From positions 124,001 to 188,000 of the IMG/VR virus record IMGVR_UViG_3300024350_000252: a stretch of 64,000 bases of DNA. One strand, 5' to 3'. The notes below the pieces were generated by a model. The model made no database searches. It saw only the letters and a program-made list of their open reading frames with translations, and was not told the DNA's origin. The first letter of the stretch is position 1. Each line of letters starts with the position of its first letter. The position numbers were made by a program, and so were the translations under genes. Positions 1 through 64,000 of the stretch are shown here, piece by piece.

Positions 1-1654
1 TTGATCCAGTATCTGCTGTGCTCTGTAACCATTTAACGTTAACGTCTGAAAGGAAAATTTTATCAAAGTTAGTAAGATAAAAATTATAAGTTTGAAAATC
101 AGCTACTGCTGGTTCTATGACATCCTTGATATAATTCAACAAAATAGTTTTATTAGAAAGTGTAAAACTAAAAGTTCTTTCGTTGTCATATCGATAGATG
201 ATTCCGTCGTCGGCAAATACATTTACACCACTGTACTTTCCGCTAGCATCAATGATATCAAAATTCCTGCTTATACCGCTGCTACTTCTGTTGATCGATT
301 TTACCTTGAGAATATCTTGGCTGCTAGATAGCGGAGCTAGATTATAATCTTCTCCTGTGATCATTCTATTCTGTGTATAATAGACAGCAGGAGCATTAGC
401 ACGGATAGTGTCCATGTCTTCAGATGCGGCGCTGTTATCCACGCTGTAATAGAGGCTACAGGTCACTGTCAAGGTTTCAGCAGTACCTCTAGAACTAGTA
501 TAAGGAATTGATAAAGTTACTCCTCGTAATTCGTTAGGAGAAATAATATATCTTAAACCATTGCTGACTCTATAATAAATCTTAAAAGAACCTCTAGGCA
601 AATTGCCATACACACCGTCAGCAAATAAAAGATCTACCTGATCATTATTTTTTGTAATAGCAGAATAGATATTCTTGACGCCGTTGCTAACACTATTATA
701 AACAATATTGTTGCCTGTCAAAGAAGAAACCTGTGTCCATTTTTCTCCTTGATTTCCTGCGGCATCGACAGCATATAGCCAAAGGTCATCATTGTTAATA
801 CCATTGGTAGTGATATTGATTATTTCGTTAACTGTCGGCTGTGTGATCGTAAAATCAGCCGTAGTCATGCTACCTTGCTTGAACAGTAAGAAAAATCCAG
901 TATTGCTGCTAGCATTACCTTTTCCGTCTTGTCTGTAGACAAAACCTAACTTATTGCCCGGAATAGGATCTTCTTCATAGATATAATCTTTTCCGATTAT
1001 GCTAGTACTAACCAATTCAAAATTCATAGAACGGCCGCCTGCTACCTTACTAAAAGTATAGATAGGAACCCCGGTATTTGAAGCATTAAATCTGTACTGA
1101 TCGGTAGTGATACCGTCGATAGAAGCAGTGCCTTGACTCTTGCCAAATTCAGTAGTAGACGGCATAGCAGCATTTAAAACAGCGATAAACTGTTGATACC
1201 AATTGGTATTTGTAGGATCATTCCATATCACGGTCTGTTTAGCAAGATTGATACCGTTGGCATCTGTAAGTGTTTCTGTAGTAGAAACCGTGTCAAATTT
1301 TAGTAGCCCCTGGGCAGCTTTATTTCTCTTGGCATTATAAGATAACATACGTGCCAACCTTAACACGCTGTCTTTTCTGCTGGCTAATTCTATGAAATTT
1401 TCTCTAGATGCTAAATCAATACGGAACGCAAGATTTTGTCCCAAGAAGGCGATAAGATCAATTAAGGCGACATATTCGCTAGACTCAATATAATCGTTAA
1501 AATCTTCAGCATAGTTTTCTCTCAGATAAGCGGTCATTACCCTTCTGAGATTTTCAAAATCGTAACTGGTAAAATCAGCATTTTTGAAAGTTTGGTAAAT
1601 CCTCTTCCAATCTTCTGCCAATATTAAATTATTTTGTCTAGCTGTGGTTGTCAT
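1..1654 (-). CDS. Baseplate wedge subunit, T4 gp6-like (3' end runs off the window)
   Basis: Not in the ORF track because no stop lies in the window. Hand translation from ATG at 1654: MTTTARQNNLILAEDWKRIYQTFKNADFTSYDFENLRRVMTAYLRENYAEDFNDYIESSEYVALIDLIAFLGQNLAFRIDLASRENFIELASRKDSVLRLARMLSYNAKR, the typical gp6 N-terminus (DF..L, EN+..A...SV..LA..L.Y). It later contains LLFADGVYGNLP and IRANAPAVYYTQNRMITGEDY. Open to position 2. Confidence 0.9.
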   Translation of the reverse strand, partial: MTTTARQNNLILAEDWKRIYQTFKNADFTSYDFENLRRVMTAYLRENYAEDFNDYIESSEYVALIDLIAFLGQNLAFRIDLASRENFIELASRKDSVLRLARMLSYNAKRNKAAQGLLKFDTVSTTETLTDANGINLAKQTVIWNDPTNTNWYQQFIAVLNAAMPSTTEFGKSQGTASIDGITTDQYRFNASNTGVPIYTFSKVAGGRSMNFELVSTSIIGKDYIYEEDPIPGNKLGFVYRQDGKGNASSNTGFFLLFKQGSMTTADFTITQPTVNEIINITTNGINNDDLWLYAVDAAGNQGEKWTQVSSLTGNNIVYNSVSNGVKNIYSAITKNNDQVDLLFADGVYGNLPRGSFKIYYRVSNGLRYIISPNELRGVTLSIPYTSSRGTAETLTVTCSLYYSVDNSAASEDMDTIRANAPAVYYTQNRMITGEDYNLAPLSSSQDILKVKSINRSSSGISRNFDIIDASGKYSGVNVFADDGIIYRYDNERTFSFTLSNKTILLNYIKDVIEPAVADFQTYNFYLTNFDKIFLSDVNVKWLQSTADTGS

Positions 1655-1705
1655 GAATTAGCATCCTATCTTATATTTATTTGGTTTTAAAAACTGCGCA
1701 TATTA

Positions 1706-2155
1706 TCATTGAGCAGTAGTTTTACTTTCTTTCCTATTATCAAAATCAATAGCTATTTTTTCCGATAGGTTAAATTCAACATAAAAGAGATCAACCATGA
1801 CTCGTATACCATATTGTGTAGTATCTACAGTCACATTCTGTACATTAACTCTGGGATCTCTGTTGACTATCTCTGTCACATCGTCGCTGATAGCTTGTAT
1901 ATTCACACCTGTCAAAGGTTCGTAGATCATGTTCCAGATAATAGTTCCAAAATCCGGATTCATCAGTTTTTCGCCTTTCCTAATATTGAAATGATTGAGC
2001 AGATCCTGTTTAACCAAGTCCATATCGTGCTGTTTCCAGCCAGTGGCTACACTATACGAATTAAAGCCCTTGTAGGCAAAAATATCTTGATCTAGATTGC
2101 CAGCCTGTGCCTGAGCAGTGGCTACCTGTGTTACGTTGTATATTCTGACTGTCAT
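1706..2155 (-). CDS. Baseplate wedge subunit, gp25/GPW-like
   Basis: 149 aa; DLVKQDLLNHFNIRKGEKLMNPDFGTIIWNMIYEP...DPRV matches the gp25 family pattern; lies between gp5 and gp6. Confidence 0.9.
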   Translation of the reverse strand: MTVRIYNVTQVATAQAQAGNLDQDIFAYKGFNSYSVATGWKQHDMDLVKQDLLNHFNIRKGEKLMNPDFGTIIWNMIYEPLTGVNIQAISDDVTEIVNRDPRVNVQNVTVDTTQYGIRVMVDLFYVEFNLSEKIAIDFDNRKESKTTAQ

Positions 2156-3786
2156 GCTGTTTGAGTTCCTGTATCTTTTTGTTCTCTATCGGTCTTTTCC
2201 GGTGTTGCTTTAGTAGGATCGACGTTTTCGTGGCCGCCCCAGGGTTCATGCATCGGTATCCTGCGCATGATACTTTTCTTCGGCTCTACGTTTTGATATT
2301 GTGTAGCTTTAAAATCCTGCCTTGGGTTAGTAGAAGGATTATCAAAAGTAGGCAATGTTTCGGGCTTCGATTCTATAGAGCCTGCCGGTGTAGCAGGAAT
2401 AGCAGGAATAGAATTCATGTAGATCTTGTCAGCTGTTTCAATATGATTGCCTGTGGTCAATAGGTTGAGATTACCTCCGCTAGTGGTCAAAAACATATTA
2501 TCGCTACTGGTCATATTGACACCCTTGGCATTCAGTTTCATAGCACCAGATGCGTTTATTTCATAATCTTTATATCCAAATTTACTAGCACCGTCTACTG
2601 TAGTTTCACTATTTCCTTTGATATAGATCTTGTTGTCTGTGCCCACTATTAATGTGTTTTCTTTACCTGTTTCTGTTTGCATTTTTTCGGCAGCTTTGAT
2701 ATTGATATTGCGTCCTGCTTCAATATTGATATCTCTATCCGCACAGAAATTAAAATCGTTTTCAGAATGAATGCTGACACTATCTCCGGCATAGATATCT
2801 ATCTTACCATTGCTGCTCATTTCTATCCACGATGTGCCCGATCCGTGACCAATGTAGATCAAGTCTTCGGAATTGTGTAACAGTATCTGGTGTCCTGTCC
2901 TAGTACGCACACGGAAGTATTCGCTGATAGGAATCCTAACATCTCCGCCTTCATTAGCAGGAACATACTCCGGCGGGCCTTCGCCTGCTGGTTTCTTTCT
3001 AACATATCGTTCGTCGCCGTCATCCATGACGAACTGAAATCCTCCAACTCTACTCACATATGTTGGCTGAGAAATATCTTCGCTTTCACCTATTCTAGCT
3101 TTTTTAGCTCCAGATCTTTTATCTAAAGGACCCGGTGTAGATATCCCATAAACATTAGATGGCGCACTTCTACGCATAGTAGATGTAGTAGGACCGCGGA
3201 AATAATCTTTGATTAAACCTTGGTTTAGAAAAACACCTGCCATCGGATGTACTGGTTTAGCTACTTTATCTACATCTGTGCTAGTTCTATCTTTGTTTGT
3301 CGATCTGTTCATTTCGCCTGTAGGCAACGCTAGTCCAGAACCATATTTGGCTTTATCTTCAGGACTCATATCAGTTGCCGAAGAAGCTGCGATACCCGGG
3401 ACCATATGATTGACATATGTATCAGGTACACATCCTAACCAATAACCTTCTCCTGTTTCTTCAACAAATATACAGAGAACAGTGACTCCAACATCTGGCG
3501 GGACAAAGCTCATTCCATAACTTTTTTGTGTATCTTGGAAAGCTGCTGCGTTTCCAGAATTACTGCCAGTGAAGCCCACATTAGTTGCGCCAAAGAAAGG
3601 TGGACAATATTTTACGATAATATTTTGCCCAGTCTTACCATAACTAGAACTGTTTTGTCCTATGAGGCTGACTAGTAGTCCTCCCATAAATGTAGTATCA
3701 GCATGACCTACTACTTTTGCTAACCTAGGGCCAGAAAGTTTGCCTGCTGTGGCTACGTTAGGATTGGTCTGATAGACTCTTGGCAT
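2152..3786 (-). CDS. Baseplate central spike, gp5/VgrG-like (OB-fold plus beta-helix, no lysozyme domain seen)
   Basis: 544 aa; GMSFVPPDVGVTVLCIF...GYWLG (OB-fold), RTRTGHQILLHNSEDLIYIGHGSGTSWIEMSSNGKIDIY followed by beta-helix repeats; C-terminal RIPMHEPWGGHEN. Confidence 0.85.
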   Translation of the reverse strand: MPRVYQTNPNVATAGKLSGPRLAKVVGHADTTFMGGLLVSLIGQNSSSYGKTGQNIIVKYCPPFFGATNVGFTGSNSGNAAAFQDTQKSYGMSFVPPDVGVTVLCIFVEETGEGYWLGCVPDTYVNHMVPGIAASSATDMSPEDKAKYGSGLALPTGEMNRSTNKDRTSTDVDKVAKPVHPMAGVFLNQGLIKDYFRGPTTSTMRRSAPSNVYGISTPGPLDKRSGAKKARIGESEDISQPTYVSRVGGFQFVMDDGDERYVRKKPAGEGPPEYVPANEGGDVRIPISEYFRVRTRTGHQILLHNSEDLIYIGHGSGTSWIEMSSNGKIDIYAGDSVSIHSENDFNFCADRDINIEAGRNINIKAAEKMQTETGKENTLIVGTDNKIYIKGNSETTVDGASKFGYKDYEINASGAMKLNAKGVNMTSSDNMFLTTSGGNLNLLTTGNHIETADKIYMNSIPAIPATPAGSIESKPETLPTFDNPSTNPRQDFKATQYQNVEPKKSIMRRIPMHEPWGGHENVDPTKATPEKTDREQKDTGTQTA

Positions 3787-3788
3787 TA

Positions 3789-5915
3789 TTAATTGCCTCC
3801 ACTTGCTGTTGGACCTTCTGGTACTGTATCACCTTGCGGATCTTCTCCCTGTTTCTTAGGTAGACCGGCACCCGGTGCTAAAGAAGCATCTGTTCTTGTA
3901 GCATTAATAGCATCGCTAACTTGGCCTTTATCTCTCATTAATCTTAATTTGTTTGTATACATACCGTCTTTGAAAATAGCATAACTCTTTGTTATTCTAA
4001 AAAATCCGCTGAAAGGACTATCCGATGCTCCGCTGTTGGGGAAAGGATAAGTCGCTTGTCCTCTACGAGGAGCATCGTTTGGTGTTTTAAATCTTATATA
4101 AATCCTAACTTCTTGAGAATTATAAGCTGCTGCTCCATCTGAATTGATGCCGTCTCCTTGTTTCGCAGGAAAATAACCACCGTATCCTTCATCACTAAAA
4201 TAATACGGATCTCCATATATTTCGAGATCAGCAGTCAGTTGATCATAAGTGTCTATTAAATTTTTCTGCATCTGTCTTGCTACTAATACTTCAGGACTAT
4301 CGGCTGCTGCGCCTGAATTTGGTGCCGGCACTGCCGAAGGATCTAAATTTGCTGGTGCTGAGCTAGTAGCACTTGTTGTCACTGCTCCACTGACTCCTGA
4401 ACTATCTTGTCTTATAACAGTAACAGGTGTAGATGCGTTAGCTGCGGATGGGTTTGATCCAGAAGCATATTCTGGAACCCCTGTGAATATAGTTTGGTAA
4501 TAGGTGTTATCTAGAGTTATATTCCAACTGATGATATCATCGTTTTGTCCTGTATAGAGAAAATCGTATTTCTTTCTTACTAGAGTCGGATCTAATCCTT
4601 CGGCTGGTACAGCAGGATTTTTTACCATAGCAGCATTTACTCTATAAGGCATGACATAATAATAAAAGGTCTTACCTAATTGTCCGCCACGTTTAGCATC
4701 CGGACCTAATTCAGGTTTTGGTTTCACAACAGCTCTAATAGTGAACCAATTGATGAAACCATTTTCTACTTTTTCAAAGGCTTTAGCACAAAACTCGCTG
4801 TTTAATACTATCTCTCTCACACAGGCTGTGATGGTTCTTAAACCTGAGCTTTCATCAGCAGTACCTACTGTAAATGTAAAACTTTTTTGTTTCTTGTCTC
4901 CAGAATTTACTGCGTCTCTAGAACTAGCAGCATCTCTATCTTGTTGACTTACTCTCGTTGCGTCACTGGCAAATGGTCTGCTGCCTGTATTTTCTGAAAA
5001 AGCAAAAGCAGAATCGGCCATCGCAGCCCAACGCGGAAGACTTTCATGATTTCCATCATTAAATTCACCATCTACACATTTTATAACAAAATTATCTGTC
5101 TGGCCTATAACTCCTTTTTCTTTTAATTCTATAAAAATGTCATCTAGTAATTTTGAAAGAGAACCTTCGATAGGATCCTCACCCCCTAATGCTTCTTCTA
5201 CAGTTTTACCAAAAGGTGCTACTGTATTTTTTAATGAATTGTTTACATTATTAAAAGCTTCTTGGCCGGCCGGCATTCCTTTGACTTTATAGATTGTACC
5301 GCTATCTGTATATGTAAAACTTATTTCCGTAAAACTAAACGGCAAATATCTAGTAGCTGCTGGTATCTTAGCACTGTTTCCTTCCGCTGTCCAGCCAACA
5401 TATTCTAGTTTTAAAACATATCTAGCATCTGTAGTATAATTTCCCCATCCTGCTTTTAACGATGCTACCTGTAAAGTTTGTAAAAACAAACCCATACTAT
5501 AAGGTTCATAAATGTCAAATTTAAAATTAGCTACAGGTTCGATACCGCTAGAATTTGTTATCTGCATAAATTCAACATTGTTAATGAAGAATTCTGTTTT
5601 GCCATAATAGTTTCCTACTCTCTTGTTGTTGTCTCTACCACCTTCTGACAACATGATATAAGTTAACGATCCGCCCTCTTTTCTATAACTTGTAGGATCG
5701 TTTAATTGAGCAGGAGTTAAACAAGCTATGCTGAACAGATATGTATAACTGGCATATTTTTTTAAAGGATTAGGTATTAGATTAGGAAACAGACTATCGG
5801 GGTTTGTAGAACTGCTAGGCGTGACAGCAACTGTCGCTGCGTTAGACGTCGCTGTAACTCGTACTACATTAGAAGACGAAACAAATGTCTGAGGTAGAGT
5901 TGAGCCTTCTGCCAT
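3789..5915 (-). CDS. Baseplate hub protein (gp27/Mu gp44-like, putative)
   Basis: 708 aa directly upstream of gp5; NPLKKYASYTY, EPYSMGLFLQTL, LEIYGDPYY, FSGFFRITKSYAIFKDGMYTNKLRLMR resemble contractile-tail hub proteins. Confidence 0.6.
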   Translation of the reverse strand: MAEGSTLPQTFVSSSNVVRVTATSNAATVAVTPSSSTNPDSLFPNLIPNPLKKYASYTYLFSIACLTPAQLNDPTSYRKEGGSLTYIMLSEGGRDNNKRVGNYYGKTEFFINNVEFMQITNSSGIEPVANFKFDIYEPYSMGLFLQTLQVASLKAGWGNYTTDARYVLKLEYVGWTAEGNSAKIPAATRYLPFSFTEISFTYTDSGTIYKVKGMPAGQEAFNNVNNSLKNTVAPFGKTVEEALGGEDPIEGSLSKLLDDIFIELKEKGVIGQTDNFVIKCVDGEFNDGNHESLPRWAAMADSAFAFSENTGSRPFASDATRVSQQDRDAASSRDAVNSGDKKQKSFTFTVGTADESSGLRTITACVREIVLNSEFCAKAFEKVENGFINWFTIRAVVKPKPELGPDAKRGGQLGKTFYYYVMPYRVNAAMVKNPAVPAEGLDPTLVRKKYDFLYTGQNDDIISWNITLDNTYYQTIFTGVPEYASGSNPSAANASTPVTVIRQDSSGVSGAVTTSATSSAPANLDPSAVPAPNSGAAADSPEVLVARQMQKNLIDTYDQLTADLEIYGDPYYFSDEGYGGYFPAKQGDGINSDGAAAYNSQEVRIYIRFKTPNDAPRRGQATYPFPNSGASDSPFSGFFRITKSYAIFKDGMYTNKLRLMRDKGQVSDAINATRTDASLAPGAGLPKKQGEDPQGDTVPEGPTASGGN

Positions 5916-5916
5916 A

Positions 5917-6219
5917 TTATAATCCTAAATATCTTAACAGGTCAGTTTTTTTTGGTATAGAAATCACTGTTCCAGTTTCAAAATCGTAAACAGGATCTTT
6001 TAGGACATCCATATTTCTCTGAGCAAACACCCACCATAAAGCAGCGTCACCATATAGATCATAAGCTAGTAGATCCGGTCTATGATCATATTGACTACCG
6101 ATAGAATACTTAACATCCGAATCAGCTGCCGGTATCTGCCTGATAGTCAATGTATCAAGATAATTGTTTACTATCTTGGTCGTATACCAAGGTGAAGTTC
6201 TAGTGTAGGTAGCAGTCAT
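5917..6219 (-). CDS. Baseplate wedge protein, gp53/LysM-like
   Basis: 100 aa; RPDLLAYDLYGDAALWWVFAQRN is the gp53/tail-X LysM-like motif. Confidence 0.8.
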   Translation of the reverse strand: MTATYTRTSPWYTTKIVNNYLDTLTIRQIPAADSDVKYSIGSQYDHRPDLLAYDLYGDAALWWVFAQRNMDVLKDPVYDFETGTVISIPKKTDLLRYLGL

Positions 6220-7277
6220 TATAGAATTCCTTGAGCGGTTCCGCTAACATAATCTGCTATAGAAAATTCTCGCAGTTGAGCTCTGTTATAAACAGGCGAT
6301 ACTATAACAGTAATCGAATTAGTCATTGGTACCCAATGTGGGGTTCCTCCCACGACAATCTTTTTATAGTTGGCATCTTTAGGCATTTCTGTACTAAAAC
6401 TTTTAATCACTACAGGAACATTGTTAAAGAAATATGTACCGTATCCGGATAAAGTACAAACAATAGGTGGATTTCCAGCTGGTGTACTTTTTCCATAAAA
6501 CATCTTAGTAGCACCTCTTAAAAATGCTACCACTGCTACAAAATATTTGGCATCGTCATCATTTTGTACTGCGAAATCTCCAGTGATTGTTATATCTTCT
6601 ACGTTGCTGTTTTTATAAGATTGTACAGCAAAGTTATTATGCATCGGCTCTGTCGTGTTATAGTTTGCTTTATGTGTGACCATAACAGACGGTGTAAAAG
6701 GAAAAATCATACCATTGGTTTTTTTCAACGGCTCTAATATGTCAGGTGTGGCACCATTGCCTAATAAGGCAAAATTAGTATTCAATCTCACACGCCAATC
6801 GTTAGGATTGGCAGGACTTGCTATCGTAGAAAATGCTGTAGTAGCCCCATCGAATATGTTAGAAAAATCTGGCAAGCTGAATCTTATATTTCTGATAGAT
6901 TCTACCAAATCAAAACCTGCTTTGGCAATACCTGCTGCGGTCTGTGCTAGACCTGTTACCGCGTTACCGATAGCTTGAGGTAGCTGCATCAATGCTGCCG
7001 CAGCTCCTAGTACTCCGAGAGCTTTGTCTAGACCAGTTAGATTCAGACTAGGCAATCTTAGTCCGCCGCCACCGCCGCTGCCGCTGCCACCACCATTAAG
7101 TGAACTGCCAGCCAGGCCACCTAGCTGATTAGCATAGTTTATATTGCTAGAGTACAAATACTCCTTAGGAGCACTGTAACCAGTCAAGAAGCCAGTATAA
7201 CCTTTATCTGTAGCCGCATAGATCGTCGGTTTAGTTGTGGTTCCTGCTGTCGATTGCGTTGTTGTAGGTAAAGCCAT
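6219..7277 (-). CDS. Tail-tube initiator / baseplate cap, gp48/gp54-like (putative)
   Basis: 352 aa; C-terminal half (GMIFPFTPSV...YKNSNVEDITITGDF...PPIVCTLSGYG...NVPVVIKSFSTEMP) resembles tube-fold initiators; Gly-rich N-terminal extension; synteny with gp53. Confidence 0.6.
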   Translation of the reverse strand: MALPTTTQSTAGTTTKPTIYAATDKGYTGFLTGYSAPKEYLYSSNINYANQLGGLAGSSLNGGGSGSGGGGGLRLPSLNLTGLDKALGVLGAAAALMQLPQAIGNAVTGLAQTAAGIAKAGFDLVESIRNIRFSLPDFSNIFDGATTAFSTIASPANPNDWRVRLNTNFALLGNGATPDILEPLKKTNGMIFPFTPSVMVTHKANYNTTEPMHNNFAVQSYKNSNVEDITITGDFAVQNDDDAKYFVAVVAFLRGATKMFYGKSTPAGNPPIVCTLSGYGTYFFNNVPVVIKSFSTEMPKDANYKKIVVGGTPHWVPMTNSITVIVSPVYNRAQLREFSIADYVSGTAQGIL

Positions 7278-7351
7278 GTCTTTTGGTATCCTTTACTCTA
7301 TTTATTTCCTTAAAAATGTGCTATTATATAAGTAATTCTGAGGACCATTGA

Positions 7352-8215
7352 ATGACCACAACTAAAATAAAATACTTAACTAACAAGGACCTACTCAAAG
7401 AAATACACCGAAGCAAAAATACATACTGTTCATATGTAGCACCTGAATTTTCGGACTATGATTTAATACTGCCCAGCTTGGAAAAAATCAATATTCGTAC
7501 TATTGCCGAAGCTAAACGAGTAAGGGCAGCACGTCTATCCAAACAAGCATATGAAAAAGCAGCTCTAACAGATAAAAAAGCTTCTGCTAAAAACTTTGAA
7601 ATCGATTATAAAAAGATACTAAAGACCGATGTTGTTTTTAGGATCGTGTCGTGGGAACATATTCCATTGGCACCTGGTCGGAAAAAGACTGTTAAAAATA
7701 CCGCAGACAGTCACGAAAAAATCAACTTTCCTCCATTCCAACATTGGAAGTTTGATGACAATGATAACCTAATCTGCGTAGGCAAAAGCCACTGGATCGG
7801 TGGTATGGAAAACGGACACTTTAGCAAAGAACACGGACGCATGACTGATAATCTTGCTAGGATGTTTATCAAACTCTGCGAGCGTTACGCTACCAGAGGT
7901 AATGTCAGAGGATATACCTACAACGATGAAATGCGAGGACAAGCGATCTTACAGCTTACTCAAATTGGCCTTCAGTTCGATGAAAGCAAGTCTAATAACC
8001 CTTTCGCTTACTATACTGCTGCCGTTACTAACAGTTTTGTACGGATCATTAACATTGAAAAGCGTAATCAAAATATTAGAGATGACATCCTTGAAATGAA
8101 TGGTATGAATCCCAGTTGGACCAGACAGAACAGCGGTAAATCAACTAGCGCAGGGCCTGTTAGTCCTGTAGTGAGCGACGCAAATTTTAACATGGATTGG
8201 GGCAGCGACGATTGA
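7352..8215 (+). CDS. Late-transcription sigma factor, T4 gp55-like
   Basis: YLTNKDLL at the N-terminus; RGYTYNDEMRGQAIL...FDESKSNNPFAYYTAAVTNSFVRIINIEKRNQNIRD is the gp55 signature; precedes gp47/gp46 as in T4-like phages. Confidence 0.9.
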   Translation: MTTTKIKYLTNKDLLKEIHRSKNTYCSYVAPEFSDYDLILPSLEKINIRTIAEAKRVRAARLSKQAYEKAALTDKKASAKNFEIDYKKILKTDVVFRIVSWEHIPLAPGRKKTVKNTADSHEKINFPPFQHWKFDDNDNLICVGKSHWIGGMENGHFSKEHGRMTDNLARMFIKLCERYATRGNVRGYTYNDEMRGQAILQLTQIGLQFDESKSNNPFAYYTAAVTNSFVRIINIEKRNQNIRDDILEMNGMNPSWTRQNSGKSTSAGPVSPVVSDANFNMDWGSDD

Positions 8216-8240
8216 CTTTGTCAACGTTGCCGTCTACAAT
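8212..8240 (+). promoter_or_regulatory. Sigma70-type promoter upstream of gp47
   Basis: TTGACT (8212-8217), 17-nt spacer, TACAAT (8235-8240), about 20 nt before the gp47 start. Confidence 0.7.
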
Positions 8241-8259
8241 TTAATTAGGAGTTTCGTCG

Positions 8260-9273
8260 ATGGGATTATTCAACAAAGTCGCTTGTTTCACAGATATCCA
8301 TTTTGGCCTTAAATCAGGTAGCAGGATCCACAACATAGATTGTGAAGATTTTGTCATATGGTTCTGTGAAGAAGCTAAAAAAGCAGGAGCTGAAACTTGT
8401 ATCTTCTTAGGTGACTGGCATCATAACAGGTCAACTACTGATGTCAGCACCATGAACTATACAGTTAGCAACATCGAAAGACTGAATGCTAACTTTGAAA
8501 AAGTCTATTTCATTTTAGGCAATCACGATCTATTCTACAAAGACAAGCGAGAAATTAATTCTATTGAATTCATGCGCCTGTTTCCAAACGTTGTGCCTAT
8601 CAAGGATCCGCTAACATTAGACGGTGTGACTTTTTTACCATGGTTAGTAGGCGATGAATGGCGTACTGTGCCAGATATCAAAAGTCGTTACATTTTTGGA
8701 CACTTTGAATTGCCATTATTCTATATGAACGCTATGGTACAGATGCCTGATCACGGTCAATTACAAAGCAACCATTTCGTTAACCAAGAATATGTGTTTA
8801 GCGGACATTTTCACAAACGTCAAACACAAGGCAATATTACTTATATTGGTAATGCTTTTCCACACAACTACGCAGATGCCGGCGATGATGATCGAGGTAT
8901 GATGTTGTTAGAGTGGGGAGGTGCGCCGGAATATCGAACTTGGCAACAACAGCCTGTTTACAGACACTACAAACTCAGCCGCATCATAGATTCTCCAGAT
9001 ACACTGTTAAAGTCTAAGATGCACTGTCGTGTTACCATAGACGTTCCTATCACTTTCGAAGAAGCTAACTTTATCAAAGAAACTTTTATAAAGCAATATG
9101 ATCTTCGAGAGCTGATGTTGATACCGGAAAAAACAGAAATCGAATCTAGTAATGCTGTTCCTGTGGATCTACAGTTTGAAAGTGTAGACACTATCGTGAT
9201 GAATCAGATAACCAGTATAGATTCCGAAACATATGACAAGAAGCTGCTGTTGGAGATCTACAATAACCTATGA
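8260..9273 (+). CDS. Recombination endonuclease subunit, gp47 (Mre11/SbcD-like)
   Basis: Metallophosphoesterase motifs DIHFG, FLGDWHH, GNHD, GHFE and SGHFH. Confidence 0.95.
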   Translation: MGLFNKVACFTDIHFGLKSGSRIHNIDCEDFVIWFCEEAKKAGAETCIFLGDWHHNRSTTDVSTMNYTVSNIERLNANFEKVYFILGNHDLFYKDKREINSIEFMRLFPNVVPIKDPLTLDGVTFLPWLVGDEWRTVPDIKSRYIFGHFELPLFYMNAMVQMPDHGQLQSNHFVNQEYVFSGHFHKRQTQGNITYIGNAFPHNYADAGDDDRGMMLLEWGGAPEYRTWQQQPVYRHYKLSRIIDSPDTLLKSKMHCRVTIDVPITFEEANFIKETFIKQYDLRELMLIPEKTEIESSNAVPVDLQFESVDTIVMNQITSIDSETYDKKLLLEIYNNL

Positions 9274-11048
9274 TAAAGATCAAGAATTTAACTGTTAAAA
9301 ACTTTATGAGTGTGGGTAATCAAACCCAAGCTGTGGATTTTGACAAGGGTCTGCTAACTTTGGTGCTAGGTGAAAATCTAGATCTCGGCGGCGATGATAT
9401 AGGAGCCCGCAACGGCACAGGTAAAACTACTATCATCAATGGTTTAAGTTATGCTATCTATGGACAAGCACTGACAAATATCAAACGTGATAATCTTATC
9501 AACAAGATCAATAGCAAAAACATGCTAGTTACTATCACGTTTGACAAGGATGGGCAAGAATATCATATTGAGCGCGGACGTAAACCCAATCTACTGAAGT
9601 TTAGCATTAACGGTCAAGAACAAAACCCAGACGATAAAGACGAAAGTCAAGGCGATTCTAGAGAAACACAGAAAGAAATCGAAAAAGTAATAGGTATGAG
9701 CCACGACATGTTCAAACACATCGTGGCTTTGAATACCTATACCGAGCCTTTCCTTAGCATGAAACCCAACGACCAACGTGCTATTATCGAACAGTTGTTA
9801 GGAATCACTATCTTGAGCGAAAAAGCCGAACTGTTAAAAGAAGGCATACGCATTTCTAAAGACATGATCGCTGCCGAAAATACCAAGATAGAAACTATCA
9901 AGGTATCTAATGAGCGCATACAGCAAAGTATCGAAGCATTAGAAAGAAAACTCAAACTATGGCAAACTAACAAAGATAATTCTATCAATGATCTAGAAAA
10001 AGCTATCAAGAAACTTGGTTTGATAGACATCGATCAAGAGATTGAAAATCAAAAAGCACTGGCAGAATGGAGCAAGAACAAAAAAGATCTAGACAGTCTC
10101 AATTCGCAGATGTCTAGACAGTCTGCGACCAAAGATAGAGAACAGAAAAATCTAGATAAACTAGAAAGCGAACTGCTGACTTTAGCTGAACACAAATGTC
10201 ATAGCTGTGGACAAGACATTCATGACGAGAAACACATGGTTATGGTCGAGAAAAAAGCACAGCAAGTAGAAGAAAGCCAAGCTGCCGTTGCTGAATCAGA
10301 AAAACAAATAGCAGAACTACTAGACGCTATCGCAGAAATAGGCGAGCTAGGAGCAGCACCTCTGGTTAATTACGACAATATCGACGATGCTTATAATCAC
10401 AAGACTACTCTTAGCGGTCTAGAAAAAGATCTAGCAGCCAAACAAGCTGAACAAGATCCGTATCAAGAACAAATCGATGAACTTAGAAACACAGCGGTAC
10501 AGGAAATAGACTGGAGCAAGGTCAATGATCTAACCAAAGTCAAAGATCATCAGGAGTTTTTGTACAAATTACTGACTAACAAAGATAGTTTTGTACGTAA
10601 AAAAATCATTGATCAGAATTTAAACTATCTAAACACACGTCTAACTTATTATCTGGATAAGATAGGATTGCCACATACTGTGGAATTCCAAAGCGATCTT
10701 ACTGTGCTTATCACACAACTAGGACAAGATCTAGATTTTGACAATCTAAGCCGAGGAGAACGCAATAGATTGATCTTGAGCTTGAGCTGGGCGTTCCGTG
10801 ATGTGTGGGAAAACCTATATCAAAGCATCAATTTACTGTTTATCGACGAAATGATCGATTCAGGCATGGATGCTAGTGGTGTAGAATCCAGCATAGCTAT
10901 CCTAAAGAAGATGACACGTGAACGCGAGAAGAATGTGTTTTTGATCAGCCATAGAGACGATCTAACCAGCAGGGTTAATCAGGTGCTCAAGGTCATCAAG
11001 GAAAACGGTTTCACTTCATATTCTAACGATGTAGAAATACTACAATGA
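9270..11048 (+). CDS. Recombination ATPase subunit, gp46 (Rad50/SbcC-like)
   Basis: Walker A NGTGKTT, zinc hook CHSC within a coiled coil, signature LSRGE, Walker B LFIDE, H-loop ISH; ATGA overlap with gp47. Confidence 0.95.
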   Translation: MIKIKNLTVKNFMSVGNQTQAVDFDKGLLTLVLGENLDLGGDDIGARNGTGKTTIINGLSYAIYGQALTNIKRDNLINKINSKNMLVTITFDKDGQEYHIERGRKPNLLKFSINGQEQNPDDKDESQGDSRETQKEIEKVIGMSHDMFKHIVALNTYTEPFLSMKPNDQRAIIEQLLGITILSEKAELLKEGIRISKDMIAAENTKIETIKVSNERIQQSIEALERKLKLWQTNKDNSINDLEKAIKKLGLIDIDQEIENQKALAEWSKNKKDLDSLNSQMSRQSATKDREQKNLDKLESELLTLAEHKCHSCGQDIHDEKHMVMVEKKAQQVEESQAAVAESEKQIAELLDAIAEIGELGAAPLVNYDNIDDAYNHKTTLSGLEKDLAAKQAEQDPYQEQIDELRNTAVQEIDWSKVNDLTKVKDHQEFLYKLLTNKDSFVRKKIIDQNLNYLNTRLTYYLDKIGLPHTVEFQSDLTVLITQLGQDLDFDNLSRGERNRLILSLSWAFRDVWENLYQSINLLFIDEMIDSGMDASGVESSIAILKKMTREREKNVFLISHRDDLTSRVNQVLKVIKENGFTSYSNDVEILQ

Positions 11049-11275
11049 GCACAGATACGCATGATCGCTTGATCAAAGCCTTCCAGGAATATTTTAAATG
11101 GCAGGACAAGTTTGAGTACGGCACAAGCGATGCTGCTGGTATAAAGGCACGATATTGGTTATCAGAAATACGCAATGAGGCAAGTGTAAGGCGAGTAGAA
11201 ATACAAAACAAAAGGCAAAACCGTAAGGAATCCAGAAAAGGCAAGCTAGGAAGGCCACCGAAAATAACTAAGTGA
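11045..11275 (+). CDS. Small basic protein, possibly histone-H1-like (Hc1-type) DNA-binding protein
   Basis: 76 aa, K/R-rich C-terminus; AAGIKARYWLSEIRNEASVRRVEIQ resembles A.G.RARK.L.EI......R.EI of small phage basic proteins (recognition by eye). Confidence 0.4.
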   Translation: MSTDTHDRLIKAFQEYFKWQDKFEYGTSDAAGIKARYWLSEIRNEASVRRVEIQNKRQNRKESRKGKLGRPPKITK

Positions 11276-11710
11276 GTGCTTTGGACATATCAAAATCAAA
11301 TCGTAGAAGAAATACCCGAAGGCTATATTGGCTTTGTTTATCTCATCACGAATCTTACTACCGGCCAGAAGTACATAGGCAAGAAACTAGCACAATTTAA
11401 ACGTACTAAACCTCCTCTCAAAGGCAAAAAACTCAAGCGCAGAAGCACAGTAGAAAGCGATTGGCGCGATTACTGGGGTTCTAGCGACAGGTTAAACGCA
11501 GACGTCCAAGCATTAGGTCCGGAAAACTTCACCAGAGAAATACTTTATTACTGTAAAAGCAAGGCAGAAATGGGCTATTTAGAGGCAAGAGAGCAGTTTG
11601 AACGCCGAGTTTTAGAAACAGATGACTATTATAATGGCATTATAAACGTCAGAGTAGGCGGCTCAAACATACTTAGGCAGCGTCTTTTAGAGCACGAAAA
11701 GGCAAAATAA
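11276..11710 (+). CDS. Stand-alone GIY-YIG family endonuclease (Seg-like)
   Basis: 144 aa; GFVYLITNLTTGQKYIGKK (GIY-YIG motif), YWGSS, FTREIL, YLEAREQF, YYN; GTG start abuts the upstream stop codon. Confidence 0.85.
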   Translation: MLWTYQNQIVEEIPEGYIGFVYLITNLTTGQKYIGKKLAQFKRTKPPLKGKKLKRRSTVESDWRDYWGSSDRLNADVQALGPENFTREILYYCKSKAEMGYLEAREQFERRVLETDDYYNGIINVRVGGSNILRQRLLEHEKAK

Positions 11711-12175
11711 TCGCCAAAAAAACCCGCACCGGTGACTGTTATGGTGCCCAAAATCCGCTCTGATGTGTGGCGGTAAGGAACTCTACCTTGGCGAAGAGGT
11801 ACTCAGCAACTATCCTTTACAGGACGTCGATCGCAAAAAAGCCTGCGGTTTTGCTGTTTGAACGGAGTCAATATAGGCTAAATGAGGGGAGAAAAACCCC
11901 ACGTATACGCTAGTGATAGCAGATTAGCGTATGCCGCCGTCATGATAAGACGGAGCTCGAGGTACCGGATGACCGCCTCTGTAATGCTCTACTGCTGTGT
12001 GACTGTGCTACTCAGATAATGCTCAGTTTTATTTTTAGCCCGGCGACGGGCTAAGTGTGACCATACTATCTAGATAATACTTAAATGCTTCGCATCTAAG
12101 ATTAAATACTATCAGAAGAAATAAAATGTGGCTGAGCGAAAGCGATAGACACAAGTGAGCGTAGCTCACTTCAAA
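11711..12175 (+). ncRNA. Candidate large structured non-coding RNA (family not recognised)
   Basis: About 465 nt with no credible ORF, ~46% GC by hand count against AT-rich spacers elsewhere. At least 11 local helices, e.g. GTATACGCTA 11903-12 / TAGCGTATGC 11925-34; TTAGCCCG-GCGA-CGGGCTAA 12035-54; AAGTGAGC/GCTCACTT 12153-71; GC-GAAA-GC 12136-43. GNRA loops favour + polarity. Ends are approximate. Confidence 0.65.
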
Positions 12176-12179
12176 AAGA

Positions 12180-12186
12180 ATAAATA
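12180..12186 (+). promoter_or_regulatory. T4-type late promoter (ATAAATA)
   Basis: ATAAATA about 27 nt before the 417-aa gene. The same TAAATA core recurs before many structural genes: - strand 1674-80, 7299-7305, 14611-18; + strand 14589-96, 21587-93, 22489-95, 26426-32, 27248-54, 30513-19, 35813-19, 42261-68, 48389-95, 56441-47, 59768-74, 63332-38. T4 gp55 recognises TATAAATA. Confidence 0.7.
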
Positions 12187-12213
12187 TAAAATAGAATTTA
12201 GGAAACGTTCACT

Positions 12214-13467
12214 ATGAGAATCAATGATATCTTAATCGAATCACAGGTCAAAGAAGCACCACAAGGCATGCTCAAACGAGCTGGACTTGGTATAATGAGT
12301 AAATTTGGCAGTGATAAAGCTGCTGGTAAACTAGATACTGGTGCTATCGCTAATGCTCTAATGAGAGATTTTAACAGATTCCTTGGTGCTACTAAGCTAG
12401 AACCTGATGCTGATGCTGTACTACGTTTCCTACAAAGCAAAGGTTATCCATCTGATGGCGCTAAGATGGTTTTAGACAAAGAAGCTAACTCTGCTACTGG
12501 TAACAGAGCTCCGAAAGGTCCTATGGGCGGTGGCATCATGGGCAAGATGAAAGGCGCTGCTGGCTCTTTAGGCAACAGGCTAAAAGCTAATCCTGAACAG
12601 CCACAAGACAGGATTGAGCCAACAGGAGACGACGATGCGACAGCTACAGCTCAACCTAGCGCATCACAAGCACAACCAACAGCACAACCAACAGCAACAG
12701 CACAACCAACAGCAGCAGCACAACCAACAACAAAACCTAGCGCATCACAAACACAAACGCCAGCGCAACAGAACACTAATAAAATTGATAAAAAAGCACG
12801 TAAAGCCGCAGGTAAAGCTGCTATGGCTACACAGCAGGCTGCAGCTGACGCTCAGAACAAACCTGGATGGGCACGGACCGCTGATGATAAGATAAGAATA
12901 CAGGCCGCAAAAGGTGTTAATGCTAATGCTGCCGGATCTTTTAAGTCAGGAGCAGCTAAAATCCGTTCTAAAGGTCTAAACATGAGCATGTACACTGAAG
13001 AAGCTCTTCCACAAGCTACACTAGACAAAGCATTCATGCAAGCTGCTCATGATGCTGCCAAGATGGGCTATGGACTAGATCCAAACACAGGTAATATCGT
13101 TGACCAAGGTGGTGCCGCACAAGGTCCTATGGGTGGAGGCAATCAAGGTGCTGCCCAGGGCGGTGGCAGTGCTTGGGACAGTTTTAAACAAGGTGTCGCT
13201 GGAGGTCTAACTGGACAGCAAGCAGGCGATGCTTCTGGTGGCGGACAAAGCGGTATACAAGGTTCGCTAAACGTCAATGCGTTAACACAGCTATTGCCTA
13301 ATGTCAATCCAGCTCAATTAAAAATGGCTGTGAGCACGGTCAAGAGCGGTGGACAGTTAAGTAGGACACATCAAGCAGTGCTAGCATCTGCTATGATCGA
13401 TCTGATGAAAGCTGATCCTGCTACTACACAAAAAGCATTCACGCTGTTAAAACGAATACAGGCTTAA
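12214..13467 (+). CDS. Hypothetical low-complexity late protein (possible internal head protein)
   Basis: 417 aa, A/Q/G-rich with AQPT repeats; preceded by a late promoter; N-terminus MRINDILIE. Confidence 0.75.
   Translation: MRINDILIESQVKEAPQGMLKRAGLGIMSKFGSDKAAGKLDTGAIANALMRDFNRFLGATKLEPDADAVLRFLQSKGYPSDGAKMVLDKEANSATGNRAPKGPMGGGIMGKMKGAAGSLGNRLKANPEQPQDRIEPTGDDDATATAQPSASQAQPTAQPTATAQPTAAAQPTTKPSASQTQTPAQQNTNKIDKKARKAAGKAAMATQQAAADAQNKPGWARTADDKIRIQAAKGVNANAAGSFKSGAAKIRSKGLNMSMYTEEALPQATLDKAFMQAAHDAAKMGYGLDPNTGNIVDQGGAAQGPMGGGNQGAAQGGGSAWDSFKQGVAGGLTGQQAGDASGGGQSGIQGSLNVNALTQLLPNVNPAQLKMAVSTVKSGGQLSRTHQAVLASAMIDLMKADPATTQKAFTLLKRIQA
12653..12750 (+). repeat. Coding tandem repeat (AQPT/ASQ units)
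   Basis: GCACAACCAACA units repeated, flanked by a 17-nt direct repeat AACCTAGCGCATCACAA at 12653-69 and 12734-50. Confidence 0.85.
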
Positions 13468-13700
13468 AAGAAAGGCAGTCCAGAAGTCTTAGCGATTTCT
13501 ATATTTTCTTTTACTAACTTCTGTATTATTTCTCTTTCCTCATAGCTGAGGTTCATGGCTTCGGTATAAGACATTCCTCCACGCAGGTACCATATACATC
13601 TAAAAGCTTCAAGTTTAACGTCTTTGGCCTGTTCGTCAAGGGCTTTCGTCTCAGCCAGGATTTCATCAATCGTTAACGACGAAAGCCTGAACCGAAAAAA
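13464..13700 (-). CDS. gp51-like extension reading frame, probably reached by -1 frameshift from the upstream gp26-like ORF
   Basis: Open -1 frame FFRFRLSSLTIDEILAETKALDEQAKDVKLEAFRCIWYLRGGMSYTEAMNLSYEEREIIQKLVKENIEIAKTSGLPFF*. There is no ATG/GTG/TTG before the internal MSY. The stop codon overlaps the convergent stop of the 417-aa gene (TTAA 13464-67). Confidence 0.75.
   Translation of the reverse strand, partial: FFRFRLSSLTIDEILAETKALDEQAKDVKLEAFRCIWYLRGGMSYTEAMNLSYEEREIIQKLVKENIEIAKTSGLPFF
13641..13700 (-). promoter_or_regulatory. Programmed -1 ribosomal frameshift signal (slippery heptamer plus 3' stem-loop)
   Basis: T TTT TTC heptamer (13700-13694) in the correct phase (GAT TTT TTC), 6-nt spacer GGTTCA, then a perfect 10-bp stem GGCTTTCGTC (13687-78) / GACGAAAGCC (13650-41) with a 27-nt loop. 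Confidence 0.75.
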
Positions 13701-14578
13701 TCCGAGCTGTCCATGTTAAGATCTACGGACCATTCGTGCTCGCATTTGGAACATTTGGCTTTAAATGAGCTCATAGTTCCGCTTTCTTTGCTTTTGTTTA
13801 CAGCATCAGTGATAGATTGGAATATAGATTTATCAGCGTTGGTTAAAAATTCTCTGATAAACTCTGGATTATCTGTGCTACCTTCTGTACTTTCGATCTT
13901 ACTAATACAATTAACAGCAGAATCGATAGTCAAATCAGTGAGCTTGACAAAACTTTCTTGGAACATCCTAACTTTTTCCTGTTCCTCGATACGATCATCA
14001 TTGATGATAGAAAATATACGCTGGTGTTCAAATGCTTTTAAGCTGACTTTGGTCAATTGATTGTAGTCCATAGGACGTAGATGAACCAACATACTATCGC
14101 CTATCTCGACAGTTTTATTGAAATTTACTTTGTTAAGACTATCTAACACATTCCTTAGATCAACAGCTAGATCATTTACAGTTTCGCATTTAGGACAACC
14201 TGCGGTGACATCCATTTCTTCGCCGTAGGTAGCGATACGGATAGCTACTAAGATAGCATCAACATCTAAGCTAGGCACTGCCCAACCATCTTTGATGTTA
14301 GGTACACAGCTACGTATAACTTCTACAGTAGCAGCACCGTTCATCAGCGCATCTGGTGTTTTAAACAACAGTTCATCTCGAGCTGTCATAGCAAACACAG
14401 GATACTCGTTGTTGATAGTTTTTTCTAAAGCACCTTCTGGGTAAAACTCTCCTTTGCTAGGCAGCGAAATCCAAATTTTGGGCTGTCGAAAAAATGCTGC
14501 TAGAGGATTTTTATCTGTTTTCACAGCAGGTGCTGGCTGCGCAGATGTTGGGTTTAAGTTGTTGATAAATTCTGCCAT
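13673..14578 (-). CDS. Baseplate hub assembly / tail assembly chaperone, T4 gp26-like
   Basis: 301 aa; LPSKGEFY, MTARDELLFKTPDALMNG, DVDAILVAIRIATYGE, and two CxxC pairs (CPKC, CSKC), typical of gp26-like proteins. Confidence 0.8.
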   Translation of the reverse strand: MAEFINNLNPTSAQPAPAVKTDKNPLAAFFRQPKIWISLPSKGEFYPEGALEKTINNEYPVFAMTARDELLFKTPDALMNGAATVEVIRSCVPNIKDGWAVPSLDVDAILVAIRIATYGEEMDVTAGCPKCETVNDLAVDLRNVLDSLNKVNFNKTVEIGDSMLVHLRPMDYNQLTKVSLKAFEHQRIFSIINDDRIEEQEKVRMFQESFVKLTDLTIDSAVNCISKIESTEGSTDNPEFIREFLTNADKSIFQSITDAVNKSKESGTMSSFKAKCSKCEHEWSVDLNMDSSDFFGSGFRR

Positions 14579-14588
14579 TTTCTATACC

Positions 14589-14618
14589 TATAAATATAAT
14601 AGTGTTCAGATATTTATA
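14589..14618. promoter_or_regulatory. Face-to-face pair of perfect T4 late promoters
   Basis: TATAAATA on + (14589-96) and TATAAATA on - (14611-18), 14 nt apart, between the divergent chaperone and tape-measure-like genes. Confidence 0.7.
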
Positions 14619-14656
14619 TGCGTAGATTTCTGGCATTTTCATAATTGGTAGGAAAG

Positions 14657-17167
14657 ATGGCCATACAAAAAGTACAAATCCTGGGTGGTGAACTAGACGG
14701 TGTCGTTATTGAAAACGCTGCCAGCGAAGCTACCTTACAGGAAATTATCAAATCGGTCAATTCTATCAACAAATCCATGGGCGGCAGTTCTGGTGGCGGT
14801 GGAGGCGGTGGTGCTGCTAACAGAGCAGACAATACTGATAAAGCCAAATCTGAATGGGGTAAAAAACTAGCTAAAGGCATAGGTGCTTTAGCAGGAACTA
14901 CTACTAATCTCGCTGGCATGATAGCCAGCGGCAGCGACAAGATGAGTGAATATTCAGCGGCGCTGAATAATGGACTGATCAAGAATTTGCCTTTCGTTGG
15001 AGAAACACTTGGTGCTCTAGGAGATGTGTTTGTCCAAGGTGTTAAAGTACTAGAAGGTTGGAACGATAATCTTAAAAAATCATCGTCATATGGTGCTAAT
15101 TTTAACAACAGCATCATGGAAATGAGATCAGTAGCAGCCGGTCTTTACCTAGACATGGACGGACTTAGTCAATTAATAGCTAAACGCAGCAAAGATTTTG
15201 CTATGCTAGGACGAGGAGTCACTGAAGGTGCGAGAGAAGTTTCAGATTTTTCTCGAGAAGTTTATAAAGGTTCAGGCGGTGTTGGTGAAAGGATGCTTAA
15301 CTTGGGCAGAACTGTTGACCAACTAGCAGACAACATGACCTCTTGGTATACCATGGTCAACCGAGGTGTGAGAGACAATAGGATACAAGGACCAGCAGCA
15401 GCCCAAGCCTTTGAAAGTTACATGAAAAACATCATGTTGATTTCTAGGATGACTGGAGAAAGCGTAGAGGATCTACAGGCAAAAGCTGAAAAAGAAAGTC
15501 AAAACGCAGCTTTCCAATTAAAATTAAACAGCTTGGCTCCTGAAGCTAGAAACCGTATCATGCAACAGATGACCTATTTCCAAAGCATGTATGGCGAAAC
15601 TGGAGCTGAACTGTTTAGAGCACTGTATCTAGGAGTAGCACCACAGACTGATGCTGCTCAATTGTTAATGACACTAAATCCTCAACTGGTAGCAGAAGCA
15701 AGACGAGGACAAGCTCTAGCTAAATCAGGACTAGATGAAGAAGAATACGGCAAGCGTATGAGAAGAAGCAGAGCCGAAAGTCTATTCCAATCTGCTAGAC
15801 TAGGTAAAGCCAATGACGCACTTTATTCTATGATAGCCAGTGGTGCGCCTGGCATGAAAGAAATAGGGCAGTCCACGGAAGCATTAAACAGGACTACTCT
15901 AAAAATTGCGAACATGAAATCTGTAGATGAGATAGAAGGATTCTTGTTACAGCTTGAAAATCAAAATAAAGAAGGTGATCCATTAACTAGGATATTAAAT
16001 GCGTTTGGACTCAGCGCACACGACTTCCAGACAAAAGTGATAGATGTGCTATTGCCGATATTAGAAGGTATAGGTAGCGAATTGATCAAAGCTGGTGTAG
16101 CTGACAAGATGAAAGAAATGGGCACGACACTAGGCCGATGGGTAGGTGAGTATCTACCCGATGCTGTAGGATTTTTTGAAGAACTTACAGATGCTAATGG
16201 GTGGAAAAGATGGAATGTCAAGATCGAATCATGGTTTAGCACTATAACTGCTTATCTAAGATATGCTATAAGGAAAGCCTTTGAAAGTCCTGAAGCAGAT
16301 AATCAACTAAAACAAGAATTAGAAGAAGTACTCAAACAGAAAGAACGTGATCTAGCAGCTATTCCTAAACCAGCAACACCGATAGCTGACGCAGCAAGAC
16401 GTGGTTATGCTGCGGCATTAGAAACACAAAGAAGAGAAGCACGTGAAGCAGCCGCTGGCGGCGGTGCTCCTATTCCCGGAGGACCTGGACCTGCTCCACA
16501 AGGTTATACTTATGGTCCTCAGGAAAACATGACCGACGGCAGCAACGGTCGACTACCAGACAGCGCATTAGCTAGCATAGGACAAGGACGTCATAGATTA
16601 CAACCAAGCGCGGCTAGAGCTTTTATAGCCATGGCTGATGCTGCTCGTCGAGAAGGTATCAATCTAAATGTAACTGATTCATATAGAACATTCGCAGAAC
16701 AAGTAGACGTTAAAAATAGAAAACCCACACTGGCTGCTCGACCAGGATTTTCTAAACATGGTTGGGGATTAGCAACAGATATCAATGTACGTGATCCTAA
16801 AGTTTTTGATTGGCTAAAAAGGAATGCTACTAGATTTGGATGGGAAGGGCCTTTACAACAACCATACGAACCATGGCATTGGCAATTTAAAGGAATGAGT
16901 ACTGGTACCTTAGGTACTATGGGAAAATTGTTTGGAGAGTTTGGAGCAGGAACTCCTGTCGAACTACACGGACGAGAAGCTGTTATCACACCTAGCCAGA
17001 TGGAAGATATAATCTCAACAGGCGGCAAGGTTAATGTAGGAGAAATGATCAATGATCTAAATTCTAAGATGAACACTCTTATCAGCATCTATAAAGAAAA
17101 AATAGACATTAATAAATCTCACCTAGAAACTTTAAGACATCAATCAGGTAATATGATCTATGCCTAA
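14657..17167 (+). CDS. Tape-measure-like protein 1 with C-terminal M15 (VanY-like) peptidase
   Basis: Long helical A/E/K/Q-rich body. SYRTFAEQ...SKHGWGLATD...EPWHWQF carries the M15 zinc motifs SxHx6D and ExxH. ATG at 14657 is preferred to the ORF-track start at 14645. Confidence 0.75.
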   Translation: MAIQKVQILGGELDGVVIENAASEATLQEIIKSVNSINKSMGGSSGGGGGGGAANRADNTDKAKSEWGKKLAKGIGALAGTTTNLAGMIASGSDKMSEYSAALNNGLIKNLPFVGETLGALGDVFVQGVKVLEGWNDNLKKSSSYGANFNNSIMEMRSVAAGLYLDMDGLSQLIAKRSKDFAMLGRGVTEGAREVSDFSREVYKGSGGVGERMLNLGRTVDQLADNMTSWYTMVNRGVRDNRIQGPAAAQAFESYMKNIMLISRMTGESVEDLQAKAEKESQNAAFQLKLNSLAPEARNRIMQQMTYFQSMYGETGAELFRALYLGVAPQTDAAQLLMTLNPQLVAEARRGQALAKSGLDEEEYGKRMRRSRAESLFQSARLGKANDALYSMIASGAPGMKEIGQSTEALNRTTLKIANMKSVDEIEGFLLQLENQNKEGDPLTRILNAFGLSAHDFQTKVIDVLLPILEGIGSELIKAGVADKMKEMGTTLGRWVGEYLPDAVGFFEELTDANGWKRWNVKIESWFSTITAYLRYAIRKAFESPEADNQLKQELEEVLKQKERDLAAIPKPATPIADAARRGYAAALETQRREAREAAAGGGAPIPGGPGPAPQGYTYGPQENMTDGSNGRLPDSALASIGQGRHRLQPSAARAFIAMADAARREGINLNVTDSYRTFAEQVDVKNRKPTLAARPGFSKHGWGLATDINVRDPKVFDWLKRNATRFGWEGPLQQPYEPWHWQFKGMSTGTLGTMGKLFGEFGAGTPVELHGREAVITPSQMEDIISTGGKVNVGEMINDLNSKMNTLISIYKEKIDINKSHLETLRHQSGNMIYA

Positions 17168-19841
17168 TAGCAATGTAGAAATAATCATATCAGGAACCAG
17201 AGGCGTTATAGACAACGCAGTTTCTGAAGCCAGCTTACAAGAACTTCTTAAAGCTATACAGAAACTTGACAAAAATTCAGGTGGAGAAACTAACAGAGGA
17301 AGCACTGCCGGTGCTGCCGCAGCTTACGAAAAAAGCTCAAGCGAAATAGCGGATTCTATATCAAAATTAGACAGCAAAGCTGCTAATGCTATCAAAAAAA
17401 GCGTAGACATGTTCAAAGGTGCTATGGACAGAAACACTAATACTTTTAGTGATTTTGCCAGAGTAATGAACGATACTTTTATCAAGAAAGTTCCGTTAGT
17501 TGGCGGGCTAGTTGGAGGTTTCCTTGATATATTTGTGATGACCACAGCGGTAGTAGAAGGTTGGAACTCGACTCTTAAAAAGACTTCTGCTGTTGGTGCT
17601 AACTTTGGTAATAGTGCGTTGGCTCTACGTCATGCTGCTGCTAATGCCAGGATGGATTTAGATGAATTTGCTAATCTGGTAGTTTCTAATGCTCAAGGGT
17701 TATCTCTATTATCTGGAGATGTTAGATCAGGCGCTGAACGCCTATCTATGAGTTTTGAAAATCTATATAATGGAACTAGTGGTGCTAGAGAAAGACTGTT
17801 ACAGCTGGGAATAAATCAAGAAGAATCTGGAGATATGTTTGCTAAATGGTTGATAATGACCAATCAGGGCAATCAAGAAAATACACAGAGGACAGCTAAT
17901 CTTAACAAAGCGTTTGTTGGTTATATAGAAAACCTAGATGCGCTAGCATCTATGTCAGGAGTTGACAGAAAATCTCTAGCTCAAAAAGTAGCAGCAGTTG
18001 AACAAGATGTGATCTATCAAAGATCATTGGCAAAATTAGATCCACAAGAACAAGGCAAGATGAGAACTAGACTGACTAGGATGATAGCTCTGTTTGGAGA
18101 CCAAGGTGCCGACTTACACAAAGCACAGGCGGCAAACACTACACCAGTCACGCAAGGTGCTTTCCAAATATTGGGATTAGCACAGGGTATGAGACAGGTT
18201 CTAGAAGAAGATCTAAGACAGGCTAGAGATCATAATGTAACCGAAGAAGAATACAACAAAGGTGAATCTGAAAGAACTTTTAAATTGTATCGAGTAGGAT
18301 TACAGCATTTTAAAAACAACAGGTCGTTCTTTATGGCCACACTGGCCACAGCTGAAGGTCAACGACAATTAGGCCCTGGCATGACTAAAATGTTACAAGA
18401 TCTTCTTAGTTTTGGTGATATCAGCAAGATGACTGATGCTGAACTTAGGAAAGCTATAGAAGACAGTAGAAATAAAAAAAACAAATACGAAGGTATAACA
18501 AAAATCCTAGATACATTTAGTTTAGCATTCAAAGATGCTAGGAAAAACTTTTTTGACACATTGATACCTGTATTAAAAGGTATGGGAGAAGCATTAAAAC
18601 CTCTACCTGCTTTATTAAAACAAGCAGGTGAAGATCTTTCTAAATGGATCAAAGATGTTGCTATGCCCGCTATGACTGCTGTATATGATAATATGTTTAG
18701 CGAAGAAGGCAGGAACAAGATATTTGTACATCTCGAAGGCTGGGCAAGATTGATGTATGTAGAAATAAAAAGGCTTATATCTGATTTTCTTGTAGCCCAA
18801 GGAGCTCCAGACAGTGTCGTAAGTTTATTTTTAGGAAAATATGACGATAATTTACGAAGAGCTCAAATGAAAAATGCGTTAGGAAGAGCAGCAGCCGGAG
18901 GCGGCATGACTTCTTCTGGAGGAGCTACAACAATACAAAGAGATGCTGGTTCTGTGATAGCACCAGACGCATCAACTGAATCAGAAACTATGACAATAGC
19001 TAACACTATTGGTGTTAATACTCAACAATTTGTCGCTCCGTCTGCTGGTGGCAAGATGACCGGTACATATCTTACACAAGATCAAACTAGAGAACTGGTG
19101 GTGCCCGGCGCTTCTGAGTTTGGATCTGCTACGGTTCCATTAGAAAATTCCACAAGAAGATGGGAATTCGCTAAAGGTCATGAACCATTTGGTGCTCCAT
19201 TTAATGGTTTGATCACTGTAGCTGACATCGAAAAACAAATTGTAGAATTATGGGATGAAAAAGCTAATTCCGGAGAAGGTATAACTCTAAGGATTTCGGG
19301 ATTTGATAAAGAAAAAAGTAAAGCTATTTTTGATGCTATACGAGGAAAACCAGTAACTGCTGGACAGACTATAGGTATAGGACCAAACAACCTGTTAACA
19401 GGGTCTTGGTTTAGTTATCTAACACCTAATACTGTACAAGTACAAGGATTTAGAGGAAAACCAGAAAATGAAAGGACGTTTGATCCTAGAATATTTTTTC
19501 CAGGTGAAGGACCAAAAGCAAATAATCCAGCAGCATCGACTCGAGCAGCTCCGGGAGCACCGCCCGCTTCTCGTGCGTATGGATCTCTAGGTGCTACAGG
19601 CAAGCTGTTTGAAGAATTTGGAGCAGGTACAAAAGCGATTCTACATGGCAGAGAAGCTGTAGTTACACCTCAACAGCTGGAAGGAATAGTTAATAGCAAA
19701 GATCAAATCGAGATGGTACAATTCATTTCTAGTTTAAATACTAATATGGCCAATCTTCTAGAAATAGCCAGACAAGAACTATATATAGATCAAAACAAAG
19801 CACATGTTCAAAAAGGAGTTAAAATGCCTTACATGGCATAA
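17160..19841 (+). CDS. Tape-measure-like protein 2 (paralogue of protein 1) with a possible degenerate M23-like domain
   Basis: Shares N-terminal VI(E/D)NA.SEA(T/S)LQE and C-terminal GKLF.EFGAGT...LHGREAV.TP.Q with the upstream gene. PVTAGQTIGIG...DPRIFF recalls the M23 fold, but no His ligands are evident. Confidence 0.65.
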   Translation: MPNSNVEIIISGTRGVIDNAVSEASLQELLKAIQKLDKNSGGETNRGSTAGAAAAYEKSSSEIADSISKLDSKAANAIKKSVDMFKGAMDRNTNTFSDFARVMNDTFIKKVPLVGGLVGGFLDIFVMTTAVVEGWNSTLKKTSAVGANFGNSALALRHAAANARMDLDEFANLVVSNAQGLSLLSGDVRSGAERLSMSFENLYNGTSGARERLLQLGINQEESGDMFAKWLIMTNQGNQENTQRTANLNKAFVGYIENLDALASMSGVDRKSLAQKVAAVEQDVIYQRSLAKLDPQEQGKMRTRLTRMIALFGDQGADLHKAQAANTTPVTQGAFQILGLAQGMRQVLEEDLRQARDHNVTEEEYNKGESERTFKLYRVGLQHFKNNRSFFMATLATAEGQRQLGPGMTKMLQDLLSFGDISKMTDAELRKAIEDSRNKKNKYEGITKILDTFSLAFKDARKNFFDTLIPVLKGMGEALKPLPALLKQAGEDLSKWIKDVAMPAMTAVYDNMFSEEGRNKIFVHLEGWARLMYVEIKRLISDFLVAQGAPDSVVSLFLGKYDDNLRRAQMKNALGRAAAGGGMTSSGGATTIQRDAGSVIAPDASTESETMTIANTIGVNTQQFVAPSAGGKMTGTYLTQDQTRELVVPGASEFGSATVPLENSTRRWEFAKGHEPFGAPFNGLITVADIEKQIVELWDEKANSGEGITLRISGFDKEKSKAIFDAIRGKPVTAGQTIGIGPNNLLTGSWFSYLTPNTVQVQGFRGKPENERTFDPRIFFPGEGPKANNPAASTRAAPGAPPASRAYGSLGATGKLFEEFGAGTKAILHGREAVVTPQQLEGIVNSKDQIEMVQFISSLNTNMANLLEIARQELYIDQNKAHVQKGVKMPYMA

Positions 19842-19853
19842 TTGGAGAATACA

Positions 19854-21587
19854 GTGAGCTGGAAAAAATATTTTACACCCGTTACAGTTGGAGCGCAAAC
19901 AGGGACATTCAGCCCACTGGGCAATGGTTCTCGTCCGGGTCCAGCCAAAGTAAATTATAGTTCTTACCTGCCCGACGTCTACGCAGGTACACCTAATCGT
20001 ACAGAACGTTATATGCAATATGACACTATGGACATGGATTCAGAAGTCAACGCAGCGTTAGATATTCTAGCAGAGTTTTGTACGCAGGACAACAGAGACA
20101 ACTATACAGGATTCCAATTCCAGTTTAAAGGCACACCTACAGCCACTGAAGTCAAGATATTAAAAGACAGTTTACAAAAATGGCACAAACAGAATCAGTT
20201 CGATACTAGACTGTTTAGGATCATTAGAAATATATTCAAATACGGTGATGCGTTCTTTGTACGTGATCCAGAAACTAAAAAATGGTTTTATGTAGATCCA
20301 GGTAAAGTTACCAAGATCATCGTCAACGAAAGCGAAGGCAAAAAACCAGAACAGTATGTTGTTAGAGATTTTAATCTCAACTTTAAGCATCTCGTAGCTA
20401 CAAACATAAGCCCTAACACTAGCAACACACCCGCAGGCACAGCCAACTATATCAGCGGTGGCGCACTAGGAAGAGGCATGGTAGGAGCAGCACCTACACA
20501 GACTGGCAGCAGATTCAGCGTAAATCAAAACGAAATCGCTATAGATGCTGAACATGTTATACACATCAGCTTATCAGAAGGACTAGATAACAACTATCCA
20601 TTTGGCAACAGCCTGTTAGAATCTGTATTCAAAGTCTACAAGCAAAAAGAATTGCTTGAAGATGCTATCGTTATCTATCGTATACAACGTGCTCCGGAAC
20701 GTCGTGTGTTTTATGTAGACGTTGGTAACATGCCCGCACACATGGCCATGAGCTTTGTTGAGCGTGTGAAAAATGAAATCAATCAACGTCGTATACCTAG
20801 CCAAGCAGGCGGCGGACAGAACATCATAGATGCTAGCTATAATCCGTTGAGCATCTCTGAAGACTACTTCTTTCCCCAGACCGCAGAAGGTCGAGGATCA
20901 AAAGTAGATGTTCTACCAGGTGGTACTAATCTAGGCGAAATCGACGATCTACGCTACTTTACTAATAAACTATTCCGTGCTTTGCGCATACCTAGCAGCT
21001 ACTTGCCAACCATGCCTGACGACAGTCAAGCACAGCATGTGGATGGCAAAGTAGGCACAGCCTACATTCAAGAACTGCGTTTTAACAAATATTGCGAACG
21101 TCTACAGAGCCTGATGATCGGAGAGTTTGATCTAGAATACAAGAGATGGTTGATAGATCAAGGCATCAATATTGACAATTCTCTGTTTGAACTTAAATTT
21201 AATCCTCCACAAAACTTCGCAGCTTATCGTCAGAGCGAACTGGACAACGCTAGAGTACAGACGTTTGCTGCTTTACAAGAAGTGCCTTACCTCAGCAAGC
21301 GTTTCTCTATGAAACGTTTCTTAGGATTGAGCCAAGAAGAGATCGTAGAAAACGAACGTATGTGGAAAGAAGAAAATGGTTCTACTGTAGCAGCAGCTCT
21401 AAACGCAGCAGCAGAATTGCGTGGAGTAGGAGTTACACCGGACGGTATTTCAGGCGATCTAGGCGATCAAACAGCAGAAGCACCAGAAGATATGGCAGCG
21501 GCTGCTGAACCAGGAACCTCAGAAGCACCAGAAACAGCAGCAGCTACAGCAGCACCGCCAGCACCACCGACTCAGCAGACTATCTAA
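19854..21587 (+). CDS. Portal vertex protein, T4 gp20-like
   Basis: SWKKYF, YDTMDMDSEVNAALD, KQKELLEDAIVIYRIQRAPERRVFYVDVGNMP, EDYFFP, GTNLGEIDDLRYF, ELRFNKYCERLQ. Probable GTG start at 19854 after GGAG. Confidence 0.97.
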   Translation: MSWKKYFTPVTVGAQTGTFSPLGNGSRPGPAKVNYSSYLPDVYAGTPNRTERYMQYDTMDMDSEVNAALDILAEFCTQDNRDNYTGFQFQFKGTPTATEVKILKDSLQKWHKQNQFDTRLFRIIRNIFKYGDAFFVRDPETKKWFYVDPGKVTKIIVNESEGKKPEQYVVRDFNLNFKHLVATNISPNTSNTPAGTANYISGGALGRGMVGAAPTQTGSRFSVNQNEIAIDAEHVIHISLSEGLDNNYPFGNSLLESVFKVYKQKELLEDAIVIYRIQRAPERRVFYVDVGNMPAHMAMSFVERVKNEINQRRIPSQAGGGQNIIDASYNPLSISEDYFFPQTAEGRGSKVDVLPGGTNLGEIDDLRYFTNKLFRALRIPSSYLPTMPDDSQAQHVDGKVGTAYIQELRFNKYCERLQSLMIGEFDLEYKRWLIDQGINIDNSLFELKFNPPQNFAAYRQSELDNARVQTFAALQEVPYLSKRFSMKRFLGLSQEEIVENERMWKEENGSTVAAALNAAAELRGVGVTPDGISGDLGDQTAEAPEDMAAAAEPGTSEAPETAAATAAPPAPPTQQTI

Positions 21588-21597
21588 TAAATACAAG

Positions 21598-21846
21598 ATG
21601 AAACTTTACGAATTCTTCTATTTCAACGACCAACAAAACGAGTACGTAGACGACAAACGCTACGAAAATCGTGCTGATACCAGTGTCTTAAGAAAAGACG
21701 ACACACGTAAGATTTCATTGACTCTTCGACAAATCAATCAGCTTCGCAAGCAAAGCGAAGCCCATCAGTTCGAACAGGCTGCTGAGCTAGAATTTATACA
21801 GCAGATGTATGGACAGAAACCTGAAGCAGAACAGCCCGCAGCCTAA
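21598..21846 (+). CDS. Conserved small head-module protein
   Basis: 82 aa after the portal gene, with its own ATAAATA; DTRKISLTLRQINQLRK...QQMYG. Confidence 0.7.
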   Translation: MKLYEFFYFNDQQNEYVDDKRYENRADTSVLRKDDTRKISLTLRQINQLRKQSEAHQFEQAAELEFIQQMYGQKPEAEQPAA

Positions 21847-22438
21847 TAACACAGCATTTGTACTCGGTAACGGACGCAGTAGACTGCGTGTAAATCTTGC
21901 TGAGATGAAAAAATGGGGCAAGATCTACGGCTGTAACGCACTATATCGAGAATTTGATCCAGACTTTCTAGTGGCAGTAGATGTCAAAATGATCAAAGAA
22001 ATAGTAGCCGCGGGCTATCAATACAAGCGTCCTGTATGGACTAATCCTAATAAAGAAGTGTTAAATGAGCAGGGTATAAACTTTTTTAACCCTCATAAAG
22101 GTTGGAGCTCAGGTCCTACAGCACTTTGGTTAGCTGCTAGCCACGGCATAACCAACATCTATATTCTGGGTTTTGACTATCAAGGAATAGATCAAAAATT
22201 CAATAATGTATACGCAGACACTCCAAATTACAAGTGTAGCAGCGAACCTGCTACCTATTTTGGCAACTGGAGCAATCAAACTGAACGTGTGATCAAGGAA
22301 AATCAAAAAGTAATATTTACAAGGGTAGCAGAAAAAGATGCTTTCTGCCCTAAGAATCTGTCTGATATAACAGGCAATCTCCGACATATCAATTTTGAAC
22401 AGTTCGAAGAGGATTTTCCTGGTTGCGTATTTAAATAA
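21809..22438 (+). CDS. GT-A-variant, sialyltransferase (Cst)/DUF115-MptE-like protein
   Basis: AFVLGNGRSR...IYGCNALYRE...PDFLVAVD...SSGPTALWLA..HG..NIYILGFD follows the GNGxS / CN / SG / G+D pattern of these families. Start uncertain. Confidence 0.55.
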   Translation: MDRNLKQNSPQPNNTAFVLGNGRSRLRVNLAEMKKWGKIYGCNALYREFDPDFLVAVDVKMIKEIVAAGYQYKRPVWTNPNKEVLNEQGINFFNPHKGWSSGPTALWLAASHGITNIYILGFDYQGIDQKFNNVYADTPNYKCSSEPATYFGNWSNQTERVIKENQKVIFTRVAEKDAFCPKNLSDITGNLRHINFEQFEEDFPGCVFK

Positions 22439-22531
22439 TCAAAATTGATCAAAAAAGCATCATTTAATACCCAAATATTATCTTAGCATTAAATATATTC
22501 GACAGCCCCACAATATTCAGGAGGAATTAAC

Positions 22532-23428
22532 ATGGCAGACAAGAATAAAATCGCAGAAATGCTAGAGCATATCGTAAACAACGATACCGCTAAAGCAGAA
22601 GAAATCTTCCACAACTACGTAGTGGAAAAATCCCGTGAAATTTACGAAAATCTAATCGAAAGCGAATTAGAAGAAGAAGATCTAGGCGAAGAAGACGACG
22701 AAGAAAATGATGACATGGATGAGTCATTTGAAGACGTCGAAATGGGCGAAGCTGATGATGAAACTGACGACATGATCGACGATATGGAAGGCGATGATGA
22801 AGGCGGTGAAGAAGGCGAAGAAAACCCATTCGGTGACGAAGAAGGCGAAGAAGGCCATGACGAAGATGCTGAAGCAACCAAGGGCGATATCAAAGACCTA
22901 GCTTCTGCTATCGACGAACTACAAGCAGCTTTTGACCAATTCCTACAAGGCGAACAGCATGAAGAAGAAACAGGCGAACCAGGTGACCACGCAGGACACA
23001 TGGACGCTGCTGCTGACGCACTAGATGGTTCAGAAGAATTTGAAACAGTCGAAGACCTAGACACAGTACGTGAATACGTAGAAAAAGTTGGTAACGATTG
23101 GGACAAAAACAATCAGAAAGGCGAAGGCAAGGCCGTAGGCGCACAGTCTGGTTCAGTAACAGGTGCTACAAATACCAAGAGCACAGTAGCTGGCAAGAAT
23201 GACATGGGCGGAACAACTGCTAACATCGCAAAAGGCGGCGAAGGCGGTGGTTCAGAAACAGGTCTAAGCAAGAACAAGCCACAAGACATGAACACAGGTA
23301 ACATCAATGTTCCTGGTGGAAAAGCAGGCAGTGCTTTTTCTAAGAAAGAACCAGGACATGGCGCAGAAAAGAAAGGTTCAGGCGAATCAGCTGATAACAC
23401 AGCAAGTCTTTTCCGCGGTAAGAAGTAA
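22532..23428 (+). CDS. Acidic prohead core / scaffold-type protein
   Basis: 298 aa, extremely D/E-rich, between portal and protease (position of T4 gp67/gp68); good SD (GGAGG). Confidence 0.65.
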   Translation: MADKNKIAEMLEHIVNNDTAKAEEIFHNYVVEKSREIYENLIESELEEEDLGEEDDEENDDMDESFEDVEMGEADDETDDMIDDMEGDDEGGEEGEENPFGDEEGEEGHDEDAEATKGDIKDLASAIDELQAAFDQFLQGEQHEEETGEPGDHAGHMDAAADALDGSEEFETVEDLDTVREYVEKVGNDWDKNNQKGEGKAVGAQSGSVTGATNTKSTVAGKNDMGGTTANIAKGGEGGGSETGLSKNKPQDMNTGNINVPGGKAGSAFSKKEPGHGAEKKGSGESADNTASLFRGKK

Positions 23429-23442
23429 TCGGAGCCCTTTAG

Positions 23443-24075
23443 GTGAAAAACTACCTTAGAGAAAATCTGAGTTTCGACCAAGCGCAATTGGTTCTTGAAA
23501 GTTCCGAGGAAGGGGATAGAAAGACCCTGCATCTCCACGGTATCTGTATCCAAGGTGATATCAGAAACCAGAATCAGCGTGTTTATCCCTCTACTGAAAT
23601 TGCTCGGGCTGTCAAAACTATCAACGAACAGATTGCGGGTGGATATTCAGTTCTAGGGGAAGTGGATCATCCTGCTGATCTACGCATAAATTTGGACCGT
23701 GTTAGTCACATGATCACTAAGATGTGGATGGACGGCCCAAATGGTTACGGTAAGATAAAAATACTTCCAACTCCTATGGGACAATTAATTCAAACCATGT
23801 TGGAGAACGGAGTGAAACTAGGCGTATCAAGCAGGGGTTCCGGTAACGTTTCAGAAGATGGCAGCGGTAAGGTTTCTGATTTTGAAATCATTACCGTTGA
23901 CATTGTCGCACAACCAAGCGCCCCGGGAGCGTATCCCACACCAGTTTACGAAGCATTAATGAACACAACAGGCGGTTATAAGGCATTGAATATAGCAAGG
24001 GAAGTCCAAGGCGATCCTAAGGCACAGAAATACGTAGCAGAGAGCTTGATGAGAATCATCAAGACCCTCAAATAA
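23443..24075 (+). CDS. Prohead core protease, T4 gp21-like
   Basis: NQNQRVYP, LGEVDHP, GVSSRGSG, DIVAQPSAPGAY. Confidence 0.95.
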   Translation: MKNYLRENLSFDQAQLVLESSEEGDRKTLHLHGICIQGDIRNQNQRVYPSTEIARAVKTINEQIAGGYSVLGEVDHPADLRINLDRVSHMITKMWMDGPNGYGKIKILPTPMGQLIQTMLENGVKLGVSSRGSGNVSEDGSGKVSDFEIITVDIVAQPSAPGAYPTPVYEALMNTTGGYKALNIAREVQGDPKAQKYVAESLMRIIKTLK

Positions 24076-24091
24076 TTTGTAGGAGAATCAC

Positions 24092-25183
24092 ATGCTAGAT
24101 ATAGTAAAACAATTATTCGAAAACAATGTGATTTCCGAAGAGATCAAGTCGGAAATTGAATCCGCTTGGCAAACAAAGATTCAAGAAAATCGCGATGAAG
24201 TTACAGCTACACTTCGTGAAGAGTTCGCACAAAAGTACGAACACGATAAGGGCGTGATGGTTGAAGCTATTGACAAAATGATCAGTGATCGTCTACAAGG
24301 TGAGCTCGAAGAGCTTGCTGAAGACAGAAATCAATTAGTCGAAGCCAAAGCCAAGTACGCTAAGAAAATGAAAGATGATGCTAAGAAGATGGAGAGCTTT
24401 GTGCTTTCTAGACTCGCTGGCGAACTTTCAGAACTACACGAAGATCGCAAGTCTGTAGCAGAAAATTTTGCTAAACTAGAAACGTTCATTGTTAACGCTC
24501 TAGCTAAAGAAATTGCTGAATTCCACACTGACAAGAAAGACCTAGCAGAAACAAAAGTCAAACTAGTCCGTGAAGCCAAAGCAAAATTTGAACAAGTCAA
24601 GTCTGATTTCGTTAAGAAGGCTACCAAAGTCGTTGAAGCTACTGTTACCAACAAGCTAGCTTCAGAGATGAGCCAACTGAAAGAAGACATCGAAGTCGCT
24701 CGCAAGAATGATTTCGGTCGCAGAATCTTCGAAGCTTATGCTAGCGAATATGCTTCTAGCCACTTAAATGAGAAGTCTGAAACTTCAAAACTACTTCGTG
24801 TAGTTAGGGAGAAAGAAGCTGCTCTAGCAGAGGCTAAGAAAGCCATTGATGATAAGCAGTCCGTTGTCGAAAGCAAGGACCGCGAAATTCGTATCATGAA
24901 AGATACGGTACAACGTAGAGAAATTATGAGCGAACTGTTAAGCCCACTCGCCGGAGAGAAGAAAACGGTGATGAGCGAACTGCTTGAATCCGTTCAAACA
25001 GAAAAACTCCGTGGTGCATTTGACAAGTATCTCCCAGCCGTTATGGCCGGCGAGGCTCCTAAAAAGAAGGCAATTACAGAAGGCATTGAAGTTACAGGCA
25101 ACAAGCAGGCTACTACAGTCAGCGGAGAAGAAAAGACCGCTGAGATTTTTACCATCCGCAAGCTCGCGGGACTTAAAGTTTAA
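24092..25183 (+). CDS. Prohead scaffolding protein, T4 gp22-like
   Basis: 363-aa coiled coil between gp21 and gp23; FGRRIFEAYASEY. Confidence 0.85.
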   Translation: MLDIVKQLFENNVISEEIKSEIESAWQTKIQENRDEVTATLREEFAQKYEHDKGVMVEAIDKMISDRLQGELEELAEDRNQLVEAKAKYAKKMKDDAKKMESFVLSRLAGELSELHEDRKSVAENFAKLETFIVNALAKEIAEFHTDKKDLAETKVKLVREAKAKFEQVKSDFVKKATKVVEATVTNKLASEMSQLKEDIEVARKNDFGRRIFEAYASEYASSHLNEKSETSKLLRVVREKEAALAEAKKAIDDKQSVVESKDREIRIMKDTVQRREIMSELLSPLAGEKKTVMSELLESVQTEKLRGAFDKYLPAVMAGEAPKKKAITEGIEVTGNKQATTVSGEEKTAEIFTIRKLAGLKV

Positions 25184-25194
25184 GGAGAACAATA

Positions 25195-26373
25195 ATGTCA
25201 GAACTATTAGAGTCACGCTGGCAGGAAACCAAAGAGGCACTACTTGAAGGCCTTCAAGGAACTCGTCGTACGGTGATGGCAACAACTCTGGAAAATACCC
25301 GCAAGTATTTGTCGGAGTCAGCCACCGCTGGTGCTACTTCTGCCGGTAACGTCGCAACCCTAAATCGTGTGATCCTTCCAGTGATCAGACGTGTAATGCC
25401 AACTGTCATCGCAAATGAACTAGTTGGTGTACAACCAATGACTGGTCCAGTTGGTCAAATCCACACCCTACGTGTTCGCTATGCGGACAGCGCAGGTGGT
25501 GTAACAGCTGGTGAAGAAGCATTGAGCCCATTCAAGATCGCTGCTTCATATTCTGGTAATGCTGCTGGTTCTTCATCAACAGCCGCCGCAGGTGCTACAA
25601 CAGCAGCACTAGAAGGCGTTGCTGGTAAGAAGATGAGCATCCAAATCTTGAAGCAAACAGTAGAAGCAAAGACCCGCAAGCTATCAGCTCGTTGGACTTT
25701 TGAAGCTGCTCAAGATGCACAAGCCCAACAAGGCATTGACATCGAAGCAGAAATCATGGCTGCTTTGGCTCAAGAAATCACTGCTGAAATCGACCAAGAA
25801 GTTCTAGGTTCACTACGTAACCTAGCTGGTACAGGATCAGAAACATACGACCAGACCGCTGTGTCAGGTACTGCTACATTCGTTGGTGACGAACATGCTG
25901 CCCTAGCTGTTCTAATCAATCGTCAAGCAAACCTAATCGCTCAGCGTACACGTCGTGGTGCTGGTAACTACGCTGTAGTTTCACCATTCGCACTAACAAT
26001 CCTACAGAGCGCAACAACTTCTGCTTTTGCTCGCACTACAGAAGGCACATTCGAAGCTCCAACAAACACCAAGTTCGTTGGTACTTTGAACAGCGCAATG
26101 AAAGTGTACGTAGACGCCTATGCTGCTAACAACGCACCTGTGCTAGTTGGCTACAAGGGCTCAAGTGAAAGTGATGCTCCAGCATTCTACTGCCCATACA
26201 TCCCATTGATGTCAAGTGGTGTTGTGCTTGATCCAACAACTTTCGAACCAGTCGTGAGCTTCATGACAAGATATGGCTATGTTGAACTAAGCAACACAGC
26301 ATCATCTCTTGGTAATGCTGCTGACTACTTGGCTCGTGTTGAAATCACAGACACAAGCGTAAGCTTCAAGTAA
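25195..26373 (+). CDS. Major capsid protein, T4 gp23-like
   Basis: VILPVIRRVMPTVIANELVGVQPMTGPVGQIHTLR, VEAKTRKLSARWTFEAAQD, EIMAALAQEITAEID, FYCPYIPL, FMTRYG. Confidence 0.97.
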   Translation: MSELLESRWQETKEALLEGLQGTRRTVMATTLENTRKYLSESATAGATSAGNVATLNRVILPVIRRVMPTVIANELVGVQPMTGPVGQIHTLRVRYADSAGGVTAGEEALSPFKIAASYSGNAAGSSSTAAAGATTAALEGVAGKKMSIQILKQTVEAKTRKLSARWTFEAAQDAQAQQGIDIEAEIMAALAQEITAEIDQEVLGSLRNLAGTGSETYDQTAVSGTATFVGDEHAALAVLINRQANLIAQRTRRGAGNYAVVSPFALTILQSATTSAFARTTEGTFEAPTNTKFVGTLNSAMKVYVDAYAANNAPVLVGYKGSSESDAPAFYCPYIPLMSSGVVLDPTTFEPVVSFMTRYGYVELSNTASSLGNAADYLARVEITDTSVSFK

Positions 26374-26378
26374 TCAAA

Positions 26379-26422
26379 AACAGATTCGTCTGTTCGAAAG
26401 GCCCTACGGGGCCTTTCTTTTT
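26379..26422 (+). terminator. Intrinsic terminator after the major capsid gene, preceded by a UUCG hairpin
   Basis: GAAAGGCCC-TACG-GGGCCTTTC-TTTTT (26396-26422); upstream AACAGA-TTCG-TCTGTT (26379-94). Confidence 0.9.
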
Positions 26423-26437
26423 GACTTAAATATTGAT

Positions 26438-26992
26438 ATGGAACAAATTACTACCTGGAAAACTCCGATAGCTGTACAAGAGATAGTCGTTGACGACGGA
26501 ATATCTTGGGATCTATCTGCTTTTAATAATCTCGACAAACTAGATTTTAAACAGATTAAAACACACGAACCGTTACAGGGCATTTCTAATACTACGTTTA
26601 ATAGAGATGGCATGACTATAATGGAAACAAACAAATTGGTTTTTACTGGTTTTAATTTTTCTGTCACAGGTAATATACTAGGAATAGAATTAGAAATAAA
26701 AGGTCAGCGTTATTCTAGAGTTACTGATCAGATCGTACAGTTACACCTAAATGAACGCATAGGTCAAAACATGAAGCAGTTATCAGATATAAATGAAAAT
26801 TATTTTTCCTATGGTGGCCCTACTGATCTTTGGCAGGATCAAAATCATCTTAGCAATCTTACAGCAGCTAAAATTAATGATCCATTATTTGGAATCATGC
26901 TACAATTTAGAAGCCATCCGCATTTTCCTCATAGAGACACAGCTTATGTCGACCAACTGAGAATGCGTGTTTACTATGACGACGGCGCTTGA
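26438..26992 (+). CDS. Hypothetical protein (probable virion beta-sandwich)
   Basis: 184-aa ORF after a TAAATA motif. Confidence 0.65.
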   Translation: MEQITTWKTPIAVQEIVVDDGISWDLSAFNNLDKLDFKQIKTHEPLQGISNTTFNRDGMTIMETNKLVFTGFNFSVTGNILGIELEIKGQRYSRVTDQIVQLHLNERIGQNMKQLSDINENYFSYGGPTDLWQDQNHLSNLTAAKINDPLFGIMLQFRSHPHFPHRDTAYVDQLRMRVYYDDGA

Positions 26993-27251
26993 TCAACCAA
27001 GAGATTTTAAAGAAATAAGAGATCGTATAAACGACTGGCGCAGACGCTTTCCTATGTTTAACCATGATGTTAAACGGATAGAACGAATAGTAGAAAATCA
27101 TATACAAGAATACAGCACAGCGTTAGTCTATTATAGACAGACCAAGCAGAAAAAATATCTAGAACAAGCACAAAATCACATAGATGAGATAGACAGAGTG
27201 ATTAATACTGTGGAAAAAGTACAGTTGATAGCATTGTTAGCCCGTAGATAA
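26967..27251 (+). CDS. Hypothetical helical protein
   Basis: 94-aa ORF in the same operon. Confidence 0.65.
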   Translation: MFTMTTALDQPRDFKEIRDRINDWRRRFPMFNHDVKRIERIVENHIQEYSTALVYYRQTKQKKYLEQAQNHIDEIDRVINTVEKVQLIALLARR

Positions 27252-27321
27252 ATAAAGTATCTAAGTTTATTATGCGGCACCCACCGCGTAGACCTAGAAC
27301 GTCAACATAAGGAGAAAACAA

Positions 27322-27717
27322 ATGGGACGTCCAGTAAAAAAGATTAATTTTGGTACAGCGGCAGGATCAGATTCAGGTATTTTGGTATCTGCTATGAAAA
27401 CTAGCACAGCTCGTACTAGCTACATCGTAGCACAACGTGGTTCAAACAAATACGATGTATACAATGCTACAGACGGTACATTCCGTGTAACACTAGCAGA
27501 AGGTACAAGTTTTGCTGCCGACACAGCAGGAACAGCAGTCATGGTAGGTTACAGAGATCCGGGTAATGATGCTACAAGAGTTACTATAAAGAAACTAACA
27601 GCTCGCATCATGACAGGTTTTGATGGCACACGCTACAGATGGGCACTAGTAAATGATTCATCATCTGACTACATCCAATTGTATGTCAAGGCTAACGGTA
27701 CAACCGACTACGTATAA
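27322..27717 (+). CDS. Hypothetical virion protein
   Basis: 131 aa; strong SD AAGGAG; late promoter at 27248. Confidence 0.75.
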   Translation: MGRPVKKINFGTAAGSDSGILVSAMKTSTARTSYIVAQRGSNKYDVYNATDGTFRVTLAEGTSFAADTAGTAVMVGYRDPGNDATRVTIKKLTARIMTGFDGTRYRWALVNDSSSDYIQLYVKANGTTDYV

Positions 27718-27730
27718 TTAGGAATCAATA

Positions 27731-29269
27731 ATGAGTCAGGTAATCCAGACTAACGGCGACTACAAGATCAAGACGCCCAATGCTAACAAGATCACATTCG
27801 TTACCTCAGAAGTAAACGTAGTAGGGAATCTTGTAGTAACGGGTAATACTGTATCTGTAGATGTCGCTAATCTTTCGATCCAAGATAATATCATACGATT
27901 GAACAAAGGTGAAACCGGTAATGGTGTTACCAAGATAGTGTCTGGACTTGAAATAGATAGGGGGTTTGTATCTCCAGGAGTAGCAAACCCTCTACCTTCA
28001 TTCCTATATAATGAAACTAACAACGATTGGGAAATCATTGAAAGTTTTGGTGGCATAGCTAAAAGCTATGTCAATAGTAAAATAAAAGTAAGAAAGGTCG
28101 TGACAGATCCTGGCACTGACGGTGGAGATCTAACACTGATAGGATCAGGAACAGGTGTTGTTAAAGTTACAGGTATTTCTAACTATGAATCAAGAGTAAC
28201 CGCAGACGATCACATACCAAATAAAAGATTCGTAGATCTAGCTATCAGAAACAGAGAACCTGACAACGAAATCAAGAGAGACAATACTTACGTTATCGTA
28301 AAAGATACTGCCGGTGGCGCAGTTGGTATAGCTGTTATGGGCATCTCTAATGCCATAATCAACAATCAAGGTCTTAACTATGTTGTCGGAGATGTTATTT
28401 CTATAGTAGGCGGTACTGCTCAATTAACAGCCAATGCAACAGTCACAGGAGTTGATGGTACTGGCAAGATAACATCATTCAATCTTACTGTTCCAGGAAG
28501 ATACACAGTTTTACCACCATCAAATAACAACGTAGCCACTATCACAAATAGTCTCAACGGAGCAGGTGCTACTCTAGATTTAAGATGGGAAGTGATAGCT
28601 GTTGATATTATCAGTGGCGGTAGTGATTATGCATCTGCTACAGTCACTATAAGCACAGGAGCTCTAGGACCAGGTAGTACCGCTACAGGTACAGTGACAG
28701 TGGATACAAACCCATCGTCACCGACAGCAGGACAAATAACAGCAGTCACTATATTACCCGGCGATAGGGGCACATATTATACAGTGCCTACAGTTACATT
28801 TTCCGCAGGACTTAATACAGCACTGACAGAAAGTTTAGCACAAGTAGTAGTTGACAATGTTATCTCAACTACTTTCTACAAAAATAGGATAGAGTTAGGC
28901 GCATTAGAAATATCAAATAATATTATTTCTAATAACAACAGCAATACTAACATAATTTTTAGACCACAAGGTACAGGTAAAACTGAATTTCAAACACCGT
29001 TACAGATCAATGATATAGATGTAGTGCCATCTTATGTCAATGCTTCTTCTGTATTATATTCTTTCGATGCTGGTGATTCGTCTAATACATTCAGTCCTGG
29101 TGGTACAGCTTTGTATTATAACAACAGGACGCAGACTTTGTATTGGCAGAGTTACATGACTAATCATCCACATCCTGTAGAATATAATCTTAGCAATCTG
29201 TCACTGTATCCTGTCAAGAATGAATTAATAAGTAAACAAAAAGCACTGGCTATGAGCATGATATTTTAA
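27731..29269 (+). CDS. Virion structural / fibre-base protein
   Basis: 512 aa, G/T/V-rich beta repeats (GLNYVVGD, GGSDY); ends KQKALAMSMIF. Confidence 0.7.
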   Translation: MSQVIQTNGDYKIKTPNANKITFVTSEVNVVGNLVVTGNTVSVDVANLSIQDNIIRLNKGETGNGVTKIVSGLEIDRGFVSPGVANPLPSFLYNETNNDWEIIESFGGIAKSYVNSKIKVRKVVTDPGTDGGDLTLIGSGTGVVKVTGISNYESRVTADDHIPNKRFVDLAIRNREPDNEIKRDNTYVIVKDTAGGAVGIAVMGISNAIINNQGLNYVVGDVISIVGGTAQLTANATVTGVDGTGKITSFNLTVPGRYTVLPPSNNNVATITNSLNGAGATLDLRWEVIAVDIISGGSDYASATVTISTGALGPGSTATGTVTVDTNPSSPTAGQITAVTILPGDRGTYYTVPTVTFSAGLNTALTESLAQVVVDNVISTTFYKNRIELGALEISNNIISNNNSNTNIIFRPQGTGKTEFQTPLQINDIDVVPSYVNASSVLYSFDAGDSSNTFSPGGTALYYNNRTQTLYWQSYMTNHPHPVEYNLSNLSLYPVKNELISKQKALAMSMIF

Positions 29270-29278
29270 GGATCGAAG

Positions 29279-29632
29279 ATGATAGTAAACACACAACTAA
29301 CAACTAGCACAGCATCACTTTTTACAGCACCGGGTACTCCGGGTGATATGAACACGCAGAGTGCTATCACTACAATGATCTTTTGTAATACACTCGCACC
29401 TAATGCCTCAGACGAAACAGTAAATGCTGTAACTATTGATGTATTTGCTGTAGCATATGGAGCTTCACCAGTTACATTGACTAATAAAATCATCTCTAGC
29501 TTGACTATACCGGCTGGTGAAACTTTATTTTTTGATACAGAAAGAATCGTGTTAGCTGCCGGCGATTCTATACAAGCTTCATGTAGTCAAAACAGCGCAG
29601 TTGTCGCAACCGTGAGCGTGTTACCAGTATGA
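29279..29632 (+). CDS. Small beta-sandwich adaptor-like protein (paralogue of 41559 and 56118)
   Basis: 117 aa; FTAP...FCN...IPAGET..ERIVLAAGD. Confidence 0.7.
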   Translation: MIVNTQLTTSTASLFTAPGTPGDMNTQSAITTMIFCNTLAPNASDETVNAVTIDVFAVAYGASPVTLTNKIISSLTIPAGETLFFDTERIVLAAGDSIQASCSQNSAVVATVSVLPV

Positions 29633-30495
29633 AGTTTTTAAAAACAAAAACACTTTCTAAGTTTAGTTCTAATGATCGAGCAGTCATAGTATATCCTAAC
29701 GACGTCGGTACAGGCAACAGAGTAGTGTTTAATGCTACTGGATCAGTCATGTTGCCTAAAGGCACGACCAGCAATAGACCAAAAACGACTGGAGTTAGAC
29801 AGCCCACTGATGCTAATGGTTCTTTGAGATATAACACTTCGGCTGCTGTTTCTAATCCAGCAGGAGAAGTTGTTAGATATTTTCCTGAAAACGATACAGG
29901 TCTAGAAGTATATCAATCAGGATCTTGGACACAGATAAGAACACAAGGTCCTGCTAGAGTGATACAAGAGATCCTAGGAGCAGGTACTTATAATATAATC
30001 ACCCAACCTAACAGCGATATCAGCAGATGGTTTCCTAGCGATGGCAATCCATTGCCCTATGTGCCAGGACTAGCACAAGGATATGATCCACAAGATTATG
30101 TTAACAACATGATCGTGTTAGTAGAAAATGTGTTTCAAATTGCCAATACAAACTATGAACTAGTCCAAAGCGCAGGACAAGTAGTGGGAGTAGAAGTAGT
30201 ATCACCAGGTACCGGTTATACACCTAACAGCACAGTTCCTATAACTGTAGCTGCTCCTAGCGGCGGTGGCACTACTGCGACAGGTACAGCTACTACTGAC
30301 AGCAGTGGTAATATAGAATCTATCAGTATAACATCAGGCGGAACTAATTATACTACTATTCCTTCTGTATCGATAGCAGGAGGAGCAGGCGGCACATATC
30401 TAGCTTATATTGCTAAAGCTGGATGGTTTATCAGATTCTATACAGCCGTACCTGACACAAAACCAGTAACAGTTTTATACGGTTTCGACCAGTAA
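29629..30495 (+). CDS. Virion structural protein
   Basis: 288 aa; LPKGTTSNRP...LRYNTS motif also found at the C-termini of the giant fibre proteins. Confidence 0.7.
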   Translation: MKFLKTKTLSKFSSNDRAVIVYPNDVGTGNRVVFNATGSVMLPKGTTSNRPKTTGVRQPTDANGSLRYNTSAAVSNPAGEVVRYFPENDTGLEVYQSGSWTQIRTQGPARVIQEILGAGTYNIITQPNSDISRWFPSDGNPLPYVPGLAQGYDPQDYVNNMIVLVENVFQIANTNYELVQSAGQVVGVEVVSPGTGYTPNSTVPITVAAPSGGGTTATGTATTDSSGNIESISITSGGTNYTTIPSVSIAGGAGGTYLAYIAKAGWFIRFYTAVPDTKPVTVLYGFDQ

Positions 30496-30535
30496 TCCAA
30501 AATCTACCTGCGGTAAATAGTTAAAAGGATTAACT

Positions 30536-33500
30536 ATGTCTGACCTAGGTAGAATCTCCGGATCGATGCTCAAAGAAAACCTCTTGCGAGGTGGCGAGAA
30601 TCTGGTCTTTCAAAATTCCCTAAGCGATAGTCTACTCTATATAGATGTAGAAACTAACAGGATCGGCATCAATACAGATGCTCCTACTAGAGATCTAACT
30701 GTACTCACAGCTATCAAGACTTCGGATCTCATAATAGACAATAATCTAAATCTTTCTGGATTTAATTTCGATGGTGCTAACAGCATATTATCCAGTGTTA
30801 ATGGTCCTATCTATATTTCTCCAGCGTCTAATCAAACGATAGTACCTCAATTAAGGACCGATAATTTACGTTTTTCTAACAATACTATCAGTTCTTTAAA
30901 CAGCAATGATAACATAGAATTAAAACCACACGGTATTGGAGAAACTATATTCGATTCCGATGTAATGGTAGATGGAAATCTACATAGTACCGGAGATATA
31001 TTAATCGACGGACAGATATTTTTTGGTAATCAGACTACAGATACTGTTAGCATAACTGCTGAAGTAAACACAGACTTGATACCAGATAGCACCGATTATT
31101 TTAATCTAGGATCTAGCAGCAAAAAATGGTTAGATTTACACACACATCTAGTTAATGGTCAGCTGCTATCAACTGGATCAGTTTCATTTCCTAGTCTGTA
31201 TGATATAGGACTCGATGTAGGCAAGCAATGGTTCGTGGCTACAAATGGTGATGATACGAATGTAGGATTTCATCAACATGGTCCATTTGCTACAATAGCT
31301 AAAGCCTTGAGCGTAGCAACATCCGGCGATACAGTTTACATATACCCAGGAACCTATACAGAAATATTTCCATTGACAGTTCCACAAGGAGTTACTGTAC
31401 GAGGCGCAGGTATAAGAGCAGTTACTGTCAAACCAACTGTAAGTACTAACACCCAGGACTGTTTCTTGCTCAACGGAGAAACTACAATAGACGATCTGTC
31501 AGTGGTAGATTTTTATTATAATTCAGTTACAGACACAGGCTATGCCTTTAGATTTGCTCCAGGTTTTACAGTAACCTCAAGAAGTCCTTACGTACAAAAT
31601 GTATCTGTTATAACAGAACCAGGAACAGGTACTGAAATTCCAGCATCAGTAGTACATGGCACAGGCCCAATTTCTACATCTTCATATTCTACTTTTGGAT
31701 TTACTATTAGAGCATCCGATTATGGAGATATTGGCGGTTATATAACAGCCTATGCTCCTCTGACAGCAGTGATACAATCTGGTTATATAGATCCTCCAGG
31801 ATACTACACAGTAACATCAATAGAAGTAGATCCTACTAATACAGATAATTGGTTTATACATACTGCGGAAGAATTTAATCCTTCTCAACCTGGACTTTCA
31901 TTAACTTTGTACAGTGTAGGAGCTTCTTTCATCGTTTCAAATGCTTTATTTGCTGAAGCTGGTTACTATTATCTAGATTATAATAAATCTGATTTGCCTG
32001 TAGATTTTGGCACAACTGTTGGAACTAATTGGATTTATACTGTTGACGTTAATTACTATGGCGGAACTAGCTATATCATTGACAGTATTTCTGATCAAGG
32101 AACAAGGTGGAGGATAAACTTTACACAGACTATAGCAACTCCTTCTCTTGGCCAAGTACTTTTTGTGTCCCCTGTTGCTCCAGACGGCACACCAGTAATA
32201 CCACTACCGGCAGGTAAAGGAGCACTAGTTGATGGTAGTGTAGCTAATCCCGACAGCAAAGAAGCAAGTATGCTATTTCATAGCTGTACATTTATCACCA
32301 CTGAAGTAGATGCGTTGACTATGACTAATGGTGTTCGTGTGGAATGGCTCAATAGCTTTACATATTTTGCCAACAAAGGGCTTTATGCTATAAATGGCAC
32401 ACTAGGATTTGCCAACCAAGGAGTAAAATTTGGTGCTGAAGTACGAAGCATAGGTTCAGCCAATGTCTACGGTACCTATGGTGCTTATGCCGATGGTTCG
32501 GATACATTGATGTATTTGATTAATCATAATTTTGCGTATATCGGAGCAGGCACAGATACATCCAACGACCCTACAGCAGTCATACAGACTAATGAAGCTA
32601 GCAAACACAATGGTGGAGAAATTTACTATCAAAGTCTAGATCAACGAGGAGATTTTAGAGTTGGTGATGTATTCACAGTCAACCAAGAAACTGGTTTTGT
32701 CACACTAAACGGCATAGGACAAAATGCTAACGGTATCACTAGGATCACTTTAAGCAATAATTCTGGTCAAGACACTATATTAGATCCACAGTTCATCCAA
32801 ACAGGCGGAATAAAAATCAGTGGAAATACTATCTATGGCCTAGATGCTGAAGTTAATATAGATCCTGCTAGCAATCAACTCAATCTCGAAAATGTTTCTA
32901 TACCACAGAATCTTTCAGTGACTGGAAATTTTGTCATAGATGGCCAGTTAACTTTAGGCAATCAAGTGGTCGATACTATCAGTTTTGTAGCCGATGTTGA
33001 CAGTGATATTTTACCTAATTCAACTTCTACATATAATCTTGGTAGTGAAACTTTACGTTGGACATCTCTAAAAAATATCAGATCAGATTTGCCTAACATT
33101 AAAATTTATGATAACAATATACAGACTGTAGATACAAACAGTGATTTAGAATTACGAGCAAATGCTAGCGGGTCTGTGGTATTTGTAAAAAATACTGAAA
33201 TATCAAATACATTAACTGTTTCTCAAACTTCTAGTTTTGCTAACACTTTTATCACAGGATCATTTGCTAAAAACGGCACCTCTCTGATAACTGGTGATAT
33301 CAATCAAACTGGAGATATAAACATCTCGGGAGATTTCATAGTAAACAACAACTACTATGCTTTCAACGACATCTATCTCAATCTAAATCAAGTTAGCACT
33401 GTTTCTTCCAATAGTGATCTAGAATTAGTAGCTGCGGGCACCGGTGTTATTTCTATACCAGATAAAAATGTTCAGCTAGATAAAAATCTACAAGTAGGAT

Positions 33501-35791
33501 CATTTAATGCCGCAGCGATTTCTGTAAATCAAGTAACAGCTCCGGTTATTTCAGACAATAACATAGTTGTCTACGATAATGTAATTGAAACTACACAATC
33601 AAACAGCGATCTTGAGTTAAAAGCCAGCGGTACAGGTCAAGTTGATTTTGTACAAAATCTAGAAATACTCAACGATCTCACAGTCATGGCTTTGAGCTCG
33701 TTAAAATCTACACAGATACAAGGTACAGTGACACAGACTGGAGATTACAATCAGACAGGTAATACTACAAGAACCGGTGATGTAAATGTTACTAGTTCGT
33801 TGACTTCTAACGGAAATTTTGTCACAGATTCTATCACTGTAAGCAATAATACAATAAGAACTACCGTATCTAACAGTGACCTAGAATTAGCAGCCACAGG
33901 CAATATAGTGATAAACGATATAGCTAGATTTAATAATAATCTAACTACCAATACTACAACATCTACAAATTTAACAGCGATTTCAACAACATCCTCGGGA
34001 GTTTTTTCAGACGGCGATATAAAGATCGAAGGTAATCTAGTTACTACTACACAGAGTAATAGCGATCTAGATCTCAGAGCCAACGGTACCGGTATCATAA
34101 GATTTACCGCTGCGACATTTAACAATCAATTGTCTGTTACAGGAATTAGTGATCTACAGGCAACAAATATAGTTGGAGATGTTACTGTACAAAATCTATC
34201 ATCTAGCAGTATCACACATACAGGATCATATCAACTTTATGGTACTGGATATGTAACTGGTGATTTTACCAATACTTCAGTAACACAGGCAAATTTTGGC
34301 AATATCGTATTCTTGAACAATGCTGTTAAGACTACAGAATCAAACAGTGATTTAACTTTAAATGCCAGCGGCACAGGCAGTATTAGATTAAAATCACAGA
34401 CTACATTTAACAAAAATTTATCAGTAAATGATACTTTAACAGTCAATAATCTAACAGTTAATAAAGTAACATTCAATAGTTTAACTGATGGCACGGTTTT
34501 AGTAAAAGATAATTTTATCACTACCGTAGATTCAAACGCAGACCTAGATCTCACAAGCCACGGCACTGGGATCGTAAGAATACCTAGCAATGATTTAAGA
34601 ACATACGGATTAACTGTAGCTGGCACTAGCTATTTTAACAATACGTTTTTAGGTGGAGGCAATCACTTAGGTAATTTTTCAATCACCGGTAATAGAACAG
34701 TAAATGGCAGTTACTATCAAACAGGTGATTTTACTAATAATAATGAAATAAGACTAGACAATATACACATAGTCAACAATACCATATTGACTACCCTCAG
34801 TAGTAGTGACCTTGAATTGCGAGCATCTGGTTCAGGATTAATCAGTTTTACTAATAACAATGTTTTAATTAACAACAATCTTTCAGTTTCTCAAGATATA
34901 ACCTCTAGCATTATCAACACATCTTCTACAAGTTATGCTGATAGCTTGTATGATGGTGAGATATTAATCAAAGACAACTTTATTAGGACTACAAATTCAA
35001 ACAGCAATTTAAAATTAACAGGTAATCTCCTAGGCGGCGTAGCATCTCAAAATGTATTGATTAACAACAATGTTATTTCTCCGGTTACATTTAATGATCT
35101 ATTGATACAACCAAATGGCATCGTTACTGTAGACAGTGTTTCTGCTATGAAATTACCAACAGGAACTACAGCTAATAGACCTTCAGGAGTAGCCGGTCAG
35201 ATACGATATAACACTACAGCACAGCAATTTAGGGGATGGAATTCTGCGGCAACTAAACCATTTAATGGCGTATATTCTGCGGATCTAAAAACTTCAGTAA
35301 CTGCCCTTGATACACAGTCTTTAAGATTTACTGTTAACAATGCTAACAAGATGTCCATAACTAGCAGTAAAGCTATTACCGAAGCTGTACAAGTAAACAC
35401 TTATATGACGGTGTCTAATAACACATTTAGCAATGCTCTGAATGAAAACATCTTTATAACACCGGGCGGTACAGGCCAGCCGATCTTCGATAAAACTACA
35501 ATAGTAGGCGATGCTTTTATAAATCTAGATAACACATTACCGTTAACAGTCGCATCAAACGGACAGGGCTATGTAAAATTCAATAACAACAAAGCACTGG
35601 TTATTCCAGTAGGTAATACCAGTGAACGTCCAGCTGGACCAGAAGTGGGAGATTTTAGATTTAACACAGATCTAGCTGCTCCTGAAGTTTGGAACGGAGT
35701 AGCATGGGCTTCATTAGCAGGTGATGCTGTAGGTATTAGTGCCAGCGAATTCAACGACCTTGATCAAGTTTACAGCTTGATTTTTGGCTAA
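30536..35791 (+). CDS. Giant fibre protein A (beta-helix head region plus ~10 SNSDLEL-type shaft repeats)
   Basis: 1751 aa; VATNGDD...GPFATIAKAL...IYPGTYTE (pectin-lyase-like), repeats I..N.I.T..SNSDLEL.A.GTG; ends YSLIFG. Confidence 0.8.
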   Translation: MSDLGRISGSMLKENLLRGGENLVFQNSLSDSLLYIDVETNRIGINTDAPTRDLTVLTAIKTSDLIIDNNLNLSGFNFDGANSILSSVNGPIYISPASNQTIVPQLRTDNLRFSNNTISSLNSNDNIELKPHGIGETIFDSDVMVDGNLHSTGDILIDGQIFFGNQTTDTVSITAEVNTDLIPDSTDYFNLGSSSKKWLDLHTHLVNGQLLSTGSVSFPSLYDIGLDVGKQWFVATNGDDTNVGFHQHGPFATIAKALSVATSGDTVYIYPGTYTEIFPLTVPQGVTVRGAGIRAVTVKPTVSTNTQDCFLLNGETTIDDLSVVDFYYNSVTDTGYAFRFAPGFTVTSRSPYVQNVSVITEPGTGTEIPASVVHGTGPISTSSYSTFGFTIRASDYGDIGGYITAYAPLTAVIQSGYIDPPGYYTVTSIEVDPTNTDNWFIHTAEEFNPSQPGLSLTLYSVGASFIVSNALFAEAGYYYLDYNKSDLPVDFGTTVGTNWIYTVDVNYYGGTSYIIDSISDQGTRWRINFTQTIATPSLGQVLFVSPVAPDGTPVIPLPAGKGALVDGSVANPDSKEASMLFHSCTFITTEVDALTMTNGVRVEWLNSFTYFANKGLYAINGTLGFANQGVKFGAEVRSIGSANVYGTYGAYADGSDTLMYLINHNFAYIGAGTDTSNDPTAVIQTNEASKHNGGEIYYQSLDQRGDFRVGDVFTVNQETGFVTLNGIGQNANGITRITLSNNSGQDTILDPQFIQTGGIKISGNTIYGLDAEVNIDPASNQLNLENVSIPQNLSVTGNFVIDGQLTLGNQVVDTISFVADVDSDILPNSTSTYNLGSETLRWTSLKNIRSDLPNIKIYDNNIQTVDTNSDLELRANASGSVVFVKNTEISNTLTVSQTSSFANTFITGSFAKNGTSLITGDINQTGDINISGDFIVNNNYYAFNDIYLNLNQVSTVSSNSDLELVAAGTGVISIPDKNVQLDKNLQVGSFNAAAISVNQVTAPVISDNNIVVYDNVIETTQSNSDLELKASGTGQVDFVQNLEILNDLTVMALSSLKSTQIQGTVTQTGDYNQTGNTTRTGDVNVTSSLTSNGNFVTDSITVSNNTIRTTVSNSDLELAATGNIVINDIARFNNNLTTNTTTSTNLTAISTTSSGVFSDGDIKIEGNLVTTTQSNSDLDLRANGTGIIRFTAATFNNQLSVTGISDLQATNIVGDVTVQNLSSSSITHTGSYQLYGTGYVTGDFTNTSVTQANFGNIVFLNNAVKTTESNSDLTLNASGTGSIRLKSQTTFNKNLSVNDTLTVNNLTVNKVTFNSLTDGTVLVKDNFITTVDSNADLDLTSHGTGIVRIPSNDLRTYGLTVAGTSYFNNTFLGGGNHLGNFSITGNRTVNGSYYQTGDFTNNNEIRLDNIHIVNNTILTTLSSSDLELRASGSGLISFTNNNVLINNNLSVSQDITSSIINTSSTSYADSLYDGEILIKDNFIRTTNSNSNLKLTGNLLGGVASQNVLINNNVISPVTFNDLLIQPNGIVTVDSVSAMKLPTGTTANRPSGVAGQIRYNTTAQQFRGWNSAATKPFNGVYSADLKTSVTALDTQSLRFTVNNANKMSITSSKAITEAVQVNTYMTVSNNTFSNALNENIFITPGGTGQPIFDKTTIVGDAFINLDNTLPLTVASNGQGYVKFNNNKALVIPVGNTSERPAGPEVGDFRFNTDLAAPEVWNGVAWASLAGDAVGISASEFNDLDQVYSLIFG

Positions 35792-35827
35792 TCACGCATT
35801 TTGTTTAAACGAATAAATACTTGTGAT

Positions 35828-35914
35828 TACAAGAGAGGACCAGTCTCTTGTATGGCTAAACTGTGGTAAACCCGCAATGTAAGGTGGTTAACCGTGAAAC
35901 ACGGGGTTAAGGAG
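35828..35914 (+). promoter_or_regulatory. Structured 5' leader of fibre gene B (three hairpins abutting the RBS)
   Basis: TACAAGAGA/TCTCTTGTA (35828-52), TGTGG/CCGCA (35862-76), CCGTG-AAA-CACGG (35892-904) followed by GGTTAA and GGAG; lies downstream of ATAAATA at 35813. Confidence 0.55.
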
Positions 35915-35919
35915 AGCGA

Positions 35920-38900
35920 ATGAGCCAGCTTGGTCGTATATCTGGGCCGCTCTTGAAGGCGAATCTACTTCGTAATGGAGTTGATCTGGCTTTCGAGACT
36001 GACCTACTCTATCTAGATGTTAAAAATCTCCGCGTCGGAATAAAGACAGCCAACCCCACACACGATCTTACAGTCAACGGCACAACAAGAACCACAAACT
36101 TAGAATTAACCAACAGCCTAACAGTAGGCAATCTCACGTTTGGTAATAACACTATCAGTAGCACACAGGGCGAGATACAGCTTAATCCCGCAGGTGGTGG
36201 TACCGTATTTTCTGGCAAGATCACAGCAGACGAAATAGATATTTTTAACAATACTATTTCTACTAACATTTCAAACGCAAATCTAGAATTCCGTCCACAC
36301 GGTACTGGTAGCGTAGATATCTATAGCAATGCTACAGTTAATGGAGATCTACACGTCACCGGTAATGTCACAGCAGACGGCGACATACAGATCGGTAATC
36401 AAACTACTGATACTGTGTCATTCACTGCTGAAATAGTCAGCGACATCATTCCTAAATTTAATGAAACTTATAGTCTTGGATCAGATCCAGGAGCTGGAGG
36501 CAATCGTTGGAATGATGTTTGGGCTAAAAATCTATACGCAGACGCAATTTTTACTTCTAACCTAGTAGTTAATGGTATCAATCTTACCCTAAGACAGGGA
36601 AAGATTTATTATGTAGCTACCAACGGCAACGACACATACTCAGGTACACACGAAAACGATCCGTATGCTACAGTGAAAAAAGCATTAACTATGGCAGTCA
36701 GTGGAGATACTGTGTACATATACCCAGGAACTTACACAGAAATATTTCCTCTAACTGTGCCTGTTGGTGTTAGCGTAAAAGGTATAGGACTAAGATCTGT
36801 ATTCATCCAACCTACTAGCGGTACTAGAAACAAAGACGCTTTTCAATTAAATGGTGAAACTACCATAGAAGACATCACTGTTGGCAATTTTGAATACGAT
36901 TCTGTTAATAATACCGGACATGGATTTGTATTCGCTCCGGGATTTAAAGTCACTACTAGAAGTCCATATATCAAAAATGTCACTGTGTTGACATTTGGTA
37001 GTACTGTAAGATTAGGCACTAATCCTCTAGATGATCCGCGTGGATATCTAGCCGGTGATGCAGGACGTGGAGCATTCGCAGATGGTAGTCTAGCAGATCC
37101 TACTAGTATAAAAGCTAGTATGCTGTTTCATTCTGTAACATTTTTAACTCCTGGTGCTGATGGATTAAAATGTACTAATGGTGTTAGGATAGAATGGCTC
37201 AATTGTTTTACATATTTTGCTTCTAAAGGTATAAATCTTTACAGTGGCAGCACAGGTTTTGCCAATGACGGTAAGACTAGGATAGAATTTTCCACAACAT
37301 CTGGCACATTTAATGTCGGTGATACAGTCACATACTATGATACAGACGGAACCACAGTATTAGCCAGCGGATTGATAGAAAGTAAATCAGGTAATGTTTA
37401 TACTATAGATGGAAAATCTAATAATTGGGAAACTATTACTGACCGCGGCGGCAAACAGGTTGTAGTGTCAGGCGATGCCAAGTTAACAACATCTTTGAAA
37501 AAATTTGGCACAGCCAGTTTATCATTAGATGGAACAACAGACTATATCAACATCGCTAGCCAACCAGATTTTGCGTTTGGTACAGGCGATTTTACCATGG
37601 AAGGTTGGTTCTATCCTACCGCTTCTGGCACCTATAGAACATTGTTTGATCTAAGAACTACTACACCCGGCGATGGTGGCGGGATCATTATAGGTATAAA
37701 CAACCTTGATCAATTGTATTTTTATTACAATTTTGGTTTTAGAATAGGTGCTGCTGGTTCTGTACCATTGAATCAATGGAGTCATATAGCTTTATCTAGA
37801 GTGTCTGGAGTAACTAGAGCGTTCGTCAACGGAACTCAGATCGGTGTAAATTATACAGATAGCAATAACTATGCTCAGAGAGCAGTTCGTATCGGAGCAG
37901 ATCCTGCTGGACAATATGCTTTTACAGGTTATGTAGATGATGTAAGAATTTCAAAAGGCGTCGGAAGATATACATCAAATTTTTCAGTACCGACTAATGC
38001 GTTTGTTGGAGATCTTTCAACAGTATTGCTATTACATTTTAATGGACCAAACGCATCAACTATCATAACAGATGACGGCTACACTGGCCAGGATATTAGA
38101 TCATCTAGCGGTGGTGTTTCTACAAGATTAGATAATGTAGATTATACAGACTTTGGTGCTGAGCTTCGTAGCATCGGTTCTGCTTGTGTTTATGGACAGT
38201 ATGGAATTTACGGTGACGGTGTTGGTGTTATTGGATATCTGATCGGTCAGAATCTTGCTTACATAGGTTTAGGCAGGAGTACAGATAACGATCCGTTGTC
38301 AGTGATACAGGCTAACGAAGTAGTAAAACTAAACGGAGCAAAAATATTCTTTAACTCTGTTGATGCTCGTGGAGATTTTAGAGTAGGAGATTATTTCTAC
38401 ATCAATCAGCAGACTGGTGAAGTTAGTTTTAGTAATTCTAATGTCAGTGTGACAGGCAACATATTATTAGATGACGGTCTAGGTAATGTTACCTATATCG
38501 ATCCTACTAAAATAGACACGGGCAATATCGAAATCGCTGGAAATACTATCAGCAGTGTTGCCGGCGACGTAAACATTAACGCATTTTCTAATCAGATCAA
38601 TCTTTTAAGCAATGTAACAGTATCTGGCAATCTAGATGTCACTGGCAATGTTACCGTAGGCGGTAATATTACCATCGGTGATCAAACCACAGACACTGTT
38701 AATATTACCGCTAAAGTAACCAGTGACATCATACCAACTATCGATTCTAGATTTAATCTCGGATCCAACAGCTATCGATGGAATAATCTTTATTCTACTG
38801 AATTAGATACAGGCGATATAAGAATATTTGACAATGTGATTACCACTGTTACCAGCAACAGCGATCTCGAATTAACTGCTAATGGTACCGGTAAGATTTC

Positions 38901-41553
38901 GATACCTACTAATGATCTATTAGCACAACAAAATTTAACTGTACAAGGTACTAGTTATCTAGCAAATACCGATATCACAGGCAGTTTCACACTTGTAGGA
39001 AATTCTACACTAACCGGTACTATAACACAAACCGGCAATTACACAGTCAATGGTGTGGTAACTGCTGATAATTTATTTTTGAATAGATTAAGTCTACAGG
39101 GCAATCAGTTACGTTCAACGCAAGGTAATGAAAATCTAGTTCTTTCTGCGGCAGGCACTGGTAAAATATATGTGCCAAATAACAATGTCGTGATAGATAA
39201 TAATCTAACAGTAAACGGCACTGCTACTGTTAATAATTTTACAGTCAACAACAAACTGACTGCGGATTCTTTTGCGACCAGCGATGTTTATATAAAAGAT
39301 AATTTTATTACAACTACTCTTTCTAACAGCGATTTAGAATTAAGAGCAAACGGAACTGGTCGTGTACTAATACCTAATAACAATACACGATTAGATCAGG
39401 ATCTCACAGTCAACGGAACTAGCTATCTCAAGAACACAAATATAGTAGGTACTGTAACCCATACAGGCAACACCAACGCCACAGGTAACTTGATACAAAC
39501 AGGTACAGCCAATATATCTGGATCTATCACTATAGGTGATTATGCGCAGTTTGCTGATGTGCGCATCAACAACAATTCTATAACAACCACATTGGCTAAT
39601 AGCGATTTAACTCTAATCGCTAACGGTACTGGTAAGGTAATAGTACCAAACAACAATGTTATCATCAATAACGGATTGACAGTTATAGGAAATACACAGT
39701 CACAGAATATCACTGCGACTAACACCATCACATCACCAGTGTTCACAGACGGTGATATACGCATCGAAGGTAATTTGATCACTACTACATTAAGCAATAG
39801 TGATCTTGAATTAGCTGCTAACGGTACAGGCAAAGTAGTAGTACCAAATAACAATGTCGATATCGCAAACACATTAACGGTTAACAGCACTAGCTATCTT
39901 TCTTCAGTAAATGTTACTGGTACTATTAATCATACTGGCAATACTATACAAACCGGTAACCTAACAGAAGTAGGCAATTTTACACTACAAGGTACATTGA
40001 CTGTAGATGGTATTAGCAATTTTGCTAATGTCAACGTACAGACTAACAATATTTCAAGCAGAACAGGAAATAGTGATTTAAATCTTATAGCAGCAGGCAC
40101 AGGCAAGATTTATGTGCCTAATAATGATGTTGTTGTAGAAAAAAATCTCACAGTCACTGGAAACATAACTGCTACCTCAGCAACTATCAATCAAAATCTT
40201 GTAACTGACAATCTCAGCAATGGCAATATAGACATACAAGGTAATCTGATCACAACAACTTTAAGTAACAGTGATCTAGAACTAAGAGCCAATGGCACCG
40301 GATCTGTGTCGATACCTAACAATGTTCTAAATCTAGGACAATCTCTTTATGTTACTGGCACGACTAATCTAGCTACCACAAACATCACAGGAACATTAAC
40401 ACAAGTCGGTACTGTTACACAAACAGGCACAGTCAATCAAACTGGAAACTATACAGTTAACGGTCTGTTTAATATCAACGGTACTGCTCAGTTTAAAGAT
40501 GTTAGAATACAAGATAATTTTATAACAACCACTTTAGGTAATAACGACCTAGTGATGATAGCCACAGGTACAGGCATAATTTCTATGCCAACAAACAATG
40601 TATCTATGTCTAAAAATCTTTCAGTGCTAGGCAATATTTCTGCTAATTCTGTAACAGCATCTGACAGAATCACAGCACCTACTTTTGTTGTAGGTAATGT
40701 ACAGATAAACGGCAACAGTATCACAACTAATGCGTCTAATACTAACTTACAGTTGACAGCCAACGGTACCGGGTTTATTGAAATAGAACAGGTATTAATT
40801 AGAGGTAATACTATAACAACACCTTCTAATACTGATCTAGTATTACAGCCGACTGGCACAGGTATCGTAAATATCAACACCACACAGGCATTGAAATTAC
40901 CTGCGGGCAATGACAGCCAAAGGCCTGCCGGACAAGCTGGTATGATACGTTATAACACCCAAACAAATGGCTATGAAGGTTATGATGGTACCTATTGGAG
41001 AAGGATAGACGGTGTTTATGATGTAGCACAGACTACCTATATCACTGGAGAATTAACACCAGGTGCCAATGATAATATTATAAGATTCTATGTCAATGGT
41101 GGAACTGCTATAGCTGATCTAAATGCTAGCAGATTCCGAGTACCGTCTTTGGACATTAGCAATATCAATATCACTGGAGATACTATCAGTTCTACTGGCA
41201 ATTCAAATATAACATTCGCTCCTACAGGTTCTGGATCTACTGTTATTGGAAATTTTGCCTTCAAGAATAACTTGATCACAAATACTGTGACTGACAGTAT
41301 CACTTATTTTAATCAAACAGGTAACGGATATTTTAAAATTTCAGGTACTAACGGATTTGTTATACCTACAGGAACTAGTGGACAACGCGGTGGTATAGTT
41401 GAAACTGGTATGATTCGTTTTAATACCACAGACAACAGAATGGAAATTTACGATGGTACTCAGTGGGGATCAGCAGCTGGCAGCACTGGGCAAGGAATAA
41501 CTATTACTGAAGCTACTGATGTAGCCATTGTAAACGCATTAATTTTTGGATAA
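35920..41553 (+). CDS. Giant fibre protein B (paralogue of A) with an inserted LamG/concanavalin-like lectin domain
   Basis: 1877 aa; N-terminus MSQLGRISG matches MSDLGRISG of A; KFGTASLSLDG...GDFTMEGWFY...WSHIAL...GYVDDVRISKG is LamG3; ~12 shaft repeats; ends NALIFG. Confidence 0.85.
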   Translation: MSQLGRISGPLLKANLLRNGVDLAFETDLLYLDVKNLRVGIKTANPTHDLTVNGTTRTTNLELTNSLTVGNLTFGNNTISSTQGEIQLNPAGGGTVFSGKITADEIDIFNNTISTNISNANLEFRPHGTGSVDIYSNATVNGDLHVTGNVTADGDIQIGNQTTDTVSFTAEIVSDIIPKFNETYSLGSDPGAGGNRWNDVWAKNLYADAIFTSNLVVNGINLTLRQGKIYYVATNGNDTYSGTHENDPYATVKKALTMAVSGDTVYIYPGTYTEIFPLTVPVGVSVKGIGLRSVFIQPTSGTRNKDAFQLNGETTIEDITVGNFEYDSVNNTGHGFVFAPGFKVTTRSPYIKNVTVLTFGSTVRLGTNPLDDPRGYLAGDAGRGAFADGSLADPTSIKASMLFHSVTFLTPGADGLKCTNGVRIEWLNCFTYFASKGINLYSGSTGFANDGKTRIEFSTTSGTFNVGDTVTYYDTDGTTVLASGLIESKSGNVYTIDGKSNNWETITDRGGKQVVVSGDAKLTTSLKKFGTASLSLDGTTDYINIASQPDFAFGTGDFTMEGWFYPTASGTYRTLFDLRTTTPGDGGGIIIGINNLDQLYFYYNFGFRIGAAGSVPLNQWSHIALSRVSGVTRAFVNGTQIGVNYTDSNNYAQRAVRIGADPAGQYAFTGYVDDVRISKGVGRYTSNFSVPTNAFVGDLSTVLLLHFNGPNASTIITDDGYTGQDIRSSSGGVSTRLDNVDYTDFGAELRSIGSACVYGQYGIYGDGVGVIGYLIGQNLAYIGLGRSTDNDPLSVIQANEVVKLNGAKIFFNSVDARGDFRVGDYFYINQQTGEVSFSNSNVSVTGNILLDDGLGNVTYIDPTKIDTGNIEIAGNTISSVAGDVNINAFSNQINLLSNVTVSGNLDVTGNVTVGGNITIGDQTTDTVNITAKVTSDIIPTIDSRFNLGSNSYRWNNLYSTELDTGDIRIFDNVITTVTSNSDLELTANGTGKISIPTNDLLAQQNLTVQGTSYLANTDITGSFTLVGNSTLTGTITQTGNYTVNGVVTADNLFLNRLSLQGNQLRSTQGNENLVLSAAGTGKIYVPNNNVVIDNNLTVNGTATVNNFTVNNKLTADSFATSDVYIKDNFITTTLSNSDLELRANGTGRVLIPNNNTRLDQDLTVNGTSYLKNTNIVGTVTHTGNTNATGNLIQTGTANISGSITIGDYAQFADVRINNNSITTTLANSDLTLIANGTGKVIVPNNNVIINNGLTVIGNTQSQNITATNTITSPVFTDGDIRIEGNLITTTLSNSDLELAANGTGKVVVPNNNVDIANTLTVNSTSYLSSVNVTGTINHTGNTIQTGNLTEVGNFTLQGTLTVDGISNFANVNVQTNNISSRTGNSDLNLIAAGTGKIYVPNNDVVVEKNLTVTGNITATSATINQNLVTDNLSNGNIDIQGNLITTTLSNSDLELRANGTGSVSIPNNVLNLGQSLYVTGTTNLATTNITGTLTQVGTVTQTGTVNQTGNYTVNGLFNINGTAQFKDVRIQDNFITTTLGNNDLVMIATGTGIISMPTNNVSMSKNLSVLGNISANSVTASDRITAPTFVVGNVQINGNSITTNASNTNLQLTANGTGFIEIEQVLIRGNTITTPSNTDLVLQPTGTGIVNINTTQALKLPAGNDSQRPAGQAGMIRYNTQTNGYEGYDGTYWRRIDGVYDVAQTTYITGELTPGANDNIIRFYVNGGTAIADLNASRFRVPSLDISNINITGDTISSTGNSNITFAPTGSGSTVIGNFAFKNNLITNTVTDSITYFNQTGNGYFKISGTNGFVIPTGTSGQRGGIVETGMIRFNTTDNRMEIYDGTQWGSAAGSTGQGITITEATDVAIVNALIFG

Positions 41554-41558
41554 AAAAC

Positions 41559-41888
41559 ATGGCAACAGCATTTAAAAATAAAATAGAAAATCAATTAGGC
41601 ACTAGCCCTACACAACTGATCGCCACACAGCCTGCTAGCAGGATCACTGTTATTGGTATGAGCCTTTGTAATCTGTTGCCTCAATTGGTAAAAGTAAGTG
41701 TAACACTAACTGATTCGACTTCTACTACAGGATATTATGTCAAGGATGTACAGATACCTCCTAATCAAAGTTTAAGAATAGTCAATGGTGGTGAAAAACT
41801 GATCATGGCGGAAAACAGTTCACTATCAGCATTTGCTGATCAAGCTGCTGCTGTAGATGTGATTATCAGTTATGTTGAAATCGTATAA
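41559..41888 (+). CDS. Small beta-sandwich adaptor-like protein
   Basis: 109 aa; MSLCN...IPPNQSL...EKLIMAE. Confidence 0.7.
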   Translation: MATAFKNKIENQLGTSPTQLIATQPASRITVIGMSLCNLLPQLVKVSVTLTDSTSTTGYYVKDVQIPPNQSLRIVNGGEKLIMAENSSLSAFADQAAAVDVIISYVEIV

Positions 41889-41899
41889 GGAAAAATATC

Positions 41900-42265
41900 A
41901 TGGCCGGACCATTTAATTTAGGTGAAATTAATCAAGAAGAATTGTTAGGTGTAGGTGTACCTAGATATCTGTATGCTATGAGAAGAACAGATGACGGTGA
42001 ATTATACGTGAATAGGTTTGATCAGTTGAGCAACACAGATTCTATCACTATAAATCAAAACGGAACCACTGACGGCAATTATGACCAATTCGAAACTGGT
42101 GTAGATTTCTTCGAAGGAAGAGACGTTAATCACGAGCTAGTCTATGAAAATTTAAATTATGAACAATACCGATGGGATGGACGATCACTTTGGTATTACA
42201 TCAATGATGATGGTGAGTTAGTAGTTAGGATAAACGGAAATTACAACTATCCTAGTGGTATATAA
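41900..42265 (+). CDS. Hypothetical protein
   Basis: 121-aa ORF with SD AAGGA. Confidence 0.7.
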   Translation: MAGPFNLGEINQEELLGVGVPRYLYAMRRTDDGELYVNRFDQLSNTDSITINQNGTTDGNYDQFETGVDFFEGRDVNHELVYENLNYEQYRWDGRSLWYYINDDGELVVRINGNYNYPSGI

Positions 42266-42294
42266 ATATTTTCAACGCAAAATTAGGATGAAAA

Positions 42295-45200
42295 ATGGCA
42301 GATTTTAGATTTTACAAAATGCGATTTACCTGGAGAGGGGAATGGTCTACGGGTACTGCTTACGTCAAAGATGACATAGTTACCTACGGAGCTAAAACGT
42401 TTGTCTGTTTGGTAGGACATACCGCTGCTGCCAATTTTTATACCGATTTAGATTTCGTAGATATCACACAAATTCCCAATGTACCAGCACCAAAGTGGGC
42501 ATTACAGGTAGATGGATATACTTACAAGAAAGAATGGGTACCTAATGAATTTTATAATCTAGGCGACATAGTCAAATATAACGGTATGATCTATATCTGT
42601 GTCGTACATCATACTTCTAATAGCATCGGCCTTTATCATGATTACACTAAATGGATCGTCTATGTCAAATCAGACTACTGGAGAAATGATTGGCAGACTA
42701 ACACTAGATATCAGATCGGAGATGTAGTCAAATACAATGGATTTTTATATAGGTGTAATTATTCGCATCAATCTGCGGATATTATCACCGGTCTAGAAAT
42801 CGACAGTAATTTCTGGGACACAGTTCTAGCAGCAGAACAGTGGAGACAAGACTGGCAAACATCTACGAGATATAGAGAAAATGATGTTGTCAAATACGGC
42901 GGTATCGTATATAGATGTAAGCAAGGACATACTTCAGCATCTACTATAGCAGCCGGTCTAGAACAAGATCTAGATTTACAAGACAGTACATTAACCAAAT
43001 GGGAAGTAGTTCATTCAAATATTGAATATAAGACAGACTGGACTGCTTCTACTAGATACAAGTTAAATGACGTAGTCAAATATGGTGGTAGTCTTTGGAT
43101 TTGTACAGTATATCACACTTCGACAACTTCTTTTCAAGATACTAAATGGACTTTGTATGTTCCGGGATTTCAATTTGAAAATGGTTGGGATGGTACTGTA
43201 GTTTATCAAAAGGGCGATGTGGTAAGATATGGTGGTTATTTTTATACAGCATTGGTAAACAATGTAGGTGTAACTCCGACTACAGCCGTAGGTGATAGCA
43301 CAATAGATGTATGGCAACTATTGACTAAAAATTACCAGGTCACTGGTGATTGGTCCAATATATTCAATTACAGGATAGGCAGCGTCACTAGACGAGAAGG
43401 TCAAGTTTATCTAGCCAAACAGGATAATGTAGGCAAGGATCCTAACAGCAATTCCACAGAATGGGAATTATTAATACCTGGTGAAAAATTCCAAAATTTC
43501 TGGAATACAACTACTACCTATGAAATAGGTGACATCGTAACTTACAAACAAAATACCTATGTTTGTATACTACAGCATACTCCTGTGTTGGCTAACAGAC
43601 CAGATACAGACACTACAGACGGAACTGTGGTAGGCACCTATTGGAAATTGTATATCAAGGGTGAACCAACTAACAGTCTGATAACACAGGGTGATCTAAA
43701 AACATATTCTACCACACAAGATAGGATAGCATTAGGCACTGAAGGTCAGGCCTTGAGAGTAGTGACAGGTACAGCTTCATGGTATTCATTTAATTCTGCT
43801 GCGGCTGTGTATTATGTGGCTCCAGAAGGTATCGACCAACCAAACAACGGAACAACACTACAAAATCCTTGGAGAACTATTAGATATGCCTGCGGTAGAG
43901 TCAGTGGTCCTGCTACTATCTTTGTCAAGACAGGTTCTTATTCAGAAATATTGCCTATCAGTATACCGGCAGATGTAGCTGTGGTAGGAGAAGAATTAAG
44001 AAGCACGTTAATACAACCAGCTGCCGGCTATGAAACTTCGAATATGTTTTATATGAGGAATGGTTCAGGATTAAGAAACTGTACCCTTTCGGGATTGACA
44101 GGCACACTAGGGCCATTTGACACTTATATCACTCGTCGTCCTACCGCAGGAGCTTATGTCAGTCTAGATCCAGGATATGGTCCTGCGGACACTTCTACAT
44201 GGATCACTACGAGATCGCCATATGTACAGAATGTGACTACTTTCGGTACAGGATGTACAGGCTGTAAGATCGATGGCAGCTTACATAATGGTGGTAATAG
44301 ATCTATAGTGTCTAACGACTTTACGCAAGTACTAAGTGATGGTATTGGCGTATGGTGTACAAATCTAGGATTAACAGAACTTGTTTCTGTGTTTTCATAC
44401 TACGGACACATCGGTTATCTAGCAGAAAACGGTGGTAAGATACGTGCTACTAATGGTAACTCATCATATGGTGCTTACGGAACTGTGGCACTAGGATTTG
44501 ATCAAACAGAAACACCTATCACCGGTATAGTAGATAATAGAACAAAGCAAGCGCAGATAAGATCAGCATTTTCCGGTGAAGCCAACGATTTTGTATTAAG
44601 GTATGAATATTCTAATGCTGGACAAAATTATACAACAGTAAATTACACAGTAGTAGGTAGCGGTGTAAACATTTCAACGGTCAACGATGAATTTAGAGAC
44701 AGTGCTGTATTTGAAGCTCAGTTAATAGACAACACAGGTACTACAGGATCTTTTGGTGGAAACGGTTACTATAACATAGGTAACAATGCGCAGGCAGGAG
44801 ATCTAACCACAGTAACATTGGCTACTGGTGATCAAAATACTTTCAACACCTATAGAGGTATGAGAGCGATCATACAAAGCGGTACAGGTACAGGACAATA
44901 TGGTTATGTGGTAGGGTTTAATACTAGCAGTAAAGTACTCAGCGTAGCTAAAGAAAGTTTTCAACCAGTTATAGCTGCCAGCAGCAGTTCTAGCACTAAT
45001 TTGTTTACTACAGACGGAGCAACTTATCCTTACAAGTTATATGTTAACCAACCTGTCTATTTTGATTTCGAACCTATCGCAGTTACAGCTACTGGTATAA
45101 ATGTTTCAAATGGTATTATTTTATCATCCGTGACAGGATTGTCTGTAGGAATGACTATCACTTTTACCAGCGCAACAGTTTATGGTGGTATACAACAGAA

Positions 45201-48200
45201 CTTTACCTATTATATCAAGACCATTAACGGTAACATCATCACGATCAGCCAAAACTTCAATGGTGCTACATTTACAGTTACAGCATTTGCCAACATAACT
45301 ATGACCGGCACTGCTAATAGTAATATAGGAGGTGTATCTTTAGGTACTCTTTATTATATAAAAACTGTTCCATCAGCTACAACATTTTCTATATCTAGCT
45401 TACCAGGCGGAGCTACTATCAACTTAACCGATGGTGCAGGTGCTATGAGAACCAATGCTGCTGGGTGGGATCATGTTAATTTAGGATTTCCTGCTGTAGC
45501 TTTATTGGATACTACCAGTGTATATAGGATTGAACCTAGACCAAGTTGGTCTAGACCACCTTTTTCAATCACCACCGGTACAGTATCAAGCTCGGGTACA
45601 TGGATAGCAGAAGGCAGCGGCTGTTTTGGTAATGGTAGATATCTCGCTATTACTACTAGCGGAAGTGTAGTTTATAGTACCGATGGTACAACTTGGACTA
45701 ATGCCACTATGCCTTCGAGTGGTGGTGGCTCGTGGGCGTTTGTTACATTCGGTAATGGCAGATTCGTGGCTGTAGCTGCTCCTTCTAGTACAGCAGCATA
45801 CAGCACAGACGGTATCAATTGGTCTACCTCGGTATTACCAACTAATACTTCTTGGAGTTCTGCTGCCTATTGTAATTTTAACAATAGATGGGTAGCGGTA
45901 TCAGGAAGTTCTGGAACCATAGCAGCTTACAGCACAGATAATGGTGCTAGCTGGTTATCATCAACACTGCCAACTACTGGCAACTGGGCTAGTGTAGCCT
46001 GTGGCTCAGGTATCACTGTGGCAATAGCTTCAGGCAGTACTGCTGCCGCTTACAGTACCAATGGTGGACAGACATGGACAGCAGCTACGTTACCTACTTC
46101 TGCTACTTGGAGCGCAGTAAACTATGGGGATGGCAGATTTTTAGCAGTAGCACAGGCAAATACCATAGTGGCACAGACATATAATGGTTCAACATGGACA
46201 CAAAATCCTCCATTACCATTTTCAGCTAACTGGGTCGACATATCGTATGGACAAGGTTCTTGGCTAGCAGTATGTTCAGATGTTACAGCTAATTTTGCTA
46301 CCAGCGACAATGGTATCTATTGGACCCAAAGAACCAGTTCGCAAAGCCAAGGAAGATCTAGTGCTACGTTTGGATCTATATCAGGAGTAGGTCGTTGGAT
46401 AGTATTTCCGGCCAGCGGTAATGCTATCGATATAGTATCCTCAGGTTCTACCACGAGAGGACGCATAGAATTAAGCGGTAGTACATTATCCTTGATAAAA
46501 TTGTGGGAACCGGGCAGCAGTTACACTTCTGCTACTTGTACAATAACAGATCCTAGCGCAATTACAGCCGCAGTAGTCAACAATAGGATAGCAAACGGAG
46601 TTTTAGCAAATCCTTCTTTTGTCAACAGAGGTATAGGTTACAAGACATCGACTACAGTAGTAACAGCAACAGGTGACGGATTTGCAGATATCTATCCTTT
46701 CGGTAATACGATGTATCTAAAAAATCTAACTCGATTACCTAAACCTGGTGCTAACTTGATATTTGATCAGATAATCTGGAGTTCATACGGCTTGCCTTCT
46801 AGTGGTACTTGGAGTGATGCTGTATATGGTACAAAATTTGTAGCAGTTAGATCAGGTAGCAACGCTGGTGCTTACAGTACAGACGGATCATCATGGTCAG
46901 CATCAATACTGCCAGCGTCAGTTAATTGGTCATCGGTTGTATTCGGTAATGGAATATACATGGCTGTAGCTAACGGTTCGGCTACAGCGGCTATCAGTAG
47001 CGACGGCATCACGTGGACTAGTATTACACTACCTGGAGCACTAGCATGGACTTCTGTAGCATACGGTTCGGGTAAATTTGTAGTAGTAGCTTCCGGTAGT
47101 AACACAGTCATATGGAGTGTAGACAACGGCACTACGTGGACATCAACAACATTGCCAAGTTCTGGTGCGTGGATCAAGGTAGTTTCAGGAGCCAACGATT
47201 TCTTTGCGTTGAGATCGGGCAGCAATCAGGCTGCTTATAGTTCAGACGGCACAGTTTGGGCTGTTAGGAATCTTCCAATAACAGCCGCCTGGACATCTGC
47301 TACCTATGCTAGCGGTATTTCCACATATGTATTCGCAGCCACAGGTAACAGTTTAATCTATACTGTCGATTCAGGAGCCAATTTTACTACAGTAACACTG
47401 CCGGTCAGTGCTAACTGGAGTAAAATATTATTTGGCTATCAGAAATTCGTGTTAGTGGCTGCTGACTCTGCTAATTTGTTAACTAGCAAAGACGGAATAA
47501 CTTGGACAGCAAGATCATATACACAGACCACAAACACAGCATTGGCAAACGGTAATGGTTATTTCACAGTATTAGGAACTAATACAGCAGCCAGAGGTTC
47601 AGATGGTAGCACTGACATACAATACAAAGTGTTAACCATCACCGAAACTAGTGGATCTGCTAACAATTATCGAGCAACATTCACAGTCAGTCCTACACTA
47701 AACAAAACTACCTCGCCTGTAAATGGAGTGGCTATCGAAGTTCGAGAAAAATACAGCCAAGTACGTCTAACAGGACACGACATGTTGGCTATCGGTACTG
47801 GTAATAAAACAGAAACCAACTATCCTTATGTTGATGTTAATGATTATCTACCAGGAAATGAAACTTATTTCAGAGGCGGTGGACGAGTTTTCTATACCAC
47901 TACTGACCAAGATGGTAATTTCCGTGTAGGACAGTTATTTGCTGTACAGCAAGCAACAGGTATTATCACTATTAGTGCTGATTATTTTAATCTAAATGGT
48001 CTAAGCAGTCTGACACTGGGTGGTATCGCTGTGGGCGGAAATGCTACGATCATCAATGAGTTTAGCACAGATGCTACGTTTACTGCGGATTCAAACTCGA
48101 TCATACCTACGCAAAAAGCGATCAAACAGTATATCGCTAGACGTATTTCAGGCGGTGGATCTAATGCTGCTACGGGTACTCTAGTTGCTGGTACAGTTTC

Positions 48201-48363
48201 GATAGGACCGACTAGCATAGGCAGCACCACAAATACAGTGGTAAGAATACCCGTAAAAATGAGATTTATCAAGGGATTAGGGGGTAGCATTACAGCGATG
48301 ACTTTCTTTACAGAAACATTTGATTCTAGATTAGATTTCGTGGATCCTGTGAGACAGTTTTGA
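42295..48363 (+). CDS. Giant adhesin/fibre protein C (CBM5/12-like repeats, beta-helix, BNR/Asp-box propellers)
   Basis: 2022 aa; about 8 repeats of W...T.Y..(G/N)D.V.YGG..Y.C...H; YYVAPEG...PWRTIRYA; many S.DG.TW Asp-box repeats. Confidence 0.8.
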   Translation: MADFRFYKMRFTWRGEWSTGTAYVKDDIVTYGAKTFVCLVGHTAAANFYTDLDFVDITQIPNVPAPKWALQVDGYTYKKEWVPNEFYNLGDIVKYNGMIYICVVHHTSNSIGLYHDYTKWIVYVKSDYWRNDWQTNTRYQIGDVVKYNGFLYRCNYSHQSADIITGLEIDSNFWDTVLAAEQWRQDWQTSTRYRENDVVKYGGIVYRCKQGHTSASTIAAGLEQDLDLQDSTLTKWEVVHSNIEYKTDWTASTRYKLNDVVKYGGSLWICTVYHTSTTSFQDTKWTLYVPGFQFENGWDGTVVYQKGDVVRYGGYFYTALVNNVGVTPTTAVGDSTIDVWQLLTKNYQVTGDWSNIFNYRIGSVTRREGQVYLAKQDNVGKDPNSNSTEWELLIPGEKFQNFWNTTTTYEIGDIVTYKQNTYVCILQHTPVLANRPDTDTTDGTVVGTYWKLYIKGEPTNSLITQGDLKTYSTTQDRIALGTEGQALRVVTGTASWYSFNSAAAVYYVAPEGIDQPNNGTTLQNPWRTIRYACGRVSGPATIFVKTGSYSEILPISIPADVAVVGEELRSTLIQPAAGYETSNMFYMRNGSGLRNCTLSGLTGTLGPFDTYITRRPTAGAYVSLDPGYGPADTSTWITTRSPYVQNVTTFGTGCTGCKIDGSLHNGGNRSIVSNDFTQVLSDGIGVWCTNLGLTELVSVFSYYGHIGYLAENGGKIRATNGNSSYGAYGTVALGFDQTETPITGIVDNRTKQAQIRSAFSGEANDFVLRYEYSNAGQNYTTVNYTVVGSGVNISTVNDEFRDSAVFEAQLIDNTGTTGSFGGNGYYNIGNNAQAGDLTTVTLATGDQNTFNTYRGMRAIIQSGTGTGQYGYVVGFNTSSKVLSVAKESFQPVIAASSSSSTNLFTTDGATYPYKLYVNQPVYFDFEPIAVTATGINVSNGIILSSVTGLSVGMTITFTSATVYGGIQQNFTYYIKTINGNIITISQNFNGATFTVTAFANITMTGTANSNIGGVSLGTLYYIKTVPSATTFSISSLPGGATINLTDGAGAMRTNAAGWDHVNLGFPAVALLDTTSVYRIEPRPSWSRPPFSITTGTVSSSGTWIAEGSGCFGNGRYLAITTSGSVVYSTDGTTWTNATMPSSGGGSWAFVTFGNGRFVAVAAPSSTAAYSTDGINWSTSVLPTNTSWSSAAYCNFNNRWVAVSGSSGTIAAYSTDNGASWLSSTLPTTGNWASVACGSGITVAIASGSTAAAYSTNGGQTWTAATLPTSATWSAVNYGDGRFLAVAQANTIVAQTYNGSTWTQNPPLPFSANWVDISYGQGSWLAVCSDVTANFATSDNGIYWTQRTSSQSQGRSSATFGSISGVGRWIVFPASGNAIDIVSSGSTTRGRIELSGSTLSLIKLWEPGSSYTSATCTITDPSAITAAVVNNRIANGVLANPSFVNRGIGYKTSTTVVTATGDGFADIYPFGNTMYLKNLTRLPKPGANLIFDQIIWSSYGLPSSGTWSDAVYGTKFVAVRSGSNAGAYSTDGSSWSASILPASVNWSSVVFGNGIYMAVANGSATAAISSDGITWTSITLPGALAWTSVAYGSGKFVVVASGSNTVIWSVDNGTTWTSTTLPSSGAWIKVVSGANDFFALRSGSNQAAYSSDGTVWAVRNLPITAAWTSATYASGISTYVFAATGNSLIYTVDSGANFTTVTLPVSANWSKILFGYQKFVLVAADSANLLTSKDGITWTARSYTQTTNTALANGNGYFTVLGTNTAARGSDGSTDIQYKVLTITETSGSANNYRATFTVSPTLNKTTSPVNGVAIEVREKYSQVRLTGHDMLAIGTGNKTETNYPYVDVNDYLPGNETYFRGGGRVFYTTTDQDGNFRVGQLFAVQQATGIITISADYFNLNGLSSLTLGGIAVGGNATIINEFSTDATFTADSNSIIPTQKAIKQYIARRISGGGSNAATGTLVAGTVSIGPTSIGSTTNTVVRIPVKMRFIKGLGGSITAMTFFTETFDSRLDFVDPVRQF

Positions 48364-48421
48364 TAAAAACATGCTATTAAAAAAACAACTAAATATATTA
48401 ACGAACAGTTCGGAGCAATAA

Positions 48422-51400
48422 ATGGCTGAGTATAAATTAGGTAGAATACGTTTTATTTGGAAAGATCAGTGGGCAGCAGGAACCACGTATCTCAAAGATG
48501 ATGTAGTTCGCAAAAATGGTAAAGTTTACATCTGCGTGATCGGGCACACAGCCGCTTCGGATTTTTACGTAGACGCAGACAATATTCCAGCTCGTTGGAA
48601 TCAAATGAGTGACGGCCAAACATGGCGTTCAGATTGGTCTCCAGATACAGTTTACTATCTCAATGACATAGTAAAATATGGCGGACAAGTCTATATCTGT
48701 ACACAAGGACACACTTCGGCAGCTACCTATGCTCTCGGTCTAGAACAAGATCTAGATCTTGGTGACAGCACAGTTTCTAAATGGCACATTTTTGCCGAAT
48801 CTTTTGATTGGAAAAATGATTGGGTACCAAATTATAGATATAAGAGACACGATATCGTCAAGTATGGTGGTAACACATACCTTTGTAATACTGGACACAC
48901 TTCCGCATCTGATTATACATATGGTCTAGAAGGTCTAGGATTAGTCACACCTGGTGTTCAAGCAGATATAGGCAAGTGGGATCTATATTCAGAATCTTTC
49001 GAATGGAAGACTGACTGGGCACCTAGCACACGATATAAATTACACGATGTGGTAAGATTTGGTGGTACCACTTATGTTTGTAATCTAGGTCATACTTCTG
49101 CTGCTACATTTGACCTTGGGTTAGAAGCTGACCAGACAAAATGGGATTATTTCAATCAAGGTATACAATATCTCTACGATTGGGATAATGGCGATGTAAA
49201 CTATAAGATCAACGATGTGGTAAAATATGGTGGAGATCTTTGGATCTGTACCAAAAAACACAAGTCGAACACTTCTACTCTTTTCCAAACAGAAGAAGCC
49301 GCAGGACGTTGGAAGAAATTCGTCGAAGGTCTTAAATTCCAAGATTCATGGAATAGCTCAACAGTGTATGAACCAGGTGACATCGTAACATATGGTGGTT
49401 ATGCTTATGTGGCAAAGACTAATCACAGCAACGTTTCACCGATCGCAGCAGTGGCTGGTGGAATCAATTGGAGTTTATACACTACTGGATTTACTCTTAA
49501 AAACAATTGGGATCAAGACACAAATTATAAAGTAGGTGAAGTAGTTAGACTCAACGGGTATTCTTATGCTTGTATAGCCGATACTACAAAATACACAACT
49601 ACGGTAACAGCTACTAGTCAGTCTACTGGTCAATTAACTATAAACAACAGTCTGGCTACCACTACATCTACAGCAACAACCAGCGTGACTGTAAATTCTG
49701 TAACTTATAATTATGTTCGAGTTAACAGTGGTACAGGACTTAGCATTGGTAGATCTATCGTATTCACTGGTACCACATTTGGTGGTATCACGGCAAATCA
49801 AACTTATTATATCGTAGGATTACCTACTACAACACCACAGACTATCGTTTCAGTGGCACAGGCCAGCACTATAGTTACAGTAACAACTAATCTAGTACAT
49901 GGATATACTGCCGGACAGACAGTCACGGTAACAGGAACCAGCCTAGTAGATGCTGCCAATGTGGTGATAACTGCTGTGCCTAATGCTTATACATTTACCT
50001 ATGATCTAGCCAGCAACACAGTACCTACTACTACAGTGTCTGGTACAGTAACACCGGCAGCACAGATTATTATTTCATCTAGCTATAACGGATCTCCATT
50101 GACATTGACTACTGCGTCAGGTTCGATGGGAGTATCAGCTGGTGAAACTTATTTTGTAGGACAAGCTATTAGATTTAGCGGTACGACATTCGGAAATATA
50201 CAGACAGGATCAACACCAAAACAAACCTATTGGATCTATTCTGTAGACGGTCTTAATACTCTAAAGATTTCTACGACACAGTATGGTTCTCCTGTTTCTA
50301 CTACAGCTACCGGTACTAATGGTCAGTCTACGATCACCGTGACTAGCTTGACTGGTATAGCCTTAGGGTTCCAAGTGACTGGCAATGGTATCGGTAGCGG
50401 AGCAACTGTAGTCAGCATAGTAGGCTATGTTGTCACACTCAGTCAACCTAATACCAGCAATATCACTACAGGAACTGGAGCAATTACATTCAGTTCATAT
50501 TTTGTACCTCAGACACAGACTGGTTCGATGACTGCTGAAATAGTAGCAGAACCACCAAATGACACATTCTGGGGTAGATTGAATTCAGGCATTAAATGGA
50601 CTAATTCTTGGGTAACCGACATAGACTATTTCTTAGGTGATGCTGTTCGCTATGGACCAAATAGTTACATCTGTATACAACAACATCATTCATTGACCAG
50701 CAACAGACCAGACAATGATGTGACAGGAACTTTCTGGAACTTGTTGGCTAATGGTCAGGAATCATCAGTATTGACCACACAAGGTGATCTAGTTTACTTC
50801 GGCGGTTCTGGACCTACAAGATTGCCAATAGGGCAAGATGGTCAAGTGCTGACAGTCAATGGTAATACATTGGCTCCAAATTGGAAGTTCTGGGGCAGCA
50901 TCGATCAAGTTTATTATGTAGCTACTTCAGGTACAGACAGTGCTTATCCTATCTATGGTGCTACATTAGACAAACCATGGAAGACTATCAGATATGCTTG
51001 CGAACAGATATTAGCAGGACCTAGAAATCCTAATGCTGCTTATCTTATAAATGTTAACAGACAGTTCATCCAACGAGAAACTGTAAATTGGATCAACTAT
51101 CAAATCGCTAACAATATATCTCCTTTCACTACTGGTTTCACTTATGATCAAACCAAATGCGAAAGAGATACAGGTTATGTAATCGATGCTTTAGTCTGGG
51201 ACTTAACACACGGCGGCAATGTGAGATCTAGAGCGGCAGCATTAAGCTATGTTGGCGGAACATATACTTTATTATCTTCACAGAAAACACAAACCAACGC
51301 AGCACTAAATTATGCTATCAATAATGTGTTAGTCGCCGCAGTATTAGCTAACGCAGCACCTTTCCAAAACTATCAAGTACTAAATGGAGTAGCTGTTGGT

Positions 51401-54400
51401 TCTCGTATCAATCAAGTTATCAATACAAATTATACTTCAGAAACTGTATCATCAGATATTACTGCTTTATTAAAAATAATCACAGATGCTATAACAGCAG
51501 GTGTATCTACTAATATTCCTGCTCAGGTACAACCAAATTATACTATCTTGGCTAAAACTGGAGTATATTATGAAACATTACCTATCGTTGTGCCAGCGTT
51601 TACCGCGATAGTAGGAGACGAATTAAGATCTACAAACATACGTCCAGCTGCTTCGCAAGTAGCTGCTGGTGATGTCACTTACAGTCTAGCAGCATTGGCT
51701 TATATCAAGACTATAATCAGCAATGTAGTGACTGGTACCACAGTAACTACTAATCAAATCACATATTCACAAGATAAAACACTGCCTTTGGCTACAGGTA
51801 CTGAAGGAACTACCGTACAGAATCTTGTACAAAATATCATCGACTATATTAATTTCTATATCAATAGCACAGGCAGTGCTCCAGCTATGACTGGTACCAA
51901 CACACCGGCTAGCACTTACGATCCGTATGCCGCTGCTAGATTGTTAGAATTGAACAGAAACTTTATCGTAGCTCAAACTAATGCCTATATAGCAGCGACA
52001 TATCCTGCTTATAGTTACAATGTGGCATCATGTTCTAGGGACGTTAATCGTTATATAGATGCTCTTAAATATGATCTAGTCTATACAGGAAATTATAAAA
52101 CATTAACATACGCAAAACTATATGTCAATGCGGTAACTGGCAGTCTCTTACAAAATATGTTCTTGGTAAGAAATGCCTGTGGTCTAAGAAATTGTACCGT
52201 ACAAGGATTGACAGGTACATTAGGATCAGCCAACGCATATGGAACTAAGAGACCTAGTGCTGGAGCCTATGTCAGCCTAGATCCAGGCTATGGACCAAAC
52301 GATTCGGATGCTTGGGTAACCACAAGATCTACATATGTACAAAACGTGACTACATTTGGCACGGCGGCAATCGGTCTTAAGATCGATGGTAATTTACATA
52401 ACGGTGGCAATAAATCTGTTGTTGCTAACGACTTTACACAGGTCATCAGCGATGGTATCGGTGTATGGTGTACCAATAATGGGTTGACAGAACTTGTGTC
52501 TGTGTTCTCGTATTATGGACACATGGGATACCTAGCAGAAGCTGGTGGTAAGATACGTGCTACTAACGGTAACTCATCATATGGTGATTACGGTACTGTG
52601 TCTGAGGGTGTTGATGCGACAGAAGTTCCGATCACTGCTCAGATTGACAATAGAGCATCCGCAGCACAAGTTGGGTTGACAGTACAAAACGGCAATGCTA
52701 TACAGAGATTAGAATTTACTAATGCTGGTATAAACTATAATAATTCTGCTACATTTACTTTCAACGGGGCAGGTATTAATGCGGCAGCAGTATTTGACGA
52801 AACTAGAGATAATGCTATTTTTGAAGCTAGACAATTACAGTTAGCAGCAGATGGTTCAGATGGCATGTATGGCGGATCATCATACTATACAGCACAGAAC
52901 GTTGCCCAGGCGGGCGGTCTATATCAGATCACGCTAGCTGCTACAGATAGCCAAACTTCTAGCGGTTATCTGGGAATGAGAATAGTCACTGTATCAGGTA
53001 CTGGTGCAGCTCAACAGGCTAAGATCATCAACTACAACGCAGGTAACAAGATCGCTCTTGTGGCTAAAGAATCATTCGCAGATATCACAGTTACTGGTAG
53101 CACTATCAGTGGTAACACTTTGACTACTACTGCCGCAGAACAAGATAGATTGTATGCTAACATGCCATTGTATCTTAGCGCAGCTATTGGTGGGTTGAGT
53201 GCTAACTCTTTATATTATGTGGTTGGTTCTAGTATCGCTACACCCGGAACTACTTTCCAAGTTTCAACAGCACCGAGCGGATCTGCTGCTACGATAACAG
53301 CTACAACAACAGGACAAAACGTCACATTATATCAAGCAGGTTGGGAAGGAGCTATCAACGGTACCACTATCACATCACCGGATCCTTCTACATTATATTT
53401 GATCGAACCGAGAGTAACATTTGCTGCTCCAGGATTTAAACAAAACGCTACAGGCACACTACCGACCGTAGCTGTTGGATATAAAGATGGTGTGTTTAGT
53501 CAGACAAGATCTACTCATACAGGAGTGTCAGCGAGCGGTGGCGCTGGTTCAAGCGCAACCTTCAACATTACTAGAGTAGGATTGGTTTATACTGTAACAT
53601 TAAACAACGGTGGTACGGGCTATGCTGTGGGAAATACTCTAACTATTTTAGGAACCAGTGTCGACGGTGCTACTCCAAGGAATGACATCACGATAACAGT
53701 TACAAAAGTTACAAGTCCTACAGGAGTTATCAGTGCGTTCAGCTCTACTGGTTTAGGTAGAGGTGGACAGTTCTTTGCTTTACCAAACAGTGGAGCAACA
53801 GGTGCATATTCAAGGGATGGCAGTACATGGACATCTACTACTATCACTAACCAATCTTGGGGAACAGTAGCTACTGGTACTATTAGTAACGTGGATTATG
53901 TACAAATATTGCCAGGTAGTGGATCGGCTAATTTCCAATACAGCACCAATGGAGGACAAACGTGGACAAGTTCTACGCTGCCAACTACACAATCATGGAC
54001 CAGTTCCGCATTTGGTAATGGTGTATTCATGGCAGTGTCCAGCACATCTAATACACCTATAACATCATCAAATGGTACGAGCTGGGCTGTTACAGCCGGA
54101 AACCTTGGCGCTTTTACTAATTTAGTAGGAGTTGCTTACGGATTGGGTAGATTTATGGTATTGCCAGGATCAGCAGCTAACACAACAGCATCATACAGTC
54201 TCAATAACGGCACTACATTTGTGGCTACGACATTACCTTCCAGCCAGACATGGTCTGGTATAGCATATGGTAATGGAAGATTTGTAGCCATAGCGTCAAC
54301 TAATAGAGCAGGTGCTATCAGCATAGATGGTGTAAACTGGACAGCAGTAACACTACCGAATGGAACTATGACCAAGATCAGATATGCTCAAGGTCTGTTT

Positions 54401-56104
54401 ATGATGATAACTAGCGGTAGTGCTAATACTGTATGGACATCGCAAGATGGTATCAATTGGACTAACAGGACATTTGCTACCAGCGATACGAGAGCATTCC
54501 CATTCTTTGGTGATCCAAACAATGTACCAAGCTGGATAGTTCTACCGTCGAGTGCTACTACTACAGGTATCATAGCAAAAACTGGTGCTACTGCTACAGG
54601 CAGAGTTTTAGTAACTAACAACAGTATTTCTCAAACTAGAATCGTTGAACCTGGTTCGGGATATCCGTTCGGATCTGTAACTAACGTAGGACCTACAACA
54701 ACTATCACAGTAACCAGCGTATCAGGAACTACTATAACCACTTCAACAAACTTGACTACTGCTGGTATACTATCAGATCAACCTATAGTATTCAGCGCAG
54801 GATTAGGCAATATCGTCGGCGGCAGTACATATTATGTGTTAACGGCTAGTGGCACATCGATGACTATTAGCTCTAGCTTACAAGGAACTGCTTTCACTGT
54901 AGGCACAGCATCTGGTACTATCACTGGTACTACTGCTAGCGTGATCAAAGTTGATCAAACTGATAATCTAGTCAATGGTCAACCTGTGAACTTTACCAAT
55001 TTAGCTGCGGTTGGCTTGTCTACTAATAAAGCATACTATGTGATCAGCGGTAGTATCACTACTACCAGCTTCAGAGTTTCACAAAATACAGTATCTTCGA
55101 CAGCGGCAACGCTGACCACACCAGCATCTAGTTTGGTGAATGCTTTTTATAACGCAGGCGGTGCTATAACTATAACTGATCCGAACCGTGTGTTTGCTGC
55201 CCCTATACAAGTAAGAGCTGGATCTAGTGTATTGGCTAATCCTACATTTACCAATAGAGGTACTTTATGGACTACAGCTACAACAACAATATCAGGCGAC
55301 GGTGTTGGAGATATATTCCAACCAGGTCAATATATCTCTATCAAGAACATTAGCTCACTGCCAACAGTTGGATCGAATGTGGAATTCGCTTCATTACCGG
55401 GACAGTATTTCAAACTAGTTACTACCAGAAACTTGATAGGAACTGGTCCATATACTGCTACATTCCAGATCAGTCCGTTAATGTCCGTGACAGATTCTCC
55501 ACCAGATGGCGATGCTATCACTGTAAGAATCAGATATAGCCAAGTGCGTCTAACTGGACATGATTTTTTGAGCATCGGTACTGGTAACTTTACCAATACA
55601 AATTATCCAGGAATACCACTGATCGCTTCTGATTCGGCCAAGCAGACCAAAGAGTCCGCCGGAGGTCGCGTGTTCTTTACCAGCACTGACCAAGACGGTA
55701 ACTTCAACGTTGGTAACTTGTTCTCGGTACAACAGGCTACAGGTACTGCTACCCTAAATGCTAACGCATTCAATCTAGCAGGACTACAGAGCTTGAGCTT
55801 AGGCTCAGTTAACGTGGGAGGTAGCGCAGGCGCTACTATCACTGAATTCAGTACAGATCCATATTTCACAGCTAATAGCGATGCTATATTGCCTACTCAA
55901 CGAGCTATCAAGGCATATGTAGCTTCACAAATTGGTTCTGGATCCAGTACTTTGAACGTAAATACACTTACTGCTGGTTCGATCTTTGTAAGCGGAAACA
56001 CCATTACAACCACTACAAACCTCGAAATCAAAGTAACTACAAAATTGAATTTCATCAAGGGTGTGGATGGTTATCCAGTGGCCTTGAATTTGTTCTTAAC
56101 ATAA
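48422..56104 (+). CDS. Giant adhesin/fibre protein D (paralogue of C)
   Basis: 2560 aa; same architecture as C with shared blocks (GAYVSLDPGYGP, ELVSVFSYYGH, YSQVRLTGHD, GRVF.T.TDQDGNF) and extra insertions. Confidence 0.8.
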   Translation: MAEYKLGRIRFIWKDQWAAGTTYLKDDVVRKNGKVYICVIGHTAASDFYVDADNIPARWNQMSDGQTWRSDWSPDTVYYLNDIVKYGGQVYICTQGHTSAATYALGLEQDLDLGDSTVSKWHIFAESFDWKNDWVPNYRYKRHDIVKYGGNTYLCNTGHTSASDYTYGLEGLGLVTPGVQADIGKWDLYSESFEWKTDWAPSTRYKLHDVVRFGGTTYVCNLGHTSAATFDLGLEADQTKWDYFNQGIQYLYDWDNGDVNYKINDVVKYGGDLWICTKKHKSNTSTLFQTEEAAGRWKKFVEGLKFQDSWNSSTVYEPGDIVTYGGYAYVAKTNHSNVSPIAAVAGGINWSLYTTGFTLKNNWDQDTNYKVGEVVRLNGYSYACIADTTKYTTTVTATSQSTGQLTINNSLATTTSTATTSVTVNSVTYNYVRVNSGTGLSIGRSIVFTGTTFGGITANQTYYIVGLPTTTPQTIVSVAQASTIVTVTTNLVHGYTAGQTVTVTGTSLVDAANVVITAVPNAYTFTYDLASNTVPTTTVSGTVTPAAQIIISSSYNGSPLTLTTASGSMGVSAGETYFVGQAIRFSGTTFGNIQTGSTPKQTYWIYSVDGLNTLKISTTQYGSPVSTTATGTNGQSTITVTSLTGIALGFQVTGNGIGSGATVVSIVGYVVTLSQPNTSNITTGTGAITFSSYFVPQTQTGSMTAEIVAEPPNDTFWGRLNSGIKWTNSWVTDIDYFLGDAVRYGPNSYICIQQHHSLTSNRPDNDVTGTFWNLLANGQESSVLTTQGDLVYFGGSGPTRLPIGQDGQVLTVNGNTLAPNWKFWGSIDQVYYVATSGTDSAYPIYGATLDKPWKTIRYACEQILAGPRNPNAAYLINVNRQFIQRETVNWINYQIANNISPFTTGFTYDQTKCERDTGYVIDALVWDLTHGGNVRSRAAALSYVGGTYTLLSSQKTQTNAALNYAINNVLVAAVLANAAPFQNYQVLNGVAVGSRINQVINTNYTSETVSSDITALLKIITDAITAGVSTNIPAQVQPNYTILAKTGVYYETLPIVVPAFTAIVGDELRSTNIRPAASQVAAGDVTYSLAALAYIKTIISNVVTGTTVTTNQITYSQDKTLPLATGTEGTTVQNLVQNIIDYINFYINSTGSAPAMTGTNTPASTYDPYAAARLLELNRNFIVAQTNAYIAATYPAYSYNVASCSRDVNRYIDALKYDLVYTGNYKTLTYAKLYVNAVTGSLLQNMFLVRNACGLRNCTVQGLTGTLGSANAYGTKRPSAGAYVSLDPGYGPNDSDAWVTTRSTYVQNVTTFGTAAIGLKIDGNLHNGGNKSVVANDFTQVISDGIGVWCTNNGLTELVSVFSYYGHMGYLAEAGGKIRATNGNSSYGDYGTVSEGVDATEVPITAQIDNRASAAQVGLTVQNGNAIQRLEFTNAGINYNNSATFTFNGAGINAAAVFDETRDNAIFEARQLQLAADGSDGMYGGSSYYTAQNVAQAGGLYQITLAATDSQTSSGYLGMRIVTVSGTGAAQQAKIINYNAGNKIALVAKESFADITVTGSTISGNTLTTTAAEQDRLYANMPLYLSAAIGGLSANSLYYVVGSSIATPGTTFQVSTAPSGSAATITATTTGQNVTLYQAGWEGAINGTTITSPDPSTLYLIEPRVTFAAPGFKQNATGTLPTVAVGYKDGVFSQTRSTHTGVSASGGAGSSATFNITRVGLVYTVTLNNGGTGYAVGNTLTILGTSVDGATPRNDITITVTKVTSPTGVISAFSSTGLGRGGQFFALPNSGATGAYSRDGSTWTSTTITNQSWGTVATGTISNVDYVQILPGSGSANFQYSTNGGQTWTSSTLPTTQSWTSSAFGNGVFMAVSSTSNTPITSSNGTSWAVTAGNLGAFTNLVGVAYGLGRFMVLPGSAANTTASYSLNNGTTFVATTLPSSQTWSGIAYGNGRFVAIASTNRAGAISIDGVNWTAVTLPNGTMTKIRYAQGLFMMITSGSANTVWTSQDGINWTNRTFATSDTRAFPFFGDPNNVPSWIVLPSSATTTGIIAKTGATATGRVLVTNNSISQTRIVEPGSGYPFGSVTNVGPTTTITVTSVSGTTITTSTNLTTAGILSDQPIVFSAGLGNIVGGSTYYVLTASGTSMTISSSLQGTAFTVGTASGTITGTTASVIKVDQTDNLVNGQPVNFTNLAAVGLSTNKAYYVISGSITTTSFRVSQNTVSSTAATLTTPASSLVNAFYNAGGAITITDPNRVFAAPIQVRAGSSVLANPTFTNRGTLWTTATTTISGDGVGDIFQPGQYISIKNISSLPTVGSNVEFASLPGQYFKLVTTRNLIGTGPYTATFQISPLMSVTDSPPDGDAITVRIRYSQVRLTGHDFLSIGTGNFTNTNYPGIPLIASDSAKQTKESAGGRVFFTSTDQDGNFNVGNLFSVQQATGTATLNANAFNLAGLQSLSLGSVNVGGSAGATITEFSTDPYFTANSDAILPTQRAIKAYVASQIGSGSSTLNVNTLTAGSIFVSGNTITTTTNLEIKVTTKLNFIKGVDGYPVALNLFLT

Positions 56105-56117
56105 CGGAGAAAAATAA

Positions 56118-56441
56118 ATGGCAACAGGAGTTTTGGGCACATACGATCATACCGCAGGAGCTTGGTTTGCTCTATATACGGTCCCAGCCACTACATTTTC
56201 GGTGGTCAGCTTGTCAATGTGTAACAGAAGCAATCAAGCTGTGAACGTAAGAGTAGCAGTTTCTACAAGTTCAGTTAGCCCTGCTAACGGCGAAATCATC
56301 GAATTTGATACAGAAGTATTAGGAAAAGGTGTGCTAGAAAGGACCGGTATCGTGATGGATGCCGGTAAAGTGCTTCTAGTTTACTCAAATGCTGCGGGCG
56401 TTAGCTCGGTAGCATTTGGAATCGAAACATCAACTGTATAA
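56118..56441 (+). CDS. Small beta-sandwich adaptor-like protein
   Basis: 107 aa; YTVP...SMCNR...LERTGIVMDAG. Confidence 0.7.
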   Translation: MATGVLGTYDHTAGAWFALYTVPATTFSVVSLSMCNRSNQAVNVRVAVSTSSVSPANGEIIEFDTEVLGKGVLERTGIVMDAGKVLLVYSNAAGVSSVAFGIETSTV

Positions 56442-56467
56442 TAAATATAGCATCAGGGGAATAAACA

Positions 56468-56800
56468 ATGGGAAGATATCTTACAACTACAGGAACAGCA
56501 GGCAATACGGTCAGAGAGATCTCAGGAGCCTACTCTGCAGTAGTCAACGACAGAATTTTAGCTAATACTGCTAGTAGCGGTTTTACTATAACACTGCCTG
56601 CTAACAGCACATTATTTTTGAATGATACTATTCAGATCATTGACGTAGCAGGAAACGCAGCTATTAACAACATCACTATCGCTAGAAACAGCTCTAAGAT
56701 CAACAATATCGCAGACGATTTCGTGATTGACGTTAACTATGCTGTGATCACGTTGATCTATACAGGATCAACATATGGTTGGATCGTAGCCAACGCTTAA
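56468..56800 (+). CDS. Small tail-fibre-associated protein (T4 gp34 N-terminal-type repeat)
   Basis: 110 aa; ITLPA...NDTIQIIDVAG....NNITIARN...I......LIY.GSTYGW; own late promoter. Confidence 0.6.
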   Translation: MGRYLTTTGTAGNTVREISGAYSAVVNDRILANTASSGFTITLPANSTLFLNDTIQIIDVAGNAAINNITIARNSSKINNIADDFVIDVNYAVITLIYTGSTYGWIVANA

Positions 56801-56818
56801 TGAAGGATAAAGACGGGT

Positions 56819-57790
56819 ATGCCAACCTCGCTTAAAGCAACTAACGGTTTTAAAAGTCAGGCTTTCTGGAATCAGGAAACTAATCTAGAAAGAGGGACTA
56901 TACATGTTTACACCCCAGGTAACGACTTCCAAAGTTTCCCCTGCTGCGGATGTTTCGTCGCACCTAGCTGTGGTACAGCAGTCATAGAAATCTGGGGAGC
57001 TGGCGGAAGCGGTTCTCGTATGTGCTGCTGTGGTGGCGGCATGCCAGGAAATTCAGGTGCCTATGCCAAAAAGACTATCAGAATGGGCGCAGGCTGTTAT
57101 ATCTATTTCTATGTAGGCATGGCCTGCGGTAACGCAGACTCTTTATGTTATAGAGGCTGTTCAGAAGCTACCTGTCTATGTTGGTTTGGTAACCAAGGAC
57201 TTAGTGGCTGTATGTGCGCACAAGGTGGACAGGGCGGTATCAGTTACTGTTCTACAGGTACTTCTATGTACTGCTGCTATGCGGCCAATAGTTGGCCAAC
57301 TACAAACTTAGGCAATGGTTGCGGAATCGTCTGTAATAATTGCTCAGGATCATATCAAGCATGTGCCTACGGTGGAGACGTTAACCTCTGTAGTAGGATT
57401 TCCTGCGTGGTCTATCTAGGCTGCTTGCCCAGCTGCGTATGTAACATCAATTGGAGCATGGCTATCCCCGCAGGACAATTTTCAAAATGCGGAGGCTATG
57501 TCAGCTACACGACAGAAAATAACCAAGACTACGCTAACTGGGTCGGTGTAGGACAACATAATCATATCATGGCACTGAATGCTGCCAGTCGTTGGCCACA
57601 ACAGGGTATGCCATGGGCATACTGCTGGGGGTTTGGCGGTGGTTGCGGCTGTTACGAAAACGAAGGCTGTACAGGATTTGTTCCACCAGGACATCCTGGA
57701 ATGGGACCGCTTCCATGTCCAGATGTGAGAGATCATGCTAGAAAAGGCGGCAGTGGCATGGTAAGAATTAAATTTATACCGGGAACATAA
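56819..57790 (+). CDS. Cys/Gly-rich protein 1 (glycine-rich fibre-tip-like domain)
   Basis: 323 aa, ~33 Cys by hand count; IEIWGAGGSG.RMCCCGGG.PG..GAY and C-terminal PCPDVRD...GG.G.VRI.F. Confidence 0.8.
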   Translation: MPTSLKATNGFKSQAFWNQETNLERGTIHVYTPGNDFQSFPCCGCFVAPSCGTAVIEIWGAGGSGSRMCCCGGGMPGNSGAYAKKTIRMGAGCYIYFYVGMACGNADSLCYRGCSEATCLCWFGNQGLSGCMCAQGGQGGISYCSTGTSMYCCYAANSWPTTNLGNGCGIVCNNCSGSYQACAYGGDVNLCSRISCVVYLGCLPSCVCNINWSMAIPAGQFSKCGGYVSYTTENNQDYANWVGVGQHNHIMALNAASRWPQQGMPWAYCWGFGGGCGCYENEGCTGFVPPGHPGMGPLPCPDVRDHARKGGSGMVRIKFIPGT

Positions 57791-57791
57791 G

Positions 57792-58772
57792 ATGCCAACT
57801 TCGATTAGAACATGGACACAAACTAGACTAAACTTCATCGCAGATAATGAAGAAAACTTAGAACGAGGTTCGATCTATCTGTTCAGCGGTTCTGCTGAAA
57901 GAACGAATTTTAGTAACGGTGGTTTTTGCTGGGTAGCACCTGCTACCGGACAGGCTATCGTAGACATTTGGGGAGCTGGTGGTAGCGGTGCTCGTATGTG
58001 CTGCTGCGGTGGCGGTCTTCCGGGCAATCCAGGAGCATTTGCTAGAAAATGTCTATGTATACAGTCTGGCTGCTGGATCTGCGGATTTACTGGTATGAGC
58101 TGCGGCTCACCAGATCTTTGCTTTAGAGGTTGTTCGGAATATTCAGGTATCTGCTGGCAAGCTAGCGGTACAAACGGTTGTGTATGCGCCCAAGGTGGCC
58201 GCGGAGGCACTAGCTACTGTTCTACAGGAACTTCTCTCTATTGCTGTTTTACAGCTGGTAACTTCTGTACTACACTAATCAACGCTAACTGTGGTGTTGT
58301 CTGTAACTATGGTTCAGGCACAGCCAGCTGCTGCGCACAAGCATTCGGTGGCGACATTAACTGTTTTGGCGGTTTTAGTTGTGTACTTTTCGCAGGTTGT
58401 CAACCAAGTTGTCCATGTTCAACAATCTATCACATAGCTACACCTCCATACTATTATTCAACATGCGGTGGAGTGATCACTTACACCTCTGAAGGTGATA
58501 GCGGAGCAGCTAACTGGTCGGGCGGTACATTGACAGGATACATACACGGTATGTCAGTCATGGGTCGTCAACCACATCACGGTACACCTCCAGAGCAATC
58601 TTGCTGGACTGGCGGTCGTACATGCGGATGTTACGAAGGTCAAGGATGTATTCCTTTTGTACCAGCAGGATTCCCAGGACCTGGTCCTTTGCCTTGCCCA
58701 GATGTTCGCGATATGGCATTCCGTGGCGGTCATGGTGCTGTAAGAATCAAATTCATAGCCGCAACAGAATAA
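57792..58772 (+). CDS. Cys/Gly-rich protein 2 (paralogue)
   Basis: 326 aa, collinear with protein 1. Confidence 0.8.
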   Translation: MPTSIRTWTQTRLNFIADNEENLERGSIYLFSGSAERTNFSNGGFCWVAPATGQAIVDIWGAGGSGARMCCCGGGLPGNPGAFARKCLCIQSGCWICGFTGMSCGSPDLCFRGCSEYSGICWQASGTNGCVCAQGGRGGTSYCSTGTSLYCCFTAGNFCTTLINANCGVVCNYGSGTASCCAQAFGGDINCFGGFSCVLFAGCQPSCPCSTIYHIATPPYYYSTCGGVITYTSEGDSGAANWSGGTLTGYIHGMSVMGRQPHHGTPPEQSCWTGGRTCGCYEGQGCIPFVPAGFPGPGPLPCPDVRDMAFRGGHGAVRIKFIAATE

Positions 58773-58784
58773 GGTGAAATAAGA

Positions 58785-59768
58785 ATGGCACAATCGCTTA
58801 ATAGCTTAGTAAGATTAAAAACTCCAGATAGGAATGAAGATAACCTTGAATTAGGCCAGATCTTTGTGTTCAGTCCTGGCACCATGTATACCAACTTCTG
58901 TTATAACGGTGGTTCTGGTTTCTGTTGGAAAGCTCCAGGAACAGGTACAGCAGTTATCGAAATGTGGGGAGCTGGTGGTAGCGGTGCTAAGATGTGCTGC
59001 TGCGGCGGCGGAACTCCAGGAAATGCAGGTGCTTATGTAAGAAAAACTATTTCGGTTAACTCTAGCACATATGTTTGCGGTTGTACCGGATTTTCCTGTG
59101 GTAACTCAGACTCATTATGCTATAGAGGTTGCTCAGATCCTTCGGGATTAAACTGGGTGAATGGTACTGGTGCGATAGGAGCTACCAGTGGCTGCTTATG
59201 TGCCCAAGGTGGTAACGGTGGCCTTAGCTGGTGTTCTACAGGTACTTCTATGTATTGTTGTATGGGGGCTAGCGGATGGTGTACCACTTATCTAGGTACA
59301 GGTTGCGGTGTGGTCTGTAATTACTGTAATGGTATGTGGATTGCCTGCGGGTTTGGTGGAGACATTAACTGCTGCGGTCGATTCAGCTGTATTACCTATT
59401 ATGGTTGTCTACCTAGCTGTATTTGTTTGTTCCAATATCATATTGCTGTACCGGCTAATTTCTTCTCATGCGGTTGCGGTAGTATGGCTAATTTCACAAC
59501 AGAAAATGATAATAGGCATTCTAACTGGTCAGGCCAAGGTGTTAACCAACAGATGAACGCATTAGGAGCATTGAGTAGATCGCCGAGACAAGGTATTCCG
59601 CAAAGCTACTGCTGGCGTTCAGATCGTAAGTGTGGATGTTATAATATGCAGGGCTGTATGAACTATAACCCACCTGGTGTGGGCGGTGTCGGACCAGCTC
59701 CGTGCCCAGACGTCCGCGATCACGCTATGCGTGGTGGAATGGGCGCAGTGCGTATTAGATTCTTTTGA
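58785..59768 (+). CDS. Cys/Gly-rich protein 3 (paralogue)
   Basis: 327 aa, collinear with proteins 1 and 2. Confidence 0.8.
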   Translation: MAQSLNSLVRLKTPDRNEDNLELGQIFVFSPGTMYTNFCYNGGSGFCWKAPGTGTAVIEMWGAGGSGAKMCCCGGGTPGNAGAYVRKTISVNSSTYVCGCTGFSCGNSDSLCYRGCSDPSGLNWVNGTGAIGATSGCLCAQGGNGGLSWCSTGTSMYCCMGASGWCTTYLGTGCGVVCNYCNGMWIACGFGGDINCCGRFSCITYYGCLPSCICLFQYHIAVPANFFSCGCGSMANFTTENDNRHSNWSGQGVNQQMNALGALSRSPRQGIPQSYCWRSDRKCGCYNMQGCMNYNPPGVGGVGPAPCPDVRDHAMRGGMGAVRIRFF

Positions 59769-59789
59769 TAAATAGTTTAGAGGATAAAA

Positions 59790-60440
59790 ATGAGAAAGTT
59801 ATTTCAAATTACATTGCCCGACGAACCATACAAAACAGCCACTACTAAAAATCAAAAAGTAGACTGTATGTATGTGGGCCCACGATATATGGTACTTTGT
59901 ATCGATAATACTACTGATTTAGTAAAATATGTAGGTAGACGTGCTGACACGATCGAAGAAGCAGAATTAGATAATCACGTAGAAGATGATCATTATCATG
60001 TTTTGCTAGATGCTTCTGTGAATACATTTGAAGCAGCATATCTTACAGGACAGTACGAACACGGTGAGATAGAGAATTATACCGAAACGTTACCTACAAA
60101 AAACGCAGCAGGTGAGTTCGAAACTTATACATATCACTATGATGATTACAGAGGTATTATAGGACAGATTTATTGGAATCAGGTTCTTTATTACAATCCT
60201 TCAAATAAAACTTTCAAAGAACCCGCAAGAAGAGAACATGCTACTGACTGGGATCAAGTAGTAAAAACTACTAAAGATGGGGCTGCTGAAATACGTAAAA
60301 TGTTAGAAGCTAATGATTATTTTCCAGCTCAATTAGCAGTTATCAATGAATATCTAGATTGGGTTGATACTTTTGAAGAAAAGTATGCTGATGTAGATCA
60401 TTGGAAAGTTCCATTTCCACCATATCCAAACATGGCTTAA
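59790..60440 (+). CDS. Putative fibre-assembly chaperone
   Basis: 216 aa, acidic, ends WKVPFPPYP like tail-fibre assembly proteins; follows the Cys-rich trio; own ATAAATA. Confidence 0.45.
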   Translation: MRKLFQITLPDEPYKTATTKNQKVDCMYVGPRYMVLCIDNTTDLVKYVGRRADTIEEAELDNHVEDDHYHVLLDASVNTFEAAYLTGQYEHGEIENYTETLPTKNAAGEFETYTYHYDDYRGIIGQIYWNQVLYYNPSNKTFKEPARREHATDWDQVVKTTKDGAAEIRKMLEANDYFPAQLAVINEYLDWVDTFEEKYADVDHWKVPFPPYPNMA

Positions 60441-60521
60441 TTTAGTCTGGACCAGATCTAGGTCGACTGTTACCGTATAGCTAATATATAGTAGCACTCG
60501 ACCTATATTCTTGGAGACTAA

Positions 60522-61478
60522 ATGGAACAGCAACAACCAACACAGCGATCAAAAGCCTTTTTCTTAAATGGCGGCGCTGGCAGAGTTCTATGCTCTATCC
60601 CGGCATTAGAAAAATACGAAGAAGAATCAGGGGATAAAGATTTCATCATAGTGTGCGAAGGTGGTACGGAAGTGTTCAAAGGACATCCTACACTAGACAG
60701 CAGAACATATGACAATTGGCACAAGAATCTTTTTGTAGAAAAAATCAAAGATCGCGATTGTGTAACACCCGAGCCTTATAGAGTTTGGGAATATTACAAT
60801 CAAAAATGCGATCTAGCACAGGCATTTGATATCGAAATCAATAGAAAAGGCATTAGAGAATTACCTAAACCTAATCTAAGATTGAGCAAAGACGAATTGT
60901 TAGTAGGTAGACAGCTAATCGCCGACGTCAAGAAAAAAATCAAGAAAGAAAAAATCATAGTTTTCCAACCATTTGGCCGAGGCATAGACTATGTCGATGG
61001 TTCTTTTGTAGATCGTACTAACAGAAGCTTTGAATTTAAAGATGTAAAATCAATCATACGAAAACTTCAAGAAGCCAATTACGGTGTCGTAATGATGGGA
61101 GAAATGCGGCTCGATCTTACCAGCGAAAAACTAAAAGATGATGTAGCAGCACCAGAAAACACTACCATAAGACAGTGGGCAGCTATCATCAAATACGCAG
61201 ATCATTTCTTGGGCTGTGACAGTGTGGGTCAACACCTAGCCTATATCGTAGGCAAACAATCTACTGTAGTATTCGGATCTACATATCCAGTTAACGTGTC
61301 TTACCCTAATTGTAAGTACATGAATCTTCTAGATATGGCTGAAGAAATAAGAGAATATAGTCCTATCAGGATTACACTAGACGAACGTATTGATAGAAAA
61401 CTAGAAGGAGTTATGTCCATGACTCCGGAAATTGTTGATTATGTAGTGAATGCTGTTTTAGGGAAGAAACAAAAATGA
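60522..61478 (+). CDS. Glycosyltransferase, GT-B/GT9 (heptosyltransferase)-like
   Basis: GGAGRVLCSIPAL (GG.GD-like), IVFQPFG, AAIIKYADHFLGCDSVGQHLA...STVVFGST. Confidence 0.75.
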   Translation: MEQQQPTQRSKAFFLNGGAGRVLCSIPALEKYEEESGDKDFIIVCEGGTEVFKGHPTLDSRTYDNWHKNLFVEKIKDRDCVTPEPYRVWEYYNQKCDLAQAFDIEINRKGIRELPKPNLRLSKDELLVGRQLIADVKKKIKKEKIIVFQPFGRGIDYVDGSFVDRTNRSFEFKDVKSIIRKLQEANYGVVMMGEMRLDLTSEKLKDDVAAPENTTIRQWAAIIKYADHFLGCDSVGQHLAYIVGKQSTVVFGSTYPVNVSYPNCKYMNLLDMAEEIREYSPIRITLDERIDRKLEGVMSMTPEIVDYVVNAVLGKKQK

Positions 61479-63289
61479 GTGAAAGCAAGAATCCAATGTT
61501 AAACACTGGCTGGATCGCAGCCATAGCTAGAGGTCATAATTCAGGTATCTGTCTATTCAAAGACGGAGAGATCGTTTTTTCTGCTGAAGAAGAAAGATTT
61601 ACCAGACAGAAATACGACGGCGGTCCGTATGCTTCGATGATGAAAATCAAAGAATACACAGACAAAATCGATTATCTAGTAGTAGCACACACACAAAAAT
61701 TAAATGAAACTGCGGGTCGTGTTGACTATTCTGGTGATGATGTATACACAGGATTAGCTCGTAAGATGAATCTTATTGATCGAAAAGCTGATTTACATAA
61801 TCATCCTCAAGTAATTGACCTTAGTTTTATGCATCATAAGCTACACGCTGCTTGTGCGTTTTATCGTTCGGGATTTGATGATGCTGTAGCATTGATTGTA
61901 GATGGTGCCGGTACTTTCATCCAGATGTCTTATGCTAACCAACCTATATGGGTATGGGAAGTAGAAAGTATCGTAGACTGTTCATATCCATCAAAGTTCA
62001 AAACTTTGTACAAGCATTATGGTACTAGAGAGCCTATTGCTGGTGCTATCGAAACTAGCATTCCGTCTGATCAGTACGGTGAAGTAAATGATTTTCATGC
62101 TGCCGTATTATCAGACAGAGCAGGTATCGTTAAGACTTACGAAGCAGTCACAGAATATTGTGGGTTCAGTGCTATCGAAGCAGGCAAGACTATGGGATTG
62201 TTCCCATACGGACAGAAAAACGATAAGATTCCTCCATTGTTTGATTTTACATCTAAGGTACCCTTATCAAACAGAAATGTTATAGTTCCAGCATATCCTT
62301 CGTCTGCTAGAGTCAACGCACAACTATTTGATTATTTGGACGAAGAAATTCCAGAAGGAGTAGATCCTACTAAATTACAAAGTCGTAGAGATTTGGCTTA
62401 TGCTTGTCAAACACAGACTCAAGACCAAGTAGTGAGATTGATACGAAAAGCTGTAGAAATTAGCGGCAAGAAGAAAGTAGTGATCAGCGGTGGCTATGGT
62501 CTTAACTGTGTGGCCAATTATCATTATCTAGAAGCATTGAAAGACGGGGGTATCGAAATTTATGTAGAACCTATCTCTAACGATGCCGGAACAGCTATGG
62601 GAGCAGGACTGATGTTTTGGCATGCCATGACTGACAACACAGACATACAGAAACTAGATACCCTTTACCTCGGACCTAAGTACGAATATACACAGGAAGA
62701 AATTGCGGAAAAGGTCAAGTACGCAGGTGGCGAGTTGACAGACGCTACCAATGAACAAGTAGTAGAACTGCTACGTTCTAAGAATATCGTGACGATCTTC
62801 CAAGGTAGATCAGAAAACGGTCCGAGGGCCCTAGGCAATAGAAGTGTTTTATTTGATCCTACATTTCCAGATGGAAAGGATTTTGTAAACACTGTCAAAC
62901 GTCGAGAATATTTCCGTCCTTTTGCGGGCAGCATTATACATGATGTTGTACATGATTGGTTTGATCTGCGCGGCATGGATGAAAGTCCTCACATGATGTA
63001 TGCTGTAAACTGTAAGCCCGGAATCGCAGAAAAGATACCCAGCATCATACACGTAGACGGTACCTGTAGAATACAGACTGTAAAACGTGAGCAAAATCCT
63101 CATTATTATGATTTGATCAAGGCTTTTTATACAGCTACAGGAATTCCTATCCTGTTTAATACCAGCTTTAATTTGGGCGGTGATCCGCTAGTAGAAACAC
63201 TAGATGATGCTATAGATACCTTGATACGCAGCGATATAGAGTATCTGTACCTGCCAGAATACGGCAAACTGATCAAAATAGCCAACTGA
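61475..63289 (+). CDS. O-carbamoyltransferase, CmcH/NodU/TobZ family
   Basis: GHNSG..EEERFTRQK, HHKLHA, VDGAG, GKTMGL..YG, SGGYGLNCVAN, NDAGTAMGA, SENGPRALGNRS, KRREYFRPFA, HVDGTCRIQTV, NTSFN. Confidence 0.95.
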   Translation: MSESKNPMLNTGWIAAIARGHNSGICLFKDGEIVFSAEEERFTRQKYDGGPYASMMKIKEYTDKIDYLVVAHTQKLNETAGRVDYSGDDVYTGLARKMNLIDRKADLHNHPQVIDLSFMHHKLHAACAFYRSGFDDAVALIVDGAGTFIQMSYANQPIWVWEVESIVDCSYPSKFKTLYKHYGTREPIAGAIETSIPSDQYGEVNDFHAAVLSDRAGIVKTYEAVTEYCGFSAIEAGKTMGLFPYGQKNDKIPPLFDFTSKVPLSNRNVIVPAYPSSARVNAQLFDYLDEEIPEGVDPTKLQSRRDLAYACQTQTQDQVVRLIRKAVEISGKKKVVISGGYGLNCVANYHYLEALKDGGIEIYVEPISNDAGTAMGAGLMFWHAMTDNTDIQKLDTLYLGPKYEYTQEEIAEKVKYAGGELTDATNEQVVELLRSKNIVTIFQGRSENGPRALGNRSVLFDPTFPDGKDFVNTVKRREYFRPFAGSIIHDVVHDWFDLRGMDESPHMMYAVNCKPGIAEKIPSIIHVDGTCRIQTVKREQNPHYYDLIKAFYTATGIPILFNTSFNLGGDPLVETLDDAIDTLIRSDIEYLYLPEYGKLIKIAN

Positions 63290-63314
63290 AAAAAGCCCCG
63301 CAAGGGGCTTTTTT
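63289..63314. terminator. Bidirectional intrinsic terminator
   Basis: AAAAAAGCCCC-GCAA-GGGGCTTTTTT directly after the carbamoyltransferase stop codon. Confidence 0.9.
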
Positions 63315-63358
63315 ATTATGTCCGAAATCAGTTAAATACATAATACAAGAGAGTGACC

Positions 63359-64000
63359 ATGACTGATTTCAACAAGTTTTTTAACATAGACGTAAAGAAC
63401 ACATTAGGGTTAAAAAACGGGGTGAACTTTAACTATAAAGGGCCCTGGGTACAGGTCTATGAAAATACAGAACTAGATCGTTGGTATGTTGGTGATTTTG
63501 CCAGCGCCAATTATCATATTTCTATCGAATTCAACTCTAACAAAAAAGAAACATTATCAGTTTTAGTAGTTGCCCGCCCAGGGTATGCCAACTATACAGT
63601 TTACGGGCGTGTGGCTATCGACGATGAATTAGTTGATATATCTGCGGTGGTTAATAATAACCATCTATCTTTGATATTGAATCCAAAAGTAGCAGCATAC
63701 AAAGGTATGCGAGCAATATTTACAGCCACATATGCTGGTACGTTGACCGCACTATCTATACCTGCTACCCCGACATTTTTAGTCCCAGATACTAGTCCAA
63801 ATTCAGGCAGCGGAACTCCTGGTACCGGCAGTTCGGCTATAGATCTAACCAGCATCACTACAGATGTAGTACCTTTAGATACCGGAGTTAAAGACCTAGG
63901 CAAAACAGGAAAACGCTGGAGAGATCTTTTCATCAGCGGAAATTTAAACATCAATGGCGCTATCATTGGTGCTTCTAACAATGCTGTCGATTTACCAACA
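63359..64000 (+). CDS. Virion structural protein (runs off the window)
   Basis: Not in the ORF track (no stop). ATG 63359: MTDFNKFFNIDVKNTLGLKNG...DVVPLDTGVKDLGKTGKRWRDLFISGNL; the DLG...RW motif also occurs in fibres A and B; TAAATA at 63333. Confidence 0.8.
   Translation, partial: MTDFNKFFNIDVKNTLGLKNGVNFNYKGPWVQVYENTELDRWYVGDFASANYHISIEFNSNKKETLSVLVVARPGYANYTVYGRVAIDDELVDISAVVNNNHLSLILNPKVAAYKGMRAIFTATYAGTLTALSIPATPTFLVPDTSPNSGSGTPGTGSSAIDLTSITTDVVPLDTGVKDLGKTGKRWRDLFISGNLNINGAIIGASNNAVDLPT

What the first reader, a model, noticed from the sequence alone, without database searches (positions are those of the whole stretch)
11276..12175. Stand-alone GIY-YIG nuclease followed directly by a ~460-nt ornate structured RNA: candidate nuclease-RNA system
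Seen: in a genome whose spacers are otherwise short and AT-rich, 11711-12175 is ORF-free, ~46% GC (hand count) and tiled almost end to end with helices: 11726-47, 11755-73, 11784-801, 11813-24, 11833-54, 11886-900, 11903-34 (10 bp with a G-U), 11937-53, nested 11953-89, 12035-54 (8 bp, GCGA loop), 12080-100, 12127-53 (GAAA loop) and 12153-71. It starts at the stop codon of a minimal 144-aa GIY-YIG nuclease with no obvious appended DNA-recognition domain and ends just before the next late promoter. Established: TnpB carries its omega-RNA at the 3' end of the ORF, IscB/HEARO pair a nuclease with a large RNA, and phages encode large ornate RNAs such as GOLLD and ROOL. I recognise no tRNA, tmRNA, RNase P, group I/II or hammerhead consensus here. 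Inference: either a ribonucleoprotein partner (possibly a guide or specificity RNA) of the nuclease, or an independent large ncRNA co-transcribed with the gp47-gp46 operon.
Basis: partly seen in the sequence, partly recalled or inferred. Interest (0 to 1): 0.85.

Follow-up and report, generated by a model that had tools for sequence, protein, structure and literature searches.

The report
Large phage RNA with twin address elements
The ORF-free stretch after the small GIY-YIG nuclease gene encodes a real ~460-nt pseudoknotted RNA whose first third is the known orphan Polynucleobacter-1 family; it does not need that nuclease, and it carries two always-identical, fast-changing 7-base elements that make its unknown function testable.

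Summary
Observation confirmed.

It is partly known. 11721-11859 is Polynucleobacter-1 RNA (RF01718, 68 bits). Weinberg 2010 already placed this RNA downstream of the PSSM2_218 gene family, shown here to be this GIY-YIG family.

New here:
- The RNA runs from the nuclease stop codon to a hairpin at 12154-12170.
- The 3' 320 nt, absent from Rfam, are strongly supported: 62 pairs, 52 with compensatory changes, two pseudoknots.
- The universal core holds two elements, ACUC-N7 (12010-12020) and AUCU-N7 (12068-12078). The N7 are identical in 151/157 loci, with 19 different 7-mers and no complementary partner in cis.

An obligatory RNP link to the nuclease is not supported:
- The same RNA follows a PDDEXK_15 nuclease in five phage loci.
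- In freshwater Burkholderiales it sits between DUF6641 and a 188-aa Xer-like recombinase, with no GIY-YIG.
- Three sampled cultured-phage homologues of the nuclease lack it.

Best reading: an autonomous trans-acting RNA presenting two identical specificity elements. A guide role for neighbouring minimal DNA enzymes remains possible (about 15%).

The parts
8260..11048 (+). gp47-like (8260-9273) and gp46-like (9270-11048) recombination nuclease genes that head the transcription unit
   Evidence: Pfam Metallophos and AAA_23/SMC_N hits. The synteny gp46-orf76-nuclease-RNA is conserved in more than 140 loci.
11045..11275 (+). orf76, a small basic protein always found between gp46 and the nuclease
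   Evidence: Conserved in related loci. The L155 counterpart hits PF07432, histone H1-like Hc1 (E 1.9e-13). The window copy has no Pfam or PHROG hit.
11276..11710 (+). Stand-alone GIY-YIG nuclease of 144 aa (SegE-type catalytic domain only; phrog_447, mis-named 'NAD synthetase')
   Evidence: PF19835, E 1.9e-35, residues 3-123. phrog_447, E 1e-38. 46% identical to P-SSM2 PSSM2_218. 134 distinct RNA-adjacent homologues are 139-159 aa long, with the GFVY, YIGKK, REIL and YYNG motifs invariant or nearly so.
11711..12175 (+). The whole structured RNA (extended Polynucleobacter-1 family member)
   Evidence: Conserved at 65-85% identity in about 150 loci, whereas the downstream gene is not alignable. 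No codon periodicity. Many G-U pairs fix the strand.
11712..11793 (+). Closing helix P0 (11712-11716 with 11789-11793), which puts the RNA 5' end at the stop codon
   Evidence: 11714/11791 covary: GC 54, CG 13, TA 2. The helix is also in the MFE fold.
11721..11859 (+). 5' domain, the Rfam RF01718 Polynucleobacter-1 RNA
   Evidence: cmscan 68.1 bits (gathering score 37), E 2.6e-12, full-length model 1-141.
11886..11934 (+). Hairpin 11886-89/11897-900 and long hairpin 11903-14/11923-34 with the conserved loop GAUAGCAG
   Evidence: Helices 1 and 2. All 16 pairs show changes on both sides; 88% and 95% of cells are paired.
11916..11998 (+). Pseudoknot PK1: loop 11916-21 (AUAGCA) pairs with 11993-98 (UGCUGU)
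   Evidence: Helix 3: 6 of 6 pairs covary, 98.3% paired. Also MI pairs 11916/98, 11919/95 and 11921/93.
11939..11973 (+). Pseudoknot PK2: 11939-43 (GUCAU) pairs with 11969-73 (AUGAC), inside the invariant GGUACCGG...ACCGCC core
   Evidence: Helix 4: 99.5% paired. 11941/71 is UA 47 / CG 31 with no exception.
11952..11990 (+). Nested helices 11952-56/11986-90 and 11959-63/11975-79
   Evidence: Helices 5 and 6 (92% and 98.5% paired; 7 pairs with changes on both sides).
12010..12020 (+). Twin element E1: ACUC followed by the variable 7-mer AGAUAAU (12014-12020)
   Evidence: Identity covariation with E2: 12014/72 GG 47, AA 31; 12015/73 GG 65, CC 12, AA 1; 12018/76 AA 70, GG 8; no exceptions at these three. 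N7 identical in 151/157 loci, 19 variants.
12036..12053 (+). GNRA-capped hairpin between the twin elements
   Evidence: Helix 7. 12037/12052 covary: UA 36, AU 19, CG 7.
12068..12078 (+). Twin element E2: AUCU followed by the same 7-mer AGAUAAU (12072-12078)
   Evidence: As for E1. The same rule holds in bacterial and other divergent types.
12085..12095 (+). Small hairpin with a CUUCG loop
   Evidence: Helix 8. 12085/95 and 12086/94 covary.
12127..12153 (+). Hairpin with tandem G.A pairs and a GAAA loop (the GAGCGAAAGCGA block)
   Evidence: Inner helix 10 is 95% paired with covariation. The outer stem is poorly aligned in A2, 49.6% paired. The block is conserved in all RNA types.
12154..12170 (+). 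3'-terminal hairpin (terminator-like)
   Evidence: Helix 11: 7 of 7 pairs covary, 99.3% paired. It is followed by three or more U in 21 of 40 relatives but not in the window. The terminator scan did not call it.
12179..12186 (+). Conserved AATAAATA box, a T4-type late-promoter-like element for the next gene. It marks the end of the RNA unit.
   Evidence: ATAAATA is conserved across loci, 25-40 nt before the next ATG. The promoter role is inferred from the T4 late-promoter consensus TATAAATA (established knowledge).
12214..13467 (+). Downstream 417-aa low-complexity protein. It is not part of the system and marks a mosaic boundary.
   Evidence: No Pfam hit. Mean nucleotide identity to relatives drops from about 0.7 in the RNA to about 0.45 here.

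Best explanation
11711-12175 encodes a full-length member of the Polynucleobacter-1 RNA family. It is a ~460-nt non-coding RNA with several domains and at least two pseudoknots.

In this T4-like (Kyanoviridae-like) freshwater phage it is made as the 3'-terminal part of the gp47-gp46-orf76-GIY-YIG transcript. It begins at the nuclease stop codon and ends in its own terminal hairpin just before the late-promoter box of the next gene.

It is an autonomous RNA gene that also travels in other contexts, not a dedicated subunit of the GIY-YIG nuclease.

The most likely mode of action is in trans. A rigid, highly conserved scaffold displays two single-stranded elements, ACUC-N7 and AUCU-N7, whose seven variable bases are kept identical to each other while they change quickly between lineages. 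The RNA would therefore recognise, twice over, one sequence-defined partner that is not encoded in cis. That partner could be two copies or two sites of a nucleic acid bound by base pairing, or a dimeric reader.

Shown: the RNA, its extent, strand, structure and family; the twin-element rule; the variable neighbours.
Inferred: co-transcription, trans action, and recognition through the 7-mers.
For: Family and extent:
- RF01718 at 68 bits.
- P0 helix at the stop codon and a terminal hairpin with 7 of 7 covarying pairs.

Structure of the 3' 320 nt: 62 pairs, 88.9% paired, 52 pairs with changes on both sides, covariation 0.523 against 0.183 in shuffles (0/500) and 0.10 or less when slid, two pseudoknots at 98% or more paired.

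RNA rather than protein: no codon periodicity (0.68/0.70/0.64, against 0.74/0.83/0.46 in gp46). The ORF pieces have no Pfam hit.

Autonomy:
- The same RNA has PDDEXK_15 instead of GIY-YIG in L106, L118, L127, L155 and L196. L094 has a weaker partial match (nhmmer 35.8 bits, about half the 3'-domain model) with PDDEXK_15 downstream. L108 and L172 have no nuclease upstream.
- Freshwater Burkholderiales carry it between DUF6641 (22/22) and a 188-aa Xer-like recombinase (12/14), without GIY-YIG.
- The nuclease homologues sampled from cultured phages have no downstream gap: S-SRM01, P-HM1, phiM12. In P-SSM2 the next gene abuts. Melnitz has no RF01718 hit.

Twin elements:
- N7 identical in 151/157 loci, with 19 different 7-mers.
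- At least 23 changes on a tree built from the rest of the RNA, with E1 = E2 in 77/78.
- The twin-module half is the only part shared by all RNA types.

No cis partner: complementarity to a sequence's own 7-mer is no better than to other 7-mers in the flanking RNA (4.47 vs 4.63, 5.17 vs 5.18, 4.67 vs 4.55). There is no covarying complement within +-2.5 kb.

Different 7-mers coexist in one sample (L002 and L003, both from 3300026573).
Against: - There is no expression data, so transcription, RNA ends and processing are inferred.
- No partner for the 7-mers was found. The window has no enrichment of matching or complementary sites, so 'trans pairing' rests on elimination.
- Identity of two elements could also be kept by a co-evolving dimeric protein or by gene conversion.
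- The recurrent neighbourhood of minimal DNA enzymes (GIY-YIG, PDDEXK_15, catalytic-domain-only tyrosine recombinase) is not explained by a purely autonomous RNA.
- Almost all phage loci come from one syntenic lineage, so independent contexts are few.
Confidence: 0.5

Rival explanations
1. Specificity RNA for neighbouring minimal DNA enzymes. The RNA forms an RNP with whichever catalytic-domain-only enzyme is encoded next to it: GIY-YIG or PDDEXK_15 nuclease in phages, a Xer-like recombinase in bacteria. The twin identical 7-mers would direct the enzyme to a two-fold symmetric or duplicated DNA site.
For: - In the three well-sampled contexts (GIY-YIG, PDDEXK_15 and bacterial loci) a small DNA-cutting or DNA-joining enzyme without a recognisable DNA-binding domain sits next to the RNA. 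These are GIY-YIG with Pfam covering residues 3-123 of 144, PDDEXK_15 of 167-188 aa, and a recombinase of 188 aa aligning only to XerD residues 102-283.
- The RNA starts at the nuclease stop codon, as TnpB reRNAs do.
- Variable segments sit in an invariant scaffold, with 19 variants.
- Two identical guides would suit inverted half-sites or two identical partner sites.
Against: - The RNA occurs with no adjacent nuclease in L108 and L172.
- The nuclease family is widespread without the RNA.
- The enzymes are non-homologous, and in bacteria the recombinase is downstream rather than upstream.
- 7 nt is very short for a guide.
- No match or complement of the 7-mers occurs at cassette flanks or within +-2.5 kb.
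- The same 7-mer (AGAUAAU) occurs with both GIY-YIG and PDDEXK_15 loci.
Confidence: 0.15
2. The nuclease genes are free-standing homing-type endonucleases parked beside the RNA gene. Its highly conserved sequence serves as landing pad or target, and the RNA itself does something unrelated. The adjacency would be selfish-element ecology, not function.
For: - Two unrelated nuclease families occupy the same slot between orf76 and the RNA.
- The GIY-YIG matches homing-endonuclease profiles.
- Its homologues sit at different genomic places in different phages.
- The locus lies at a sharp boundary of sequence similarity, as described for nuclease genes in other phages (PMC10055350, title and abstract).
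Against: - No empty slot was seen: none of about 150 phage loci has orf76 directly followed by the RNA.
- The protein lacks the C-terminal DNA-binding domain of Seg enzymes. It is conserved in length and motifs like a core gene.
- The excess synonymous conservation in L003-L081 (0.66 vs 0.40) comes from a set picked by similarity to this very protein. It vanishes in the RNA-picked set (0.35 vs 0.34).
Confidence: 0.2
3. A cis-acting 3' element of the early operon. It could be a stabiliser, a processing or termination module, or an antitoxin-like RNA that restrains the nuclease encoded just upstream.
For: It abuts the stop codon and ends in a hairpin before the next promoter. Nucleases are often toxic, and type III antitoxin RNAs are repeat-based (established knowledge).
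Against: - 460 nt with two pseudoknots and near-invariant single strands is far more than a stabiliser needs.
- In bacteria the RNA stands alone behind a divergent promoter region and precedes, rather than follows, its enzyme neighbour.
- The twin elements are 48-59 nt apart, not tandem ToxI-like units, and no endoRNase toxin is adjacent.
- PADLOC shows no defence-system match beyond two weak homing-endonuclease profiles for the GIY-YIG itself.
Confidence: 0.1
4. Not an RNA: a DNA-level element (iterons, recombination or packaging site), or the decayed C-terminal DNA-binding domain of a once longer Seg-type endonuclease.
For: Two direct repeats kept identical could be protein-binding DNA sites. 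Seg enzymes normally carry a C-terminal domain (established knowledge).
Against: - 52 of 62 pairs show compensatory changes, with abundant G-U pairs that would be A-C on the other strand.
- GNRA-type loops are present.
- There is no codon periodicity and no Pfam hit in the ORF pieces.
- The nuclease is 139-159 aa in all 134 homologues.
Confidence: 0.03

Closest known systems
Polynucleobacter-1 RNA motif (Rfam RF01718; Weinberg et al. 2010, PMC2864571)
   Same: The 5' 139 nt match the full model at 68 bits. The gene context is the same as reported, downstream of the GOS11034/PSSM2_218 family. The habitat is the same (fresh water or estuary). The authors' alignment already shows conserved 3' flanks and a 'tail/tailpknot' subfamily.
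   Different: - The Rfam model covers only about 30% of the RNA. The 3' 320 nt, with two pseudoknots and the twin elements, are not modelled.
- That 3' part, not the Rfam part, is what all variants share.
- In 2010 the upstream gene was not recognised as a GIY-YIG nuclease, and no instance was known in a phage genome. Here the RNA sits in T4-like phage contigs.
Transposon guide RNAs: TnpB reRNA/omega-RNA and IscB HEARO omega-RNA
   Same: A large structured RNA lies directly next to a compact nuclease gene, here starting at the ORF's stop codon. It has a conserved scaffold with short variable segments.
   Different: - There is no RuvC/HNH TnpB or IscB protein.
- The RNA and the nuclease each occur without the other.
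- The variable segments are internal, duplicated and only 7 nt long.
- They do not match flanking DNA.
IS110/IS1111 bridge (seek) RNAs
   Same: One structured RNA with two separate short specificity segments. In bacteria it is encoded next to a recombinase gene.
   Different: Bridge RNAs serve DEDD recombinases and carry two different loops, one for target and one for donor. Here the two segments are identical, the bacterial neighbour is a tyrosine recombinase, and the phage neighbours are nucleases. No target or donor match was found.
Free-standing Seg-type GIY-YIG homing endonucleases of T4-like phages
   Same: The N-terminal SegE-type GIY-YIG domain. An intergenic position next to a highly conserved gene. 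An alternative nuclease family in the same slot.
   Different: The DNA-binding C-terminal half is missing (144 aa), and no presence/absence polymorphism is seen in this lineage.
Large orphan phage-associated RNAs (GOLLD, ROOL)
   Same: Large size, ornate pseudoknotted fold, phage or prophage location, unknown function.
   Different: There is no sequence or structure match at E up to 10. The architecture differs. Identical twin elements have not, to my knowledge, been reported for these RNAs.
cow-rumen-2 RNA (RF02947)
   Same: A weak match (20.9 bits, E 0.25) over 11903-12007 with the same order of features: a UAGC-loop hairpin, GCCGCC, GGAUGACC, GUAA-GC.
   Different: The score is far below the gathering score of 66, and the match was not recovered in a search of 12 short related loci (10 carrying the RNA) at E up to 1. 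It is a lead only.

Membership tests
Polynucleobacter-1 RNA (RF01718) | Covariance-model score at or above the curated gathering score, over the full model | tested here: met
   68.1 bits against 37, model positions 1-141 of 141, E 2.6e-12. Relatives score 53-121 bits.
Polynucleobacter-1 RNA (RF01718) | Reported gene context: downstream of the GOS11034 / PSSM2_218 family | tested here: met
   PSSM2_218 is 46% identical to the window nuclease, E 4e-24. The original statement is in the supplement of PMC2864571.
Polynucleobacter-1 RNA (RF01718) | 3' 'tail' with a pseudoknot to the hairpin loop (the authors' tailpknot subfamily) | tested here: inconclusive
   Loop CCU can pair with AGG at 11875-79 in most sequences, but the fourth pair is inconsistent: ACCU with AGGC 10 times, ACCU with AGGU 10 times.
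TnpB/IscB-type guide RNA (OMEGA systems) | Cognate RuvC (TnpB) or RuvC/HNH (IscB) nuclease encoded with the RNA | tested here: not met
   The neighbour is a GIY-YIG (PF19835) or PDDEXK_15 protein. No TnpB or IscB domain was found.
TnpB/IscB-type guide RNA (OMEGA systems) | Terminal guide segment matching DNA next to the element | tested here: not met
   The variable segments are internal and duplicated. No match or complement at the flanks or within +-2.5 kb covaries with them.
TnpB/IscB-type guide RNA (OMEGA systems) | Obligatory co-occurrence of RNA and nuclease | tested here: not met
   The RNA occurs without GIY-YIG in 5 PDDEXK_15 loci, in L108 and L172, and in 27 bacterial loci. The nuclease occurs without the RNA in the cultured phages sampled.
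Group I intron with GIY-YIG homing endonuclease | Match to intron models and interruption of a host gene | tested here: not met
   No Intron_gpI hit at E up to 10. The RNA lies between complete genes, and the next gene has its own promoter box and start codon.
Free-standing Seg-type homing endonuclease | N-terminal GIY-YIG catalytic domain | tested here: met
   PF19835 E 1.9e-35. TIGR01453 group I intron endonuclease, E 7.8e-07, below its cutoff.
Free-standing Seg-type homing endonuclease | C-terminal DNA-binding domain giving site specificity | tested here: not met
   Only about 20 residues follow the catalytic domain. All 134 homologues are 139-159 aa long.
Free-standing Seg-type homing endonuclease | Sporadic presence among close relatives | tested here: not met
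   GIY-YIG lies upstream in 142 RNA-bearing loci. No empty site was seen, only replacement by PDDEXK_15.
IS110-type bridge RNA | DEDD (RuvC-like) plus Tnp-domain recombinase neighbour, and two different target and donor loops | tested here: not met
   The bacterial neighbour is a PF00589 tyrosine recombinase. The two segments are identical.
Type III toxin-antitoxin RNA (ToxI-like) | Tandem repeats directly upstream of an endoRNase toxin gene | tested here: not met
   The two modules are embedded in a larger fold. The neighbours are DNA enzymes. PADLOC gives no defence-system match, only two weak homing-endonuclease profiles for the GIY-YIG.
Intrinsic terminator (3' hairpin 12154-12170) | G+C-rich hairpin followed by a U tract | tested here: inconclusive
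   The hairpin is strongly supported. Three or more U follow it in 21 of 40 relatives but not in the window. The scan did not call it.

The most novel reading that the evidence does not exclude
The extended Polynucleobacter-1 RNA is a portable, reprogrammable specificity module. Its two identical 7-nt elements base-pair with the two half-sites, or two copies, of a DNA site. They thereby aim whichever catalytic-domain-only enzyme is encoded beside it: GIY-YIG or PDDEXK_15 nuclease in T4-like phages, a Xer-like tyrosine recombinase in Burkholderiales islands. That would be an RNA-guided system built on enzyme families for which I know of no reported RNA guidance (my literature search found none).
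Probability: 0.12. Interest if true: 0.95.

Novelty: new member of a known kind. Interest (0 to 1): 0.6.

Why it matters
Polynucleobacter-1 has been an orphan RNA since 2010. Rfam models it as a 141-nt motif, and no function has been proposed.

This locus and about 150 relatives show three things:
- The real unit is a ~460-nt pseudoknotted RNA.
- It is carried by uncultured T4-like freshwater phages and by genomic islands of freshwater Burkholderiales.
- Its universal core is a pair of single-stranded 7-mers that change often (at least 23 times in the sampled set) yet always change together.

That rule gives a concrete handle on function: swap one or both 7-mers, then look for what they bind.

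The RNA's recurrent company of minimal nucleases and a minimal recombinase raises the possibility of RNA-directed DNA enzymes of new families. If instead the RNA acts alone, it would be a rare example of a large phage RNA with bivalent, rapidly diversifying recognition, which suggests a role in conflict or self/non-self discrimination.

It also corrects a widespread mis-annotation: the 'NAD synthetase' of phrog_447 / T4-GC 213 is a GIY-YIG nuclease.

Tried and rejected
1. Other known RNAs. Rfam at gathering score over the whole window and at E up to 10 over 11600-12300 gives nothing beyond RF01718 and a weak cow-rumen-2 match. There are no tRNA or tmRNA genes.

2. Decayed protein domain. There is no codon periodicity, and the three ORF pieces have no Pfam hit.

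3. Conformational switch, with E1 and E2 as alternative partners of one pyrimidine-rich segment. Complementarity to a sequence's own 7-mer is no better than to foreign 7-mers in the linker, upstream or downstream RNA.

4. Cis or flank targets. No complementary or extra same-sense copy covaries with the 7-mer within +-2.5 kb or in the 8-kb bacterial loci. A cluster of ATTATCT sites about 1.4 kb upstream is a conserved gp46 coding motif seen only for one 7-mer type. Two exact ATTATCTAGA sites in the window (31968, 62523) lie inside long ORFs.

5. Recent horizontal spread of the nuclease. The higher conservation of GIY-YIG than of gp46 in L003-L081, including 4-fold sites (0.66 vs 0.40), is a selection artefact of picking loci by similarity to that protein. 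It disappears in loci picked by the RNA motif. There is no identity gradient in the flanks.

6. Defence-system membership. PADLOC gives no defence-system hit for any neighbour. The only matches are two weak homing-endonuclease profiles for the GIY-YIG.

7. Solved-structure relatives of the nuclease by sequence: none at E up to 1.

8. Literature. There is nothing on DUF6641, and no RNA-guided tyrosine recombinase or GIY-YIG system relates to this RNA.

9. The 5'-loop/tail pseudoknot is only weakly supported.

10. RNAalifold on a raw MAFFT alignment found only part of the structure. The final model came from mutual information plus inspection.
Full report
**1. What is at the coordinates**

The window is a T4-like phage segment. 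The gene order is:
- gp47-like, 8260-9273
- gp46-like, 9270-11048
- a small basic ORF, 11045-11275
- a 144-aa ORF, 11276-11710
- an ORF-free stretch, 11711-12213
- a 417-aa low-complexity protein, from 12214

The 144-aa protein is a SegE-type GIY-YIG domain. PF19835 matches at E 1.9e-35 over residues 3-123, and phrog_447 matches at E 1e-38. phrog_447 is named 'NAD synthetase', which is a mis-annotation.

The nearest cultured relative is Methylophilales phage Melnitz (Kyanoviridae), at 65% amino-acid identity. An 8.4-kb stretch around the locus is identical to IMG/VR contig 3300026573_000301.

GC of 11711-12175 is 46.2% against 40.6% for the window.

**2. Part of it is a known family**

Rfam places Polynucleobacter-1 RNA (RF01718) at 11721-11859 on the + strand, at 68.1 bits against a gathering score of 37. 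Nothing else in 11600-12300 reaches significance. The best remaining match is cow-rumen-2 at 20.9 bits over 11903-12007. No tRNA or tmRNA genes are present.

The supplement of Weinberg et al. 2010 (PMC2864571) makes three relevant statements:
- These RNAs lie downstream of genes of family GOS11034, possibly homologous to PSSM2_218 of cyanophage P-SSM2.
- No instance was found in a purified phage.
- Their alignment carries conserved 3' flanks and a 'tail/tailpknot' subfamily.

I fetched PSSM2_218. It is a 145-aa 'NAD synthetase' (T4-GC 213), 46% identical to the window nuclease (E 4e-24).

**3. Relatives**

- A protein-based scan of viral contigs gave 80 loci (L002-L081), taken from 596 or more matches.
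- A scan for the invariant RNA core GGTACCGGNNNACCGCC gave 120 more loci. About half of these carry the RNA.
- A scan of bacterial genomes with the Polynucleobacter-type core gave 27 loci.

In the phage loci the synteny gp46-orf76-nuclease-gap is conserved, and the gap stays about 500 nt and ORF-free. The RNA is 65-85% identical across loci whose downstream gene is not even alignable.

INPHARED phages contain no DNA match to the RNA part.

**4. Structure**

Mutual information on 78 non-identical sequences, followed by a formal count on a 40-sequence alignment of 11860-12181 (A2), supports 11 helices:

| Measure | Value |
|---|---|
| Pairs tested | 62 |
| Cells paired | 88.9% (shuffles 70.6%) |
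| Pairs with changes on both sides | 52 |
| Covariation score | 0.523 (shuffles 0.183; 0/500 reach it) |
| Score with slid partners | 0.10 or less |

Two pseudoknots stand out:
- The loop 11916-21 pairs with 11993-98 (98% paired, 6 of 6 pairs covary).
- 11939-43 pairs with 11969-73 (99.5% paired).

A closing helix, 11712-16 with 11789-93, covaries: 11714/11791 is GC 54, CG 13. This puts the 5' end at the stop codon.

The last helix, 12154-70 (7 of 7 pairs covary), is followed by a short U tract in about half of the relatives. A conserved AATAAATA box comes next.

Frequent G-U pairs fix the strand as +. There is no codon periodicity, and the ORF pieces have no Pfam hit.

The exception, 11937-53, is replaced by the second pseudoknot.

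**5. The universal core and the twin elements**

A profile of the 3' domain finds its distal half in three further groups:
- loci L059-L079, which lack RF01718
- loci L027 and L072, which also lack RF01718
- the bacterial loci

The distal half consists of the two modules and the terminal hairpins. The Rfam motif is therefore not the conserved heart of the family.

That heart holds two modules of the form GUNUGR-N5-8-A(CUC|UCU)-N7. The two N7 covary by identity, not by complementarity:
- In the 78-sequence set, 12014/12072 is GG 47 / AA 31.
- 12015/12073 is GG 65 / CC 12 / AA 1.
- 12018/12076 is AA 70 / GG 8.
- None of these three has an exception.
- Across all loci the N7 are identical in 151 of 157 candidates, with 19 different 7-mers spaced 48-59 nt apart.
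- Bacterial copies obey the same rule with other 7-mers, such as AGCGAAA, AGAGAAA, GGAGAAA and ACCAAAA.
- On a tree of the rest of the RNA the 7-mer changes at least 23 times, with E1 = E2 in 77 of 78.

I found no complementary partner:
- not in the RNA
- not within +-2.5 kb
- not in the bacterial loci
- not as an enrichment in the window

**6. Is the nuclease a partner?**

The census of what lies upstream of the RNA gives:
- GIY-YIG: 142 loci
- PDDEXK_15 (PF24608): 5 loci (L106, L118, L127, L155, L196). L094, a weaker partial match, has it downstream.
- DUF6641, divergently oriented: 7 bacterial loci
- Neither nuclease: L108 and L172

In freshwater Burkholderiales (Polynucleobacter, Limnohabitans, an Oxalobacteraceae genome and several MAGs) there is no GIY-YIG. 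Instead:
- DUF6641 lies upstream in 22 of 22 loci.
- A 188-aa tyrosine recombinase lies downstream in 12 of 14. It matches PF00589 at E 3e-24 and aligns only to the catalytic half of XerD.

Conversely, the nuclease family matches 790 cultured-phage records:
- S-SRM01, P-HM1 and phiM12 have no room for the RNA.
- In P-SSM2 the next gene abuts the nuclease gene.
- Melnitz has no RF01718 hit.

The RNA-adjacent nucleases are intact: 134 distinct proteins of 139-159 aa with invariant motifs.

The nuclease's apparent extra conservation in L003-L081 is a selection artefact.

An obligatory RNP is therefore not supported. It remains striking, though, that each well-sampled context supplies a catalytic-domain-only DNA enzyme.

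**7. Mechanism**

The best-supported reading is an autonomous RNA gene transcribed at the tail of the early operon. It would act in trans through two identical exposed 7-mers held on a rigid scaffold. The partner is not encoded nearby. It must differ even between closely related carriers, and different 7-mers coexist in one sample. This argues against a conserved housekeeping RNA as the partner. It favours a variable partner such as a mobile element, a competitor or a co-evolving reader.

Rivals:
- A guide or adaptor RNA for the neighbouring enzymes.
- Nucleases acting as selfish homing elements parked next to a conserved RNA gene.
- A cis-acting 3' element.
- A DNA-level or protein-coding explanation, which is essentially excluded.

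None of the steps beyond structure and distribution could be tested without expression or binding data.

**8. Verdict**

| Item | Assessment |
|---|---|
| Observation | Confirmed |
| Interpretation | Partly supported |
| Classification | A new, first phage-resident and full-length member of a known orphan family |
| Genuinely new, unexplained feature | The twin-element rule |
| Interest | Moderate to high. It turns an orphan RNA into a testable system and leaves open a small chance of a new class of RNA-directed DNA enzymes. |

Noticed in passing
window 27253-27324 (+): A second Rfam hit in the window: freshwater-2 RNA (RF02980), 53.8 bits against a gathering score of 49.9. It ends in AAGGAGAAAACAAAUG, so it is a 5'-leader motif running into a start codon.
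   Followed up: no
window 332-1705: A 1.37-kb stretch without any ORF of 75 aa or more (GC 37%), longer than the studied gap. It has no Rfam hit at gathering score. It may hold many small ORFs or another non-coding element.
   Followed up: no
L223 3626-5640; L221 5705-7712; 27 loci L202-L228: In freshwater Burkholderiales the RNA sits in a fixed trio: a divergent DUF6641 gene, the RNA (the gap is about 800 nt, longer than in phages), and a 188-aa tyrosine recombinase with the catalytic domain only. Around it lie accessory genes such as Phd/ParE toxin-antitoxin and GNAT genes.
   Followed up: partly
L059-L079 (e.g. L059 4448-4750) and L027/L072 (e.g. L072 4427-4570): Downstream of the same GIY-YIG gene, these phage groups have different 5' domains of about 150-300 nt with no RF01718 hit, joined to the shared twin-module core. 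These are possibly undescribed alternative 5' domains.
   Followed up: no
window 11045-11275; L155 9115-9300: The small basic protein always found between gp46 and the nuclease has a counterpart in L155 that hits histone H1-like Hc1 (PF07432, E 1.9e-13). It may be a nucleic-acid-binding protein of the same operon.
   Followed up: no
window 12176-12230 and onward: Sharp mosaic boundary. Mean identity to relatives falls from about 0.7 (gp46, nuclease, RNA) to about 0.45 immediately after the RNA, so the nuclease-RNA pair sits at a border of genetic exchange.
   Followed up: partly
L052 ~860-1010; L010/L011 ~4800-4860; L098, L095, L107: Some relatives carry AT-rich insertions of 40-150 nt at one fixed point of the RNA, between 11984 and 11985 in window numbering. 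Some contain repeated TTGTACA-like palindromes. This looks like a tolerated expansion site or the landing site of a small inserted element.
   Followed up: no
L025/L086 (same contig) ~4677-4724; L014: Natural deletion variants that lack the first twin module (window-equivalent about 11989-12064) and keep only E2.
   Followed up: no
L172 3911-4304 and 5169-5240: A viral contig that carries the RNA in a non-gp46 context also encodes a permuted (alpha-type) tmRNA and a tRNA.
   Followed up: no
GenBank/PHROG annotation of homologues (e.g. P-SSM2 PSSM2_218, P-HM1 PHM1_182): The GIY-YIG family phrog_447 / T4-GC 213 is widely annotated as 'NAD synthetase' in cyanophage and other phage records. The domain evidence says GIY-YIG nuclease.
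   Followed up: yes

Follow-up and report, generated by a model that had tools for sequence, protein, structure and literature searches.

Comparison of related viral and bacterial loci shows that the gapped direct repeat at positions 11997-12078 of the window, which is the whole 64,000-nt stretch of DNA analysed here, forms two conserved, paired modules within the 3' domain of a structured noncoding RNA of ~450 nt. Each module ends in a short purine-rich box, here called E, and the same comparison shows that the two E boxes are constrained to be identical within a genome while varying between lineages.

The repeat consists of GTGTGAC-tgtg-CTA-ctc-AGATAAT at 11997-12020 (+) and GTGTGAC-cata-CTA-tct-AGATAAT at 12055-12078 (+), exactly as an earlier note on this DNA had described it, and the start-to-start distance of the two copies is 58 nt. 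Copy 1 is composed of the box GUGUGAC (11997-12003), a variable linker (12004-12010), a fixed CUC (12011-12013) and E1, AGAUAAU (12014-12020), and copy 2 of the box GUGUGAC (12055-12061), a variable linker (12062-12068), a fixed UCU (12069-12071) and E2, AGAUAAU (12072-12078), all on the + strand. Between the copies lies a conserved 8-bp hairpin with a GCGA loop (12035-12054, +), which carries compensatory changes, one pair changing from A-U to U-A to G-C among relatives. On the 3' side of copy 2 there is a second hairpin, ATGC-TTC-GCAT (12085-12095, +, with outer pairs 12080-83/12097-12100), in which 4/4 pairs covary and 78% of cells are paired over 12080-12100, a gappy stretch of alignment A2, whose 64 sequences were picked with an exact-repeat filter. 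Both hairpins, which the earlier note had also pointed out, are real and both covary.

When the gapped pattern was searched with up to three mismatches, the two copies were the only matches in the window, compared with 0.22 expected from shuffles, and 0/100 shuffled windows held two matches. They are also the sole copies in the whole 238-kb virus record under both strict and relaxed patterns, and exact single-copy matches in viral contigs numbered nine, approximately the chance number for 17 specified bases. The repeat is far beyond chance, since both copies are retained in relatives whose downstream protein shows just 46-72% identity. In close relatives the repeat is thus neither absent nor randomised; copy number is constant at two, with a copy-to-copy spacing of 47-61 nt, except in locus L100 (IMGVR_UViG_3300008113_000659), where copy 1 and the central hairpin are lost and copy 2 alone remains. 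A partial third copy had been suspected at 12106-12116; it amounts to an 8-nt match (ATACTATC) that is not kept in relatives and is taken as chance. The blocks that had looked fixed in the window behave differently from each other across homologues: GUGUGAC is near-invariant, the middle CTA is really NNA, and AGATAAT is only one among the many forms that different lineages carry. The mini-array of repeat-plus-hairpin units that had been proposed is not supported, because there are always two copies (one in L100), the hairpins are non-homologous, and the CUC/UCU differences between the copies are fixed.

By gene content, the source window belongs to a T4-like phage. The gene of the late sigma factor gp55 (7352-8215) is followed by the genes of gp47 and gp46 (8260-11048), then by an ORF for a basic 76-aa protein and by a gene for a SegE-like GIY-YIG nuclease of 144 aa (11276-11710, +; Pfam PF19835, E 1.9e-35). 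The repeat sits in the 503-nt gap between this nuclease gene and a late ORF of 417 aa with unassigned function (12214-13467, +), which lies downstream of the RNA and is followed in the window by a convergent baseplate-hub gene. The 417-aa ORF does not always stand beside the RNA; many relatives have the convergent baseplate-hub gene directly after the RNA. A T4-type late-promoter-like box, ATAAATA (12180-12186, +), stands 27 nt upstream of the ATG of the 417-aa ORF, and ATAAAT recurs at the corresponding place in many relatives. From its sequence and place, this box may be read as a putative late promoter, and it likely marks the 3' limit of the RNA region.

The GIY-YIG gene ends ~10 nt 5' of the RNA, and in almost every related phage locus (>100) it occupies this upstream position in conserved synteny. 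Because the RNA lies directly behind the nuclease gene on the + strand, it is probably transcribed together with it. At the exact place of the GIY-YIG gene, three loci carry a PDDEXK_15 nuclease of 173 aa (L118:3963-4484; L114:10497-11018, -; L151:9985-10506, -), which, judged from gene position, is a non-homologous swap of one small nuclease for another. Relatives of the 144-aa GIY-YIG protein are found in 465 cultured phage records, mostly T4-like phages of Synechococcus and Prochlorococcus, and are often labelled 'NAD synthetase', which looks like an annotation error; no sequence relative of the protein was found in the PDB. That the protein is so widespread, and in conserved synteny, suggests that it is a core nuclease and not a homing endonuclease of sporadic occurrence. 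There is no tRNA gene in the window. Elsewhere in the window, a freshwater-2 RNA (RF02980) occurs at 27253-27324 (+), with 53.8 bits against a cut-off of 49.9, just upstream of an ORF starting at 27322, and it contains no complement to the window's E box. Further downstream, 30536-56104 (+) holds four very long consecutive ORFs of 1751, 1877, 2022 and 2560 aa, which is unusual for a T4-like structural region.

The 5' domain of the RNA is Polynucleobacter-1 RNA (RF01718) at 11721-11859 (+), a full-length model match with 68.1 bits against a gathering score of 37. It is the covariance-model score that places this domain in RF01718, and the repeat lies outside the model, 138 nt downstream. The 3' extension of the same RNA (11860-12171, +) holds the twin boxes, and no description of it was found in Rfam or in the literature searched. 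It begins with hairpins at 11886-11900 and 11903-11934, followed by a stem at 11938-41/11949-52 and by nested stems at 11953-56/11986-89, 11959-62/11976-79 and 11966-68/11973-75, and it ends with two 3'-terminal hairpins at 12128-12152 and 12153-12171, all on the + strand. In addition, a pseudoknot joins the loop AGCAG (11918-11922) to CTGCT (11992-11996, +), immediately 5' of copy 1.

The best-supported helices in A2 are this pseudoknot, with 98.6% of cells paired and both-side changes in 5/5 pairs, the nested stems at 11953-11989, and the hairpin at 12153-12171, with 97.4% of cells paired. Over all A2 helices, 83.5% of cells pair, compared with 72.4% in column shuffles and 37-44% in slid-partner controls, and compensatory changes on both sides are seen in 42 pairs. 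The G-U pairs in the covarying helices fit RNA of the + strand only. Viral contigs were scanned with gp46, with the downstream protein, and with the 18-nt core of the Rfam motif, which gave >140 core-bearing loci. The GIY-YIG gene ends ~100 nt 5' of the core in nearly all of these loci, even where other genes part it from gp46, and the downstream neighbour of the RNA varies. A downstream anchor was present ~140-180 nt past the core in 123/130 Polynucleobacter-1 core loci, from which it follows that the RNA is much longer than the Rfam model, and the covarying helices around the repeat make the repeat an internal part of the ~450-nt structured RNA.

It has been reported by Weinberg et al. (2010) that the Polynucleobacter-1 motif lies downstream of the conserved gene family GOS11034, which was likened to PSSM2_218 of cyanophage P-SSM2, and that the motif occurs in Polynucleobacter and freshwater samples, with no example in purified phage (PMC2864571). 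The present RNA matches that family over its 5' 139 nt (68 bits) and likewise occurs in Polynucleobacter and fresh water. In the phages it lies behind a conserved small gene, the GIY-YIG gene, which may correspond to GOS11034, and the bacterial copies have a divergent DUF6641 gene instead. The family model, however, ends at 11859, so that the repeat and ~310 nt of covarying structure are outside it. Unlike in the 2010 description, the RNA is found here on T4-like viral contigs; in cultured phage records it is still not found, with no blastn match in 50,697 phage records, and it is absent from Methylophilales phage Melnitz, the closest cultured phage by the GIY-YIG protein (65%).

Across ~100 distinct sequences, the order of parts in each module is GUGUGAC, 6-9 variable letters, CUC in copy 1 or UCU in copy 2, and a purine-rich E of 7-9 nt, where CUC and UCU are invariant columns in the phages and are retained in the bacteria. 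In the main clade, E takes the form of 14 distinct 7-mers, namely AGATAAT (31 sequences), GGATAAT (17), GGATGAA (8), GGATGAT (8) and ten rarer ones, and in divergent clades it is GGTCAAGT, GTGTCAAGT, AGTCAAG, AGACAAG or AGGATAAT. For the count of identity, sites were chosen by the ACTC and ATCT anchors alone, blind to E; this count, which covers only sequences with both anchors, is free of the exact-repeat bias of A2. Over 7 nt, E1 equals E2 in 82/84 phage sequences chosen in this way, and of the two exceptions one differs at a single letter and the other is mis-anchored. When E2 was dealt to other sequences, agreement was 20% in the phage set and 37% in the bacterial set. On a tree built without the E columns, at least 10, 4, 7 and 8 changes are required at E positions 1, 2, 5 and 7, respectively, and whole E types require at least 22 changes, every one of which is mirrored in the other copy (A2 rows). 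Identity fades on the 5' side of CUC/UCU, where 62, 54 and 47 of 64 sequences agree at the three preceding letters. Where the modules differ in a fixed way, the change is always a transition, namely C/U, U/C and C/U before E and G/A after it.

The RNA is not confined to phages. In a prokaryote scan with one genome per species, the full-length RNA with its twin boxes was found in chromosomes of Polynucleobacter isolates and related MAGs; isolates that carry it include Polynucleobacter sp. MWH-HuK1 and P. rarus. It is present in 10/101 Polynucleobacter species genomes searched and is thus accessory in this genus. The bacterial E is AGCGAAAG, AGAGAAAG or GGAGAAA, alike in both copies, with E1 equal to E2 in 9/12 sequences and different at one letter in 3/12. 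A DUF6641 gene lies divergently upstream of the RNA in 6/6 bacterial loci, and in 3/6 a tyrosine recombinase of 188 aa is encoded 150-230 nt downstream, comprising little beyond the tyrosine-recombinase catalytic domain (L249, L239, L238; L253:8287-8853, -). The GIY-YIG and 76-aa proteins are both absent from the bacterial loci, and neither DUF6641 nor an integrase was found in the phage record.

In one isolate the RNA is present twice, with 18 kb between the copies, in a series of islands that tRNA-3'-end repeats delimit. These tandem islands (L252/L253, G002:C1:396000-424000) contain at least six tRNA 3'-end-like repeats of 23-46 nt that include TCGATTCCGCCCCGGGCCACCA, and ARAGORN found no intact tRNA in the 28 kb; their cargo comprises metal-related DUFs, a transporter, a restriction-enzyme fragment, and a 424-aa integrase. 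The idea that E is the att core of the bacterial islands was rejected, as the island repeats are tRNA 3' ends unrelated to E. Because the RNA occurs on two kinds of mobile DNA with different protein neighbours, the twin boxes are more likely to function for the RNA itself, or for a partner that is widely available, than for the adjacent phage nuclease.

Since E drifts between lineages yet stays identical in both modules, and no covarying complement occurs in the RNA, we favour, tentatively and at somewhat below an even chance, the reading that the E boxes are twin recognition sites of one trans-acting partner, most simply a base-pairing nucleic acid. The modules flank the conserved GC hairpin and follow the pseudoknot; on this reading, both E boxes would be read by the same partner. 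Two points make a base-pairing partner attractive: the boxes show the free variation of guide-like sequences, and the modules differ at their fixed positions by transitions alone, so that a single strand of the form 5'-U-(complement of E)-GGG-U could pair with either module through G-U wobbles. As regards the earlier note, its RNA-level reading holds in that the repeat lies inside a strongly covarying + strand RNA, and repeated binding sites are the best reading of the twin boxes. Counting against a partner in trans, the divergent-clade E GUCAAGU is Watson-Crick complementary to its own GUGUGAC box, which means that E may instead pair locally with GUGUGAC and have a structural role.

The search for a complement of E in cis gave no covarying site in a 7-mer search allowing G-U, none by mutual information between the E columns and all columns of the whole-RNA alignment, and none in a 5- to 7-mer Watson-Crick search with foreign E types as controls. 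Each linker has complementarity of a lineage-specific kind, both to the other linker and to the letters that follow E1. For the candidate linker helices v1/p1, v1/v2 and p1/v2, 50%, 63% and 58% of cells are paired, respectively, and in a permutation test the z scores reached only -2.7 to -4.1; with pairing of 50-63% and none consistent across the alignment, these helices were rejected. Minimum-energy folds often pair part of E and disagree on whether E is paired. Near E itself, AUCU of copy 2 and the first four E letters (xGAU), at 12069-12076, are self-complementary in most lineages (U-A or U-G at x), which could allow RNA dimerisation or pairing of E1 with AUCU of copy 2; the GCAU and GAAU lineages break this self-complementarity with no compensation.

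Beyond the RNA, neither the complement of a genome's own E nor extra copies of it are enriched within ~10 kb, and the predicted common partner has two matches in the 238-kb genome, both in ORFs and far from the window. A 13-mer, GATATTATTTGGG, occurs twice, 1.2 kb apart, in two ORFs (G000:C1:13171-13183 and 14366-14378; L254:772-784 and 1967-1979) and happens to match the wobble partner predicted for the twin boxes; this repetition probably reflects a shared protein motif. Within gene 46, TATTATCTGGAT at 10647-10658 is complementary to copy 2 at 12/12 positions with one G-U, in L017 the corresponding complement is a perfect 12-mer, and part of the site is palindromic (TTATC-NN-GATAA). This site was rejected as the partner, since it encodes a conserved motif (YYLDK) and fails to change with E from lineage to lineage.

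The main rival, a purely intramolecular role in which E pairs, mostly non-canonically, with its own GUGUGAC or the E strands contact each other, is considered rather unlikely. The fold would contain either two like stem-loops (G-U, U-A, G.A, U.U, G.A, A.G, C-x) or, for example, parallel homo-base pairing, and its symmetry would keep the boxes identical. The complementary GUGUGAC/GUCAAGU of the divergent clades agrees with this, as do L147, L151 and L190, which turn G.A and U.U positions into G-C and U-A or U-G; in addition, the identity pattern (A/A, G/G, U/U) is what homo-pairs would give, and neither the flanks nor the genome yielded a trans partner. However, if E pairs with an invariant box, the joint change of E1 and E2 is left unexplained, folding shows no consistent local structure, and to our knowledge long parallel homo-duplexes do not occur in natural RNAs. 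Alternatively, the E boxes could be twin binding sites for a homodimeric or two-copy protein of phage or host that reads E directly, which we regard as quite unlikely. Two like sites ~50-60 nt apart would suit a dimer, and genes for a small nuclease and for the basic 76-aa protein lie just upstream, the two proteins that the earlier note had suggested for binding assays. Nevertheless, no column of the GIY-YIG or 76-aa protein tracks E, the best mutual information being 0.2-0.38 bits against an entropy of 0.6-1.0 bits; loci with PDDEXK in place of GIY-YIG leave the boxes unchanged, L118 among them still carrying the common AGATAAT; and bacterial copies exist without either protein. Moreover, the repeated A/G flips between very close relatives would demand equally frequent changes in specificity.

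It was also considered that a mutational mechanism, templated correction or gene conversion between the copies, rather than selection, keeps the boxes identical, and this is highly improbable. The deletion between the copies in L100 and the avid recombination of T4-like phages speak for such a process, but the identical patches of 7-9 nt are too short for homologous conversion, the flanking differences (CUC/UCU, linkers) are never erased, and the same rule holds in bacterial chromosomes. Barely credible is a role at the DNA level, as origin iterons, tandem promoters or operators. Like iterons of the T4 oriE type, the copies are direct repeats beside replication and recombination genes (46 and 47 adjoin the locus), and iterons are alike within and different between replicons, as E is; AGATAAT also resembles a -10 hexamer. 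Against the origin proposed in the earlier note, the usual three or more phased copies of iterons are replaced here by two (one in L100) at a variable spacing of 47-61 nt, the surrounding sequence covaries as + strand RNA, and the element also occurs on bacterial chromosomal islands. The turning point of the cumulative GC skew falls at ~7.4 kb, at the switch of gene direction, rather than at 12 kb, which counts only weakly against an origin because skew in such phages follows transcription. A sigma-70 or T4 middle promoter was rejected because the boxes are 11 nt apart with no -35 at a usable distance, a promoter-like site is absent at the repeats, and the pattern does not recur in the 238 kb; E variants such as GGATGAA, AGCAGAA and GGTCAAGT are unlike a -10 box.

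Other known repeat-bearing elements were compared with the locus. A CRISPR mini-array was rejected since the two repeats differ in their middles and what would be the 'spacer' is a hairpin that is conserved and covaries, and the repeats of type III toxin-antitoxin systems were rejected since the copies are neither tandem nor fully identical and the neighbours have DNA-nuclease folds. A box C/D-like k-turn or k-loop has tandem sheared G.A pairs that join a UGA-type box to a GAUGA-type box, and an L7Ae-type protein binds it; here, GUGUGAC opposite xGAUyA could give G.A, A.G and U.U pairs, but the E variants GCAU, GAAU and GUCAAGU depart from the consensus. Ribosomal bypass, with a matched codon and a stop, does not fit a region that has no conserved ORF, lacks the stop in divergent clades, and covaries as RNA. 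GOLLD and ROOL are phage- or island-linked RNAs of several hundred nt with GNRA loops and pseudoknots, whose function is not known. The RNA described here is smaller and gave no Rfam match to either family, and we know of no twin identical boxes in GOLLD or ROOL.

The bridge or seek RNAs of IS110/IS1111 elements are structured, are encoded beside an enzyme that cuts and joins DNA, and contain two like modules with lineage-variable short sequences, and the two sites of these guide RNAs must share a common core. The likeness of the present RNA to them, twin modules with variable short boxes beside nuclease or recombinase genes, is a resemblance only. Unlike at IS110, there is no DEDD/serine recombinase, the neighbours being GIY-YIG or PDDEXK in phages and DUF6641 and the 188-aa tyrosine recombinase in bacteria, and the whole variable box, not just a 2-nt core, is identical in both modules. 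A bridge RNA of the IS110 type was rejected, as there is no such recombinase nearby and a search of the flanks and of the genome gave no complementary DNA sites. Very unlikely, in our estimate, is the broader idea that the RNA is a programmable two-site guide whose modules would hold DNA or RNA, with the shared E as the core at which strands would be cut or exchanged, in phages by the small nuclease encoded next to the RNA and on bacterial islands by the domain-poor 188-aa tyrosine recombinase. If true, such a system would resemble that of the bridge RNAs while relying on other enzymes, and the identity of the boxes irrespective of their sequence would be explained.

With these results, a 141-nt orphan Rfam motif becomes part of a much larger pseudoknotted RNA, which is common to a wide clade of uncultured T4-like freshwater phages and to accessory islands of Polynucleobacter. 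The evolutionary signature of the boxes, mutually identical though their sequence is free to change, is unusual and usually marks a specific molecular interaction. The identical boxes therefore offer a handle for finding the partner and the function of the RNA, and the isolates that carry it make bench tests possible. Should the partner prove to be DNA, read jointly with the nucleases or the recombinase encoded nearby, the RNA would represent a new kind of guide RNA; otherwise, what stands is a new, well-supported domain of a large structured RNA.

Follow-up and report, generated by a model that had tools for sequence, protein, structure and literature searches.

A conserved, predicted -1 ribosomal frameshift site in the gp26-family gene of jumbo phages

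A gp26-family tail-hub assembly gene of a giant phage carries a deeply conserved ribosomal slip site, which is predicted to yield both a short protein and a longer one with an additional 76-residue C-terminal domain. Such recoding is known from lambda-type tail chaperones but appears unreported for this gene family: none of the papers returned and read in literature searches linking a frameshift to gp26, the baseplate hub or RaK2-like phages describes this event, and a search on the bare heptamer string was uninformative. It is also missed in the 11 deposited genome records examined, in which the extension is missing, truncated or called a separate hypothetical protein. The window analyzed is a stretch of 64,000 nucleotides of the IMG/VR record IMGVR_UViG_3300024350_000252 (positions 124,001 to 188,000). 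An initial annotation made from the sequence alone had proposed that a programmed -1 frameshift fuses a gp26-like ORF to a start-less, gp51-like frame, by analogy with the lambda G/GT chaperone switch. The observation itself was confirmed, and comparison with relatives made it much stronger. The interpretation was only partly supported, as described below.

Results

The gp26-family gene and its recoding signal

All coordinates were verified against the sequence. The features are as follows.
13673..14578, minus strand: zero-frame ORF, 301 aa (stop included), gp26-family baseplate-hub assembly protein, the predicted short form
13694..13700, minus strand: slippery heptamer U UUU UUC, in phase (GAU UUU UUC = D293 F294 F295)
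13688..13693, minus strand: 6-nt spacer GGUUCA between the heptamer and the stem
13641..13687, minus strand: predicted stimulatory stem-loop, with arms 13687-13678 and 13650-13641 (10 bp, perfect) and a 27-nt loop containing an inner small hairpin
13655..13690, minus strand: alternative, family-wide helix, 13690-13681 with 13664-13655 (alignment columns 11-20 / 37-46)
13464..13694, minus strand: -1 frame extension, 76 codons (13694-13467) plus stop (13466-13464)
13464..14578, minus strand: whole recoded gene, with a predicted trans-frame product of 371 aa
14645..19841, plus strand: two divergent paralogous tape-measure-like virion protein genes, followed by the portal gene at 19842-21587

The zero-frame ORF ends with ...DSSDFFGSGFRR and its stop codon, and GAT TTT TTC places T TTT TTC at 13700-13694 in X XXY YYZ phase. 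The spacer (GGTTCA in the DNA) is followed by the stem arms GGCTTTCGTC (13687-13678) and GACGAAAGCC (13650-13641). The -1 frame runs from CGG at 13694 for 76 sense codons to TAA at 13466-13464 and reads RFRLSSLT...WYLRGGMSYTEAMNLSYEEREIIQKLVKENIEIAKTSGLPFF. A -1-frame stop lies 5 codons upstream of the heptamer, and the first ATG/GTG/TTG in that frame is the MSY codon, 42 codons after the heptamer begins. The predicted fusion therefore consists of 295 zero-frame residues and 76 residues in the -1 frame, with the junction ...DSSDFF|RFRLSS...

The zero-frame product matched PF12322 (T4_baseplate, the T4 gp26 family) with an E value of 6e-17 and 62.5 bits against a gathering cut-off of 24.5, over residues 68-295, ending at the FF. 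It also matched phrog_150 (baseplate hub) with an E value of 6e-23. Its AlphaFold model had a pLDDT of 88.7 and gave 73 BFVD matches at E<=1e-3, including Aeromonas phage 25 gp26 and many entries named baseplate hub, with top TM scores of 0.81-0.82.

The possibility that the feature is a decaying gene fusion, a pseudogene remnant or an assembly error, with a stem that is a chance match, cannot be excluded from the window alone but is refuted by the comparative data. Identical DNA occurs in four other IMG/VR contigs from other metagenomes, and also in DNA and RNA run assemblies with no indel at the T run. The 71-nt segment folds at -22.4 kcal/mol (z = -3.08), and 0 of 200 shuffles fold as well. 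In addition, conservation extends over 26% to 76% identity, with hundreds of homologues.

Conservation of the heptamer and the -1 frame

Conservation of the heptamer and covariation of the stem had been named beforehand as tests of the frameshift, and both were examined across relatives. NNT TTT TTC is present in 91/91 metagenomic (IMG/VR) loci and in 11/11 cultured jumbo phages, namely Atu_ph07, Phosso, PA5oct, Turkey5, CBB, XaC1, RaK2, 121Q, phAPEC6, Vibrio 2.275.O and SCTP-2. The residue before FF varies (D, N, S, T, H, R, Y), yet the third base of its codon is always T. All 56 clusters below 70% identity conform, although Phe elsewhere in these genes is encoded by TTT and TTC at 535 : 159 (77% TTT) and NNT is 66% of NNY. 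Part of the heptamer is nevertheless explained by protein conservation, since FF is also conserved in T4 gp26 (EFFELL), and the C of the heptamer is also constrained by the -1-frame Arg codon: the base after the heptamer is G in 89/91 loci, giving CGN = Arg. U_UU.U_UU.C is an efficient bacterial -1 frameshift motif (PMC4066793).

The -1 frame is open for 73-79 codons in all of these relatives and encodes a conserved domain (R..[RK][ILV]L...WYMRGG...GLPFF). In an alignment of 54 sequences, the mean column identity was 64%, W35 and R38 were invariant, and R1, the first post-slip residue, was at least 90% conserved. Variation has a period of 3 in the -1 frame from the first codon. The model of the extension had a pLDDT of 90.5 with helices at 9-36 and 51-71, a predicted helical hairpin. 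A search of 1.84 billion representatives returned 486 relatives of the extension.

These data bear on the alternative that the downstream frame is a separate gene, translated as a small protein by termination-reinitiation coupling at the gp26 stop or from an internal or non-canonical start, with the T run merely encoding the conserved Phe-Phe. GenBank annotators call separate small ORFs, and 7/56 clusters, including Atu_ph07, Phosso and Turkey5, have an ATG overlapping the zero-frame stop (ATGA or TAATG type; 121Q has one at a TAATG overlap). Independent coupled initiation could contribute in those clusters. In addition, T4 gp26 has the conserved FF but no extension. However, 40/56 clusters have no ATG/GTG/TTG before codon 9 of the extension, 27 lack one before codon 17, and the -1 frame is closed 0-29 codons upstream. 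The residues upstream of the internal starts are conserved and evolve as -1-frame codons, and the wobble positions of the heptamer are invariant against codon bias. Likewise, the distance from the heptamer to the zero-frame stop varies from 1 to 6 codons, whereas the -1 frame stays in register with the heptamer. Together with the natural fusions described below, these findings make two separate genes unlikely.

Downstream RNA structure

The mean MFE of the 70 nt after the site was -16.6 kcal/mol, against -10.1 kcal/mol for windows in the gene body. A helix of 8 bp or more starts 3-7 nt after the site in 37/56 clusters, against about 5 bp in shuffles. In the remaining 19/56 clusters, no contiguous helix of 8 bp or more was detectable, and the 3' partner sits at different positions in different lineages. 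In the closest relatives, the pair of the window's 10-bp stem at alignment columns 22/52 changes from U-A to A-U (loci L007 and L030), and locus L029 has a G.U. The alternative helix at columns 11-20 / 37-46 forms 9 of 10 pairs in the window and competes with the 10-bp stem because both use the same 5' arm. Across 54 sequences, 78.5% of cells in this helix are paired, against 33-55% when the partner is slid, and there are 65 double-sided changes against 25.8 expected, a number reached by 0/500 shuffles. Covariation supports the downstream structure. By contrast, a helix at columns 13-23/52-62 was weak as a family-wide structure (58.8% paired, not above shuffles) and is used only by some lineages; the window's own stem is offset from it by one base.

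The long form could also arise from transcriptional slippage, in which RNA polymerase would drop one U, or add two, in the U6 run and so join the frames in a minority of mRNAs. A homopolymeric T6 run does lie at the junction, and UUUUUUU runs are noted as prone to slippage (PMC4066793). However, the run is only 6 nt, whereas known bacterial transcriptional slippage sites use runs of about 8-9 or more, and the seventh base is always C, which limits the run length. The run is conserved in exact X XXY YYZ phase with a hairpin 3-6 nt downstream, which are requirements of ribosomal and not of transcriptional slippage. Metatranscriptome contigs span the junction with the genomic T6 and no indel, although contigs would hide rare variants; they show only co-transcription and an unchanged T6 run. 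We thus regard transcriptional slippage as very unlikely.

In-frame equivalents in a sister lineage

About 20 of the top 150 extension homologues are proteins of 319-351 aa that carry the extension in frame at the C-terminus, with the junction x-F-R-x-K-I/L, a single Phe and no slippery site. In 5/5 loci of this sister lineage (within the metagenomic loci L108-L113), the gene is immediately preceded by a short gp26-like gene of 276-300 aa, in the same synteny. So the short and long forms are made there by gene duplication instead of frameshifting. The heptamer is not conserved where the extension is not downstream: 3 of 5 short copies have no slippery heptamer, and the two that keep a T-run heptamer (L108, T TTT TTC; L110, T TTT TTA) have a -1 frame that closes at once. 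In the tree, three of the five short copies nest inside a clade of frameshift-type genes (100/97 support).

Genomic context and comparison with T4 gp51 and tail chaperones

The gene is divergent from two paralogous tape-measure-like genes, encoding 840 aa with a VanY/M15 peptidase domain and 893 aa (27% identity over 520 aa, 47% over the C-terminal 77 aa). The same layout (portal, virion protein of ~720-800 aa, then divergent gp26-like gene) occurs in CBB, XaC1, PA5oct, RaK2 and 121Q. BLASTP of the 840-aa neighbour against T4 gp29 revealed no significant similarity; its tape-measure identity rests on synteny, virion mass spectrometry, the RaK2 annotation note (similar to a tape-measure protein) and length scaling, as neighbour length scales with tail length at 0.170 nm per residue in both CBB and PA5oct.

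The initial annotation was supported in its prediction of a programmed -1 frameshift that joins the gp26-like ORF to a start-less downstream frame, in its remark that the extension would be easy to mis-annotate, as it is mis-annotated or missing in the deposited relatives examined, and in placing the gene divergent from tape-measure-like genes. Its gp51-like label for the downstream frame was not supported. BLASTP of the extension against T4 gp51 gave no alignment at E<=100, and no Pfam or PHROG hit was obtained. In T4, gene 51 is divergent from gene 26, and gene 25 follows gene 26. T4 gp26 ends ...EFFELL with TTC TTT, which is non-slippery, and its -1 frame is closed. So the recoded gene does not merge T4's separate genes 26 and 51 but adds a domain that T4 gp26 does not have.

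A G/GT-like chaperone role, also proposed initially, is plausible but remains an inference. Two features fit: two forms from one gene, on comparative evidence only, and absence from the virion proteomes of relatives. The homologues are absent from the CBB and phAPEC6 virion mass-spectrometry tables, although the neighbouring tape-measure-like protein is present, and the homologue is not flagged ESI-MS/MS in the PA5oct record, whereas its neighbours are. This is negative evidence from relatives only, and CBB nevertheless labels the homologue 'structural protein'. One defining feature is lacking, because the gene does not lie between the tube and tape-measure genes: the tube gene lies at about 207.3 kb in the coordinates of contig G000:C1, against 137.6 kb for this gene. 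No Pfam tail-chaperone hit was obtained, and neither a sequence search of solved structures with profiles of both pieces nor a Foldseek search of the PDB with both models found anything. A wide structural search (VIA-align) gave only noise-level matches; the best to a tail chaperone, at rank 2, was 3klu_A (YqbN; Z 6.5, 99/119 residues aligned), within the noise range stated for the method, and we keep it as a lead and not as evidence. A complex prediction of the extension with the tube protein (L114:201-839) and a tube-like protein (L114:913-2028) gave no answer and is used neither way.

Discussion

We consider it highly likely, from sequence comparison alone, that this is one recoded gene that makes two proteins. 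In this view, most ribosomes would terminate at 13673 and give the 301-aa short form, while a fraction, paused by a hairpin that begins 3-6 nt downstream, would slip back one base on U UUU UUC, with both tRNA-Phe re-pairing (UUU to UUU in the P site and UUC to UUU in the A site). These ribosomes would then read Arg and 75 further codons, giving the 371-aa long form with a C-terminal helical-hairpin domain. Comparison shows that the signal and the extension are conserved, that the extension lacks a start of its own in most lineages, and that it is a genuine C-terminal domain of gp26-like proteins. What we infer beyond this is the trans-frame protein itself, and that both forms are non-virion assembly factors for the central hub and tape-measure stage of tail assembly, needed together at a set ratio. 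The short form would supply the bulk gp26 function and the long form would carry an extra docking domain; this role, and any binding partner, are assigned by analogy with lambda G/GT. T4 gp26 and gp51 are cited as proposed chaperones or cofactors (PMC9024508), in line with an assembly-factor reading.

More tentatively, the gp26 family may be the long-missing tape-measure and hub chaperone of T4-type contractile tails. On this reading, a requirement for a bulk short form and a rare long form with a docking domain would be ancestral and would have been met in three ways: by -1 frameshifting in RaK2/PA5oct/Atu_ph07-type jumbo phages, by tandem paralogues in the sister lineage, and possibly by internal initiation (gp26/gp26') in T4. 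The G/GT principle would then extend to a protein family and gene position unrelated to the classical tail assembly chaperones.

The finding adds a conserved, predicted recoding event, not annotated in any of the 11 deposited genome records examined, to a large clade of jumbo phages, which has more than 588 IMG/VR relatives and includes many therapeutic-candidate phages of E. coli, Klebsiella, Pseudomonas, Erwinia and Salmonella; cultured E. coli and P. aeruginosa phages carry the same signal. It also provides a testable handle on the old question of what gp26 does in hub assembly, since the short/long pair and its replacement by two genes in a sister lineage argue that two forms of the protein are needed. 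Furthermore, it is a clear natural example of frameshifting and gene duplication serving as interchangeable ways to make a protein with and without a C-terminal domain.

Among known systems, lambda gpG/gpGT and the conserved tail-assembly-chaperone frameshift of long-tailed phages (Levin 1993; Xu, Hendrix and Duda 2004; reviewed in PMC5009743) share a -1 slip, predicted here, on an X XXY YYZ heptamer near the 3' end of a tail-morphogenesis gene, giving an abundant short form and a rarer C-terminally extended form, a location next to the tape-measure gene, products apparently not in the virion, here on negative evidence from relatives only, and a downstream frame that has no start of its own and is routinely mis-annotated. 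They differ in protein family (PF12322 gp26, about 280-300 aa with two CxxC pairs, against chaperones of about 100-140 aa) and in gene position, as the present gene is divergent from the tape-measure gene and about 70 kb from the tube gene; the extension here is only 76 aa.

T4 gp26 shares the family and fold and the position divergent from the hub and tape-measure operon, and T4 gene 26 also makes two products, listed as CDS 26 and 26'. However, T4 makes the shorter gp26' by internal in-frame initiation, an N-terminal truncation and not a frameshift extension, and T4 gp26 is 208 aa. The tandem short and long paralogues of the sister lineage share the synteny (portal, tape-measure-like gene, then divergent gp26-like gene) and the extension domain, including the W[YFH]MRG motif, but there the long form is a separate, fast-evolving gene and no recoding is needed. 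Finally, the dnaX tau/gamma and IS3-family -1 frameshift signals of bacteria have the same layout, an efficient bacterial heptamer plus a downstream stem-loop, and U_UU.U_UU.C is used by some IS elements (PMC4066793), whereas the biological context here is virion assembly rather than replication or transposition.

Organization of the gp26-like locus

We first examined the minus-strand ORF and the sequence surrounding its 3' end. The ORF encodes a 301-aa protein of the T4 gp26 family (PF12322, 62.5 bits against a cut-off of 24.5; phrog_150, 'baseplate hub'), and the profile match ends exactly at Phe294-Phe295. The features of the locus are as follows.

13673-14578, minus strand: gp26-like ORF, 301 aa
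13700-13694, minus strand: T TTT TTC in X XXY YYZ phase, within GAT TTT TTC, which encodes the Phe-Phe pair and the preceding Asp
13687-13678 and 13650-13641, minus strand: GGCTTTCGTC and GACGAAAGCC, perfectly paired arms of a stem beginning six bases after the heptamer
13466-13464, minus strand: TAA that ends the -1 frame after 76 codons

The 71-nt segment containing the stem folds at -22.4 kcal/mol (z -3.08), and none of 200 shuffled sequences folds as well. The zero frame stops six codons after the Phe-Phe pair, while the -1 frame is closed five codons before the heptamer and its first ATG/GTG/TTG comes 42 codons after the heptamer begins. The elements described in the initial annotation, namely the ORF, the in-phase heptamer, the 6-nt spacer, the stem and the start-less -1 frame, were therefore all found where they had been placed.

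The window is part of a 238-kb IMG/VR contig estimated to be 67% complete, so the phage is a jumbo phage. Four other IMG/VR contigs from other samples carry the identical junction, and river metagenome and metatranscriptome assemblies matched it without any indel at the T run, indicating that the junction is not an artefact. Metatranscriptome contigs from two runs end at 14581 and 14582, only 3-4 nt upstream of the gp26-like ATG (14578), and the interval 14583-14685 is uncovered. A T4-late-promoter-like TATTTATA lies at 14596-14589 on the minus strand, about 6 nt upstream of that end, which suggests a nearly leaderless late mRNA, although contig ends are weak evidence. On the other side of the locus, a plus-strand gene (12214-13467) encoding a 417-aa low-complexity protein with AQPT-rich repeats, for which we obtained no family assignment beyond a weak PHROG hit, converges on the extension ORF, and the two stop codons overlap in a TTAA. 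A GIY-YIG (SegE-type) homing-endonuclease-like gene (11276-11710, plus strand) recurs near the gp26-like locus in the window and in several distant relatives (loci L109, 5759-6247; L111, 2619-3143; and L113, 7419-7886). In L113 (1-709), the portal gene carries an intein (PF14890 Intein_splicing, with a faint HNH) inside Portal_T4.

Conservation of the probable slip site and the -1 frame

Relatives of the gene were found in the RaK2/121Q/CBB/GAP32, PA5oct, XaC1 and Atu_ph07/Phosso jumbo myoviruses (96 GenBank records, about 30% identity) and in more than 588 IMG/VR contigs. We examined 91 metagenomic loci and 11 cultured phages, and every one has NNT TTT TTC at the conserved x-F-F. Every complete locus also has a -1 frame of 73-79 codons, counted from the two Phe codons of the heptamer. 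The residue before the Phe-Phe pair varies (D, N, S, T, H, R, Y), but its wobble base is always T. All 56 clusters sharing less than 70% identity conform, whereas elsewhere in the same genes Phe is encoded by TTT and TTC in a ratio of 535 : 159 and NNT makes up 66% of NNY codons. The base after the heptamer is G in 89 of 91 loci, so the first -1 codon is Arg. U_UU.U_UU.C belongs to the H_HH.U_UU.Y class, which is among the most efficient -1 heptamers in E. coli, and is used by some IS elements (PMC4066793).

The 76-residue extension is better conserved than the gp26 body (mean column identity, 64% against 52%), and its variation has a period of 3 in the -1 frame from the very first codon. By contrast, the zero-frame tail varies from 1 to 6 codons. 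In 40 of 56 clusters, there is no canonical start before codon 9 of the extension. Only 7 clusters have an ATG overlapping the zero-frame stop, an arrangement that arises wherever a TGA stop follows a codon ending in A. Thus, the extension is coding from the slip site onward and mostly has no start of its own. In the deposited genomes, the region was left empty (PA5oct, RaK2), called as a truncated ORF from an internal ATG (CBB, XaC1, Atu_ph07) or called as a separate small gene (121Q, Phosso, Turkey5). Another probable mis-annotation was found in Yersinia phage fHe-Yen9-04 (LT960551.1 / LR596615.1), whose gp26-like homologue is annotated as 'Lead, cadmium, zinc and mercury transporting ATPase', probably because of two CxxC pairs. 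In the window these are C128/C131 and C276/C279, each at least 90% conserved in a 13-sequence alignment; they suggest a zinc-binding site that bridges the middle and the C-terminus of the gp26-like fold, just before the Phe-Phe slip site.

RNA structure downstream of the heptamer

Across the 56 clusters, the 70 nt after the heptamer fold at -16.6 kcal/mol on average, against -10.1 kcal/mol for windows in the gene body. A contiguous helix of 8 bp or more starts 3-7 nt after the site in 37 clusters, whereas shuffled sequences give about 5 bp. In an ungapped alignment of 54 sequences, the helix at columns 11-20/37-46 is paired in 78.5% of cells, against 33-55% when the partner is slid, and it shows 65 double-sided changes against 25.8 expected, a value reached by 0 of 500 shuffles. 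Other lineages pair the same 5' arm with a more distal 3' arm. The window does this, at columns 14-23/51-60, and in its closest relatives one pair of that stem switches from U-A to A-U. A second helix that we tested was not supported family-wide.

Two genes instead of the probable frameshift in a sister lineage

A profile search with the extension returned 486 homologues among 1.84 billion representative proteins. Most of them are short stand-alone ORF calls, but about 20 of the best 150 are 319-351-aa proteins that have the extension in frame at the C-terminus of a gp26-like body. Their junction reads x-F-R-x-K-I/L with a single Phe, for example TTC CGT, and has no slippery site. In all five loci fetched, the long gene is immediately preceded by a second, short gp26-like gene of 276-300 aa. 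Three of the five also show the upstream layout of portal and a tape-measure-like gene of about 765-783 aa (638 aa at the contig edge in the third), with the short gene divergent and the long gene after it. The heptamer is not conserved in the short copies: 3 of 5 lack any slippery heptamer, and where a T-run heptamer survives (T TTT TTC in locus L108 and T TTT TTA in locus L110), the -1 frame closes at once. In a maximum-likelihood tree, three of the short copies nest inside a clade of frameshift-type genes (support 100/97), while the long copies sit on long, unresolved branches. The simplest reading of this natural control is that both a short and a long form are required, and that duplication replaced recoding at least once.

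Predicted structures and relationship to T4 proteins

The gp26-like body gave a confident model (pLDDT 88.7, pTM 0.83), which matched gp26-type hub proteins of many myoviruses in BFVD, whereas sequence-profile and fold searches of the PDB found nothing. A wide structural scan gave only noise-level scores; its second hit was YqbN (3klu), with Z 6.5 over 99 of 119 residues. YqbN is an XkdN-type tail assembly chaperone of a PBSX-like element, and the hit is a lead rather than evidence. The extension was modeled as a helical hairpin (pLDDT 90.5) with no informative structural neighbour. The initial annotation regarded the downstream frame as gp51-like, but this is wrong: the extension is not related to T4 gp51, with no BLASTP alignment at E<=100. 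In T4, gene 51 is divergent from gene 26, gene 25 follows gene 26, and gp26 ends with a non-slippery TTC TTT.

Genomic context

The gp26-like gene is divergent from two virion-protein genes, which are followed by the portal, prohead protease and major capsid genes.

14645-17167, plus strand: tape-measure-like gene, 840 aa, with a VanY/M15 peptidase domain (residues 650-750)
17160-19841, plus strand: tape-measure-like gene, 893 aa, without this domain

The two are tandem paralogs (27% identity over the N-terminal 520 aa and 47% over the C-terminal 77 aa), whereas the cultured relatives have one. The single homologue in relatives is a virion protein by mass spectrometry (CBB_251, with 29 peptides, and phAPEC6 gp231c), and the RaK2 record notes its neighbour as similar to a tape-measure protein. 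The length of the neighbour scales with tail length: 123.0 nm and 722 aa in CBB and 136 nm and 798 aa in PA5oct both correspond to 0.170 nm per residue. The gp26-like protein itself is absent from the CBB and phAPEC6 virion tables and is not flagged in the PA5oct record. The tail tube gene (213 aa, phrog_4542, E 2e-50) lies elsewhere on the same contig (G000:C1), at L114 201-839, and is followed at 913-2028 by a larger tube-like paralog of 372 aa (together about 207.3-209.2 kb of G000:C1). The latter may be a tube initiator or cap, or a second tube protein.

Comparison with known tail assembly systems

Taken together, the interpretation offered in the initial annotation was partly supported: the frameshift is very likely real and a chaperone-pair function is plausible, though tentative, but the downstream frame cannot be equated with gp51. 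Sequence comparison established the conservation of the heptamer and the -1 frame and supports a downstream structure in most clusters, while the slippage event itself, the resulting fusion protein and any chaperone role are inferred. In the literature searched, we found no paper that links a frameshift to gp26, the baseplate hub or any RaK2-like, PA5oct-like or Atu_ph07-like phage, and none of the 11 GenBank records examined annotates a joined CDS. T4 gp26 and gp51 are cited as proposed chaperones or cofactors (PMC9024508). Lambda G/GT is the textbook case of a fixed short:long ratio made by a -1 frameshift, in which G binds the tape measure and T binds the tube (PMC5009743). The analogy to G/GT is therefore reasonable, although the gene position differs, the fold of the gp26-like protein is not demonstrably that of a tail chaperone, and a single complex prediction of the extension with the tube and tube-like proteins gave no answer. 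In this view, the gp26-like gene would represent the G/GT principle in a different protein family and at a different gene position.

What the first reader, a model, noticed from the sequence alone, without database searches (positions are those of the whole stretch)
59790..63289. Glycosyltransferase plus O-carbamoyltransferase cassette attached to the fibre module
Seen: a GT9-like GT overlapping (ATGA) a complete NodU/CmcH carbamoyltransferase, closed by a strong terminator, embedded among virion genes directly after the Cys-rich trio. Established: this enzyme family O-carbamoylates sugars (Nod factors, tobramycin), and a phage member has been reported to carbamoylate 5-hydroxymethylcytosine. 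No hydroxymethylase or other DNA-modification gene is visible in this window. Inference: either a carbamoylated glycan installed on virion proteins or host LPS (surface masking or superinfection exclusion), or a new base hypermodification whose partner genes lie elsewhere.
Basis: partly seen in the sequence, partly recalled or inferred. Interest (0 to 1): 0.6.

Follow-up and report, generated by a model that had tools for sequence, protein, structure and literature searches.

The report
Phage fibre-linked carbamoyl-heptose glycan cassette
A river jumbo phage carries, inside its tail-fibre genes, a two-gene unit (a heptosyltransferase-like enzyme and a sugar carbamoyltransferase) that, together with phage genes for making ADP-heptose, most likely decorates a virion or cell-surface molecule, not DNA, with carbamoylated heptose. 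The same cassette is known but unexplained in marine cyanophages.

Summary
Window 60522-61478 encodes a 318-aa protein whose confident model matches only GT9 heptosyltransferases at high Z. It overlaps by ATGA a complete 604-aa TobZ/NodU-type O-carbamoyltransferase (61475-63289), which is followed by a strong terminator. The stated start (59790) also takes in an undescribed 216-aa ORF, possibly a fibre chaperone.

New points:
- The phage encodes HldE and HldD (ADP-heptose synthesis) 8.8 kb downstream, so the sugar is probably heptose.
- GT and CTase are linked in 80 of 80 related viral loci, almost always between fibre genes. The same cassette sits directly before the heptose genes in cyanophages P-SSM2, S-SSM7, S-CAM1 and Sf-FS3, where it was called "LPS genes" of unknown role.
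- Distant GT homologues also lie in fibre modules of N4-like and other phages.
- A conserved hairpin with covariation and a conserved TATATAAT-like box separates the pair as its own unit. RNA-library contigs follow these borders.
- No dCMP hydroxymethylase or TET gene was found in five complete genomes that hold the cassette, and the CTase lacks the residues of the 5hmC enzyme.

DNA hypermodification is therefore unlikely. A carbamoyl-heptose glycan is likely. A virion-protein acceptor is favoured over host LPS, but this is unproven.

The parts
48422..56104 (+). Giant fibre protein (2560 aa) that opens the module upstream
   Evidence: ORF. Homologues lie upstream of the GT in 76 of 80 related loci. 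A relative carries a CBM_5_12 domain.
56118..56800 (+). Two small fibre-like proteins (107 and 110 aa)
   Evidence: PHROG tail-fibre and tail families, E 1e-6 to 4e-18. Present in 68 of 80 loci.
56819..59768 (+). Three paralogous Cys/Gly-rich proteins (323, 326 and 327 aa; about 10% Cys and 17% Gly); context, and candidate acceptors
   Evidence: phrog_4205. Composition and weak homology to Cys/Gly-rich paralogues upstream of the GT in S-CAM1 and P-SSM2, and the same composition in S-SSM7. Present in about 70 of 80 loci.
59790..60440 (+). p216: conserved 216-aa protein with no family assignment; possibly a tail-fibre assembly chaperone. It is not part of the enzyme transcription unit.
   Evidence: No Pfam, PHROG, NCBIfam or PDB match. 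41 homologues. Model pLDDT 95.9 with no PDB fold match. ESM Atlas TM 0.43-0.45 to a viral cluster that carries PF16778 Phage_tail_APC. 1 of 30 members hits Caudo_TAP at E 0.005. Homologous to S-CAM1 SXBG_00223 at the same position (hhalign 98%). Present in 71 of 80 loci.
60461..60503 (+). Conserved hairpin in the p216-GT spacer, followed by a T-rich run; terminator-like boundary element
   Evidence: The whole spacer folds at -31.7 kcal/mol, z -5.4. All 10 pairs of the core stem show compensatory changes across 14 relatives. RNA-library contigs of 3 runs stop at 60445-60452 and restart at 60510-60524.
60485..60492 (+). TATATAGT box in the hairpin loop, conserved as GATATATAAT in relatives; candidate promoter -10 element for GT-CTase
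   Evidence: Conserved columns and sequences. Part of a promoter-like hit. A similar box lies in intergenic DNA before two virion structural genes. The function is inferred.
60513..60516 (+). Shine-Dalgarno GGAG of the GT gene
   Evidence: Read. Conserved in the spacer alignment.
60522..61478 (+). GT9-fold glycosyltransferase (318 aa), predicted heptosyltransferase
   Evidence: Invariant D233 and H238 and nearly invariant S234 in the C-terminal nucleotide-sugar motif. Nearly invariant R21 where WaaC has the catalytic D13.
61475..63289 (+). TobZ/NodU/CmcH-family O-carbamoyltransferase (604 aa), overlapping the GT by ATGA
   Evidence: The GPRALGNRS motif is conserved in all orthologous loci examined.
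63289..63314 (+). Intrinsic terminator that closes the GT-CTase unit
   Evidence: Read. Folds at -17.2 kcal/mol, z -4.4. RNA-library contig depth falls from 9-11 to 0-2 just downstream in 3 runs.
63353..64000 (+). Start of p517 (517 aa, runs past the window), followed outside the window by p182, a 2172-aa fibre, and then HldE, a cupin and HldD
   Evidence: Locus L003 = genome 186001-206000.

Best explanation
GT (60522-61478) and CTase (61475-63289) form a translationally coupled, separately bounded two-gene unit that builds an O-carbamoylated heptose decoration.

Proposed pathway:
1. The phage's own HldE (heptose-7-P kinase plus heptose-1-P adenylyltransferase) and HldD (6-epimerase), 8.8 kb downstream in the same fibre/neck module, raise the supply of ADP-heptose.
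2. The GT9-fold enzyme transfers heptose to an acceptor.
3. The TobZ-type enzyme makes carbamoyl-adenylate from carbamoyl phosphate and ATP and O-carbamoylates the sugar, as WapO is proposed to do on HepII of Pseudomonas LPS.

The most likely acceptor is a protein of the virion's host-recognition apparatus: the fibres or the Cys/Gly-rich paralogues encoded just upstream. This would resemble the way TibC and AAH heptosylate beta-helical adhesins.

Shown: the folds and families, the gene linkage, the boundaries and the absence of 5hmC genes. Inferred: the donor sugar, the order of steps and the acceptor.
For: - Enzyme identities.
- Heptose supply. HldE's best hit is NF008454 at E 1e-117, and its adenylyltransferase domain is over the cut-off. 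HldD's best hit is TIGR02197 at E 1e-76.
- In T4-like relatives the order is GT, CTase, adenylyltransferase, kinase, cupin, epimerase, directly adjacent.
- GT and CTase are linked in 80 of 80 IMG/VR loci, with fibres flanking in 74-76 of them.
- More distant GT homologues also sit among fibre genes. Examples are N4-like Vibrio phage SBP1 (between the tail fibre and a tail protein), a GT8-GT9-like fusion after three Collar-domain proteins, a locus with a Collar protein plus GmhA, a HAD/nucleotidyltransferase and an epimerase, and three collar-like paralogues followed by the GT and a 1250-aa protein.
- Extra SGNH-like sugar-tailoring genes are inserted between GT and CTase in some relatives.
- The unit is bounded by a covarying hairpin and a terminator, and RNA-library contigs respect both.
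- The box before the GT resembles boxes before two virion structural genes.
- TibC is among the top structural matches, Z 19.7.
Against: - No result identifies the acceptor.
- Most characterised GT9 enzymes act on LPS cores, and WaaF (Z 21.6) scores slightly above TibC.
- The family lacks TibC's N-terminal extension.
- It has Arg where WaaC and WaaF have the catalytic Asp, so the chemistry may differ.
- About 10 of 80 loci keep GT-CTase without the Cys-rich trio or p216.
- The 80 loci are related to one another, so they count as only a few independent lineages.
- Accessory genes often lodge near fibre genes for no functional reason.
- Contigs cannot show timing, strand or transcript ends.
- GmhA is absent from the phage set.
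Confidence: 0.5

Rival explanations
1. Host envelope remodelling. The GT adds heptose to the host's LPS core or another envelope glycan during infection and the CTase carbamoylates it. This would block superinfection or stop progeny from sticking to debris.
For: GT9 is the LPS heptosyltransferase family, and WaaF and WaaC are among the best structural matches. GT9 heptosyltransferases, a TobZ-family CTase and 7-O-carbamoyl-heptose occur together in the Pseudomonas inner core (WapO/PA5005; PMC8005017). The cyanophage copies have long been labelled LPS genes (PMC3037559). The phage lacks GmhA, so the host probably makes heptose itself.
Against: This reading does not explain why the GT family sits inside fibre modules in several unrelated lytic lineages. 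The canonical catalytic Asp of WaaC and WaaF is replaced by a nearly invariant Arg. phmmer over 1.84 billion proteins found only 426 clusters, so this is a separate family far from cellular GT9 enzymes. From my own knowledge, marine Synechococcus and Prochlorococcus LPS is reported to lack heptose, so there is no obvious core acceptor in the cyanophage hosts.
Confidence: 0.22
2. DNA hypermodification. Heptose and/or carbamoyl groups are added to a hydroxymethylated or hydroxylated base in phage DNA.
For: A phage CTase that makes 5-carbamoyloxymethylcytosine is known (PMC8670742). Heptosylated 5hmC made by phage gene clusters is known (bioRxiv 10.1101/2023.12.21.572611).
Against: No thymidylate-synthase/dCMP-hydroxymethylase family gene was found in this record, in a 363,943-bp 100%-complete relative, or in four complete cyanophage genomes with the cassette. 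No TET/JBP gene scored above the cut-off in any of them. The known DNA heptosyltransferase is reported as T4 beta-GT-like, whereas this GT is GT9-fold. The CTase reads GPRALGNRS, like TobZ, where the 5hmC enzyme printed in the paper reads GPRALCNTT; this is a by-eye comparison. The neighbours are fibre genes, not nucleotide-metabolism genes.
Confidence: 0.04
3. Another acceptor or no catalysis. The pair might modify a soluble metabolite or a lipid carrier, or the GT-like protein might be a non-catalytic fibre assembly or structural factor, as GT9-like PnsB1 is in the plant NDH complex.
For: The catalytic Asp is not conserved. GT9-fold proteins that serve as structural subunits do exist (7wff and 7f9o among the matches). 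The N4-like homologue is shorter, at 244 aa.
Against: The nucleotide-sugar motif (D233, S234, H238) and other residues are invariant or nearly so across 55 sequences that share 27-48% identity with the window protein. The GT co-occurs with ADP-heptose synthesis genes and sugar-tailoring enzymes. The CTase keeps its metal and adenylate motifs.
Confidence: 0.12

Closest known systems
Cyanomyovirus 'LPS gene' cluster, T4-GC 302-308 (P-SSM2 PSSM2_307-313, S-SSM7 SSSM7_120-133, S-CAM1 SXBG_00216-222)
   Same: Orthologous GT (43-54% identity) and CTase (48-62%) in the same order, after fibre genes and Cys/Gly-rich paralogues.
   Different: In the cyanophages the heptose genes follow the CTase directly. 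Here they are 8.8 kb away, beyond a second fibre set. This genome is a roughly 355-kb-class jumbo phage related to PA5oct and Atu_ph07, not a kyanovirus. The function is untested in either; the literature calls these genes LPS genes or possible stuffer DNA.
Pseudomonas LPS inner-core heptosylation plus WapO (PA5005) heptose carbamoylation
   Same: GT9 heptosyltransferases combined with a NodU/CmcH-family carbamoyltransferase that is proposed to put a carbamoyl group on heptose.
   Different: That is a cellular, LPS-bound system whose GTs have the canonical Asp. The phage GT has Arg at that position and belongs to a separate, phage-restricted family.
Bacterial autotransporter heptosyltransferases (TibC, AAH)
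   Same: GT9-like fold (Z 19.7 to TibC). ADP-heptose is transferred to a beta-helical adhesin encoded next door (the biology is from my own knowledge).
   Different: The phage protein aligns only with TibC residues 86-392, so it lacks the N-terminal extension. It shows no Cys4 iron motif, and its oligomeric state is unknown.
Mycobacteriophage virion glycosylation (Freeman et al. 2023, cited in PMC12619734)
   Same: Phage-encoded glycosyltransferases decorate virion proteins.
   Different: Different GT families, sugars, hosts and target proteins (capsid and tail tube). No carbamoylation and no heptose.
5-hydroxymethylcytosine carbamoyltransferase (MetaGPA, PMC8670742) and DNA-heptosylating phage clusters
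   Same: The same CTase superfamily; heptose as a phage-installed sugar.
   Different: Those systems are linked to thymidylate-synthase homologues, or to a methyltransferase plus TET, and act on DNA. Those genes are absent here and the CTase signature differs.
TobZ / NodU / CmcH / GdmN / NovN O-carbamoyltransferases
   Same: Full two-domain architecture (Kae1-like plus YrdC-like), with metal-binding His/Asp and GPRALGNRS motifs.
   Different: Those enzymes act on antibiotics or Nod factors. The acceptor here is unknown.

Membership tests
Glycosyltransferase family 9 (PF01075, ADP-heptose heptosyltransferases) | GT-B fold closest to solved GT9 enzymes | tested here: met
   Model pLDDT 95.8. GT9 structures score Z 18.4-22.9 and all other GT-B folds 12 or less. 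Foldseek E 1e-11 to 1e-9.
Glycosyltransferase family 9 (PF01075, ADP-heptose heptosyltransferases) | Sequence score over Pfam's gathering threshold | tested here: not met
   20.7 bits against a cut-off of 22 for the window protein. 16 of 55 family members hit at E <= 1e-3, best 1.2e-8. NCBIfam heptosyltransferase III scores only 23.7 bits.
Glycosyltransferase family 9 (PF01075, ADP-heptose heptosyltransferases) | C-terminal nucleotide-sugar motif (D-S/T-G-x-x-H) | tested here: met
   D233 and H238 are invariant and S234 is nearly invariant. The motif aligns with the WaaC and WaaF motif in hhalign.
Glycosyltransferase family 9 (PF01075, ADP-heptose heptosyltransferases) | Catalytic Asp in the N-terminal G-D motif (WaaC D13) | tested here: not met
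   The motif GAGRVLxxxPAL compared with GDVLxxxPAL puts nearly invariant R21 at that position. The structural alignment starts at model residue 9 = WaaC residue 1, the same offset. No atom-level superposition was made.
Glycosyltransferase family 9 (PF01075, ADP-heptose heptosyltransferases) | Uses ADP-heptose as donor | not testable with these tools
   Supported only by context: HldE and HldD in the module.
Autotransporter heptosyltransferases (TibC/AAH) | N-terminal extension with an iron-binding Cys motif; protein Ser acceptor | tested here: not met
   The model aligns only to TibC 86-392 and the 318-aa protein has no such extension. The acceptor is not testable.
NodU/CmcH/TobZ O-carbamoyltransferases | Both Pfam domains over threshold, full length | tested here: met
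   Carbam_trans_N 93.6 bits (cut-off 24) and Carbam_trans_C 190.7 bits (cut-off 27). Aligns to TobZ along its length.
NodU/CmcH/TobZ O-carbamoyltransferases | Kae1-like metal ligands and the YrdC-like GPRALGNRS motif | tested here: met
   H21, the HHxxH segment at 119-123, D143 and the SNDAG Asp align with TobZ and 7xb6. The motif is present in all orthologous loci examined.
5hmC carbamoyltransferase clade (MetaGPA) | Linkage to a thymidylate-synthase/dCMP-hydroxymethylase homologue | tested here: not met
   No PF00303 hit in this record, in a complete relative, or in 4 complete cyanophages.
5hmC carbamoyltransferase clade (MetaGPA) | Residues at TobZ positions 408, 421 and 423 that differ most between CTases of modified and unmodified contigs | tested here: not met
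   The window protein has I, G, R. TobZ has W, G, R. The characterised 5hmC enzyme reads I, C, T by eye. No tree was built.
ADP-L-glycero-D-manno-heptose pathway | HldE (kinase plus adenylyltransferase) and HldD | tested here: met
   HldE models are the best hits (E 1e-117). The adenylyltransferase domain scores 182.7 against a cut-off of 181.5, and the kinase domain is below its cut-off. HldD scores 258.2 against 274.6 but is by far the best hit.
ADP-L-glycero-D-manno-heptose pathway | GmhA isomerase and GmhB phosphatase | tested here: not met
   No SIS_2 hit in this record, in the complete relative, or in three cyanophages. GmhB was not searched for. A conserved cupin with weak sugar-isomerase hits might substitute.

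The most novel reading that the evidence does not exclude
A widespread, phage-specific GT9-like family, with a dedicated carbamoyltransferase and phage-made ADP-heptose, O-heptosylates and carbamoylates tail-fibre or receptor-binding proteins of aquatic myoviruses, marine cyanophages included. This would be a viral counterpart of adhesin heptosylation by TibC and AAH. It would be the first virion glycosylation system in phages of Gram-negative hosts and would affect adsorption, host range or fibre stability.
Probability: 0.4. Interest if true: 0.75.

Novelty: new variant of a known kind. Interest (0 to 1): 0.55.

Why it matters
These genes have sat in cyanophage genomes since 2005 under labels that do not explain them. 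They have been called "LPS genes" or possible stuffer DNA, and one paper wrongly assigned the CTase to pyrimidine synthesis.

This work shows that they form a coherent ADP-heptose, heptosyltransferase and carbamoyltransferase module. The module travels with tail-fibre genes across unrelated phage lineages and is not linked to 5hmC genes. That turns an old annotation puzzle into a testable hypothesis: glycosylated, carbamoylated host-recognition proteins.

If true, it would matter for phage adsorption and host range in abundant aquatic phages, and it would extend virion glycosylation beyond mycobacteriophages. If the LPS reading is right instead, it would be a lytic-phage surface-conversion system.

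Tried and rejected
- Megablast of the region against phage records found nothing.
- tblastn with p216 against phage records found nothing.
- For p216, Foldseek against the PDB gave nothing. VIA-align gave only generic helical-hairpin matches to residues 150-216.
- Complex prediction for GT plus p216 returned 'no answer' (score 0.00). This is not evidence either way.
- The T4 late promoter TATAAATA is not enriched in the window: 3 matches against 6.6 expected. The sigma-70-type scan found fewer sites than shuffles.
- hhalign of the GT family against E. coli WaaC and WaaF aligned only the C-terminal domain, so the Asp-to-Arg mapping rests on the motif and on the start of the structural alignment.
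- The 2OG-oxygenase idea (hydroxylation before glycosylation) was dropped for this phage. p216 is not an oxygenase, and the only 2OG-Fe(II) gene in the record lies about 165 kb away. In S-SSM7 and Sf-FS3 an oxygenase does sit before the GT.
The paper's sequence was passed to no tool, and only a nine-residue motif was compared by eye.
- Papers on P-SSM2 temporal expression were sought, but no per-gene table is held.
- Four further look-ups of distant GT homologues gave contigs too short to inform.
- Operators' notes: read laying was given 5,901 letters. No alternative genetic code was used. The big protein search was used once, for the GT, because Pfam left it below threshold.


Full report
**What is there.** The finding's span holds three + strand ORFs: p216 (59790-60440), a 318-aa protein (60522-61478) and a 604-aa protein (61475-63289). 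The last two overlap by ATGA.

The 604-aa protein is a complete two-domain O-carbamoyltransferase:
- Carbam_trans_N scores E 2.2e-26 and Carbam_trans_C scores E 1.9e-56.
- It matches PHROG 'Nol-like carbamoyltransferase' at 1.8e-167.
- It aligns with the solved enzymes TobZ, GdmN, NovN and 7xb6 at E 1e-44 to 1e-58.
- The Kae1-like His/His/Asp ligands and the YrdC-like GPRALGNRS motif are in place.

By sequence the 318-aa protein is only marginally GT9. PF01075 scores 20.7 bits against a cut-off of 22, and 16 of 55 family members hit that model. A model built on 55 diverse homologues has pLDDT 95.8. It matches GT9 structures and nothing else at high score. The Z scores are 22.9 for Veillonella GT9, 21.6 for WaaF, 19.7 for TibC and 19.1 for WaaC, and every other GT-B fold scores 12 or less.

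A GC-rich hairpin followed by a U-run closes the unit at 63289-63314. It folds at -17.2 kcal/mol, z -4.4.

**Whose genome.** The window is bases 124001-188000 of a 238,047-bp IMG/VR virus record that CheckV estimates at 67% complete. It comes from riverine metagenomes. Its neck and tail genes are nearest (34%) to the jumbo myoviruses PA5oct, Atu_ph07 and Phosso. It has no psbA. A relative of 363,943 bp is rated 100% complete.

**The sugar.** After p517, p182 and a second giant fibre (2172 aa), 8.8 kb downstream of the CTase, lie three more genes:
- A fused HldE. NF008454 is the best hit at E 1e-117, and the adenylyltransferase domain scores over its curated cut-off.
- A small cupin.
- HldD, the ADP-glyceromanno-heptose 6-epimerase, at E 1e-76, just under its cut-off.

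The neck genes follow. This is the later half of the ADP-L-glycero-D-manno-heptose pathway. GmhA was not found in this record or in the complete relative, so either the host supplies it or the cupin replaces it. With a GT9-fold transferase present, heptose is the obvious donor sugar. This is an inference from context.

**Relatives and linkage.**
- The GT family is large but phage-bound. There are 3,752 proteins in the 90%-identity collection. A full phmmer pass over 1.84 billion proteins found only 426 clusters at 50% identity, so cellular GT9 enzymes are too distant to be found.
- In 80 IMG/VR loci with 55-100% GT identity, the CTase follows the GT in 80 of 80. Fibre homologues flank in 74-76, p216 precedes in 71, and the Cys/Gly-rich trio is present in about 70.
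- These loci are kin, so they count as few independent events. Independent support comes from other lineages.
- The T4-like cyanophages P-SSM2, S-SSM7, Sf-FS3, S-CAM1 and S-CAM3 carry the orthologous GT (43-54% identity) and CTase (48-62%) after their fibre genes and Cys/Gly-rich paralogues. Where the context was read (P-SSM2, S-SSM7, Sf-FS3 and S-CAM1), these lie immediately before the adenylyltransferase, kinase, cupin and epimerase genes. One IMG/VR locus has the same order.
- More distant homologues (25-31% identity) also lie in fibre modules. One sits between the tail fibre and a tail protein of an N4-like Vibrio phage. One is a GT8 fusion after three Collar-domain proteins. One lies beside a Collar protein, with GmhA, a HAD-nucleotidyltransferase and an epimerase on the same contig. 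One follows three collar-like paralogues.
- Some relatives have one or two SGNH-like genes inserted between GT and CTase. This fits a glycan-tailoring cassette.

**Boundaries and expression.** The 81-nt spacer between p216 and the GT folds into a long hairpin (-31.7 kcal/mol, z -5.4). Across 14 relatives with very different sequences, all 10 pairs of the core stem show compensatory changes. A T-run and the GGAG ribosome site follow the stem. The loop carries a conserved GATATATAAT box, which reads TATATAGT here.

In three of four metatranscriptomic runs from the same river system, assembled contigs stop at 60445-60452, restart at 60510-60524, and end at 63274-63352. Depth falls from 9-11 to 0-2 after the terminator. 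Contigs cannot prove transcript ends, strand or level, and DNA can be present in RNA libraries. Even so, the pattern fits a terminator plus promoter in the spacer and a GT-CTase bicistron.

A similar box, TATA(T/A)AATAG, lies in intergenic DNA before a virion structural gene, a tail gene and one gene of unknown function. This hints at late co-expression, but the sample is small.

**p216.** It has no family or solved-fold match, although its model is confident (pLDDT 95.9). Two weak leads point to a tail-fibre assembly chaperone. The first is TM 0.43-0.45 to a viral ESM Atlas cluster that carries Phage_tail_APC. The second is one family member that hits Caudo_TAP at E 0.005. It is homologous to the gene at the same position in S-CAM1. 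I read it as the last gene of the fibre unit, not as an enzyme of the cassette.

**Against DNA modification.** Heptosylated 5hmC also exists. Four points count against that reading here:
- The DNA-acting CTases are linked to thymidylate-synthase homologues. No such gene was found in this record or the complete relative, or in the four complete cyanophage genomes. No TET/JBP gene scored above the cut-off in any of them.
- At two of the three positions that paper singled out, this CTase and all its orthologues keep TobZ's G and R (GPRALGNRS). The characterised 5hmC enzyme reads C and T there. This comparison was by eye, and no tree was built.
- The known DNA heptosyltransferase is reported as T4 beta-GT-like, not GT9.
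- The neighbours are fibre genes.

**Mechanism and acceptor.** The best-supported chemistry is as follows. Phage HldE and HldD make ADP-heptose. The GT transfers heptose. The CTase forms carbamoyl-adenylate and O-carbamoylates the sugar, as WapO is proposed to do on HepII of the Pseudomonas core.

The acceptor is not shown. I favour a virion protein of the fibre module, at about 0.5, for three reasons: the GT family is repeatedly embedded in fibre modules of unrelated lytic phages, the promoter-like box is shared with structural genes, and TibC and AAH set a precedent by heptosylating adhesins encoded next door.

Host LPS remodelling stays a serious rival, at about 0.2. One feature fits neither model neatly. 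The catalytic Asp of WaaC and WaaF (the G-D motif) is replaced by a nearly invariant Arg (G20-R21). The base or the acceptor chemistry may therefore differ.

**Novelty.** The cassette is already present, and partly annotated, in public cyanophage genomes, and was noted as 'LPS genes' of unknown role (PMC3037559). This analysis adds several things: the heptose logic, the link to fibre genes across lineages, the transcription-unit anatomy, the distinct GT subfamily, and the case against DNA modification. If virion heptosylation is confirmed, it would be a new variant of known kinds (virion glycosylation, adhesin heptosylation, heptose carbamoylation).

Noticed in passing
window 60441-60521: The p216-GT spacer is a conserved RNA/DNA hairpin. 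All 10 core pairs covary in 14 relatives. A T-run follows the stem, and the loop carries a conserved GATATATAAT box. It is possibly a combined terminator and promoter, or an RNase III-type processing site that also masks the GT ribosome site.
   Followed up: partly
window 56819-59768; L004 8326-11126; L005 8976-11842; L001 6680-9073: The Cys/Gly-rich paralogues (about 10% Cys, 16-18% Gly, with WGxGGSG-type motifs) are not unique to this phage. Proteins of the same composition lie upstream of the GT in S-CAM1, P-SSM2 and S-SSM7, and those of S-CAM1 and P-SSM2 show weak homology to the trio. Their fold and role are unknown.
   Followed up: partly
L069 11005-12828; L039 11080-11943: In some relatives one or two proteins of about 300 aa that begin MSRLFxFGCSYT (an SGNH/GDSL-like block I) are inserted between GT and CTase. 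They have no Pfam hit and may be sugar O-acyl esterases or transferases.
   Followed up: partly
L005 16027-16371 (PSSM2_311) and equivalents: The roughly 110-aa cyanophage proteins annotated 'phosphoheptose isomerase' give no SIS-domain hit and only weak HAD-phosphatase hits. The annotation is probably wrong; they could be GmhB-like. The adjacent cupin, annotated 'cysteine dioxygenase', has weak sugar-isomerase hits.
   Followed up: partly
L106 5270-6946: A 558-aa fusion of a GT8 domain with a GT9-like domain follows three Collar-domain tail-fibre proteins in an unrelated phage contig. This suggests a two-sugar fibre-linked glycan.
   Followed up: no
window 57961-59254: RNA-library contigs of three runs join 58015 to 59232 with 208 other letters between. 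This is probably an assembly mis-join between the near-identical trio paralogues, not a real deletion.
   Followed up: no
window 59790-60440: The p216 model is very confident (pLDDT 95.9), yet its N-terminal beta-rich domain (residues 1-148) matches no solved fold. Invariant residues D11, P13, D74, E81, H150 and H204-W205-K206 suggest a specific binding or catalytic site.
   Followed up: partly
literature (PMC9146016): A cyanophage paper assigns the Nol-like carbamoyltransferase to the first step of pyrimidine synthesis. That confuses it with aspartate carbamoyltransferase; the Pfam families are unrelated.
   Followed up: no
genome G000 196051-198570 (beyond the window; L003 10051-12570): HldE is fused here (424 aa), whereas in cyanophages the kinase and adenylyltransferase are separate, overlapping genes. 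The module has been rearranged between lineages while keeping the same gene set.
   Followed up: partly
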